A stretch of 64,000 bases of DNA from Paragordius varius (GCA_964247055.1 OZ176057.1:4154001-4218000), one strand, 5' to 3'. Numbered from the stretch's first letter, positions 1 through 64,000 are shown. A program made the numbers and translations. Notes: a model not told the origin generated them from the letters alone.

Positions 1-42
1 TTTGCCCAAATAATAATTTTAATTCATTATTGGATTGCAAAT

Positions 43-1130
43 CTAGTAATTCCATTTGTAAATTAATAGGAGCGTTGATAGCTTCAACGTAGAACCAACA
101 AAATAATTCAAATATTTTTCATATTTTGTCATATCCCCGTATCGATTATTAAAAGCTTTTGATAATATGTTAATTCGATCTGCATATTTTAAAAAATAGT
201 TAGTTTTACCAGCTTTAAATCTATTCTTTGGAAAATGTTTAGCATTATTTATTTTTAAATGGCATTCAAATAACGTTAATTTTTTACAAAACGCTTTAAT
301 ATGGTTATTCGCATCAACAATTAAATTATCTTGCTTTTGCAAGGATTTATTTAATTTTAGTTTTTCGGTAATATCTACGGAAAAACATAAATCTGACAAC
401 CAATCTTCATTGGTTAATTCATTTACCAAATAATTATTTAATAAAAAATAAAAGCTTTTTAGACATTTCCCTCGACTAAGCCACCTTACATTTGAAAAAA
501 TAAGATCTCCATATTCTGAACGAATTTTTTTTAATAACTCCATAAACTGCCTATGCTTCACTTTAATAACAACGGTCATAACATTGTCCATTGTCAGGGC
601 ATGTGCGCATAGATTTTCATGAATCATGCAATGCATTATATATATATGGTCAATATTAATACCATCGGATTCCATCTTATTTAACAATAATTTCACGGTT
701 CCCTTGTCCCATCATAGTTGGGGCACCATCTGTTGTCAAACAAGATAGCGCCCTCAATTTATTGTCCTTAATACATTTTAAAACTGCATGAAACATATCA
801 TCTCCCTTAGTTGTATTTTTCATTGGAAGTAAGCCTAACATATCTTCTGTTATATTAAAAAATTCATCTATCCCTCGAATAAAGACTACCCATTGTGATA
901 TGTTGCTTATATCTATGCTTTCATCAAATGACAAGGAAAACGCCACTAAATTTTGAAATCTTTTTTTAGGGAAAGTTGAATATCTTCTGCGATGTCTGCA
1001 ATTCGTCGACACATAGTATTGCGCGAAAGACTTATACTGGATATTAATTCAACTTTATTAGAAAACACATTTTATAATTTCCAGTACGCATTCCTTTACA
1101 AACTCACCATCAGAATAAGGCTTCATTTTT
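43..1130 (-). pseudogene. Frameshifted hAT transposase coding remnant
   Basis: Two overlapping ORFs in different frames (677-1012, 43-696) plus upstream motif fragments; several small deletions relative to the family motifs. Confidence 0.85.
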
Positions 1131-1229
1131 TTGGCGAGTAAATTGGCAACAATATAATTTGCCTTTACTATCGGAAAGGTTGCGTGAATTAATTCCCAAT
1201 CGGGATTGTATTTTCTTTAGATTTATGCA

Positions 1230-1540
1230 TATTGAAAGCTAAATAAATTAGTTTAAATAACTATTTTTTTCAAGTAATTTAATGTTTCAATGGACCCAAA
1301 TATAATTCACAGTATTGGTATAAAAAATAAATTATTTTAAATACCTATTTTTTGCAACAATGTTTCAATTAACCCAAATTATAATTCCCAGTATTGGTAT
1401 GAAAGTTAAATAAATTATTTATACCTATTTTTTGCAAGTATTTCAATGTTTTAATGTACTCAAATTATAATTCCCAGTATTGGTAAGAAAGCTAAATAAA
1501 TTATTTTAATTACCTATTTTTTGCAAGTAATTTAATGTGA
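1230..1540. repeat. About 3.5 tandem copies of an ~85-bp unit inside the hAT 5' region
   Basis: aaagctaaataaatt-like anchors at about 1237, 1322, 1402 and 1488; ataattcccagtattggta recurs. Confidence 0.8.
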
Positions 1541-2345
1541 AAGTTATCATCTTGAAGTTGGAAATAACATGCAGGAAAAAATGTGTTTTATAAATGATTA
1601 AATGAATGCGATGATAGATATTCATAATAAGGAATTTTATAAAGTTTCTGAAATTAATTTAAATGTAGAAATAAAAATGCATAATTTACATATAAAAAAT
1701 TAAAAAAATTAGAAATAATTTTTTTTAAAATTTTTTTTTCAAAATTTTCAAAGAGCCACTCAATATTTTCAATGACCCACTAGTGGCTCGCGAGTACCCT
1801 GTTGGACACCCCTAATTTATCTATTATTTCTTATGGTGAATTTATGAACATAGTTAAAATATGAAACACACGATAACCACTGATTAATTATAAATGTCGC
1901 ATTTAAAGAACAAAAACAAATAAAGTGAAAAATAAATATTTTTATAAAATTTTTTTAAAAACTTCCAAATGAAATGCGCTATTTTTGATAAAAATGGAAA
2001 TTGGCATTTTTTACTTTTACTTATATATACATATATATATATATATATTAGCATAAAAAATGATTATAAAAGGGATTTATTTGCATCAAGATATTTGGAA
2101 TTTTTACTTGATGAATGTTTTATTTAATTATAAAAATATATTTAATTATGGATAATTTTTAGTTTAGTGTAAAAAAGGATATTAAATGCAGTTATTAAGT
2201 GATAATAATTATATAATTGAGGTAAAGAAAATCTGACAAAAAATGTGCTACAATATTATCAATCATCTTATATCATGCAAAAATTCTAATTACCACAGCG
2301 CTGGAATCGATTTTCTTAAAGTTTGTTCGGTGTAGAAAATTCAAA

Positions 2346-2640
2346 TTGGATGGATATAACTCAAAATTTTATGATTATTTAAAAAATGTAACATCCAAAA
2401 TCGGTTTAAAAACCAATAAAAATCAAAACAAAGCAGCCCGCAAGGCCATTTGTGTTAACCACCCCTGGTTTGGGAGAACAAACTATATATTTTTCAAACA
2501 AGTTAACGATATTCATTTAGAAAGCGCTCTAAATTATGCAAATGGGTTTATATCGATAAAATATAAAATTTTATCTTTTAATTGCAAAAAAATGTCAAAC
2601 ATTTATTTAAAATTTTGTCTTATCTTTATTACTGTAATGG
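2346..2640 (+). mobile_element. Possible highly decayed non-LTR retrotransposon fragment
   Basis: Lys/Asn-rich ORF with an HPWF motif reminiscent of the LINE endonuclease-RT linker; no RT core motifs seen. Confidence 0.25.
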
Positions 2641-4296
2641 GGAATTGTGTTCATATTTTTATTATATTTAGCCAGAAATAATCGTGGATATCAATCTCAA
2701 TATAATTTTTCAACTCAAATGCCGATTTCATCTTCCAAGAACAATGGTTTATTTTTAATTTTTATACATTTCTTTTAAAATCTATTTTTATCTACGTTTA
2801 ATATAATTGGACTAGACAACAAATTTTCCCTTTTTTAATAATTTATTTCATTAAATAATAGAATATCTGAAAAAAATTGGTCTAACATCCAAGAATTTTT
2901 ATTAGGGTTTATCCCCCGATTTAACATTAAACTCGAAATATTCAAAATTATTAGTTTTAGATATATAGCTATATATAATATATATCCTTCGAGCGAAAAA
3001 AACTAAATCTTAACAATCGTACTAAGTTATATCAATTTGATGTAAAAGTGCTTTATATGGTCAAAATTTTTAGTCCATAAATAAGTCAAAAATTTTCAAA
3101 AACAAATTAAAAAATCATATAAATTATTATAATATAATTATTAGGGTCACATTAGTATAAAAAAGTTTTTGGTTTGCTTATTTGAGAAGAATCATTATTT
3201 TTAAAATTATTTTACTGTGGATATTAATGATTTTCTAAAAATTTTTTATAGAATGGTTGTAAAAAATCAAGAATAAATTAAACTAAATTTTTAGTTTTTA
3301 AATTTTAAATTAAAAGCCTTCTTTGAAAGAAAACTAATATTGATATGGTAAATTTTTTAAAACCAAAATTAAAAATGGCTCTTTTGAAGCATATTAAAGC
3401 AATAAATAAGAGTTTTAATTAAATCATGTTTTATTTTTTTTAGACAATCATACGATTGAGCTATTTTCCATTAGTTTTAGAAAAAAATTAATTAAGAAAA
3501 ATGCTCTTGTTTTACGCTTCTCCAATATTAACTACCAGTGTAAAACATTAGTATACATTTTATAAAATTTTTATAATGATTATTACAAATGGGCATTTGT
3601 TATATATTTAAAAAGATATTTATTAGTAAAATATTAATAAAGAGGGTGCATTACCAAAAAAAATTAAATTTTACAAAATTCTTAGGTGAGACTATATTTT
3701 TATGTAAGATTTACTCTTAATATGATGGTAAATCGGAAAATCAAAGCAGAAAAATTTGTTATCTAATGTTATATTAAGTTAGTTAAAATAAGCAAATTAT
3801 TAATATTATAATTATCATTAAAAGTCTGTTTTATCAAAAAATATGCATTTTTTTTAATAAAATCCTCCCTTCATGGTTACATTTCGTGTTTAGTATACGT
3901 CCAACATTGGATTGTATATTAAATTCAAGTATACATAGGCTTAATTAAACCATCACTAATTATTTTGGAGGTATTGGAGAACGGTTGTTTGATATTTTTA
4001 TATCTTTTTTGCTAATTTTTATAAATCCAGTTTTTAGATCCAGAATATTATGAATAAATTTTAACATCATCCCACATAATAATACAATATATAATTATTT
4101 ATATGACTTGAAGATTAAGTATTTAAAATTTCAACGGAGCATACGCAGTATATAGCACACATAGTGGATTAATTATCAATTATCATAGTCGTGCTGGTGT
4201 CAGGAGTGATGTCCGTTAAAGTTGTTGAGTTATCATTATATTCATCAACACTGCCACCGTTATCAACATTGGCTGGTAACAAAAGTCTTCTCGTAC

Positions 4297-7200
4297 TTAG
4301 GGTAAAGAGTTTCGCCGTACACTCGTGATTCGAGATAAAACATTTCTTCTGGTTGTCGTTCTACGTGTCGCTCTTGGAGTAGTCCGACGGCGTCTACGTT
4401 GGGTTATTCGAGATGTTTGAGGGCGAAATCGCATAGTTCGACGTCTCCGACGACGTGTTGTAAGAGGACTTCTCATTCTTCTAGTAGTAATACTTCGTGG
4501 AGATGCTCGGCGCCTTGTAGATCTAGTCCTCACCCGTGGTGTAAATCTGGAAAATATAGTCCTTATTCTGGGTGTTCTAGCCTTCATAGTAGTGTTTATT
4601 CTCTAATTTTCCAAATTTAAAATGCATATAAATAGGACTAGATCTGATCCGTTAAAACTGCAATACATGATACTTTGTCGCTTAAAACATTAATAAAAAA
4701 TGTAAACATATTTTTATGCGTTATATGAAATACAGTAAAAACTGAAATACGGAAAAAACGTAAAAATATAAAAACAAATATTATTTTCTAAAAGACAACC
4801 ATTATTAAATCTTAAATTATTTAAATATAATTCACTGTTTTAAATGGCAAAGTCTGCATTAGAGATATATATTACTAATACAAACAATTATATTTTTTGT
4901 TGTAACTAAATGGCTTATAAGAAAATTAGGTTTTAAAAAGTTCCGTATTTAATTTTACTGTATTTGTATTTTATCTATTATCATGATTATTGCAACCTTA
5001 CTTATCATTAACATTCCTTGTCTTTTTTACAGATAATTAAACAGATAGTTATTTAACAATTAAATAAATGCCTGCTTATATGTGAGAAGATTAAGTAATA
5101 AATTTAGCATCAAAGCAGTAAAGAGCTGCCTAATATTTGTACGACAAAAATAAAATGATCAAGTTTTGTGCTTACGGGTAGTCGTCATGGAAGCGCTCAC
5201 TCCGGTTGAGGTTGAGGGGGACGAGAGAGAACTGGTTTGAACCATAGCAGTAGCGTTTAATGAAAGAGTTGTAACTGTGCTGCTAATCGATACAACTGGA
5301 CTTGTAACCATAGTAGGGGTGGTAGCAGACGCAATTGTAATGGAAATCATTGAAGAGGAGGATGAGGCTGTGGACATTGAAGTCGACGACATTGAGGTTG
5401 AGGAGTCAGTCGTTGATGGGGTCACTGGATCCACTGAAAAACAAACATAATAATATACAGTTTAGTGTCGTATTTTTTCTTTTTGACGACCATAACAAAG
5501 GCCAATTAAGAGAGAGACTTATGAAAGTTAACATCCCCTTGAGGTCTGACAGTGATGGAAAAAATGCCCAGTTTTATGATTTAAACTATGCCCCCACATA
5601 GTGTAGGAGTATGGAGTCTTGCCCAAATATACCATAAACTTAGATCACGTTCATGAATTACAAAATGCAATAACATTGGAGGATAAAGAAGCGTTGATAA
5701 ATATAAAACGAATCAAATTAATGTGCCAATGTATTATCAATTAAAAAAATTATAAATCGCAGTAATCTATACTATCAGGGATCAAAACCCAGTCCTTAAC
5801 CCAGCAGTGGTGTTCTGATAGATTAAATCTAGTTCTGGGTCCTCTTCATCCAAAGGGCCTTGCTGGGTTTAGGAGCATTTATAAATGACTAAATTTATTT
5901 AATGGGCCCACAAGTTTTCCAGAATATAACATCAGGCCAACATTTGACATTAAACCCATAGATTATTTGGTAAAATTATAATACAAAAAACTTATACTTT
6001 GAGAATTAATATATTTTATAATATCTGGGTACGATATATGGGAATCTGACATAAGGTCCGAACCCCGGTCTGCATTCATAAATGAACTCTAGAAATTCAT
6101 AAATTTGGATAAGCTTCATTGTATCCGAAATTGCTTCCAAGACACAATCCTTACGTACCTTTTTTTGAAAAAACCCCTAACATGGAAGGGGCCATAGGGG
6201 CTAATGACTCGACAATGAATAGCGTATTATAGTATAAAATTATTAAATTTGAAATATGTTAAATTGCTTCCATCATTTTTATTATTATTTATATACGTAC
6301 CAAATAAAAGAATACAGGCAAAATTGATACTCATAAATAGCAGAAAATGAATTTAGATAATCTTAAGATCTACCTGCCACAGTTATAATACCCACCTGTT
6401 CAATTTTTAAAATTTGGTTCCGGTTCTCTTATCCCAGGGTTCTATTTTTCCAGTTAACACGTCTAATATTTCATATGTATCATATTTTAGTGATTTTAGC
6501 AAAAACGATATATTTTTGATTTACCACGAGCCCAATTATTAATAGGTTTTGTAAGCAGGTAACCATTAATCAACACCATTTGTCAAGAGTGTTCTTTAAA
6601 ACTTATATGGTTTTTGAACATTTTAAGACCCTTAATCTGGAACGCTTGAATTTTCTTTTTGAACATTTTAATTGGACAATGAACACTTTAAATTAGTCCT
6701 TAAACACTTTAGTTGGTCCTTAATTTTTTAAATTAGCCCGTTCATAATTTTTGCATGTATTTTTCTATTTTATTATTATTAATGTTATATCAGAAACATT
6801 TTTCAAACGAATACAAAAATACTGTTTTTGAATAAAAAAAGTAATATTTTACCTAAATGTTTAGGTTAATTAGAGATATTTATATAGTTTGATTGATCAA
6901 AATTAAATGCAAAATAAAAATGTTGAAGGGCCAACACAATTGAAAGAGCAACTTGAAAAGTTTAAAGACTTTCAATGACGAATTTAAAGATTTGGACACT
7001 TTTGAAGTGCACATGGTATATAAGCCTTTGGACGCATTATGGTTAAACCATAGATTTGAAAGGCAATTCTAGTTGCTAACATAAAATCGCGCATGTTGTA
7101 TTATATTCGTGTATAATTTTTGATTATTACAACATTAATCAAAATAAAATGTTATTTTCCTTAAAGGTAGTTTATAAGATTTGGCTTATTAATCGAAATT

Positions 7201-7375
7201 GTTTGTGAATTCAAATAATTAGAAACTACGCTTCATATGTACCAGCCAATTACATATTATTTCGAGATATTAGTTTACCATGGGCATAAACCAGCTTTGA
7301 GAATAATAAAACCCATAGATAGAATAAAAGTGAACAGGTATTAAAAATAAGATTCTGTTGGGATAAGCGAGGCAT
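4297..7375 (-). CDS. Secreted Ser/Thr- and Arg-rich protein, copy 1 (diverged, C-terminally truncated, possibly a pseudogene)
   Basis: Exon 1 7279-7375 (MPRLSQQNLIFNTCSLLFYLWVLLFSKLVYAH, donor GTAAAC); exon 2 starts 5433 with donor at 5201 (GTGAGC, phase 0) or 5176 (GTAAGC, phase 1); exon 3 4602-4297. A 1-nt deletion near 4300 relative to copy 2 creates an early TAA that removes the acidic tail. Confidence 0.65.
4733..4960. mobile_element. Tc1/mariner-like MITE (CAGTAAAA TIR, TA flanks) in intron 2 of the Arg-rich gene
   Basis: ta|cagtaaaa ... ttttactg|ta; paralogues at 22441-22666 and 41152-41377. Confidence 0.8.
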
Positions 7376-7435
7376 ATTTAACACAAAATTATTTTTATAA
7401 AGTAAAAAATTAAAATTATTAAATAAATTAATTTT

Positions 7436-7473
<38 letters not shown>

Positions 7474-8329
7474 TCTATTAATATTGACTGTGGAAAACAA
7501 CTTTGAAATATATGTTGTTTATATTTTTCACAAGGGACTTTTATTACTTCAAAGTTAAGCTTTTGCGACACATTACATCCTATTTTGTGATTGATTAAAT
7601 TTATTTAATAATATGTAGTGTATGTGTAAAATAACATGGTAAAATGGATTACCTTGATTATATGTGTTGTCGAAATATAAAAATATTTACCAAAATGAAT
7701 TTGCAAAGGTCATAGAGAAATGACATGACATTATTACAAAAAAACCAGGCTAATTCGGCACCAATAAAATCGATCATTTAGAGTGAAAACTTTTGTTTTG
7801 ATAAAAAACACCTACTATAAACACAATATATCATTTATGTTCGGTTAATAATGACCTTCTAAATCAATATTCAAAGGTATTTAAACTATTGATTATGTGG
7901 AAAAAATTGTTTTTATAATATATCTATTCCTTGTAAAATTATGGTCATGATTGTTATAATACGCTTCTACAAAATTTTCTAATTAACATTTTAATCACGT
8001 CCCTCGTTAGTTTTAACATTAAATAAAAAATGATATAACATTAAAACTCAGCAAAAATGTGAAAATAAAATTTAGGGATTGGGTTTCTGATCCCTGATAG
8101 TTTGGGTTACTAGTTCAATTATTATTTGTTTTTCAAATGATAAATTGGTACATTAATTTGATTTTCCGTTTTATATTTAACAACGTTTCTTTATGTCATC
8201 TATTTAGTGTATGGTATATATCGAGCTAGACTCTATACACTTCTATGTGAAAGCATAGTTCAAATCATAAAACTGTTTTTTTTGCATCACTGTCAGACCT
8301 CAGGGAAATGCTGTAATAAACTTTCATAA
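5519..8329. repeat. Inverted repeat pair (arms about 5519-5790 and 8081-8329) bracketing exon 1 of the Arg-rich gene
   Basis: Left arm ttatgaaag...tgaggtctgacagtgatg...tatcagggatcaaaaccc matches the reverse complement of the right arm, with mismatches and one ~40-bp indel. Confidence 0.85.
6575..7017. mobile_element. Degenerate MITE of the ACCATTTGCACTT family with gtccttgaacactt-type subterminal repeats
   Basis: Ends accatttgtc... and ...gaagtgcacatggt; related to 25436-25961, 44147-44672 and the better preserved 55157-55719. Confidence 0.6.
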
Positions 8330-9320
8330 TTTATATGTTAAAGATCCAATCTGTTATGCAAGACTTAGAGTTGTGATATGCTTACGATTGAAATTATATA
8401 ATATATCGATAAATCAAGACAAAAATAGCTGATAATCGATACTTGCCTGTAATTTTTTAACCTGTTTGTCCTAGTTAACATAGTGGGGTAGTTTTTATCC
8501 TTAAACTCAATTTTATATATAAACTAACTGTTTTAAAGTTATTTTAGTTAAAATTTAATTATCAAACATTGTCATGTATTATATAAACTTTTATTTTTTA
8601 CAGCTTTATAATTCTAGGCCTTAAATTGGGACAGCTCTAGAACTAGATTGGAATGAACAGCTAAAATTTAAAATCAAAATACATAGTTTTTGCTGGTAAA
8701 ATGCAGCCTCAAAGGCTTTTAAGACAATTATTTACAAAACCATAATATACATTTATTTCCCTGGTGTATTAACGATTAAAAAATAAAATAGATATAGTGG
8801 CCTTCATAAAAAAATTCTGTAATGCGCTAAAGGCAAAGAAGTATCCCAAAGACTTTTTAAGATATTCTAATTTGAAATCGCTCTCGGATATATATCTAAA
8901 ATCATGATTGTTAATAACATAAAATGGCTCAAATATTAAATATATTTGTAATTATATAGAAAATATTCCAAAATATATATTTACCAATTTTGATTTATTT
9001 AAAAATACTTAGGTTTCATTAACCAATTCATAGGTATAATAATTACTCGTAATTTCAGTAAATGCACCCTTTGATAAATTAAAACAAAATTTAAAAAGAA
9101 AATAATAGTTTTATCACACTTTGTTTTAATAATTTCAACATGGTATGCAGATCAAATTTTTTTTGATAATACTAAAAATAACTCTTTAAAAAATAATAGC
9201 AAAACCCCTGATAATCAGCTGTTTTTATATGTGTGTTCGTCATTTTGAATTAAAGTTCACTTAACGATTTATAGTAGCCTAATTCTAGTCATAACTTCAA
9301 TATATTTATTAAATTATATA

Positions 9321-12300
9321 ATGAAAAACTTGTTTGTAATTATGATCATAATGATTTATCTAGTAAGGTCGTAGGTTAAGCCAATTATTATTGGAAAAAA
9401 ATAATTAAGATGACCCGTCGTTAATGATTATTAATTACACTTATTTTAGGTAAAAATGGTTGAAAGCGAATTCTAGTAATTGTTAATACGTAACCGAAAT
9501 AATTTGATATAATTAATTTTAACCTGTTTTTAGGATCGAATAGCTATTGTTATAAAACCGCACTCTTGCCATTAGCCATTTTTTAAAAACTCAAGGATCA
9601 TTTTGAAAACTGAATAATGTTAACTTAATTGCATTTTAATTGGAGGTTAAAGCGTGTATACAAGTTATTTGATTTTAGATAATAATTCTAATTCCATCAC
9701 TTCTAATTGGTTCCAAGCCATAGCCGGACGCCTTATTGCTAAGTTGACCAGATTGAAAGCATCAAATTTAACAAACTTTAACTTAAATAATAGGTATATA
9801 CCCCAATAATTGACACTTTTACATAACACATTTTTTTAAACGATATAAGAAATTAATTTTGAAAAGTTGTGCATTGTAAATGTTATCCCAAATTGGATTT
9901 ATTAAATTTTAAAATATTTTAGTTTTGATTCTATTAAATTTAACTATATATTTATATAGTTTACTGCAACCACACGTTCTTAACACTAAAATCTTCAACT
10001 TCGAGCACAAAATTATACATTACTCAAAGTTTATACCTGAATTTGCCAGACAAAACTTAAACGCAACCAAAAGCCTTCTTGAATCTACAACACTAGATGA
10101 GAATTCTATTCCTATGTACAATGCATTGACGATAATTAAAAATTTGACACAGTCTAATTCCAGCAAACATAAAATGAATTTAGGATCTGGAAATATGGCT
10201 GTAAGAATAACATTGGCAGAAAGTTCAGTTTTGCCGCTCACAAATTCGGTTAATACATTCCATTTTAAAGATAAAGAAAGCATTGACACAAATATGAATA
10301 GATTAAATTCTTATACGTTTGAAACCAACAACCAAACAGAATATATCGCTATATCGGACCAAAATATAAGTTTGAGCACCAATTTGGTGAAAAGCTCTAG
10401 GACGCAAAATAATTCAATAAACGCAGAACGGAGGTTAACAACCAAAACACTACAAACCGGAAATCTAACTCAGAACACGATATATGGGAAAGCCATTATA
10501 AATATTTCTAATGTTAGACAGTCACCTGATATAATTAATTCAACTTATCAATATACTAACCCATTCTATTCGATTCCTGTAAATCATGGTAACATTGCAA
10601 CAAGTACGCTAAAATTATTGCTAAATCTCAAACCGTCAAAAACAATAAGAATGGTTACCATACTTAATTTAATCAATAATTTTACAACACCTTTACCACA
10701 AACTAAAAGCACTGTTGGGCCCAATTATAATTCTCCAAAAAATATTTTAAGTAATTCCTTATACAAAACGGAAGATGTCAATATCTTGTTTGGGGGCGAA
10801 AGCAATCTTGAAAAACCCGATTTTGAAAAAAATCAAGCCTTTACCATGACCACACCGCTGAATATACCGTTAGATGAAATCATAAAAATTAAGCACAAAT
10901 CTCACCAGCATGGCGGTGCAGGATCTGACTTTTCTTACACAAGAGATATTAATAATAGGTTTGTTATGAAACTTTATAAAATAAGCTTTACCATGATAGA
11001 TTATGAGATTTAAATCAGTGGTACTTAAACCATATGGTTTCCGAGCCGCATTTTTGTTTCAAAAAAACTGGCGGGCTACATTCCTAAAATATATGGGCAA
11101 TAACAAATATTTTTATAGATTCCAAACATTCATTTACTGTAAAAAATACAAACACTCTTAATATGGTTTCCGGGCCGCATTTTTGTTTCAAAAAAAATGG
11201 CGGGCTACATTCCTAAAATATATGGGCAATAACAAATATTTTTATAGATTCCAAACTTTCATATACTGTAAAAAATACAACACTCTTAATACTTATTTTA
11301 TCTATATTTTAAAGAATTCATTTAGAAATTTCTTTAAAAACGACAATTTTTGTAATATAAATAGCATATTTATACAAATTATGAGATGATTGCTTATTTT
11401 TTTGCGGGCTGCAGTTTGTATGATAAATGGGAAGGAATTTCGCAAAATTTTGTATAAAATCTTCAAATTGAATAAGACGGGTTTTTTCAAATGACATTTC
11501 TGAGAGCAACAAAAAGAAAATAAAATCTCTTCCCATTAGACAAATTATTTTTTTTTTAAATATTTATTTATTCATATACAATTAAATATTGAAAATTTAA
11601 CAAAGGTCAGAATATTGACAAATCGTGTTTAAATAAACTCTTGGCCTTAAAAGTAAACAAAAAAAAATCTGCAACCGGAATATTATGGTTTAATTTTAGG
11701 ACATTTCCATCATACCAAAAATAGTAAACAACATGCCTTATATCAAAAAACCTCTTATATAAAATAATGGCGCCAACATTAGTAAGCACCTTAGAATTTT
11801 GAAAAAGTATTTAAAAATAAATATATAAATATCAGAAAATTTATTAATATACGATTGCCATTTATTTGACAAACATATTGTTGATTTTTACTATGATGCA
11901 TATATTATAACAGACACTTTCTTCGTGAAAACGCCTTAAGCTTGTTTTAAATGCAAGAGATCTATCTCGATAAATTTACGAAACCTATATTTTGTAAGCC
12001 TATGAAAAAACCGAAACGGTTTGGATAAAATATTTATTTATATTAACAAAATTAGCTTTATTTAAAGCATATAACTTTTAAAAAATTTGACATGATGTGC
12101 GCTAATCTATCAATGTTTGGATTGGCCAATTATGAATGATTTTCAACTTTTTTTTCTAAAATCAATTTTATCGCAAACTATAATAATAATCCAAAAAAAA
12201 TATTTTTTTTTAAACAAAATTAAAAATATCGATTATGCACCGGGAGAACATGCAGGCCTCTGAGACGTTCTGTACAGCCAGCGTAAAAATAAAAAATACC

Positions 12301-13232
12301 AAATAAATTTGAAATTCTATAATTAAAATTAAATTCTAAGATAATACAATACATTGTTATAAAAAAGCTTTAATTGTCATATCCTTATATCTATTACTTG
12401 GATTTCTCAAACACCAGTGATTGTTCGGTACAGAGTTTTGAGGCCATTAAATAATAATTAAATTGGACCTCACAGAGTATACTATCGGTTCTTTTGTTTT
12501 TATATTTTTAAATCAGACCTGCGAAGTTTTGTGTAGGGGGCTCTGAAACATATCTCAATTAATATGCAACTCGTATGCTAAAAAGCTACCATTGACCTAT
12601 GATTATACCTGACAGTTTTCTTTTAAGGTAATAATCCAACTAAACAGATAATTTATTTCATATTAATTTAAATTTTGTAGATTTGATTTATTGGACCCGA
12701 ACAATCCGGATGATATGAAACGCTACATGCTTTCAGCCTTTGACAAAAATCATAATATTTATAAAGAAATGGGTTTGACCCCCTATAAAAATACATCCAA
12801 AGATCAAAAGAGGGATAAGTCAATGGTCGTGGTTAATGAACAAATTCATCAACATATAGGTTTTCATGCCAATCTGTCAAATGGTCATTTACCCTCTATA
12901 AGTATATTTCATAATGTTGTGTATAAAACTCCCTATTTGAGATAATTTTTTTTGAAAATGCGTTTTCTCTTATTCACAAAAAAGCATGGTCGGAATGGGG
13001 TGAATGGAGCCCTTGTAGTGTAGAATGTGGGAAAGGTTATCAAATGCGACAAAAACATTGCCAAGGACCTGCTCAGAGCTGTGGGGGATCCTTACTTGAT
13101 GTTCGAATATGCGAAGTTGTAGCTGAAACTGGGAAACCAAATCTCACCACCATCCATGACAACATACAAAGAGATGATTCAAACAAATATAACGAAACTC
13201 ATTTTTTAATCAAGAAATTAAATTTGAATTAG
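9321..13232 (+). CDS. Secreted Asn/Thr/Ser-rich protein with C-terminal TSP1 repeat, copy 1 (apparently intact)
   Basis: Phase-consistent exons 9321-9362 (MKNLFVIMIIMIYL, GTAAGG), 9450-9475, 9653-9793, 9960-10958, 12681-12901, 12985-13232; last exon has WSEWGEWSPCSVECGKGYQMRQKHC...C (TSP1 WxxWxxW and CSxxCG motifs). The two small 5' exons and the purine-rich acceptor of the last exon are less certain. Confidence 0.75.
11016..11430 (+). mobile_element. hAT-type MITE with two tandem ~129-bp internal units (11032-11290) in intron 4 of the TSP1 gene
   Basis: Starts CAGTGGTACTTAAAC (Charlie-like); contains gggccgcatt and tggcgggct subterminal motifs; degenerate right end gcgggctgcagtttg. Confidence 0.65.
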
Positions 13233-13463
13233 GCTAATATTATTTCACTTACAAACAAGCTTTTTCTTTTTCAAAAAATATAAAAAATAATACATTAATC
13301 CAAAACCATAATCGTATCTAAATTAAAAAAATATATTTATTAAATATGTTAAATAAACTTTTATAATGAAAGAGGAAGCATTCTGTTTTCATAACACAGG
13401 GTTTAATTTTCTACCGCAAAAAATGTGTTATACAAAAGTAATTACTCTCTCGTTTATACAATG

Positions 13464-15360
13464 TTAATTTTGTCTATGAAGAAAATTTTGTATATCATCG
13501 CGAGTTACCAGGACTTTGTTCAATAAATTAATATGGTATTTTTTGCTTTTGCCATCTTTATCATTAATGCTGTTGAATGAATTTGGATTTTTTTCAACAC
13601 ATTTCCGCGATAAAGATTTTGCATTGAAATGTCGACAAAATTTGTCCAAATTTTCCGTTTGCATAGCATTAATTTTTTTATGGTTAAAATTTATACCACA
13701 GTTATTACCATGAAATATCGTCCCCGTAGAATCTAAAGGATCAAAAGGAATAATAATGTTACGATTGCTCATAATAGTAGAAATTTGGAATTATTCGTGT
13801 AAACTTTTATTTAATTTATTTTAACATGATAAAAGTTTGTATTAGTAATATATATTGCACTATAAGTTAAAAAGTATATTCTCAAAGTATGAGAAATTAT
13901 CGAAAGCAATAATAAACTATTTTTTTTCCATAAATTTCGTTAAGATATAAAATAAATTTAACAAGTTTTACTTACCATTTTGATCCGAACCATCTATTTT
14001 TTTATGATTCAAGGTATGTTGTCCTTGAGGCAAAAGACTTAATGATAAGGAGCCAAGCACATTCTTACAAGCATTTGCATCATTTATTTCGTTATTTAAT
14101 TGGGTCCCTGTAAAATGTTGATGGGCTGACGTATTATAAGATATTTGTCCTACCTTACGATTTATATCGCTCCAACATGATGTATCAGCTGGATGATATG
14201 ATTGATTTCGGGGTGATGGATTATTCACATTGTAATTATCCAAATTAGTGGTATGGGTGTTTGGGGTGTAGATGTTATGTGAAATTCTTAAAAAATTTGG
14301 CTCTAATTCATTGTAACGTAAAGGATCTTCAAACGATTGTACTAAGGATGTTTTTTGCGGGCCGGGGTTGGATACCAATTTAGAGTCTAAATTAATTATG
14401 GGAAGTTGTTTAAATGAATCCTTGGCAAAACTATTGTTATCTCTATTGCCAACTTGGGAATTTTCATTGGTTGAAGAGGAGGGAATGTAAAATGTTGATC
14501 GAGAAAGTTTTTTCAAATCTAAATAATACTTTTATAAAGCTATAATGGGTATTTTTGAGATTAGATATTAATGTAATTTAAGTATCATTTTTATTTTGTG
14601 GTCATCAGTCTTAAAGATTATTTTTAATATTTTATAATTTATGATGTATTATTCGATATTGATTGATTATTATGTTAATGAAAATATACTAAATAATATA
14701 ATAAGCGTAAATTAAGGTATTTTATACCAAAATGCGGAAAACATTTTGACAAAAGGCATTCATAAAATGCCCGTCCAATTCCAATTTTTTTGAACAAACC
14801 AAAGCATTTTAAAAAACAAAATTAGGGCAAAAAAATAACCAGCATTGTTTAACTGATATGAGGAGCATTTTGATGGAAAAAGTCTCGTGAGATGTAAATA
14901 ATTGCAGGCATCAGAAAACGTTTTAGATCTCATGGGTGGTAATATTTGTGGTGTAGTTGTGTTAATTCTTTTTGTAATAAAGTTACATTATTCATGTTAA
15001 GCTCTAAATTATAATCCAAAATTTTGGCTTGAGAACAGGTCGAAACCGTTGAAGAATCGAAAAAACCTGTACCGTTTTCAGCGCAAATTTTATCCCTAAC
15101 ATTACCCATATACTTTTGAAGCGCATTCTGTTTTCCAGAATTTATGATTGACTCAAAATTGTAATTATTTGTTGTTTATTTTATACGTATTTTGACGCAT
15201 AAAATTGGACCCGATTCCGTATTATGTAAGGTGGTGTTTTGATTTGACAAGTCATAATTTTTGTTTTTTAAATCCATGGTGGACTTAAAGAAGATATAGT
15301 ATATCAACATACGCATTTGGATTTTCTCTATAAATTCACTTTCGTTTATCATTTCATGAT
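13464..15360 (-). pseudogene. Orphan 3' exons of the OTUD7-like gene, copy 1
   Basis: Homologous to 51170-53136; exon 13968-14516 still open, but the upstream exon has a TAC-to-TAA stop near 15180 and a 7-nt deletion near 14958; no catalytic exons are attached. Confidence 0.85.
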
Positions 15361-15469
15361 CTAAACAAAATTAAACATGAAAAATATCCAAATTTAAGGT
15401 TATATTTAATAATACAAGATAATCTTATGTGAGACGGAAATACACAATTTATAACTGTTAAAAACTTAC

Positions 15470-15471
<2 letters not shown>

Positions 15472-15523
<52 letters not shown>

Positions 15524-15528
15524 TATAT
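15472..15528. repeat. (TA)n microsatellite at the X1/LINE junction
   Basis: Near-perfect TA run; equivalent runs at 34205-34251 and 53255-53301. Confidence 0.95.
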
Positions 15529-18500
15529 GGCCAACAAAGTCCTACACCTCCCCGCGGTCTTGGCTGGGGCATGAAAAGGCTCTAACGGCAAAGGCCAGTT
15601 TTCTAATGATCTATCATAAGTTATACACAAGGGCATGTTTTACGTAAAAAATTGCCTTAATAAAATTGAAGTATTAAAATGTTAAATATTAAAACCATAC
15701 CACTATCTCAAATAACAATAATAATCCAACTTATAATTATTTTAATATATCCTATTTACATTTTTATACACTTTATATTTTTTGATATATACTTTGAATA
15801 ATAATAATAACATACCAAAATAACTATGGATAAAATAAATGGTACCCTCAATAATAATAATAAAACAGTTCTGAAATTTGCCACATGGAATAAGGGTCAA
15901 TATATTTATGATAACAAACATTTTTAGCCAAAACAATATAGATAAATGTTGCATCCATGAGGCCAGATTAAAAGGTGAGGGATTGTAAAACTTAGACGAA
16001 TACACATTAGTCTATAAAGGAAATGACAAGGGTCAAGGTGGTGTTGCAATTTTTATAAAATACTATCGTGATAACATAATTGATATAATAAGACATAATC
16101 CAAAAATGATTCAAATAAAAATTTTGAGATTATGTATACGCACTTCAATCTGGTCTAAGCGAAACATGAAAAACGAATATTGGGACCATTATGATTTATG
16201 GAACAAAACTTCTGTTAGCGAATGAACTTTTGTTGGTGGTGCTTTTATTTGCCATATTAGTAATGATAACAATGATTAACATGGCGTTCATGGAGGAAAT
16301 GGTGGAACTCTCGATAAGATGGGTCAGAGTTTACTAGAATTTTGTAATGCAACTCAACTTTTAGTTTCAAATACCCATTAAAAACCAATCAGCATATAAC
16401 ATATAATTCTGGTGACCACTCATCTATAGACATCATATTACCTCCCAAAAATATTATGAAACATCTAACAAACATAAAAACTTACTATCAATTCTCTTAC
16501 CAACACAAGCTAACAACAGCATTTATAATTATTGAGAAAATCAATAAGACCGTATTTCAACCACAAAAAATAAATATAGCAAAATTAAAGCATCCAAAAT
16601 TATTATCCGAATATACTCAAAACATCGATTAAAATCTACCGGAACAAAACAATGTCGAAATTTTATGGTAAAATTTTATATCCAAAATTCTTACATCTGC
16701 TAAAAACCAGTGCGGCTTTACTAAACATACTGAGACAACGGAAAAGTTGGTGGTGGAAAAAAGATAAACCATTAATGCGGGAATGCGAAGCCTATAATAA
16801 ATGAAAATTTTCAAAAAGTAATGATGATAAAATAGTTAATAATGATAAAAAACGAGATGTTTAAAAGGCCATTCAACGCGCCATTAATGAAAAATCTGTT
16901 AAAATTACCGAAATAGAAAAAGACTTTAAAAACCAAACGATCTTTAATAGACTTAAAAACCCTAACTATAGTAAAAAAGATGTGAAACCATAAAATGTAT
17001 TAAAGATGATGATGATAATATATCAAATCCTTCGAAATTTCTATAAATTTGGAAAACGAACTTCGAAAAACAACTCAACCAAGTAATTCCGACCAATCAT
17101 TTTAGCACGGTTGCACCAGTAGCTGATTCCATACAAAAAATCACCATAGATGAAGACACAGCAATCAATAAATTAAAAAGCAACATCCAGGCCCCAGCCT
17201 TTCAGTCGACCTCATGCGACCCATCAAAGATACTGCAGAGTATCTGATTAAATTCTTTAACCAAATAATAATTACAAACCAAACTCCCAGATATTGGAAG
17301 AACATCATTAATTCTCATATATAAAATTAAAGCGATCGACTAAAAACATCCTACAGACCTCTGAACTTATGGAACACACACTTAAATTATTCGAAATTAT
17401 ATTAGAAAAGAAGCTGAGAAATCATATAAACATAGATTCAAATTAGTTTAAATTCCGTCCAAACAGTAGCACAATAGATCCCTTGTTTGTGCTAAGATGC
17501 TTACAAGAAAAATATCTGGAATAGAAACAAAAGCTATACCATGTTTATAGATCTGCAACGTGCGTTTGTTCAAATACCATGCTTCACAATTCAATGGGCA
17601 CTGCGTAAAAACGGAATAGAGGAACATACTATACTAATCATATTACTACTTTATAAAAAAACAACAACCAACATTAGAACCAATATCGGCAATACAAGCA
17701 ATTTTCCAACCAACGCTGGACTATATCAAGGTTCAGTCCTAAGCCCCCTTTTCATTGCTATAATGGATGCGGCAACGCAAGACATAAGAACCGAGTGCCC
17801 TTGGGCAATGTTATTCGCCAACGACCTTGTGATAACGACACGATCTTGGGATCAACTGGTAAATAATACCAAGTGGAAATGCCAGAACAATATGGAATGA
17901 TTATAAACCCGACAAAAACAAAAATAATGATAACGGTTGAAAGTGATACACCCAGATACCCTGCTCCATTTGCAGAATGAATGTAGGTTCAAATTTCATT
18001 AAATGCATATCATGTCAAATGTAACTACACAAAAAGTGCTCTAAAATAAAAGGCAAGTTAACAAATGCAATAAATTTAAATGTTTAAATTGTTTAGACCC
18101 CAGTAATAATAATTTGAATCCATTAAAGTTACCTAACATTGATGGTCATAATATCAAATTGGTAGACTCTTTTGTTTACTTAGGAGATGTAACATCTCAA
18201 GGCAGCCTACAAAAGGATTTTGAAAGAAGAATCCAACAAGCTTGGATATAATATAATAAGATATGTTTTACAAAACAAAAATATTAACAATAATAATAAA
18301 TGGTATTCAAAGCAGGCATAAGACCAGCTCTTACCCATGGTTCCACTTGGGCATGCAAAACTAATCAAACAAAACTCCTAACTAGTGAGAGCCGAATACT
18401 CAGCTGCTTTTTCACATTAGAAATACCAACTTTTTAGTAAAAAATCCGATAAAATCGATTATATTATCCAAACTAAGAGATTGCATCTCTACGGTCATAC

Positions 18501-18593
18501 TCGAAGAAGAGACGCCACATACCTTTTAAAAACTGTTGAAAACATTAATGTTGGTGGCAAAAGAAGAAAGGGGTGACCACTCATTTCTTATAA
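15529..18593 (+). mobile_element. Decayed RTE-clade non-LTR retrotransposon (AP endonuclease + RT), 3'-truncated, copy 1
   Basis: LKFATWN and GQGGVAIFIK (endonuclease), HGVHGGNGG...GQSLLEF...VSNTH, FIDLQRAF...GLYQGSVLSPLF...PWAMLFAND (RT; catalytic ADD changed to AND), FVYLG, RLHLYGH...GKRRKG*P; many stops and frameshifts. Confidence 0.92.
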
Positions 18594-21524
18594 TCTATAT
18601 ATTTATAAAAATGGAAAACGCATGCTTTGTGATCTGTTTCCGGAAAACCGGTAGACCCATTCAATACCAAATGTCGAAAAATAAACGTTAATGAATGCAA
18701 CGACCATAGCTTATATTGGTCCCCAGTTCGGGCCCACCTCGTGTAAAAAACGGTTTTTTTTTGAAAACATAAGTCCATAAAAATCGGGTCTATGAGACAA
18801 TTTTGCGGAAAACGTGTTGGACCATTCGATTTCAAATATTTTATTTCTTTACTTTTTTCGATTTCGCCGAACATAGTCGGCTCGCTTTTTTAATCTAGGC
18901 CCTCTTTTTACCCGCTCCCACCGTAAAATGCCATTTTTTTTAAAAAAATTGTCTACAAAAATAATTTTGAATCTATTTTTGGCCCAGGGTATGAGACCGT
19001 AAAAATTCAATAAGGACCCAGGGATTCCCTGTTTAAGGGTGAAAATTTTAGTCGTGCGTTTTTTTTAATTGGCTGCTGGGTAAGGAGATACCCGCTAAAA
19101 ACTGCGCCATCATTTCGAAATAGCGTGCCTTTGGGGCTGAATTTCAGAAAACCTATCAAGCCATATGAGTCAATTGGTTTTTAAAATGTTACCCGCAACA
19201 AGGCAAAAATTTAGGTCGTACGGTTTTTTGATTAGCCGTTAATTAAGCCGCCCTGAAGAATGCGCCACCATAGAATGATTTTTTAGTTTTGAAGCCATTC
19301 TTCCAAAAACTATTAGGAACATAAGGAATCAATCATGATTCCATGTATACTCCGTAAAAAGGCAAAAAATTTTATCGAGTGTTTTTTGTTTAACCCTGGT
19401 TAGGGGGCTACTTGCGTAAAACTGCTTCACCATATCGATAAAGCATTCATTTGGAGCCAAATTTCAGAAAACTTATGAGTCTAATTGGAACATATGAATA
19501 TGATAATTCCAGATATTTACCCCATATAAAGGCAATAATTTTGCCCAATGCATTTTTTATATCTGCCCCAGTAAGGAGCTAACCGCCAAAAACTGCGCCA
19601 CTATATGAAAATTGCCTTGTTTTGGAGCTAATTTACAGAAAATTTATAAAACCATATGAGCTCATTAAAAGCTTGAAATATTACCAGTAACTAGTTAATA
19701 AAAGTTAAACCTTTTTTTATTAGCCGTTAATTTGGAGCCTTTATGTCCTAAAAAGCCATCATTTAACGATTATTTAGTGTTGAGGTTTTTTTCGAACCCA
19801 TGAGACGATGGTATCAAAGAGGATTCCAAATATTTGCTTTATAAGGGCAAAGAATTTAACTCATCGCTTTTTCCATATAGGTCTATGGGTAGGGGTCTAC
19901 CGGTTCAAAAATGAGACGCCATACAAAAGTGGTTTTGGAGCTAATTTTCAAAAAACTTAAGAAGCCATACGAGTTCAGTTAAACACATTTCTGGGGAATT
20001 TGTGCAATATTCTTTCCTTTTAAAAGGGACCACAAATGATTAACTTTTTATAATTGATCCCGCTGTGTGAAAATTTTGAAATAAAACTTTTAACTATGAT
20101 TTCGAAAAACAAAAAGCTTAAAATACCAATGATTGTTGAATAATAACTTAAATAAGGGATAAATATGCTCAATTGCGAGTAAACAATATTTGAGCCTATG
20201 CTAAAACCCGTGAATGTAATTAAAGACTTATTTAATATGTTTTCTATTTGTTTATCTCCATTACCTCTACTAAGTCCACAAAAATTGTGTCTTTGAGGCA
20301 ATTTACCGGAAAACGTGTAGGACATTCGAATTCAAATATGATTTTTATTTACTTTATTTTGATTGGGCCGAACATAGTCAGCTCGCTTCTTTAATTTAGG
20401 CCTCTTTTTACCCGCTCCCCCCGTAAAATGGCTTTTTTTCAAAAAACAAAGTCCACAAAAATATTTTTTTGATTCTATTTTCCGCCCAAAGTATGAGACC
20501 GTAAAATTCAAAAAGGATTCCAGGTATTTTCTGTTAAAAGGCAAAAATTTTAGTTAAGCGTTTCTATGATAGCTGCTGGGTAAGGAGATACCCGCTAAAA
20601 ACTGACCCGTCATATTGAAATAGCGCGCCTTTGGGGCTAAATTTCAGAAAACCTATCAGACCATATGAGTCAATGGCTGCTTAAAGTATTACCCGTAACA
20701 AGGCAAAAATTTAGATCTTGCGGTTTTTTAAAATTAGCGGTTAATTAGGCCCTTCACGCGCTGAGAAATGTGCCACCATAAAATGATTTTTGAGGCAATT
20801 TTTCCAAAAACTACATATGGTCAATCATGATTCCAGGTATTCTCCGTAAAAAAGCAAAAATTTTAATCAAGCTCTTTTTTGTATCAGCCACTGGGTAAGC
20901 TACCCGCCAACTGCGCCACTATATAGAAATTGCGTTGTTTTGGAACTAATTTAAAGATTATGCCATATGAGCTCATTTATAGTTCGAAATAGTACCCGTA
21001 ACGGGGTAATTAAGGTCAAACCTTTATTAATTAGCCGTTAATTTGGGGGTTTTATGTCCTAATAGTACGCCATCATTATTTAGTGTTGAGGTATTTTTTC
21101 GAATAACCCATCAGGCGATGGTCTCAAAGATGATTTCGAATATTTTCCCTATAAATCAAAAAATTTAACTTAGCTCTTTTTCCATACAGGCCTATGGGAA
21201 AAGGTCTACCGAGACGCTATACAAAAATGGCGTGGCTTGGAGCTAATTTTCAAATGTAAGAAGCCATACTTCAAAAACGGCTTTGAATATTACCCATTAA
21301 AAGGTAAAAATTATAGTATAGCGGTTTTTTCCGTTAGCCGTCAATTTGGGGCCTTTACACCAGTGAACAATATAGTATGAATGCACCGTTTAGAAAATCC
21401 TATGATATCATAGTATTAAATAATGTTTCGAAATAATCCACAAAATCCCTTTTTATAGCCCCCTCCCCCCATCCGCCCTGGAAGTCCGAAGGACTTCCTA
21501 GGGAGCATCAAGAATTTACGCTAG
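18594..21524 (+). mobile_element. Non-autonomous Helitron with an internal ~160-bp satellite, copy 1
   Basis: A|TC 5' end (tctatatatttataaaaatg), 3' hairpin ggaagtcc-gaa-ggacttcc followed by CTAG|T, no TSD; no Rep/helicase ORF. Confidence 0.85.
18771..21370. repeat. Degenerate ~160-bp monomers arranged as two higher-order units about 1.5 kb apart
   Basis: aaaactgcgcca-like anchors at about 19097, 19257, 19418, 19588, 19750 and 19907; block starting aagtcca at 18771 recurs at 20272 (offset 1501). Confidence 0.8.
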
Positions 21525-21892
21525 TTATAATTAAAACTCCGTTTTATCAAAAAATATGTATTTTTTATTTAAAAGTAAATAATTCTCCCTTCATGTTTAC
21601 AATTCGTGTTTAGTATACATCCAATATTGAATTTTATATTCAAGTATACATAAGCCTATATTATCACTAATTATTTTGGAGGAATTGCAGAACGGTTGTT
21701 TAATACTTTTAAAACATTTTTTGTTAATAAAGGTCTTATAAAATAAGCACCTGATTTTATGGATCCAGAATGTTATAAAAAATTTTAAACATCATATCAC
21801 ATAAAAATACAATATATAATTATTTATATGACGTTAAGCTTAAGTATTTATAAAATTTCAGAGCATACACAGTATATAGCACACATAGTGGA

Positions 21893-24800
21893 TTAATTAT
21901 CAATTATCATAGTCGTGCTGGTGTCAGGAGTGATGTCCGTTAAAGTTGTTGAGTTATCATTATATTCATCAACACTGCCACCGTTATCAACATTGGCTGG
22001 TAACAAAAGTCTTCTCGTACTTAGGAGTAAAGAGTTTCGCCGTACACTCGTGATTCGAGATAAAACATTTCTTCTGGTTGTCGTTCTACGTGTCGCTCTT
22101 GGAGTAGTCCGACGGCGTCTACGTTGGGTTATTCGAGATGTTCGAGGGCGAAATCGCATAGTTTGACGTCTCCGACGACGTGTTGTAAGAGGACTTCTCA
22201 TTCTTCGAGTAGTAATAGTCCGTGGAGATGCGCGGCGCCTTGTAGATCTGGTTCTCACCCGTGGTGTAAATCTGGAAAAAATAGTCCGTATTTTGGGTCT
22301 GGCCTTCGTAGTCGTGTTTATTCTCACTAATTTGCAAATTAAAAAGGGTACATCATTAGATAGGATCCGTTAAAACTGCATTAAGAAATATTTCGACTTA
22401 ATAAAAAATATAAACATATTTTTATGCGTTATATGAAATACAGTAAAAACTGAAATACGGACAAAACGTAAAAATATAAAAACAAATATTTTTTTCTAAA
22501 AGACAACCATTTTTAAATCTTAAATTATTTCAATATAATTCAATGTTTTAAATGGCAAAGTATTTAGAGATATATATTAAATACAATTAATTCTAATATT
22601 TTTTAATTGTAGAATGGCTTATATAAAAAAATAGGTTTTAAAAAGTTCTGTATTCAACTTTTACTGTATTTGCATTTTATCGATTATCAATATTAATTTA
22701 ATTTTTAATATTATGATTGGTTAATTTGCATATTTACCAGCAGTATATATTTCCGTTTGTAGTTTTCATAAATTATTTACACATGAATGATATTATCAGC
22801 GCTTAGGCCGACCAGTTTGTAATTTATGGAGGACCGAAATTAAAAATATTTCTTGGCTTTTGCATCAATTTTTAAACAGATAGTTATTTAACAATAGAAT
22901 ATATGTCTTTATATGTGAGAAGATTAAGTAATAAATTTAGCATCAAAGCAGTAAAGAGCTGCCTAATAAAATTTTGTACGACAAAAGTTAAATAATATAA
23001 ATTATGATTAAATTATGTAATCTTACCTGAGGTCGTGGCGGAAGGGCTAACCCCGGTTGAAATGGACGAGAGAGAACTGGTTTGACCCATAATGGTAGCG
23101 TTTGATGAAAGAGTAGTAACTGTGCTGCTAATCGATACAACTGGACTTGTAACCATAGTAGGGGTGGTAGCAGACGCAATTGTAATGGAAATCATTGAAG
23201 AGGAGGATGAGGCTGTGGACATTGAAGTCGACGACATTGAGGTTGAGGAGTCAGTCGTTGATGGGGTCACTGGATCCACTGAAAAACAAACATAATAATA
23301 TACAGTTTAGTGTCGTATTTTTTCTTTTTGACGACCATAACAAAGAGTAATTAAGAGAGAAACTTATGAAAGTTTATTACAACCCCTTGAGGTCTGACAG
23401 AGATGGAAAAAATGCGCAGTTTTAGGATTTGAACTATGCCCCCACATAGTGTAAGAGTATGGAGTCTTGCCCAAATATACCATAAACTTAGATCACGTTC
23501 ATGAATTACAAAATGCAATAACATTGGAGAAAGAAGCGTTGTTAAATATAAAACGGAAAATTAAATTAATGTGCCAATATTTTATCATTTAAAAAAATAA
23601 ATAAAAATCAAACTAGTAACCCATATCAGGGATCAGAACCCAGTACTTAACCCAGTAGTGGTGTTCTAATAGGTTAAATCTAGTTCTGGGTCCTCTTTGT
23701 CATAAGAACTAATTGTAAAAGTTTTGATGGCCAATTATCCCAAAATAATTTCCTTTTAATGATTATTTTAAAAGATAGATAAATTGGTTATATAAAGGGT
23801 TAAAAAAGATTTAGAAATATGTGAGTTTTAAAAACAAGTGTTTAAAAATAAAATATAATATTTAGTTTGGTCTTTCAATAAAATGACAGAATGCAATTTT
23901 TATTTGTAAGGTAATAGCATGAATAAAAATTAGCATTCCTAAAAATGTAATAGGACATCCTAAAGATAGCAATATACGTTTTACTAACTATGTTATGTCA
24001 TATTTTTTTATAAGGAAGGTACAGGGTTGGGCAAAGTGCTAATATACACCATATACAGTAAATCGAAACTATACGGACCAAATGAAAAAATATAAAGACC
24101 ATTTTTTTTCCAAAAGACAACCATACTTTTGACCCTAATCGATAAAAATTATTTAATTACAATCATAAAATAATTAATTGATTGTGTTACCAATTTACAT
24201 TCTATATTATATTTTGTAGCTTAAAACAATGAGTTATATATTAAGAAAATCAAGATAAAAAAGTATGGTTTATCTTTTAGAAAAAATATTTGTTTTTATA
24301 TTTTCACGTTTTCTCCGTATAATTTCAATTTTTACTGTATATTCTTCGTTTTTTTAGGAAATACTTAAGGCAATGACTAGATGTTTTTCGTACGTTAACG
24401 ATAGAATCGCCTTGAAAGATATGCGCATTATAGCAAATGAACCTAATTTACACGGGATACGACGTGGCTAATCAAAAGATGTGAGTGATTGGCACGTTCA
24501 TTTAGATAATTTATCCATTATTCCCTATGGGTTTACATATTTCTTTAAAAATGTTTCAAATAAATAAGGAACTTTCAATTTTTAAACGGATGGGCTGAAA
24601 ATGGCTAACTTAATAATATTTCTGGTTTTAGGAGCAGTTATAAATAACAATTTATTTGATGGGCCCACACGTTTTCAAGAATATAACATCAGGCCAACAT
24701 TTGACATTAAACCCATAGATATTATTTGGTAAAAATATAATACAAAAAAACTTAATTTGAGAATAAGGATATTTTATATTATCTGGGTCCATCACCCCTT

Positions 24801-26302
24801 CACTACCACATGGAAAGTGAATTATTATGCACCACACTAAAAATTATATTTTTTACTTATGATGCTTTTTAAGAGGATGGGGTGAAATTGACTTAAAAAC
24901 TACGATATATGGAAATCTAACAAAAGGTCCGAACCACCGTCTGTCTTCATAAATGAACTTTTCATTGTTTCCGATATTGCTTCCAAGACACAATCATTAG
25001 GCCCCTTTTTTGAAAAAAACCCTATTTTAACACGGAAGGGGCTTAAAATAGGGGCTAATAACTCCAATAAATAGCGCATTACAGTATAAGATTATTGAAT
25101 TTAAAATATGCTTTAAAAAATTTATTTGCTTCCATCATTTAAAATTATTATTATATATGCATCAAATAAAAAAATACAGACAATCTTGATAAACATAAGC
25201 AAAATTTTAAAAAATGATTTTAATAAAATTATATCTTATGAGCTACCTGCTAAAGTTATAACATCCTGTTCAATTTTTAAAACTTGTTTCCGGTTTCAAC
25301 TTTATCGCACGGTTCTATTTTTCCCACGTCTAATATTTTATGTGTAACATATTTTAGTGATTTTAACATAAGCCAAATATTTTTGATTTACCAAGAGCCC
25401 AATAAATAAGTTTTACAATAACCATTAATCATTACACCATTTGTCAAAAATCCTTGAAAACTTCATGATGAGTCTTGATAATTTTAAAGTGCCCTAAACG
25501 CTTCTAGTTTTGAGCACTTGAATTCTTTTCGGACATTTTAATTGGACATTGAACACTTTAAATTGGTAAACGCTTAAAGTTGGTCCTTAAATATTTTTAA
25601 GTTAGCGCCTCCATGATTTTTGCATATATTTTTTTATTTTTTAAATTAATATTATAAAAAAACAAAGTTTAGGTTTCAAACTTATTTTTGTGCCATTCAA
25701 TAATATTGAAAACTTATTGATAGTTTTAAAAGAATGCAATTATAACCTAAAAACCTAATTGTTCTTTGATTACCTTAAAACCCTCAGTACAATTAAAATT
25801 TTTGAACAGTTTAGGTTATAAAAGATATTTATATAGTTTGATTGATAAGAATTATATGCAAAATAAAAATGTTAAAAACACAATTGTGTAAGGATCAACT
25901 TGAAGTGTTTATAGATTCTCGAGGACGAAGAAGTTTTAAAGGCTTTTGAAGTGCAAATGGTATATAAACATTTGGACGGATTATGAAACCATAGATTTAT
26001 AAGGTTAATTCTAGTTGATAGGTTAAATTACCATTTTTTTATTTTAATATATTTGTACATAATTTTGGTTATTACATCATTAAAAATAAAGTGCTATTTT
26101 CCTTAAAGGTAGTTTATAAGATTTGGCTTATTCTTCGTTTGTGGATTCAAGTTAGAAACTACGCTTCATGCACAGAATTAAACATTATTTCGAAATTTAG
26201 TTTACCATGGGCATAAACCAGCTTCGGGAATAATAAAATCCATAGATAGATTAAAATTGAACAGGTATTAATAATAAGATTCTGTTGGGATAAGCGAGCC
26301 AT
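21893..26302 (-). CDS. Secreted Ser/Thr- and Arg-rich protein, copy 2 (intact, 260 aa)
   Basis: Exons 26206-26302 (MARLSQQNLIINTCSILIYLWILLFPKLVYAH), 23027-23278 and 21893-22326; both introns GT-AG phase 1; total 783 nt with a single terminal stop. Confidence 0.85.
22441..22666. mobile_element. Tc1/mariner-like MITE (CAGTAAAA TIR)
   Basis: ta|cagtaaaa ... ttttactg|ta. Confidence 0.8.
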
Positions 26303-27234
26303 TTTATCAAAATTACATTATAAAGTAAAAAAATAAGTTACCAAATAAAATAATTATATATATATAATATATATATATATATAATTATATTAATTTATTG
26401 ATTGTGTTAAATAACTTTGAAATAAATATTGTTTATATTCTTCACTCGGGACTTTTATTACTTCAAAGTTAAGCTTTTGCGACACATTACATCCTATTTT
26501 GTGATTGATTAAATTATTTAAAAATAATATGTAGTGTTATGTGTAAAATAACATGGTAAAATGGATTACCTTGATTATATGTGTTGTCGAAATATAAAAA
26601 TATTTATCAAAATGAATTTGCAAAGGTCACATAGAAATGACTCAAAAATGACATTATTACAAAAAAAAACAGACTAATACGGCACCAATAAAATCGATCA
26701 TTTAGAGTGAAAACTTTTGTTTTAAAAAACTAACTACTATAAACACAATACATCATTTATGTTCGGTTAATAATGACCTTCTAAATCATTATTCATAGGT
26801 ATTATAAATATTGATTATGTGGAAAAAATTGTTTTTATATTATATTTAAATATTCCTTGTAAAATTTTGGTCATGATTGTTATAGCTTCAACAAAATTTT
26901 CAAATTAACATTGAATCACGTCCTTCGTTAGTTTTAACATTAAATAAAATATGACAAAAATGTGAAAATAAAATTTAGGGATTGGGTTTCTGATCCTTGA
27001 TAGTTTGGGTTACTAGTTCAATTATTATTTATTTTTTAAATGATAAATTGGCACATTAATTTGATTTTCCGTTTTATATTTAACAACGTTTCTTTATGCC
27101 ATCTATGTAGTGTATGGTATATATCAAGCTAGACTCTAAACACTTTTATGTGAGGGCACAGTTCAAATCATAAAACTATGAATTTTTTGCATCACTGTCA
27201 GACCTCAAGGGGATGCTGTAATAAACTTTCATAA
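23364..27234. repeat. Inverted repeat pair (arms about 23364-23642 and 26980-27234), copy 2
   Basis: Same arms as 5519-8329; also at about 42075-42353 and 45691-45945. Confidence 0.85.
24056..24337. mobile_element. Tc1/mariner-like MITE of the CAGTAAA family, present in copies 2 and 3 only
   Basis: ta|cagtaaa ... tttactg|ta with longer imperfect subterminal inversion; paralogue at 42767-43048. Confidence 0.8.
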
Positions 27235-28238
27235 TTTATATGTTAAGGATCCAAATGTTTTGCAAGACTTGGAGTTGTGATATGCTTACGATTGAAATTA
27301 TAAATTATATCGATAAATCAAAACAAAAATAGATGATTCTCGATACTTGCCTATATTTTTTTAACTTGTTTGTCCTAATTAAACATAATGGGGTAGTTTT
27401 TATTCTTAAACTTTTTATAAAACTGTTTTAAAGTTATTTTAGTTAAAATTTAATTATCAAACATTGTTCTCATGTATTATAAAAACTTTTATTTTTTACA
27501 GCTTTATAATTTTAGGCCTTAAATTGGGACAGCTCCTGAACATGATTGGAACGAACAGCTGATATTTAAAATCAAAATATATAGTTTTTGCTGGTAAAAT
27601 GCAGCCTCAAAGGGTTTTAAGACAATTATTTACAAAACCATAATATACATTTATTTCCCTGTTGTATTAACGATTAAAAAATAAAAATAGATATAGTGGC
27701 GTTCATAAAAAAAAATCTGTAATGCGCTAAAGGCAAAGAAGTATCCCAAAGACTTTTTAAGATATTCAAGTTTAAAATCGCTCTGGGATATAAATCTAAA
27801 ATCATGATTGTTAATAACATAAAATGGCTAAAATTTTAAATATATTCGTAATAATAGAAAAAATATTTCCAAAATAAATTTTTACCGATTTTGATTTATT
27901 TTAAAATACTTAGGTTTCATTAACCAATTCATAGGTATAATAATTACTCGTAATTTCAGTAAATGCACCCTTTGATAAATTAAAACAAAATTTAAGAAAA
28001 TAATACTTTATCACACTTTGTTTTAATAATTTCAACATGGTAATTTGCAGATCAAAAATTTTTTTGATTTCAATACTAATAACTCTTCAAAAAATAATGG
28101 CAAAACCCCTGATCAGCTGTTTTTTTATGTGTGTTCGTCATTTTGATTTAAAGTTCACTGAACGATTTATAGTGGCCTAATTCTAGTCATAACTTCAATA
28201 TATTTATTAAATTATATAATGAAAACTTGTTTGTATTT

Positions 28239-31200
28239 ATGATCATAATGATTTATCTAGTAAGGTCGTAGGTTAAGCCAATTATTATTGGAAAAAATAA
28301 TTAAGGATGACCCGTCGTTAACGATTATTAATTACAATTATTTTAGGTAAAAATGGTTGAAAGCCAATTCTAGTAATTGTTAATACTTAACCGAAATAAT
28401 TTGATATAATTAATTTTAACCTGTTTTTAGGATCGAATAGCTATTGTTATAAAACCGCACTCTTGCCATTAGCCATTTTTTATAAACTCAAGGATTATTT
28501 GGATTGAACAATGTTATAATTGCATTTTAATTGGAGTTTACAGCGTGTATAGAAGTTATTTGATTTTAGATAATAATTCCAATTCCATCACTTCTAATTG
28601 GTTCCAAGCCATAGCCGGACGCCTTATTGCTAAGTTGACCAGATTGAAAGACTCAAATTTAACAAACTTTAACTTAAATAATAGGTATATACCCCAATAA
28701 TTGACACTTTTACATAACACATTTTTTTAAACGATATGAGAAATTAATTTTGAAAAGTTGTGCATTGTAAATGTTATCCCAAATTGGATTTATTAAATTT
28801 TAGAATATTTCGGTTTTGATTCTATTAAATTTAATTATATATTATATAGTTTACTGCAACCACACGTTCTTAACACTAAAATCTTCAACTTCGAGCACAA
28901 AATTATACAATACTCAAAGTTTATACCTGAATTTGCCAGACAAAACTTAAACGCAACCAAAAGCCTTCTTGAATCTACAACACTAGATGAGAATTCTATT
29001 CCTATGTACAATGCATTGACGATAATTAAAAATTTGACACAGTCTAATTCCAGCAAACATGAAATGAATTTCGGATTTAAAGATATGGCTGAAAGAATAA
29101 CATTGGAAGAAAGTTCAGTTTTGCCGCTCACAAATTTGGATAACACATTTCATTTTGAAAATAAGGAACTCATTGACACAAATATGAATAAATTAAATTT
29201 CTATACGTTTGAAACCAACAACCAAACAGAATATATCGTTATATCAAACCAAAATATAAGTTTGAGCACCAATTTTGGCACGCAAAATAATTTAATAAAC
29301 GCAGAACGGAGGTCAACAACCAAAACACCACAAACAGGAAATCTAACTCAGGACATGATTTTTTTGGAAAGCCTTTAAAAATACTTCTAATGTTAGTCAG
29401 TCATCTGATAAACTTAATCAAAATTTTAAATATACTACCCCATTCTATTCGATTCCTGTAAATCATGGTAACATTGCAACAAATACACTAAAATTATTGT
29501 TAAATCTCAAACCGTCAAAAACAATAAGAATGGTTACCATTTTTAATTTAATCAATAATTTTACAACACCTTTACCACAAACTAAAAGCGCTGTTGGGCA
29601 CAGTTATAATTCTCCAAAAAATATTTTAAGCAATCACTTATACAAAACGGAAGATTTCAATATCTTGTTTGGGGGCGAAAGCAAACTTGAAAAACCCGAT
29701 TTTTATAAAAATCAAGCCTTTACCATGACCACACCTCCGAATATACCGTTAGAGGAAATCGTTAAAATTAAGCACAAATCCCACAAGCATGGCGGTTCAG
29801 GATCTGACTTTTCTTACACAAGAGATTTAAATAATAAGTTTGTTATGAAACTTTATATAATACAGAGCTTGACCATGATAGATTATGAAAGTTGAATCAG
29901 GGATAATTAAACCAAATGGTTTCCGGGCCGCATTTTTGTTTCAAAACTGGCGGGCTACATTCCTAAATTATATGGGCAATAATGAACATTTTAATAGATT
30001 TTAGATATTATACTGTAAAAAATTACAAAAACCCTATTTAAAATTTATTTTGAAAAGATTTATTAAAAATAACTTCAAGAAACATCAATTTTTGTACTGT
30101 AAATAGCATATTAAATTATGAGATGATTGCCTATTTTTTCGCGGGCTGCACAATTGGGACAGAAATTTCCCAAAAGTTTCTAGAAAATCTTCAATTGATT
30201 TATCTTAATAAGTCAAGTTTTTTCAAATGACATTTATGACTAGAATAAATAAAACCCGTTCCCATTAGACAAATTATTTTTTAATAAAATAATTATATTA
30301 CATGCAATAAAATATTTTAAACAAAGACCCCAACATTGACAAATTGTGTTTAAATAGGCTCTTGTCCTTGAAAGTAAACAAATATCTACAATGGGATATA
30401 TTATATGGTTTAATTTTATATTGCACCATACCAATAGTTGAAAACATACCTTATATATAAAAACTTCTTATATAAAATAATGGCGCCAACATTAGCTCCT
30501 AGAATTTTAAGAAAGATTAAATTGAACGCAAATATATAAATATCTAAATTTATTAATATACGATTGCTATTGAATTGCACAAACATATTGTTGATTTTTA
30601 CTATAACATACACCTTCTTCGTGAAAACGCCTTAAGCTTGTTTTAAATGCAAGATATCTATCTCGATAAATTTACGAAACCTATTTTTTGTAAGCCTATG
30701 AAAAACCGAAACGGTTTGGATAATATATATATTTATATTAACAAAATTAGCTTTATTAAGCATATAACTTTTAAAAAATTTGACATGATGTGCGCTAATC
30801 TATCAATGTTTGGATTGGTCAATTATAGATTTTCATTTTCTAAAATCAATTTTATCGCAAACTATAATAATTATTTCATTTAAACTTAAATATAATCCCT
30901 AAAAAATATTTCTTAAAAAAAATTAAAAATATCGATTGTATGCACCAAGAGAACATGCAGGCCTCTGAGACGTTCTGTACAGCCAGCGTAAAAATAAAAA
31001 AATACCAAACAAATTTGAAATTATAAAAATTAAGATTAATTCTAAGATAATACAATACATTGTTATAAAAAAGCTTGAATTGTCAGATCCTTATAACTAT
31101 TACTTGGATTTCTCCACCAGTGATCGTTCGGTAAAGAGTTTTTATGCCATAAGACAATAATTAAATTGGACCTCACAGAGTATACTATCGGTTCTTTTGT

Positions 31201-31915
31201 TTTTATATTTTTAAATGTGACCTGCAAAGTTTTGTGTAGGGGGCTCTGAATATCCTAATTAATATGCAACTGGTATGCTAAAAAGCTACCATTGACCTAT
31301 GATTATACCTGACAGTTTTCTTTTAAGGTAATAATCCAACTAAACGGATAATTTATTTCATATTAATTTAAATTTTGTAGATTTGATTTATTGGACCCGA
31401 ACAATCCGGATGATATGAAACGATACATGCTTTCAGCTTTTGACAAAAATCATAATATTTATAAAGAAATGGGTTTGACCCCCTATAAAAATACATTCAA
31501 AGATCAAAATAGGGATAAGTCAATGGTCGTGGTAAATGAACAAATTCATCAACATGATGGTTTTCATGCCAATCTGTCAAATGGCCATTTACCCTCTATA
31601 AGTATATTTTAAAATGTTGTGCATAAAACCCCTTATTTGAGATAATTTTTTTTGAAAATGCGTTTTCTCTTATTCACAAAAAAAGCATGGTCGGAATGGG
31701 GTGAATGGAGCCCTTGTAGTGTAGGATGTGGGAAAGGTTATCAAATGCGACAAAAACATTGCCAAGGACCTGCTCAGAGCTGTGGGGGACCCTTGCTTGA
31801 TATTCGAATTTGCGAAGTTTTAGCTGAAACTGGGAAACCAAATCTTACCACCACCATCCATGACAACATACAAAGAGATGATTCAAGCAAATTTAACGAA
31901 ACTCATTTCTTTTGA
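28239..31915 (+). pseudogene. TSP1-repeat secreted protein, copy 2 (large exon frameshifted)
   Basis: The exon starting at 28850 is broken into ORFs 29004-29378 and 29497-29895 by indels; the upstream ATG is out of frame (atgaaaact vs atgaaaaact); the TSP1 exon is intact. Confidence 0.75.
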
Positions 31916-32166
31916 ACAAGAAAATAAATTTGAATTAAGTTGATATTATTTCACTTACAAACAAGCTTATTCCTTTTTAAAATATAAAAAATAATACATT
32001 AATCGAAAACCATGACCGTATCTAAACTATTGAAAAATGTATTTATTAAATATGTTAAATAAATTTCCATGATGAAAGAGGAAGCATACTGTTTTGATAA
32101 CATAGGGTTTAATATACCGGAAAAAATGTGTTATACAAAAGTAATTACTCTCTCGTTTATACAATG

Positions 32167-34120
32167 TTAATTTTGTCTATGAAGAAAATTTTGTATATCA
32201 TCCCGAGTTACCAGGACTTTGTTCAATGAATTAATATGGTATTTTTTGCTTTTGCCATCTTTATCATTATTGCTGCTGCTGAATAAATTTGGATTTTTAT
32301 CGACACATTTCCACGATAAAGATTTTGCATTGAAATGTCGACAAAATTTGTCCAAATTTTCCGTTTGCATAGCATTAATATTATTATGGTTAAAATTTAT
32401 ACCACAGTTATTATCGTGGGATATCGTCCCCGTGGAATCTAAAGGATCAAAAGGAATAATAATATTATTACAATTATTTGTGATAGTAGAAATTCGAAAC
32501 TATTCGTAATAACTTTTATTCAATTTATTTAACATGGTAAAAGTTTATTTTAGGAATATGTATTGCACTATAAAAAAAGTATCTTATAGTATGAGAAATT
32601 ATCAAAAACAATAATAAACTATATTTTTTTATAAATATCGTTGGGATTTAAAAATTAAAAAGTTTAACATGTTTTACCTACCATTTTGATCGGAACCATC
32701 TATTTTTTTATGATTCCAAGTATGTGGTCCTTGAGGCAAAAGACTTAATGATAAGGAGCCAAGCACATTCTTACAAGCATTGGCATCATTTATTTCGTTA
32801 TTTAATTGGGTCCCCGTAAAATGTTGATGGGCTAACATATTATGAGTTATTTGTCCTACCTTACGATTTATATCGCTCCAACATGATGTTTCTGCTGGAT
32901 GATATGATTGATTTCGGGGTGATGGATTATTCGCAATGTAAATATCCAAATTAATGGTATGAGTGTTTGGGGCGTAGATGTCACGTGAAATTCTTAAAAA
33001 ATTTGGCTTTAATTCATTGTAACGTAAAGGATCTTCAAAGGATTGTACTAAAGATTTTTTTGCGGGCCGGGGTTGGATACCAATTTAGAGTCTAAATTAA
33101 TCTTAGGAAGTTGTTTAAATGAATCCTTGGCAAAATTATCTCTAATATTGCCAACTTGGGAATTTTCATTGGTTGAAGAGGAGGGAATGTAAAATGTTGA
33201 TCGAGAAAGTTTTTTCAAATCTAAAAAATTACAGCAAAATATTATAAAAAAATTGTGTACAATTAATGTAATTTAAGTATCATTTTTATTTTGTGGTCAT
33301 CAGTTTTACAGATTAACTTTAATATTTTAGATGTATTATTTGATATTGATTGATCATTAATTTAAATAAGAGGGAGAAACCAAAATATGAAGGTTTTATG
33401 TTAATGCAAATATATTAAATAATATAATAAGCGTAAATTAAGGTATTTTATACCAAAATGCGGAAAACATTTTGACAAAAGGCATTCATAAAATGCCCGT
33501 CCAATTCCAATTTTTTTGAACAAACCAAAGCATTTTAAAAAACAAAATTAGGGCAAAAAAATAACCAGCATTGTTTAACTGATATGAGGAGCATTTTGAT
33601 GGAAAAAGTCTCGTGAGATGTAAATAATTGCAGGCATCAGAAAACGTTTTAGATCTCATGGGTGGTAATATTTGTGGTGTAGCTTCAGGTTGTGTTAATT
33701 CTTTTTGTAATAAAGTTACATTATTCATGTTAAGCTCTAAATTATAATCCAAAATTTTGGCTTGAGAACAGGTCGAAACCGTTGAAGAATCGAAAAAACC
33801 TGTACCGTTTTCAGCGCAAATTTTATCCCTAACATTACCCATATACTTTTGAAGCGCATTCTGTTTTCCAGAATTTATGATTGACTCAAAATTGTAATTA
33901 TTTGTTGTTTATTTTATACGTATTTTGACGCATAAAATTGGACCCGATTCCGTATTATGTAAGGTGGTGTTTTGATTTGACAAGTCATAATTTTTGTTTT
34001 TTAAATCCATGGTGGACTTAAAGAAGATATAGTATATCAACATACGCATTTGGATTTTCTCTATAAATTCACTTTCGTTTATCATTTCATGATCTAAACA
34101 AAATTAAACATGAAAAATAT
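32167..34120 (-). pseudogene. Orphan 3' exons of the OTUD7-like gene, copy 2
   Basis: Same TAA stop as copy 1 near 33910 and a 1-nt frameshift near 33055. Confidence 0.85.
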
Positions 34121-34202
34121 CCAAATTTAAGGTTATATTTAATAATACAAGATAATCTTATGTGAGACGGAAATACACAATTTATAACTGTTAAAAACTT
34201 AC

Positions 34203-34246
<44 letters not shown>

Positions 34247-34251
34247 TATAT

Positions 34252-37200
34252 GGCCAACAAAGTCCTACACCTCCCCGCGGTCTTGGCTGGGGCATGAAAA
34301 GGCTCTAACGGCAAAGGCCAGTTTTCTAATGATCTATCATAAGTTATACACAAGGGCATGTTTTACGTAAAAAATTGCCTTAATAAAATTGAAGTATTAA
34401 AATGTTAAATATTAAAACCATACCACCATCTCAAATAACAATAATAATCCAACTTATAATTATTTTGATAATATATCCTATTTACATTTTTATACACTTT
34501 ATATTTTTTGATATATACTTTGAATAATAATAATAACATACCAAAATAACTATGGATAAAATAAATGGTACCCTCAATAATAATAATAAAACAGTTCTGA
34601 AATTTGCCACATGTAATAAGGGTAAACAATATATTTATGATAACAAACATTTTTAGCCAAAACAATATAGATAAATGTTGCATCCATGAGAGGTGAGGGA
34701 TTGTAAAACTTAGACGAATACACATTAGTCTATGAAGGAAATGACAAGGGTCAAGGTGGTGTTGCAATTTTTATAAAATACTATCGTGATAACATAATTG
34801 ATGTAATAAGACATAATCCAAAAATGATTCAAATAAAAATTTTGAGATAATGTATACGCACTTCAATCTGGCCTAAGCGAAACATGAAAAACGAATATTG
34901 GGACCTCTATGATTTAATGAACAAAACTACTGTTAGCGAACGAACTTTTGTTGGTGGTGCTTTTATTTGCCATATTAGTAATGATAACAATGATTACCAT
35001 GGCGTTCATGGAGGAAATGGTGGAACTGATAAGATGGGTCAGAGTTTACTAGAATTTGGTAATGCAACTCAACTTATAGTTTCAAATACCCATTAAAAAC
35101 CAATCAGCATATAACATATAATTCTGGTAACCACTCATCTATAGACTTCATATTACCTCCCAAAAATATTATGAAACATCTAACAAACATAAAAACTTAC
35201 TATCAATCCTCTTACCAACACAAGCTAACAAGATCATTTATAATTATTGAGAAAATCAATAAGACCGTATTTCAACCACAAAAAATAAATATAGCAAAAT
35301 TAAAGCATCCAAAATTATTATCCGAATATACTCAAAACATAGATTAAAATCTACCGGAACAAAACAATGTCGAAATTTTATGGTAAAATTTTATATCCAA
35401 AATTCTTACATCTGCTAAAAACCAGTGCGGTTTTACTAAACATATGAGACAACGGAAAAGTTGGTGGTGGAAAAAAGATAAACCATTAATGCGGGAATGC
35501 GAAGCCTATAATAAATGAAAATTTTCAAAAAGTAATGATGATAAAATAGTTAATAATGATAAAAAACGAGATGTTCAAAAGGCCATTCGACGCGCCATTA
35601 ATGAAAAATCTGTTAAAATTACCGAAATAGAAAAAGACTTTAAAAACCAAACGATCTTTAATAGACTTAAAAACCCTAACAATAGTAAAAAAGATGTGAA
35701 ACCATAAAATGTATTAAAGATGATGATGATAATATATCAAATCCTTCGAAAGTTCTATAAATTTGGAAAACGAACTTCGAAAAGCAACTCAACCAAGTAA
35801 TTCCGACCAATCATTTTAGCACGGTTGCACCAGTAGCTGGTTCCATACAAAAAATCACCATAGATGAAGACACAGAAATCAATAAATTAAAAAGCAACAT
35901 CCAGGCCCCAGCCTTTCAGTCGACCTCATGCGACCCATCAAAGATACTGCAGAGTATCTGATTAAATTCTTTAACCAAATAATAATTACAAACCAAACTC
36001 CCAGATATTGGAAGAACATCATTAATTCTCATATATAAAATTAAAGCGATCGACTAAAAACATCCTACAGACCTCTGAACTTAACACACACTTAAATTAT
36101 TCGAAATTATATTAGAAAAGAGGCTGAGAAATCATATAAACATAGATTCAAATCAGTTTCAATTCCGTCCAAACAGTAGCACAATAGATCCCTTGTTTGT
36201 GCTAAGATGCTTACAAGAAAAATATCTGGAATAGAAACAAAAGCTATACCATGTTTATAGATCTGCAACGTGCGTTTGTTCAAATACCATGCTTCACAAT
36301 TCAATGGGCACTGCGTAAAAACGGAATAGAGGAACATACTATACTAATCATATTACTACTTTATAAAAAAACAACAACCAACATTAGAGCCAATATCGGC
36401 AATACAAGCAATTTTCCAACCAACGCTGGACTACATCAAGGTTCAGTCCTAAGCCCCCTTTTCATTGCTATAATGGATGCGGCAACGCAAGACATAAGAA
36501 CCGAGTGCCCTTGGGCAATGTTATTCGCCAACGACCTTGTGATAACGACACGATCTTGGGATCAACTGGTAAATAATACCAAGTGGAAATGCCAGAACAA
36601 TATGGAATGATTATAAACCCGACAAAAACAAAAATAATGATAACGGTTGAAAGTGATACACCCAGATACCCTGCTCCATTTGCAGAATGAATGTAGGTTC
36701 AAATTTCATTAAATGCATATCATGTCAAATGTAACTACACAAAAAGTGCTCTAAAATAAAAGGCAAGTTAACAAATGCAATAAATTTAAATGTTTAAATT
36801 GTTTAGACCCCAGTAATAATAATTTGAATCCATTAAAGTTACCTAACATTGATGGTCATAATATCAAATTGGTAGACTCTTTTGTTTACTTAGGAGATGT
36901 AACATCTCAAGGCAGCCTACAAAAGGATTTTGAAAGAAGAATCCAACAAGCTTGGATATAATATAATCAGTTAAGATATGTATTACAAAACAAAAATATT
37001 AACAATAATAATAAATGGTATTCAAAGCAGGCATAAGACCAGCTCTTACCCATGGTTCCACTTGGGCATGCAAAACTAATCAAACAAAACTCCTAACTAC
37101 TGAGAGCCGAATACTCAGCTGCTTTTGCACATTAGAAATACCAACTTTTTAGTAAAAAATCCGATAAAATCGATTATATCATCCAAACTAAGAGATTGCA

Positions 37201-37308
37201 TCTCTACGGTCATACTCGAAGAAGAGACGCCACATACCTTTTAAAAACTGTTGAAAACATTAATGTTGGTGGCAAAAGAAGAAAGGGGTGACCACTCATT
37301 TCTTATAA
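34252..37308 (+). mobile_element. Decayed RTE-clade LINE, copy 2
   Basis: Nearly identical to 15529-18593, including the FAND change and the 3' truncation point. Confidence 0.92.
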
Positions 37309-40235
37309 TCTATATATTTATAAAAATGGAAAACGCATGCTTTGTGATCTGTTTCCGGAAAACCGGTAGACCCATTCAATACCAAATGTCGAAAAATAAA
37401 CGTTAATGAATGCAAGGACCATAGCTTCTTCTTATATTGGTCCCCAGTTCGGGCCCACCTCGTGTAAAAAACGGTTTTTTTTTGAAAACATAAGTCCACA
37501 AAAATCGGGTCTATGAGACAATTTTGCGGAAAACGTGTTGGACCATTCGATTTCAAATATTTTATTTCTTTACTTTTTTTCGATTTCGCCGAACATAGTC
37601 GGCTCGCTTTTTTAATCTAGGCCCTCTTTTTACCCGCTCCCACCGTAAAATGCCATTTTTTTCAAAAAAATTGTCCACAAAAATAATTTTGAATCTATTT
37701 TTGGCCCAGGGTATGAGACCGTAAAAATTCAATAAGGACCCAGGGATTCCCTGTTTAAGGGTGAAAATTTTAGTCGTGCGTTTTTTTTAATTGGCTGCTG
37801 GGTAAGGAGATACCCGCTAAAAACTGCGCCATCATTTCGAAATAGCGTGCCTTTGGGGCTGAATTTCAGAAAACCTATCAAGCCATATGAGTTCAATTGG
37901 TTTTTAAAATGTTACCCGCAACAAGGCAAAAATTTAGGTCGTACGGTTTTTTGATTAGCCGTTAATTAAGCCGCCCTGAAGAATGCGCCACCATAGAATG
38001 ATTTTTTAGTTTTGAAGCCATTCTTCCAAAAACTATTAGGAACATAAGGAATCAATCATGATTCCATGTATACTCCGTAAAAAGGCAAAAAATTTTATCG
38101 AGTGTTTTTTGTTTAACCCTGGTTAGGGGGCTACTTGCGTAAAACTGCTTCACCATATCGATACAGCATTCATTTGGAGCCAAATTTCAGAAAACTTATG
38201 AGTCTAATTATGATAATTCCAGATATTTACCCCATATAAAGGCAATAATTTTGCCCAATGCATTTTTTATATCTGCCCCAGTAAGGAGCTAACCGCCAAA
38301 AACTGCGCCACTATATGAAAATTGCCTTGTTTTGGAGCTAATTTACAGAAAATTTATAAAACCATATGAGCTCATTAAAAGCTTGAAATATTACCAGTAA
38401 CTAGTTAATAAAAGTCAAACCTTTTTTATTAGCCGTTAATTTGGAGCCTTTATGTCCTAAAAAGCCATCAATTAACGATTATTTAGTGTTGAGGTTTTTT
38501 TCGAACCCATGAGACGATGGTATCAAAGAGGATTCCAAATATTTGCTTTATAAGGGCAAAGAATTTAACTCATCGCTTTTTCCATATAGGTCTATGGGTA
38601 GGGGTCTACCGGTTCAGAAATGAGACGCCATACAAAAGTGGTTTTGGAGCTAATTTTCAAAAAACTTAAGAAGCCATACGAGTTCAGTTAAACACATTTC
38701 TGGGGAATTTGTGCAATATTCTTTCCTTTTAAAAGGGACCACAAATGATTAACTTTTTATAATTGATCCCGCTGTGTGAAAATTTTGAAATAAAACTTTT
38801 AACTATGATTTCGAAAAACAAAAAGCTTAAAATACCAATGATTGTTGAATAATAACTTAAATAAGGGATAAATATGCTCAATTGCGAGTAAACAATATTT
38901 GAGCCTATGCTAAAACCCGTGAATGAATAATTAAAGACTTATTTAATATGTTTTCTATTTGTTTATCTCCATTACCTCTACTAAGTCCACAAAAATTGTG
39001 TCTTTGAGGCAATTTACCGGAAAACGTGTAGGACATTCGAATTCAAATATGATTTTTATTTACTTTATTTTGATTGGGCCGAACATAGTCAGCTCGCTTC
39101 TTTAATTTAGGCCTCTTTTTACCCGCTCCCCCCGTAAAATGGCTTTTTTTCAAAAAACAAAGTCCACAAAAATATTTTTTTGATTCTATTTTCCGCCCAA
39201 AGTATGAGACCGTAAAATTCAAAAAGGATTCCAGGTATTTTCTGTTAAAAGGCAAAAATTTTAGTTAAGCGTTTCTATGATAGCTGCTGGGTAAGGAGAT
39301 ACCCGCTAAAAACTGACCCGTCATATTGAAATAGCGCGCCTTTGGGGCTAAATTTCAGAAAACCTATCAGACCATATGAGTCAATGGCTGCTTAAAGTAT
39401 TACCCGTAACAAGGCAAAAATTTAGATCTTGCGGTTTTTTAAAATTAGCGGTTAATTAGGCCCTTCACGCGCTGAGAAATGTGCCACCATAAAATGATTT
39501 TTGAGGCAATTTTTCCAAAAACTACATATGGTCAATCATGATTCCAGGTATTCTCCGTAAAAAAGCAAAAATTTTAATCAAGCTCTTTTTTGTATCAGCC
39601 ACTGGGTAAGCTACCCGCCAACTGCGCCACTATATAGAAATTGCGTTGTTTTGGAACTAATTTAAAGATTATGCCATATGAGCTCATTTATAGTTCGAAA
39701 TAGTACCCGTAACGGGGTAATTAAGGTCAAACCTTTATTAATTAGCCGTTAATTTGGGGGTTTTATGTCCTAATAGTACGCCATCATTATTTAGTGTTGA
39801 GGTATTTTTTCGAATAACCCATCAGGCGATGGTCTCAAAGATGATTTCGAATATTTTCCCTATAAATCAAAAAATTTAACTTAGCTCTTTTTCCATACAG
39901 GCCTATGGGAAAAGGTCTACCGAGACGCTATACAAAAATGGCGTGGCTTGGAGCTAATTTTCAAATGTAAGAAGCCATACTTCAAAAACGGCTTTGAATA
40001 TTACCCATTAAAAGGTAAAAATTATAGTATAGCGGTTTTTTCCGTTAGCCGTCAATTTGGGGCCTTTACACCAGTGAACAATATAGTATGAATGCACCGT
40101 TTAGAAAATCCTATGATATCATAGTATTAAATAATGTTTCGAAATAATCCACAAAATCCCTTTTTATAGCCCCCTCCCCCCATCCGCCCTGGAAGTCCGA
40201 AGGACTTCCTAGGGAGCATCAAGAATTTACGCTAG
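37309..40235 (+). mobile_element. Non-autonomous Helitron, copy 2
   Basis: A|TC ... hairpin ... CTAG|T, as in 18594-21524. Confidence 0.85.
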
Positions 40236-40603
40236 TTATAATTAAAACTCCGTTTTATCAAAAAATATGTATTTTTTATTTAAAAGTAAATAATTCTCCC
40301 TTCATGTTTACAATTCGTGTTTAGTATACATCCAATATTGAATTTTATATTCAAGTATACATAAGCCTATATTATCACTAATTATTTTGGAGGAATTGCA
40401 GAACGGTTGTTTAATACTTTTAAAACATTTTTTGTTAATAAAGGTCTTATAAAATAAGCACCTGATTTTATGGATCCAGAATGTTATAAAAAATTTTAAA
40501 CATCATATCACATAAAAATACAATATATAATTATTTATATGACGTTAAGCTTAAGTATTTATAAAATTTCAGAGCATACACAGTATATAGCACACATAGT
40601 GGA

Positions 40604-43600
40604 TTAATTATCAATTATCATAGTCGTGCTGGTGTCAGGAGTGATGTCCGTTAAAGTTGTTGAGTTATCATTATATTCATCAACACTGCCACCGTTATCA
40701 ACATTGGCTGGTAACAAAAGTCTTCTCGTACTTAGGAGTAAAGAGTTTCGCCGTACACTCGTGATTCGAGATAAAACATTTCTTCTGGTTGTCGTTCTAC
40801 GTGTCGCTCTTGGAGTAGTCCGACGGCGTCTACGTTGGGTTATTCGAGATGTTCGAGGGCGAAATCGCATAGTTTGACGTCTCCGACGACGTGTTGTAAG
40901 AGGACTTCTCATTCTTCGAGTAGTAATAGTCCGTGGAGATGCGCGGCGCCTTGTAGATCTGGTTCTCACCCGTGGTGTAAATCTGGAAAAAATAGTCCGT
41001 ATTTTGGGTCTGGCCTTCGTAGTCGTGTTTATTCTCACTAATTTGCAAATTAAAAAGGGTACATCATTAGATAGGATCCGTTAAAACTGCATTAAGAAAT
41101 ATTTCGACTTAATAAAAAATATAAACATATTTTTATGCGTTATATGAAATACAGTAAAAACTGAAATACGGACAAAACGTAAAAATATAAAAACAAATAT
41201 TTTTTTCTAAAAGACAACCATTTTTAAATCTTAAATTATTTCAATATAATTCAATGTTTTAAATGGCAAAGTATTTAGAGATATATATTAAATACAATTA
41301 ATTCTAATATTTTTTAATTGTAGAATGGCTTATATAAAAAAATAGGTTTTAAAAAGTTCTGTATTCAACTTTTACTGTATTTGCATTTTATCGATTATCA
41401 ATATTAATTTAATTTTTAATATTATGATTGGTTAATTTGCATATTTACCAGCAGTATATATTTCCGTTTGTAGTTTTCATAAATTATTTACACATGAATG
41501 ATATTATCAGCGCTTAGGCCGACCAGTTTGTAATTTATGGAGGACCGAAATTAAAAATATTTCTTGGCTTTTGCATCAATTTTTAAACAGATAGTTATTT
41601 AACAATAGAATATATGTCTTTATATGTGAGAAGATTAAGTAATAAATTTAGCATCAAAGCAGTAAAGAGCTGCCTAATAAAATTTTGTACGACAAAAGTT
41701 AAATAATATAAATTATGATTAAATTATGTAATCTTACCTGAGGTCGTGGCGGAAGGGCTAACCCCGGTTGAAATGGACGAGAGAGAACTGGTTTGACCCA
41801 TAATGGTAGCGTTTGATGAAAGAGTAGTAACTGTGCTGCTAATCGATACAACTGGACTTGTAACCATAGTAGGGGTGGTAGCAGACGCAATTGTAATGGA
41901 AATCATTGAAGAGGAGGATGAGGCTGTGGACATTGAAGTCGACGACATTGAGGTTGAGGAGTCAGTCGTTGATGGGGTCACTGGATCCACTGAAAAACAA
42001 ACATAATAATATACAGTTTAGTGTCGTATTTTTTCTTTTTGACGACCATAACAAAGAGTAATTAAGAGAGAAACTTATGAAAGTTTATTACAACCCCTTG
42101 AGGTCTGACAGAGATGGAAAAAATGCGCAGTTTTAGGATTTGAACTATGCCCCCACATAGTGTAAGAGTATGGAGTCTTGCCCAAATATACCATAAACTT
42201 AGATCACGTTCATGAATTACAAAATGCAATAACATTGGAGAAAGAAGCGTTGTTAAATATAAAACGGAAAATTAAATTAATGTGCCAATATTTTATCATT
42301 TAAAAAAATAAATAAAAATCAAACTAGTAACCCATATCAGGGATCAGAACCCAGTACTTAACCCAGTAGTGGTGTTCTAATAGGTTAAATCTAGTTCTGG
42401 GTCCTCTTTGTCATAAGAACTAATTGTAAAAGTTTTGATGGCCAATTATCCCAAAATAATTTCCTTTTAATGATTATTTTAAAAGATAGATAAATTGGTT
42501 ATATAAAGGGTTAAAAAAGATTTAGAAATATGTGAGTTTTAAAAACAAGTGTTTAAAAATAAAATATAATATTTAGTTTGGTCTTTCAATAAAATGACAG
42601 AATGCAATTTTTATTTGTAAGGTAATAGCATGAATAAAAATTAGCATTCCTAAAAATGTAATAGGACATCCTAAAGATAGCAATATACGTTTTACTAACT
42701 ATGTTATGTCATATTTTTTTATAAGGAAGGTACAGGGTTGGGCAAAGTGCTAATATACACCATATACAGTAAATCGAAACTATACGGACCAAATGAAAAA
42801 ATATAAAGACCATTTTTTTTCCAAAAGACAACCATACTTTTGACCCTAATCGATAAAAATTATTTAATTACAATCATAAAATAATTAATTGATTGTGTTA
42901 CCAATTTACATTCTATATTATATTTTGTAGCTTAAAACAATGAGTTATATATTAAGAAAATCAAGATAAAAAAGTATGGTTTATCTTTTAGAAAAAATAT
43001 TTGTTTTTATATTTTCACGTTTTCTCCGTATAATTTCAATTTTTACTGTATATTCTTCGTTTTTTTAGGAAATACTTAAGGCAATGACTAGATGTTTTTC
43101 GTACGTTAACGATAGAATCGCCTTGAAAGATATGCGCATTATAGCAAATGAACCTAATTTACACGGGATACGACGTGGCTAATCAAAAGATGTGAGTGAT
43201 TGGCACGTTCATTTAGATAATTTATCCATTATTCCCTATGGGTTTACATATTTCTTTAAAAATGTTTCAAATAAATAAGGAACTTTCAATTTTTAAACGG
43301 ATGGGCTGAAAATGGCTAACTTAATAATATTTCTGGTTTTAGGAGCAGTTATAAATAACAATTTATTTGATGGGCCCACACGTTTTCAAGAATATAACAT
43401 CAGGCCAACATTTGACATTAAACCCATAGATATTATTTGGTAAAAATATAATACAAAAAAACTTAATTTGAGAATAAGGATATTTTATATTATCTGGGTC
43501 CATCACCCCTTCACTACCACATGGAAAGTGAATTATTATGCACCACACTAAAAATTATATTTTTTACTTATGATGCTTTTTAAGAGGATGGGGTGAAATT

Positions 43601-45013
43601 GACTTAAAAACTACGATATATGGAAATCTAACAAAAGGTCCGAACCACCGTCTGTCTTCATAAATGAACTTTTCATTGTTTCCGATATTGCTTCCAAGAC
43701 ACAATCATTAGGCCCCTTTTTTGAAAAAAACCCTATTTTAACACGGAAGGGGCTTAAAATAGGGGCTAATAACTCCAATAAATAGCGCATTACAGTATAA
43801 GATTATTGAATTTAAAATATGCTTTAAAAAATTTATTTGCTTCCATCATTTAAAATTATTATTATATATGCATCAAATAAAAAAATACAGACAATCTTGA
43901 TAAACATAAGCAAAATTTTAAAAAATGATTTTAATAAAATTATATCTTATGAGCTACCTGCTAAAGTTATAACATCCTGTTCAATTTTTAAAACTTGTTT
44001 CCGGTTTCAACTTTATCGCACGGTTCTATTTTTCCCACGTCTAATATTTTATGTGTAACATATTTTAGTGATTTTAACATAAGCCAAATATTTTTGATTT
44101 ACCAAGAGCCCAATAAATAAGTTTTACAATAACCATTAATCATTACACCATTTGTCAAAAATCCTTGAAAACTTCATGATGAGTCTTGATAATTTTAAAG
44201 TGCCCTAAACGCTTCTAGTTTTGAGCACTTGAATTCTTTTCGGACATTTTAATTGGACATTGAACACTTTAAATTGGTAAACGCTTAAAGTTGGTCCTTA
44301 AATATTTTTAAGTTAGCGCCTCCATGATTTTTGCATATATTTTTTTATTTTTTAAATTAATATTATAAAAAAACAAAGTTTAGGTTTCAAACTTATTTTT
44401 GTGCCATTCAATAATATTGAAAACTTATTGATAGTTTTAAAAGAATGCAATTATAACCTAAAAACCTAATTGTTCTTTGATTACCTTAAAACCCTCAGTA
44501 CAATTAAAATTTTTGAACAGTTTAGGTTATAAAAGATATTTATATAGTTTGATTGATAAGAATTATATGCAAAATAAAAATGTTAAAAACACAATTGTGT
44601 AAGGATCAACTTGAAGTGTTTATAGATTCTCGAGGACGAAGAAGTTTTAAAGGCTTTTGAAGTGCAAATGGTATATAAACATTTGGACGGATTATGAAAC
44701 CATAGATTTATAAGGTTAATTCTAGTTGATAGGTTAAATTACCATTTTTTTATTTTAATATATTTGTACATAATTTTGGTTATTACATCATTAAAAATAA
44801 AGTGCTATTTTCCTTAAAGGTAGTTTATAAGATTTGGCTTATTCTTCGTTTGTGGATTCAAGTTAGAAACTACGCTTCATGCACAGAATTAAACATTATT
44901 TCGAAATTTAGTTTACCATGGGCATAAACCAGCTTCGGGAATAATAAAATCCATAGATAGATTAAAATTGAACAGGTATTAATAATAAGATTCTGTTGGG
45001 ATAAGCGAGCCAT
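40604..45013 (-). CDS. Secreted Ser/Thr- and Arg-rich protein, copy 3 (intact; no difference from copy 2 seen)
   Basis: Exons 44917-45013, 41738-41989 and 40604-41037. Confidence 0.85.
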
Positions 45014-46949
45014 TTTATCAAAATTACATTATAAAGTAAAAAAATAAGTTACCAAATAAAATAATTATATATATATAATATATATATATATATAATTATA
45101 TTAATTTATTGATTGTGTTAAATAACTTTGAAATAAATATTGTTTATATTCTTCACTCGGGACTTTTATTACTTCAAAGTTAAGCTTTTGCGACACATTA
45201 CATCCTATTTTGTGATTGATTAAATTATTTAAAAATAATATGTAGTGTTATGTGTAAAATAACATGGTAAAATGGATTACCTTGATTATATGTGTTGTCG
45301 AAATATAAAAATATTTATCAAAATGAATTTGCAAAGGTCACATAGAAATGACTCAAAAATGACATTATTACAAAAAAAAACAGACTAATACGGCACCAAT
45401 AAAATCGATCATTTAGAGTGAAAACTTTTGTTTTAAAAAACTAACTACTATAAACACAATACATCATTTATGTTCGGTTAATAATGACCTTCTAAATCAT
45501 TATTCATAGGTATTATAAATATTGATTATGTGGAAAAAATTGTTTTTATATTATATTTAAATATTCCTTGTAAAATTTTGGTCATGATTGTTATAGCTTC
45601 AACAAAATTTTCAAATTAACATTGAATCACGTCCTTCGTTAGTTTTAACATTAAATAAAATATGACAAAAATGTGAAAATAAAATTTAGGGATTGGGTTT
45701 CTGATCCTTGATAGTTTGGGTTACTAGTTCAATTATTATTTATTTTTTAAATGATAAATTGGCACATTAATTTGATTTTCCGTTTTATATTTAACAACGT
45801 TTCTTTATGCCATCTATGTAGTGTATGGTATATATCAAGCTAGACTCTAAACACTTTTATGTGAGGGCACAGTTCAAATCATAAAACTATGAATTTTTTG
45901 CATCACTGTCAGACCTCAAGGGGATGCTGTAATAAACTTTCATAATTTATATGTTAAGGATCCAAATGTTTTGCAAGACTTGGAGTTGTGATATGCTTAC
46001 GATTGAAATTATAAATTATATCGATAAATCAAAACAAAAATAGATGATTCTCGATACTTGCCTATATTTTTTTAACTTGTTTGTCCTAATTAAACATAAT
46101 GGGGTAGTTTTTATTCTTAAACTTTTTATAAAACTGTTTTAAAGTTATTTTAGTTAAAATTTAATTATCAAACATTGTTCTCATGTATTATAAAAACTTT
46201 TATTTTTTACAGCTTTATAATTTTAGGCCTTAAATTGGGACAGCTCCTGAACATGATTGGAACGAACAGCTGATATTTAAAATCAAAATATATAGTTTTT
46301 GCTGGTAAAATGCAGCCTCAAAGGGTTTTAAGACAATTATTTACAAAACCATAATATACATTTATTTCCCTGTTGTATTAACGATTAAAAAATAAAAATA
46401 GATATAGTGGCGTTCATAAAAAAAAATCTGTAATGCGCTAAAGGCAAAGAAGTATCCCAAAGACTTTTTAAGATATTCAAGTTTAAAATCGCTCTGGGAT
46501 ATAAATCTAAAATCATGATTGTTAATAACATAAAATGGCTAAAATTTTAAATATATTCGTAATAATAGAAAAAATATTTCCAAAATAAATTTTTACCGAT
46601 TTTGATTTATTTTAAAATACTTAGGTTTCATTAACCAATTCATAGGTATAATAATTACTCGTAATTTCAGTAAATGCACCCTTTGATAAATTAAAACAAA
46701 ATTTAAGAAAATAATACTTTATCACACTTTGTTTTAATAATTTCAACATGGTAATTTGCAGATCAAAAATTTTTTTGATTTCAATACTAATAACTCTTCA
46801 AAAAATAATGGCAAAACCCCTGATCAGCTGTTTTTTTATGTGTGTTCGTCATTTTGATTTAAAGTTCACTGAACGATTTATAGTGGCCTAATTCTAGTCA
46901 TAACTTCAATATATTTATTAAATTATATAATGAAAACTTGTTTGTATTT

Positions 46950-49900
46950 ATGATCATAATGATTTATCTAGTAAGGTCGTAGGTTAAGCCAATTATTATT
47001 GGAAAAAATAATTAAGGATGACCCGTCGTTAACGATTATTAATTACAATTATTTTAGGTAAAAATGGTTGAAAGCCAATTCTAGTAATTGTTAATACTTA
47101 ACCGAAATAATTTGATATAATTAATTTTAACCTGTTTTTAGGATCGAATAGCTATTGTTATAAAACCGCACTCTTGCCATTAGCCATTTTTTATAAACTC
47201 AAGGATTATTTGGATTGAACAATGTTATAATTGCATTTTAATTGGAGTTTACAGCGTGTATAGAAGTTATTTGATTTTAGATAATAATTCCAATTCCATC
47301 ACTTCTAATTGTAAGCCATAGCCGGACGCCTTATTGCTAAGTTGACCAGATTGAAAGACTCAAATTTAACAAACTTTAACTTAAATAATAGGTATATACC
47401 CCAATAATTGACACTTTTACATAACACATTTTTTTAAACGATATAAGAAATTAATTTTGAAAAGTTGTGCATTGTAAATGTTATCCCAAATTGGATTTAT
47501 TAAATTTTAAAATATTTTAGTTTTGATTCTATTAAATTTAACTATATATTTATATAGTTTACTGCAACCACACGTTCTTAACACTAAAATCTTCAACTTC
47601 GAGCACAAAATTATACATTACTCAAAGTTTATACCTGAATTTGCCAGACAAAACTTAAACGCAACCAAAAGCCTTCTTGAATCTACAACACTAGATGAGA
47701 ATTCTATTCCTATGTACAATGCATTGACGATAATTAAAAATTTGACACAGTCTAATTCCAGCAAACATAAAATGAATTTAGGATCTGAAAATATGGCTGA
47801 AAGAATAACATTGGAAGAAAGTTCAGTTTTGCCGCTCACAAATTCGGTTAATACATTCCATTTTAAAGATAAAGAAAGCATTGACACAAATATGAATAGA
47901 TTAAATTCTTATACGTTTGAAACCAACAACCAAACAGAATATATCGCTATATCGGACCAAAATATAAGTTTGAGCACCAATTTGGTGAAAAGCTCTAGGA
48001 CGCAAAAGAATTCAATAAACGCAGAACGGAGGTTAACAACCAAAACACTACAAACCGGAAATCTAACTCAGAACACGATATATGGGAAAGCCATTATAAA
48101 TATTTCTAATGTTAGACAGTCAGCTGATATAATTAATTCAACTTATCAATATACTAACCCATTCTATTCGATTCCTGTAAATCATGCTAACATTGCAACA
48201 AGTACGCTAAAATTATTGTTAAATCTCAAACCGTCAAAAACAATAAGAATGGTTACCATACTTAATTTAATCAATAATTTTACAACACCTGTACCACAAA
48301 CTAAAAGCACTGTTGGGCCCAGTTATAATTCTCCAAAAAATATTTTAAGTAATTCCTTATACAAAACGGATGATATCAATATCTTGTTTGGGGGCGAAAG
48401 CAATCTTGAAAAACCCGATTTTGATAAAAATCAAGCCTTTACCATGACCACACCGCTGAATATACCGTTAGATGAAATCGTAAAAATTAAGCACAAATCT
48501 CACCAGCATGGCGGTGCAGGATCTGACTTTTCTTACACAAGAGATATTAATAATAGGTTTGTTATGAAACTTTATAAAATACGCTTTACCATGATAGATT
48601 ATGAGATTTAAATCAGTGGTACTTAAACCAAATGATTTCCGAGCCGCATTTTTGTTTCAATAAAACTGGCGGGCTACATTCCTAAAATATATGGGCAATA
48701 ACAAATATTTTTATAGATTCCAAACATTCATTTACTGTAAAAAATACAAACACTCTTAATATGTTTTCCGGGCCGCATTTTTGTTTCAAAAAAACTGGCG
48801 GGCTACATTCCTAAAATATATGGGCAATAACAAATATTTTTATAGATTCCAAACATTCATTTACTGTAAAAAATACAAACACTCTTAATATGGTTTCCGG
48901 GCCGCATTTTTGTTTCAAAAAAATGGCGGGCTACATTCCTAAAATATATGGGCAATAACAAATATTTTTATAGATTCCAAACTTTCATATACTGTAAAAA
49001 ATACAACCCTCTCAATACTTATTTTATCTATATTTTAAAGAATTCATTTAGAAATTTCTTTGAAAACGACAATTTTTGTAATATAAATAGCATATTTATA
49101 CAAATTATGAGATGATTGCTTTTTTTTGCGGGCTGCAGTTTGTATGATAAATGGGAAAAAATTTCGAAAAATTTTGTATAAAATCTTCAAATTGAATAAG
49201 ATGAGTTTTTTCAAATGACATTTCTGAGAGCAACAAAAAGAAAATAAAATCTCTTCCCATTAGACAATTATTTTTTTTTAAAATATTTATTTATTCATAC
49301 ACAATTAAATATTGAAAATTTAACAAAGGTCAGAATATTGACAAATCGTGTTAAATAAACTCTTGGCCTTGAAAGTAAACAAAAAAATCTGCAACCAGAA
49401 TATTATGGTTTAATTTTAGGACATTCCATCATACCAAAAATAGTAAACATCATGCCTTATATCTAAAACTTCTTATATAAAATAATGGCGCCAACATTAG
49501 TTAGCACCTTAGAATTTTGAAAAAGTATTTAAAAATAAATATATAAATATCAGAAAATTTATTAATTTACGATTGCCATTTATTTGAAAAACATATTGTT
49601 GATTTTTACTATATGCAAAATATATTATACACTTTCTTCGTGAAAACGTCTTAAGCTTGCTTTAAATGCAAGAGATCTATCTCGATAAATTTACGAAACC
49701 TATTTTTTGTAAGCCTATGAAAAAACCGAAACGGTTTGGATAAAATATTTATTTATATTAACAAATTAGCTTTATTTAAAGCATATAACTTTTAAAAAAT
49801 TTGACATGATGTGCGCTAATCTATCAATGTTTGGATTGGCCAATTATGAATGATTTTCAACTTTTTTTTCTAAAATCAATTTTATCGCAAACTATAATAA

Positions 49901-50910
49901 TAATCCAAAAAAAAATATTTTTTTTTAAACAAAATTAAAAATATCGATTATGCACCGGGAGAACATGCAGGCCTCTGAGACGTTCTGTACAGCCAGCGTA
50001 AAAATAAAAAATACCAAATAAATTTGAAATTCTATAATTAAAATTATGATTAAATTCTAAGATAATACAATAATTGTCATATCCTTATATCTATTACTTG
50101 GATTTCTCAAACACCAGTGATTGTTTGGTACAGAGTTTTTAGGCCATTAGATAATAATTAAATTGGACCTCACAGAGTATACTATCGGTTCTTTTGTTTT
50201 TATATTTTTAAATGTTACCTGCGAAGTTTTGTGTAGGGGGGCTCTGAAACATATCCTTATTAATATGCAACTGGTATGCTAAAAAGCTACCATTGACCTA
50301 TGATTATACCTGACAGTTTTCTTTTAAGGTAATAATCCAACTAAACGGATAATTTATTTCATATTAATTTAAATTTTGTAGATTTGATTTATTGGACCCG
50401 AACAATCCGGATGATATGAAACGCTACATGCTTTCAGCCTTTGACAAAAATCATAATATTTATAAAGAAATGGGTTTGACCCCCTATAAAACATCCAAAG
50501 ATCAAAAGAGCGATAACTCAATGGTCTTGGTTAATGAACAAATTCATCAACATGATGGTTTTCATGCCAATCTGTCAAATGGCCATTTACCCTCTATAAG
50601 TATATTTCATAATTTTGTGTATAAAACTCCCTATTTGAGATAATTTTTTTTGAAAATGCGTTTTCTCTTATTCACAAAAAAAGCATGGTCGGAATGGGGT
50701 GAATGGAGCCCTTGCAGTGTAGAATGTGGGAAAGGTTATCAAATGCGACAAAAACATTGCCAAGGACCTGCTCAGAGCTGTGGGGGACCCTTACTTGATG
50801 TTCGGATTTGTGAAGTTGTAGCTGAAACTGGGAAACCAAATCTCACCACCATCCATGACAACATACAAAGAGATGATCCAAGCAAATTTAACGAAACTCA
50901 TTTCTTTTGA
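46950..50910 (+). pseudogene. TSP1-repeat secreted protein, copy 3 (4-nt deletion in exon 3, other exons open)
   Basis: aattggttccaagcc changed to aattgtaagcc near 47311 gives an in-frame TAG; the 999-nt exon (within ORF 47523-48611), exon 50382-50599 and TSP1 exon 50684-50910 are intact. Confidence 0.65.
48614..49155 (+). mobile_element. hAT-type MITE with three tandem ~129-bp internal units
   Basis: Units start at about 48631, 48760 and 48890. Confidence 0.65.
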
Positions 50911-51169
50911 TCAAGAAAATAAATTTGAATTAAGTTGATATTATTTCACTTATCTACAAACAAGCTTTTTCTTTTTCAAAAATATAAGAAATAATTCATT
51001 AATTGAAAACCATAACCGTATATAAACTAAAAAAATATATTTATTAAATATGTTAAATACACTTTTATAATGAAAGAGGAAGCATTCTGTTTTCATAACA
51101 TATAGGGTTTAATTTTCCACCGGAAAAAAGTGTTATACAAAAAGTAATTATTCCCCCGTTTACACAATG

Positions 51170-51484
51170 TTAATTTTGTCTATGAAGAAAATTTTGTATA
51201 TCATCCCGAGTTACCAGGACTTTGTTCAATGAATTAATATGGTATTTTTTGCTTCTGCCATCTTTATCATTATTGCTGCTGCTGAATAAATTTGCATTTT
51301 TATCGACACATTTCCGCGATAAAGATTTTGCATTGAAATGTCGACAAAATTTGTCCAAATTTTCCGTTTGCATAGCATTAATTTTTTTATGGTTAAAATT
51401 TATACCACAGTTATTACCATGGGATATCGTCCCCGTAGAATCTAAAGGATCAAAAGGAATAATAATATTGTTACGATTGCTCAT
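51170..51484 (-). CDS. Possible additional terminal exon of the OTU gene
   Basis: Open in all three blocks with 3-nt indels only, but no phase-compatible acceptor found for the phase-1 donor at 51693. Confidence 0.3.
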   Translation of the reverse strand: MSNRNNIIIPFDPLDSTGTISHGNNCGINFNHKKINAMQTENLDKFCRHFNAKSLSRKCVDKNANLFSSSNNDKDGRSKKYHINSLNKVLVTRDDIQNFLHRQN

Positions 51485-51684
51485 AATAGTAGGAATTTGG
51501 AATTATTCGTAACTTTTATTTAATTTATTTTAACATGATAAAAGTTTGTATTAGTAATATATATTGCACTATAAGTTAAAAAGTATATTCTCAAAGTATG
51601 AGAAATTATCAAAAGCAATAATAAACTATTTTTTTTCCATAAATTTAGTTAAGATATAAAAATTACAAATAAATTTAACATGTT

Positions 51685-53250
51685 TCACCTACCATTTTGA
51701 TCGGAACCATCTATTTTTTTATGATTTAAAGTATGTGGTCCTTGAGGCAAAAGACTTAATGATAAGGAGCCAAGCACATTCTTACAAGCATTTGCATCAT
51801 TTATTTCGTTATTTAATTGGGTTCCCGTAAAATGTTGATGGGCTGACGTATTATTAGTTATTTGTCCTACCTTTCGATTTATATCGCTCCAACATGATGT
51901 TTCCGCTGGTTGATATGATTGATTTCGGGGTGATGGATTATTCACATTGTAATTATCCAAATTAGTGGTATGGGTGTTTGGGGCGTAGATGTCACGTGAA
52001 ATTCTTAAAAAACTTGGATCTAATTCATTGTAACGTAAAGGATCTTCAAACGATTGTACTAAGGATGTTTTTTGCGGACCAGGGTTAGATACCAATTTAG
52101 AGTCTAAATTAATCATAGGAAGTTGTTTAAATGAATCCTTGGCAAAATTATCTCTAATATTGCCAACTTGGGAATTTTCATTGGTTGAAGAGGAGGGAAT
52201 GTAAAATGTTGATCGAGAAAGTTTTTTCAAATCTAAAAAATTATAGCAAAACTATTATACAAAAATTGTGTATAATTAATGTAATTTAAGTATCATTTTA
52301 ATTTTGTTGTAATCAGTCTTACAGATTAACTTTAATATTTTATAATTTAGGATATTCGATATTGAATGATCATTAATTTAAATAAGAGGGAGAAACCAAA
52401 ATATGAAGGTTTTATGTTAATGCAAATATATTAAATAATATAATAAGCGTAAATTAAGGTATTTTATACCAAAATGCGGAAAACATTTTGACAAAAGGCA
52501 TTCATAAAATGCCCGTCCAATTCCAATTTTTTTGAACAAACCAAAGCATTTTAAAAAACAAAATTAGGGCAAAAAAATAACCAGCATTGTTTAACTGATA
52601 TGAGGAGCATTTTGATGGAAAAAGTCTCGTGAGATGTAAATAATTGCAGGCATCAGAAAACGTTTTAGATCTCATGGGTGGTAATATTTGTGGTGTAGCT
52701 TCAGGTTGTGTTAATTCTTTTTGTAATAAAGTTACATTATTCATGTTATGCTCCAATTTATGTAGCAAAATTTTGGCTTGAGAGCAGGTCGAAACCATCA
52801 TTGAAGAATCGAAAAAACCTGTACCACCGTTTTCAGCGCAAATTTTATCCCTAACATTACCCATATAATTTTTAAGCGCATTATGTTTTCCTGAATTTAT
52901 GATTGACTCAGAATTGTAATTATTTGGTGTATATTTTATACGTATTTTAACGCATAAAATTGGACCCGTTTCCGTATTATGTAAGGTGGTGTTTTGATTT
53001 GACAAGTCAAAATTTTTGTTTTTTGAGTCCATTGTGGACCAAGTTAAATGGAGATATTGAGATAGAATATCCACGTACGCATTTGGATTCTCTTCAAATC
53101 TTAATTCACTTTTGTAAATCGTTTCTTGGTTAACATCTGAAACAAAATTAAACATATATGATAGCCAAATTTAAGGTTTTACTAAAGTTATACAAGATAA
53201 GATTTTGTGAGACGGAAATACACAATCTATAACTGTTTATTAATGAAAAG

Positions 53251-53304
<54 letters not shown>

Positions 53305-56300
53305 AAATGATTTAAAATCTGTATGTCCATCAACTGTGAAGATGCACCCAAATATTTTGATGCAATGCAAAAATAATCAATTAAAAATTAAAAACATTTA
53401 AATAGTTTATATTAAAATAACACAAAGAAATTTAACTTATTTTATATAAAACTTGCAAGAATTTGCGATTAGGTATTTTATGAAAATCGCAATGAGGCAA
53501 AAATAATAGGGTATGCATATTTGTACATCAAACAATCATTCCCAACATAAACCAAAATTATTAAACAATTAAAGACCTTATTTGCAGTGTTAGCATTAAT
53601 TTTTGTGCTAAATTCAAAATGTGTACTTTGTTCGTTGTCAGACGCTTTATTGTAAAATCTAGGTTGGTGGGAAGATGCATATATATTAATGGTTGAATTT
53701 TGTTCAGCACTATAATAAAAACAGCCAAATATAAAATTCTGTCGATATAAACATAAATGTAATATTGACAATTTTTTTTTAAACACAATTATACTTTATT
53801 TAACCCTGATTTTTACTAATTACAAATGTAAAACATATTGATAATGTGACCAATATACACCTCTATAACCTTATATGCAATTCAAAATGAGTTGTATATA
53901 AAAAAAACAAGTTTAAAAAGGTGCATAGTCTTAAAAAAATATTTCTTTTATATTTTTATGTTTTGTCCGTATACTTTAAATTTTTACTGTAATTACCCTA
54001 TATTATCAAAAAAAACTTACGCAATCCTTGTATAGTCTTTATTGGTAAATAATATTGGTAGGTATCTATGTGATGCGTCACACAAAGGTATTTCAACTAT
54101 AATTAACATTAAATACACAAAACTAATTATATAAAATTAATTATAAATCTAATCTAAAACTTAAGCTTATTTTATAAGCCTTTCATTTATAAAGTTGAAT
54201 AATGGCTTATCATAATTTTATACCATTTCTAAATAGAGTAAACACTGAGACTTTGATTGTGGAGGGAAATACATGCGTGATATGCGCATCATGACCGTTC
54301 TCAAAAAATAGTCAAATTAATATGTTAACCTAAGTTAAATTAATATTTTATTTCATTAAATAATATATATTAATCAATGAGGTTTGAGAAAAAAAAATTG
54401 ATAAATTATATTTTTTTATAATTTTTGGCTTATAGTAAATACTCCATAATACCCAAGTTTGTGTAAAGCAACTTTGAACGATTAAACTTAAAAATAGAGG
54501 CCTACAAATTCGGATTCCATAATGATATTGGAAAGGGGTACATTGAATTACACATTCTTTTCTTTGAAAAAAAAATCAACTATCCGAAATCACAATTTAA
54601 ATCAGGATTGTCCGACACAAATGGTTTGGTGGGCACATTTTTGACTCAAAATGTCGGCAGGCCTCATTTGCAAGATATATATTTGGCTATTACGGTCACA
54701 TTCAAAGATTAGATAACGATAATTGGATTAAAAATATACCTTAAGCCAAACAAACAAAACAGAGTTGGTCGTCCAGCAATAACATGGGACAAAAACATTA
54801 CCCAAGACCTACAGTCCAAAAACATAAAAGCCGGGGACTGGTTAAACAAAAAATCCTTCAATGCAATGATCAAACACCTAAACCCCGTCACGACGGGATG
54901 CCAAGGGACCCCTTGACAACAGAGATCCATCCATCCATCCATATATATATGAATATTATCAAATATTTTGTAGATTATAAGCATCATAAGACTGTAAAAT
55001 GCAAACACAAAATGACAATTTTCTCTAGTTCTTTGTCAATTATACAGACATATTCAGAGATTATTTTAGGAACATAAATTTTACAAAAATTTTGCAAGCT
55101 TATTTTCCATATTTATTTTAGCAGGCCTCATATAAAGTCTCGGATGACAGTAATACATCATTTGCGCTTAAAGAGTGTCCTTGAACACTTCAAGTTTCTC
55201 CTTATTGGTCCTTGAACACTTTAAGTTGTTATTGTTTTGTTTTTAACATCAAACAAATCGTATGTCTTAAATTTATTTTATCATTTAAACCTTTCTATTA
55301 ACATAATTTTTATTTATTAATTTTTTTTTAAAATTATTTTGATATTAATAAGATCTTAACGCGCAATTAAAAATATTGATAATTTTGATATTAAATCAAA
55401 TCAACCATATAAGTTTTCTGGTTTATACTTACATTTTTTTATTAAAAAAACATTTATAAGTTAATAATTTTGTTAAATTGGAAAATTATAGCTAAAAACA
55501 AAAAACAAGTTTTTGAATAAATTCTTAAATGAATAAATATATAATAAAAGAAAATTAGGTAAAAAATAATTAAATAAATATTACTATAGTTAAATTTATA
55601 CTTAAAAATTTTAAGGATTAAATTGAAATGTTGAAAGAATTTGAAGTCTTCAAGGACCAAATAAAACTGTTCAAAGATCAACTTGAAGTGTTCATGGACA
55701 CTCTAGAAGTGCGAATGGTAAACATATTTATATTTATATATCTTTGTAATGTTTCCTTTTTGTCTATAAAACTCTCCTCTGAAATCATAACATGCATTTG
55801 AATAATCAAATTAACAAATTTATTATTTTTGTAAAGGGTATTTAAAAAAATATAAATCAAAAAACCAACATGAAAATTATTCTATAAAAATATTTTTATT
55901 AAAGAGATGGTAAATTCATTACACAAAAAAAAATTATCATTACCAAAATAATCCACATCTTCATTAAATTCACTTCTAGAATTTTTGTGAAAAACATCAA
56001 ATGTATTGCAATGGTTATTTTCGCCGCCATTATTCATTGTTGATAACATAAATGTTAATGGGGAGAAGTGGGAACTATGGTAAGCCAAAAATATTGGGTC
56101 GCTACATCTAATATCATTGTAATTAAAATTATAAATTTAGGTTCAAATAACTGGTCTAAATAGTTTTTAGTATCATTTATAACCAGTCGTTTGTTTAAAT
56201 TGGCAGTTCAATCAAACGCCGTAAATATAGAGCTTTTATGTTGCAATAAATTGTTAATTTAATTGATATACTAAATTGTAAATTGACAATAAAAAATTAT

Positions 56301-59300
56301 ATGTGATATATATACCATTGGCCCGCCGAAAAATTTGGAATACATAATTTGCTAAAACATGCATATAATCTTAGTAAAATTGATAATTCTTAGACAATTT
56401 TTTCAAAATAAGTTTTTCCGGAAATGCAAGTAGCAAGAAAAAATGTTAAATGCCGTTTTCATTTTGCAAGCTATCTTTGAATGAAATCAATAAATTATAT
56501 ATAAATGCCCATATATATATTTCAAATGCGGCCCACCCATCTTATTAAATTGACGCCCGAAAGCCATTTGTTTTGGACACCCCTGATCCGTACGCTTAAA
56601 CATTTTTTAATTTACCACATTTTAAAATTTCAAATAACTCCATAAATTTAACGTTATTTGGGTAATTTTTAATTAAACGTGCATTACTTCAATATATATT
56701 TTTTATTTAAATTAATTTTTTTATCAAAAGAAGGTACATAGAAAATTAAACATTACTCTACTTATATTATTTGTGAAAAATGATATATAATAAACAAAAT
56801 AGAACAATAAAACAAGAGATAAAATGAAACTATTAAAAATATTTAATTATGATTTAATGTTGTATCTCAGAAACAAATTATTTATTTTTAGAGTGTCAAA
56901 ATATTTGAGGGTAAATTTGAATGCTAGGGTACAATGTACCAAAATTATTTACAAAGTTATAAGTTGATATTAGAAAAAGGTAGCATGATCAATAAGTAGG
57001 AACAACAGACTAGAAGAAAGTTATTAACCTTATAACTTTTTTATAAACTTTTTTATAAAGTGATCCATACGGTATTGGTTCTGTCCAACATGTTATTAAA
57101 ATTTCGCATGTTGACATTATATATCATTTTTAAGTTTAATTACGTTTTCGCGTTAGTCAACAATGAACATTAATATATATATTCGATTATTCCGAATATT
57201 TATATGATATTTAACTAATTAATATCTACCGTGGGTTTTGTCCAATATTTTTGTCCTTATATGGTGGTGAAACAAAATTATGTGCATCAAATGGTAAGTA
57301 TATTCCTGAAAAATTTATAGGTGAAATGGGCTGTCCATCAGAATCCAAAAGATAATCCGGTGCAAAAAGTATTATAGGTGCATTCAGAACGTTAGCCATA
57401 ACGTAAATGTGGATTTCTTCTAAACTGGCAAAGTAACTAAAAAAAACACAAATATAATCAACGATTAATATTTAATTTGTCAAAATATTTTTTTTGTATA
57501 ATACATGCAACTCAACATTTCCTTAACAAAACAGTTTTAGTTACTTGTTTAAAAAAAAGTATTATAAAAAAAGCAGTGCTAATATGCGCAAAGTGAATAT
57601 TGCCAAATAGAATATACAGTAAAGGGAATTATTATTGAATTTTTACACTATAAGATACACTTTAATATGCATGCCATCTAACATATTTAAATGAAAAAAA
57701 TAGCAATGTACTAAATATAATTATCCTAATTTTCATATTTTTTCCTTATTTGATAAAATAATTTTGAAAAACCTATTTTTATTATCACAATAAGATTAAT
57801 AATATGGAAATTAAACAGGGCTTGAAAGGGGCCCTAGTTATAAAATTAATTCAAAAACCGTTTAGTAACCGGTTGCACTTTTGTTTATAACCGCTTCTAG
57901 AATGAAAAAAAATGTAAAATCGGAATCGTAACCATTTATACTTTTACGAACCGTTTTAGAACCGGCTTCAAATGTAAACTCGGGTTTCAAGCCCTGAAAT
58001 TTAAAATGATATATATATAAAAAATCATATATATATATATATATATATATACTGATTAGATGAATCACAATGTCTTAGAGATGCCATTTGAATGATAGAA
58101 TTCCATTCCGTTTCCCATTCCTCAGGACTGAAAGATAAACCATACTATATAGAATAGGGTTGTAAGCACATAATTTAATGCACTATAAAGGCAAATATAT
58201 TTTTTTGAGACAGTCTGTTTATTTGGATCTTGGTTTTTTCATTATTGCATATTTTGCATTTCATCGATTTCGTAAAAAATTAGAGTAATATCCGTTTAAA
58301 TAAAAAATATGTATTTGCATTTTAAAGTTTTACATTTATAATTTTAACATGATAATATAATAATTTGCAGCAAATATGTTAGTCTGGCAAGACTGCAAAG
58401 GTTAAAAAACTTATAAATAAATGGTTGTTCTATTTGTGTACTCCGCTAAAAACTGTCTGGTTATGATTCTAAAGCAACGGTTCCAGATAATGTTAATTTT
58501 AGAATCAAACTTCCAATTACATATAATCGATCCAATAAATATAGAATGATATGCTTTATTAAACGAAATTTCTTATATAAATTTAGATTTTCGCCCCTAA
58601 TTCAAAGTATAGATATATATAATTGATTTTATTTAAAAAAAAATTCACCATAGTATTCAATTGATTTTGACGTCGCACCCAGCGTTGCTTTATGGGTCCA
58701 TTATCAAATATTTTATTCTCATTGTTAAATTTGGTATGGGAATCATTCTGAAGCGCTTTATGCAATAATTTTCTAAGAGCCAGGTTTGAATCTTCAAATC
58801 CGTACAGTGCTATTATTATTATAACACGGAAAATTACATAATATATATATATATATATATAAATAGGAGAGGGTGTACATCGACTTATAATCATTAATGA
58901 TCATTTTCTTTTGCAAAATTGGTAATAAAAATAGATTTTCTACATTTGTGTGTAACTTGCTCTTAAGTCTTAATAACACTAACCAACAAATTTTTCTGCC
59001 ACTCGAGTTTTTTGAATTTTCTGATATTTAGTATCATTTTAACAGTAAATCCGAAATAAAAATTATAACTCGTGGGAAGAATTTTGTATAATTTGATTTT
59101 TTTGATTATGCGCCCTCTTTATCAAAATTTTACTAAAAAATATTTTTCTTTGAAAATATATAAGTAATGCCCATTTGTAATATATCATTCGAAAGAGTAA
59201 TAAAAACTCTATAAAATGCATACTAATATGTATTACATCGACAGTTAATATTGGACACAAAGAGCGACAAACGCGCGAAGCGAGAGCATTTTTTTTAATT

Positions 59301-61184
59301 ATTATATTTTTCAAACTAATGGATGAAAATAGCTCAAACTTTGTTTAGATGGTGATGAATGTCCAAAAAAGATAACACAAGAAAGTTTTTTGATTAAAAC
59401 ATTTTTTTATTGCTTTTATGTCACTCAAAACAGTCATTTTTAAGTTTTTTGTTTTTTAAAAACTACCATCTCATCAATATTAATTTATTTTCTTTATAAT
59501 GCTGATAATTTCGAAATTTTAAAGATATAAACAAAGTTTAGGGTATTTTTGATCTTTTATAGCCATTATGTAATAAATTTACAGTTATAACTATGCATTT
59601 TAGTATCCACTAGGTAAAATATTTATGATAATAATAATTTTTATTAAAAAAGCAAGCCAAAAGCTTTTTCAAACATTTTTTTAAATTAAATACTAATATA
59701 ACCCTAATAATTATATTAAAATAATTTATATGATTTTCAAATTAGTTTGTCTGTGAAAATTCTTGACTTATTTAAGGATTGAAAATTTCGACCATTTAAA
59801 TCCAAATAACTTTTACATCCGATTGATTTAAATGACTTACTACCATTTAAAAGATGCAGTTTTTTGCGCTCTTTCGAATGATATAAAATACTTGGCTTCA
59901 TATCTAAAACTTTTAATTTTCGAAATTTCGAGTTTAATGTTAAATCGGGGCCAAAAATTATCGATAAACTCTAATATAAAAAAATTATTCCATGCTAGAC
60001 CAATTTTCTCTTCAGATATACTAATTATGTACTTTAAGGATATAAATTTTAAATTTACTAGAATGGAAGTTAAAAAAAGTTAAAATTTGTTGTCTAGTGT
60101 AATCAAATTATTTTAACCATTATTGAAAAATATAATAAAAACTTATATACAACTTATCTTAGGCAAAGAAGGATTTTCATGTCCGAAAACCATCCTAAAG
60201 TATAAAATATGAAGGTAAATTCTTATTATTAAATTTAATCCATGTAAAAAATCGGGCTTTTCTCATATTTATATCAACAATGGGATTAACTAAAATGGTA
60301 AAAGGTATTGAAGTTAAATGTTTTGTCATTCAGATTTTTCATTACTATTAGTTATATTAAAATTAATGCAAACATAATATATCATGGGCCAGCGCTACGG
60401 TATTTTTTTCCATAATAACAATTAAAGATGTAACTGATAAAATTTAAAAATCATACTTATCAACAAACATGAAATAAAATATTTTTATAGCCAAATGGCC
60501 AATAATGCCTCTTGTTATTATATCTAATTAGCCAATAAGTTTTACCATAAATAAATCTAAAAATAGGGTTATCAAGTAAAATAAAACCATTTATATAATG
60601 TTATTAAATTTAGGTTGGGGTTAACAAAATATATCTAAATAGAACTGATATTAAATTTTAACCTCTAATTATTAAAGTATTTTGATTGCAAATATTTATT
60701 TACCTAAGGATAAAGCATGTAAAAGACAATTCCCATCTCGTTTAGTATTGATAACCCAAAGTTTATTGTAAGAATTTTGACAATCACTCGGTTTACAAGC
60801 CCACCAATTAATTTTACCTAAAATATACAAAAAAGTACCTATTGATGTAAGGGAGTTTTGCATATATATATCAATAATGTATTTGAGTAATTTATTTTGA
60901 ACATGCTGACTATCATATAGTGGTACGTTACAAAAACTGTTTATCAAGTTTTGATCCAAATATATATTTGGAAGAAGTAAATTTTCATAGGGTTTTAAAT
61001 GGTTTGTAGCGATAGTGCAATTCATATTACAATTATATACGCTATGCTTGGTCCGTTGGCTATCCTTCAAATAATCCAAAAAATTATAAGCGCGAAAATA
61101 TATCGGATTAATTATTTCATTGTAAGAATAAAAAGGATCAAAGTAGACCTCAAGCGGCAAGCTTATATTAAATCCTTGGTGCAT
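51685..61184 (-). CDS. OTUD7: OTUD7/Cezanne-family OTU deubiquitinase (5' start and one intron region unresolved)
   Basis: Phase-consistent exons: about 61184-60704 (KINWW...TKRDGNCLLHALSL), 58809-58649 (LYGFEDSNLALRK...RW), 58144-58053 (EEWETEWNSIIQMAS), 57436-57230 (SLEEIHIYVMANVLNAPI...GIYLP), 56107-55944 (PIFLAYHSSHFSPL), 53136-52582, 52232-51685. Catalytic Cys (DGNC) and His (SHF) are present. Confidence 0.88.
54603..55150 (+). mobile_element. hAT-type MITE interrupted by an RTE 3' fragment
   Basis: Begins CAGGATTGTCCGAC, similar to the reverse complement of the element ending at 56585. Confidence 0.55.
54674..54942 (+). mobile_element. 5'-truncated RTE LINE 3' end with (ATCC)n tail
   Basis: YYGHIQRLDNDNWIK and GRPAITWDKNITQDL motifs, followed by four ATCC repeats. 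Confidence 0.75.
55157..55719. mobile_element. MITE with ~36-bp imperfect TIRs
   Basis: atcatttgcgcttaaagagtgtccttgaacacttcaag versus reverse complement accattcgcacttctagagtgtccatgaacacttcaag. Confidence 0.8.
56315..56585 (-). mobile_element. hAT-type MITE fragment
   Basis: CAGGGGTGTCCAA terminus on the minus strand; ggcccgcc and tgcggccc subterminal motifs. Confidence 0.65.
57816..57996. mobile_element. hAT-type MITE with 12-bp TIRs and a probable 8-bp TSD
   Basis: CAGGGCTTGAAA ... TTTCAAGCCCTG; flanks aaattaaa and aaatttaa (7/8 match). Confidence 0.8.
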
Positions 61185-64000
61185 AAAGGCAAATGAATTT
61201 TTGCAAACTTAATATTCATGATGGACAGTTGCAATCATGTTTGAATAAACCACATATGATTTTTTTATAAATTATTATAGTAAATATATCTAATTTCTAT
61301 CATCAATATACAATAAATATAACCTTATTTGGTAAGCGATTGTCCTATAATAATGAATAATCAGGCATTAGCGCATAAATAGTTTCATCTTAAAACTTAA
61401 ATATTTTAATATAAATAAATAAGTGTGGGTAGTATAAACTATACGCAAAGAATAACACGGCTACAAAAAAATATCATGAGTATAAATATTATGAAAATAG
61501 AACGTATCAGGACTATCCTTTTAATTCGCAATTATAATTATTAAATAATTATTTTTTTGGAAGCTGATTCTTATTAAAAATTTATACGTATTTGATTAAT
61601 AAAATTATGTAAGCTAATGCTAAAGGTTTATTCTAAAAAATTTCACTAAAATATCAATTATATATATAACTTTATTAAGAGTTTAATATATAGATATACA
61701 ATTAAAAAATCTCAATTTTTGCCCTGTTGAATTAGTTCAAAATAAACATAAAAATGTCTGCTCAATAATAATAATTATTTTATGCTAAATATTGACATCA
61801 AAAAAAATTTTTCACGTGAAAATAGTTTTACCTAATTATAGCCACAAAATTTAACCTGCATCATACTTCACAGTGCTTACAAAAAATAATTAACTTATTC
61901 CAATATTTATTCTGATAATCTATTATTGAAAAAATGTAAGGAATCACGCATTTATAAAGCAAGTTAAAGTAAATGGCAATCGTATTAATGATTTTTAAAA
62001 AATAAATAGTTAATTTATTTAATAACTATCTAACATTCGGTTAGAAATACCTTTACCACAAATCATTTTCATCATTTTATATCTTTTTTGATTTCGTTTT
62101 GATTTCTTTTCTTTATCCTAAAGAAGGTTATACAATTATAACCGAAAATTAGATATTTATTAATCACCTATTTATTTTTAAAAAATCATTTATACTCATT
62201 ATTGCCATTTACTTTTTAACATAATGTATTATTATAATAAAGCTTTTGGTTTTTGCCCTTCAAGTGATATAAAAAAGTTATTAGCACTCTAAGTGTTCCA
62301 TATCTAAATTTATGCACATTTCTTTTAATATAATTCTTTTGGTGAAATAAATTCTTTTTCTAGCAAATATCTAAAATATATTATAAAACTATAAAAATAT
62401 TTTAAAAAATTTATTTTTAGATGGGATCCCCAAAAGTCCAAAATTCTTTCACTCTTTTAAAATGGGTGAATTCCCTTAAGAAACGAAAAAAATGCCGGGG
62501 TTAGGCGATAAAAATTTTACTAAAAATAAAATGGATAATTCCTATAATAAATTTAATTCTATGCAACATTTGGTTGAAGCCTTCATACTATTTTGGGTAA
62601 TTGTGAAACATTTTAAAAACACACTTTTTATAATTAAATTCTAATTATTTGTATGCTTGATTATAATTTTCATGTTCAATTGCTTTTGGGTGATTTCTGT
62701 AAAAAAATTCAATTATATTTATTATATATTTGAAGGCAAAAAGATATTGTAATCAAATATTTTAGGTTATAATAAAGTTCAGCATCATCAAATTATGTAG
62801 AAAAAGTGTTTTTATACCGTTTCGATTACCCTTCAAAATAGCATGAAGTAATCTTCAAAATGATTTTGCTTTTATATAAATTTTGCTAAAGTATGCATTT
62901 AAAATATTTTTAACTTATATAAAAATTTAGCATATATTTTCTAATGCCAATCTCGGCATTTTTGCGTAAATCCACCAAAACTATATTTTAGTAAAAAATG
63001 GGATTTATCCCACATTTAAAATTGTATTCCATTAACAATATATGCTTTTTGTAGGTTGTTTATAATAAATATTATAATAAAATAAAATAATTAGCTTTCC
63101 ATTTTATAAAAATAAAGGTGGGTAAATTTTGCAATTTTCCGATATGGAGCACTAAGTAAAAATGTGTAAATAACTTTTTAATGTCAACGTCATATAGTTA
63201 GGGTTTCTATAAAATCTCAGATTATAAGTTGCGTTTTTAACACACTTAAAAGACAAAATTTTATGAAACTCTATTTGCCAACTAAACTCACTATTAGAAT
63301 ACCTGTATATCAAATTCAAACAAAAAAATATTGTTTTTATTTTCCATTTATTGTCATCTGGTTTATGACGGTATAAAAAATATACTGTTTTTTTTGGAAT
63401 TTCACAAAGTATATAAATACAAAATAAAATCTACAAATAGTGATTGAAAATCCGTACATATTTCCTATATTAATTAGTATTAAAATAAACTTCTGAATGG
63501 ATTTGTAAGGATTGATGGATGATATTCAACTTTTGAATCTTATTGTGTATTTATATACTTTATAGTTCCATGTAAGATTATCAAAATAAAACAGTATAAA
63601 TTTTACACTAAACCAGATGACAAAAAAAGGAAAAAAACAATATTTTTAATTTTATTTTATATAAGTTTTGAATAAAATATGAATGTTCAGATTTTAATAT
63701 AGGTAGTAAATAAAAAATAATTTCAATATACTTTTATAAAAAAAATTGTTTTTTCTCTTAAAAACGCCATCTTCTAAACTAAGTATTATAGAACCCAAGC
63801 TATATAATTTAAGGCTATTTATAGATTGAAAATAGGATAATTAAGCATAATATCTCAACTTTTATCATTATTTTGAATTTACACTTTTTGCAAGATTTTA
63901 AATTTTCTCTCAATATTTCAAAACTAGGTCGTCAACAAATTAAAAATTTTGCGACAAATTCACAGGGTCACAAGCTATCTCACGAAAATTTATTAAAAAA

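Follow-up and report, generated by a model that had tools for sequence, protein, structure and literature searches.

A tandemly triplicated orphan gene that probably encodes an arginine-rich, plausibly secreted protein

We report the analysis of an orphan gene, probably real and protein-coding, which is triplicated, with one copy broken, inside a 64-kb window (the whole stretch of DNA that was analysed, 64,000 nucleotides), neither fact having been part of an earlier note on this DNA. Our preferred reading, which is held tentatively and at a probability of roughly 0.38, is that this is a real, lineage-restricted gene whose product would be a secreted, disordered protein acting intact as a glycosylated extracellular polycation. 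On this reading the gene survives as two intact copies of identical sequence, B and C, alongside a copy A that was broken recently.

The gene model was built on copy B and consists of the following features, where '/' marks a splice junction here and below:

26302-26206, minus strand: exon 1, signal-like; 97 nt, ATG and 32-codon peptide, phase-1 donor G/GTAAAC
23279..26205, minus strand: intron 1; 2927 nt, holding dispersed inverted-repeat elements
23278-23027, minus strand: exon 2, Ser/Thr-rich; 252 nt, mucin-like, non-repetitive, one NAT sequon
22327..23026, minus strand: intron 2; 700 nt, GTAAGA...AAATTAG, phase 1
22326-21893, minus strand: exon 3; 434 nt including the TAA, encoding an Arg/Thr block, a Leu-rich stretch and an acidic tail

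The earlier note had proposed that three exons join in frame to give 260 amino acids, and the arithmetic bears this out: 97 + 252 + 434 nt make 783 nt, or 260 codons and a stop, with both junctions in frame and both introns of the GT-AG type in phase 1. The donors read ATG/GTAAAC (intron 1) and CAG/GTAAGA (intron 2) and the acceptors TTTTTCAG/ (intron 1) and AAATTAG/ (intron 2). In a conserved HSP70 gene from this genome, 11 introns begin with GTA or GTT and mostly end in TAG, and the GTA donors and TAG/CAG acceptors of the orphan gene resemble them. The acceptor of exon 2 is strong and fully conserved, and an upstream exon is therefore needed; the exon chosen is the most hydrophobic of 34 candidates of the form ATG..GT in phase 1 that lie upstream of exon 2 within 5.7 kb. 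Its counterpart in copy A retains the ATG, the frame and the donor, so that the description of exon 1 as signal-like holds. Hydrophobic ORFs arise easily in AT-rich DNA, a caveat that attaches to this exon. In copies B and C, exon 3 offers no start codon ahead of residue 43, and an alternative acceptor upstream of this exon, AATGCAG, was discarded as it leads to a stop after six codons. From the sequence we infer that the three exons are spliced together.

The window, which does not resemble human DNA, has a GC content of 28%, spliceosomal introns and one reverse-transcriptase fragment; Rfam, run on the whole of it, gave no matches. Against this background exons 1, 2 and 3 form GC islands of 34, 48 and 44%. 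The arginine frame is the sole open frame of the six in exon 3, and it stays open in only 0.035% of shuffles of that exon, which is beyond what chance would give. The remaining frames of exon 3 were rejected, each having stops or a worse pN/pS, as was a 72-aa alternative frame, which carries three TAG codons in copy A and has no other paralogues. A simple-repeat origin of the arginine block was likewise set aside, since TRF finds no tandem repeats in the exons and six different arginine codons are used in exon 3. Codon usage and GC3 are similar to those of the HSP70 genes of this genome, and because those genes also prefer CGN for arginine, odd codon use as a mark of foreign or recent origin is ruled out.

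The copies and their neighbours are arranged as follows:

3809..53300, no strand: tandem array; about 2.65 units of about 18.7 kb, with unit starts near 3809, 21522 and 40233
7279..7375, minus strand: copy A exon 1; intact, 7 substitutions, peptide stays hydrophobic
5176..5433, minus strand: copy A exon 2; intact, 6-nt insertion keeping the frame
4169..4602, minus strand: copy A exon 3; broken, also with an in-frame 3-nt insertion
44917..45013, minus strand: copy C exon 1; identical to B
41738..41989, minus strand: copy C exon 2; identical to B
40604..41037, minus strand: copy C exon 3; identical to B
9925-11013 and 47523-48611, strand not given: 362-aa exon (ORF); no homologues or domains
13464-14516 and 52502-53155, minus strand: other array ORFs; no homologues or domains

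Within the window, the array thus carries the three copies of the gene together with other orphan ORFs. The three exons occur together and in order at these three places only in the 110.6-Mb genome assembly (44 contigs, with animal-type HSP70 genes elsewhere in it), and no exon matches were found outside the array in those 110.6 Mb. Since every ORF of the unit is confined to the array, a dispersed transposon as the carrier is ruled out. The neighbouring ORFs too occur solely in the array, with the broken copy of each gene lying in a different unit, and this pattern is the usual birth-and-death of tandem duplicates. A route to an orthologue by synteny through the 362-aa ORF fails, as that ORF has no homologues either.

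Copy C lies at the position of copy B plus 18711, and the two show 100% identity across some 8.2 kb (about 20,400-28,600), the units being otherwise about 96% alike; this identity could stem from gene conversion of recent date, from a partial duplication that happened very recently, or from an artefact of the assembly. Copy A, in which intron 1 is about 1.1 kb shorter than in copy B, is disrupted twice in exon 3. Two nucleotides are absent at the acceptor, which puts the arginine frame out of phase with exon 2 (reading on from exon 2 in phase 1 stops after eight codons), and a 1-nt deletion leads to an early stop at 4297-4299 with loss of the tail.

Between copies A and B the mismatch is 3.2% in exon 3, 7.1% in exon 2 and 7.2% in exon 1, against 13-15% and many indels in the introns (15% in intron 1); the difference between exons and introns is significant (Fisher P = 2e-14), though exon 1 itself, at 7.2% versus 9.0% in its 5' flank, is hardly better conserved than its surroundings. 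Nine of the 14 substitutions in exon 3 are synonymous in the arginine frame, and when the same base changes were placed randomly nine or more were synonymous in 0.2% of the permutation trials (P about 0.002), a test that rests on two independent sequences (A, and B identical to C) and these 14 substitutions. The five replacements (T/M, K/R, T/S, Q/R and R/Q) are mostly conservative and so preserve the charge. At 0.20, the pN/pS of the arginine frame is the lowest among the six frames, and the indels in diverged stretches of the exons, of 3 nt and 6 nt, are in frame. Taken as a comparison of sequences, these data indicate that the arginine frame is probably under purifying selection. Long tracts of identity between A and B suggest gene conversion, which could explain part of the low exon divergence.

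These same data bear on the question of whether the locus does anything at all. It might be functionless, a decaying or never-translated young family whose ORFs survive through recent duplication and homogenising gene conversion, and we consider this unlikely. Such a history would accommodate the two frame-breaking lesions of copy A, from which the family may be decaying, the conversion-like tracts shared by A and B, the lack of homologues in the word search and with phmmer, and the broken copies found also among the neighbouring orphan ORFs; furthermore, the identity of B and C over 8.2 kb means that the second intact copy brings no independent evidence. It accommodates less readily the synonymous excess in the arginine frame, the in-frame indels of the diverged stretches and the retention of at least one intact copy of every gene in the array. 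Nor does it sit well with exons 2 and 3 having 44-48% GC and normal codons in 28% GC DNA, for AT-biased drift would erode such islands.

Database searches and folding were carried out exon by exon. Neither family nor structure emerged from searches of the exons against Pfam (E up to 1), NCBIfam, PDB sequences and the ESM Atlas, and a word search that took exon 3's open frame of 158 aa as its query, with a target size of about 260 aa in range, gave no match. The single match returned by phmmer from 1.84 billion representatives (P0001, E = 8.5e-6) was judged spurious, since it amounts to one weak alignment over 43 residues, repeated six times, against a repeat protein in which acidic residues lie opposite arginine. 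The earlier statement that no family can be recognised is upheld, with no credible match in any of these searches, and we found no described counterpart of the gene in the literature. An HSP70 exon from the same genome has best protein-database matches of 87% or lower, spread across many animals, which marks the source as an animal; the databases thus seem to lack the species, and the absence of relatives is for this reason weak evidence. The empty searches mean that relatives went undetected, if there are any, and are not evidence that the gene is young. On the sequence as it stands, a lineage-restricted gene is the best reading.

The encoded protein falls into clearly distinct segments. The peptide of exon 1 has an n-h-c, signal-like layout and ends in VYA-H at the junction; by rule-of-thumb scoring it shows Arg3, an uncharged run from L9 to F25, Pro at -6 and V-Y-A at -3 to -1, and its best 12-residue Kyte-Doolittle mean is 2.58. 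Exon 2 is Ser/Thr-rich, as had been noted, with 29 Ser and 19 Thr among its 83 residues (48/83, 58%) and 5 Pro (6%), and with the signal-like peptide ahead of it this agrees with the composition of PTS domains (in a secreted protein, more than about 40% Ser plus Thr and at least about 5% Pro). The arginine block of exon 3 is as extreme as was claimed: 38 Arg (of 260 residues in the whole model) and 2 Lys lie in a span, free of Asp and Glu, that we measure as 105 residues (previously about 107), giving 36% Arg and a net charge of about +40, with 23 Thr and 9 Ser interleaved. Exon 3 contains two RRRRR runs, 8 RxxR sites, 15 RR pairs and 4 R-x-[KR]-R sites, and the block is followed by a Leu-rich stretch and then by the Asp-rich tail, 38 residues with 6 Asp and 1 Glu (net -7). 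The mature chain has no Cys. Folded alone, the exon 3 product is predicted to be disordered, with a mean pLDDT of 52.8, a pTM of 0.12 and one 12-residue helix. Three N-x-S/T sequons and one DEYND site are compatible with the secretory route, and secretion is plausible for the model as drawn.

If exon 1 has been misattached, however, the protein would stay inside the cell, and the Arg/Ser/Thr/Pro block might then bind nucleic acid there, in the manner of a sperm nuclear basic protein or of an arginine-rich domain of the RS or viral-core type. S/T-P sites amid arginines recall phospho-regulated arginine-rich domains, and the block, at 36% Arg, does hold several of them (RRRASPR, RSP, TTPR); exon 1, moreover, sits 2.9 kb from exon 2. 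We nonetheless regard an intracellular protein as very improbable, as exon 2 opens at an acceptor that requires an exon upstream, exon 3 of B and C offers no early start, exon 1 fits the phase and heads its 34 candidates, and Pfam reveals no protamine, RRM or other nuclear domain, while the Ser/Thr stalk, the sequons and the DEYND site would suit a secreted chain better.

The fate of the arginine block in a secretory pathway is the point at which we depart from the earlier note, which had proposed a precursor of cationic peptides, with an acidic tail that might mask charge. According to that proposal, a prepro-protein would be cut by furin/PC-type convertases at RxxR and dibasic sites to release antimicrobial, cell-penetrating or adhesive peptides. 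The sites listed above are abundant, convertases with a P-domain are encoded in the genome (PF01483 above cut-off at two loci), and one other Arg-rich, secreted-type orphan ORF was seen elsewhere in the genome, sharing no sequence with the orphan gene. In-silico cutting followed by carboxypeptidase trimming would, however, strip most of the charge: apart from one 28-residue N-terminal piece that retains +9, the products are mostly of 3-14 residues with charges of 0 to +4, and the peptide-release idea is poorly supported on that account. In addition, the exons hold neither a repeated peptide unit bracketed by sites nor conserved flanking sites (TRF), no anionic pro-piece precedes the block, and a tail of -7 could not mask or neutralise a block of about +40. 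Polyarginines, besides being substrates, are nanomolar-to-micromolar inhibitors of convertases, binding the acidic cleft of furin (PMC4482483), and O-glycans beside multibasic sites block its cutting (PMC11099032). All told, we think release of such peptides improbable.

The intact polycation is therefore favoured over the peptide precursor as the better fit. The protein would enter the secretory pathway by way of a cleavable signal peptide, probably cut after VYA, and the Ser/Thr stalk of about 85 residues could be O-glycosylated. The mature protein would otherwise be disordered, running from the stalk through the Arg/Thr/Ser/Pro block (105 residues, about +40) to the acidic tail (-7), and may bind polyanions electrostatically. 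Sulfated or phosphorylated matrix, a surface coat, material of the egg or cuticle, the surfaces of microbes and nucleic acid are examples of such partners, named here as guesses. Secretion, glycosylation and binding are here all read from composition and motifs. A protein with RRRRR runs that crosses a convertase-bearing Golgi would normally be expected to be cut, which goes against the intact reading, and O-glycans on the Thr and Ser among the arginine runs could limit such cutting.

Several known systems share parts of this architecture. In protamines and sperm nuclear basic proteins, arginine makes up roughly half or more of the residues. The orphan protein resembles them in its long arginine runs, in a block nearly devoid of acidic residues and in its predicted disorder, but its block has 36% Arg and is preceded by the signal-like peptide and the Ser/Thr stalk, where a protamine would be small and without a signal peptide, and the protamine family profile gives no Pfam match to exon 3 at E up to 1. 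Mucin-type PTS glycoproteins are likewise disordered, with Ser/Thr-rich, Pro-containing stretches after a signal peptide, as in exon 2; the stalk here differs in lacking tandemly repeated PTS units (TRF on the exons) and Cys-rich or other flanking domains, in its length of about 85 residues and in its fusion to a polycationic block. Cationic host-defence precursors (cathelicidin/PR-39, the apidaecin polyproteins, the arminins of Hydra) also combine a signal peptide with a cationic C-terminal part and many basic sites, and convertases are at hand in this genome, but the orphan protein lacks a pro-piece that is anionic or conserved, as well as repeated peptide units bracketed by sites, its in-silico products lose most of their charge on trimming, and neither Pfam nor phmmer gave a sequence match to such precursors.

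Two further comparisons concern the polycation itself. Blood-feeding arthropods secrete basic-tail proteins in which a folded, Cys-rich core carries a tail made up mostly of lysine. These proteins share with the orphan protein a floppy polycationic stretch on a presumed secreted chain, thought to dock on anionic surfaces, and differ from it in that the orphan mature chain has no Cys and no predicted fold, and its block is of Arg/Thr. The RRRRR runs are of the length at which polyarginine peptides (HIV Tat 47-57, hexa- and nona-arginine) enter cells and inhibit furin (PMC4482483), although those are short free peptides and the runs here would lie in a 229-residue, presumably glycosylated protein. 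Should the organism be a parasitic horsehair worm, a secreted effector may be imagined, a glycan-shielded poly-Arg convertase inhibitor whose runs enter host cells or block host proprotein convertases and so disturb the maturation of neuropeptides or immune factors; we rate this a distant long shot.

At present the gene appears to stand as one more taxonomically restricted gene for a low-complexity, putatively secreted protein. If it is expressed, an arginine density like that of protamines would be carried through a secretory pathway equipped with convertases, and the question would be how cleavage is escaped or exploited. The gene would also join other, unrelated orphan genes for Arg-rich, putatively secreted proteins in an animal lineage that has hardly been studied, and such a set could point to lineage-specific uses of polycations, be it in the matrix, for adhesion or defence, or in dealings with a host.

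The tandem array occupies positions 3809-53300 of the window and comprises ~2.65 units of ~18.7 kb each, every unit carrying several orphan ORFs, and the broken copy of each array gene sits in a different unit. The ORFs and repeated elements concerned are as follows.

9925-11013 and 47523-48611: 362-aa ORF, intact
~28835-29895: 362-aa ORF, broken
52502-53155: 217-aa ORF, intact at this position only
23380-23600, 27025-27215, 5532-5600 and 8122-8192, and their copies: inverted-repeat elements

Comparison of units 2 and 3 revealed an 8.2-kb tract (20400-28600 and 39111-47311) with 100% identity, the remainder of the two units being ~96% identical. Such a tract could have arisen by gene conversion or by a very recent partial duplication, or it could be an assembly artefact.

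A reverse-transcriptase fragment at 17541-17900 and 36251-36610 (Pfam RVT_1, E = 2e-7) has been duplicated together with the array unit, and is a dead retrotransposon piece that is older than the unit duplication. Directly downstream of the 362-aa ORF lies a short run of tandem repeats, ~129 nt in period (11032-11401 and 48630-49127), whose copy number is unequal between units 1 and 3. The inverted-repeat elements, of ~70-80 nt and 82-90% complementary, are dispersed across intron 1 and the upstream region of the main gene, that is, the three-exon gene for the putative secreted Ser/Thr and polyarginine protein; in appearance they resemble a dispersed element of the MITE type.

We also noted a 162-aa ORF at 60696-61184 on the minus strand, which gave no match to Pfam at E = 0.01; the DGNCLLHA motif at its end is typical for OTU-type cysteine proteases.

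Elsewhere in the same assembly, ~0.6 Mb away, a Gly/Arg/Phe/Asn-rich open frame (L018:266-511, plus strand; G000:C8:3556265-3556510) ends in Gly-stop; it shows no sequence similarity to the main gene and is unrelated to it. A conserved HSP70 paralogue (L015, G000:C7:4844300-4851000) is interrupted by no fewer than 11 introns, each 58-680 nt long, with TAG at ~9 of 11 acceptors and donors that read GTA or GTT with scant consensus beyond, and this gene serves as a local reference for splice sites.
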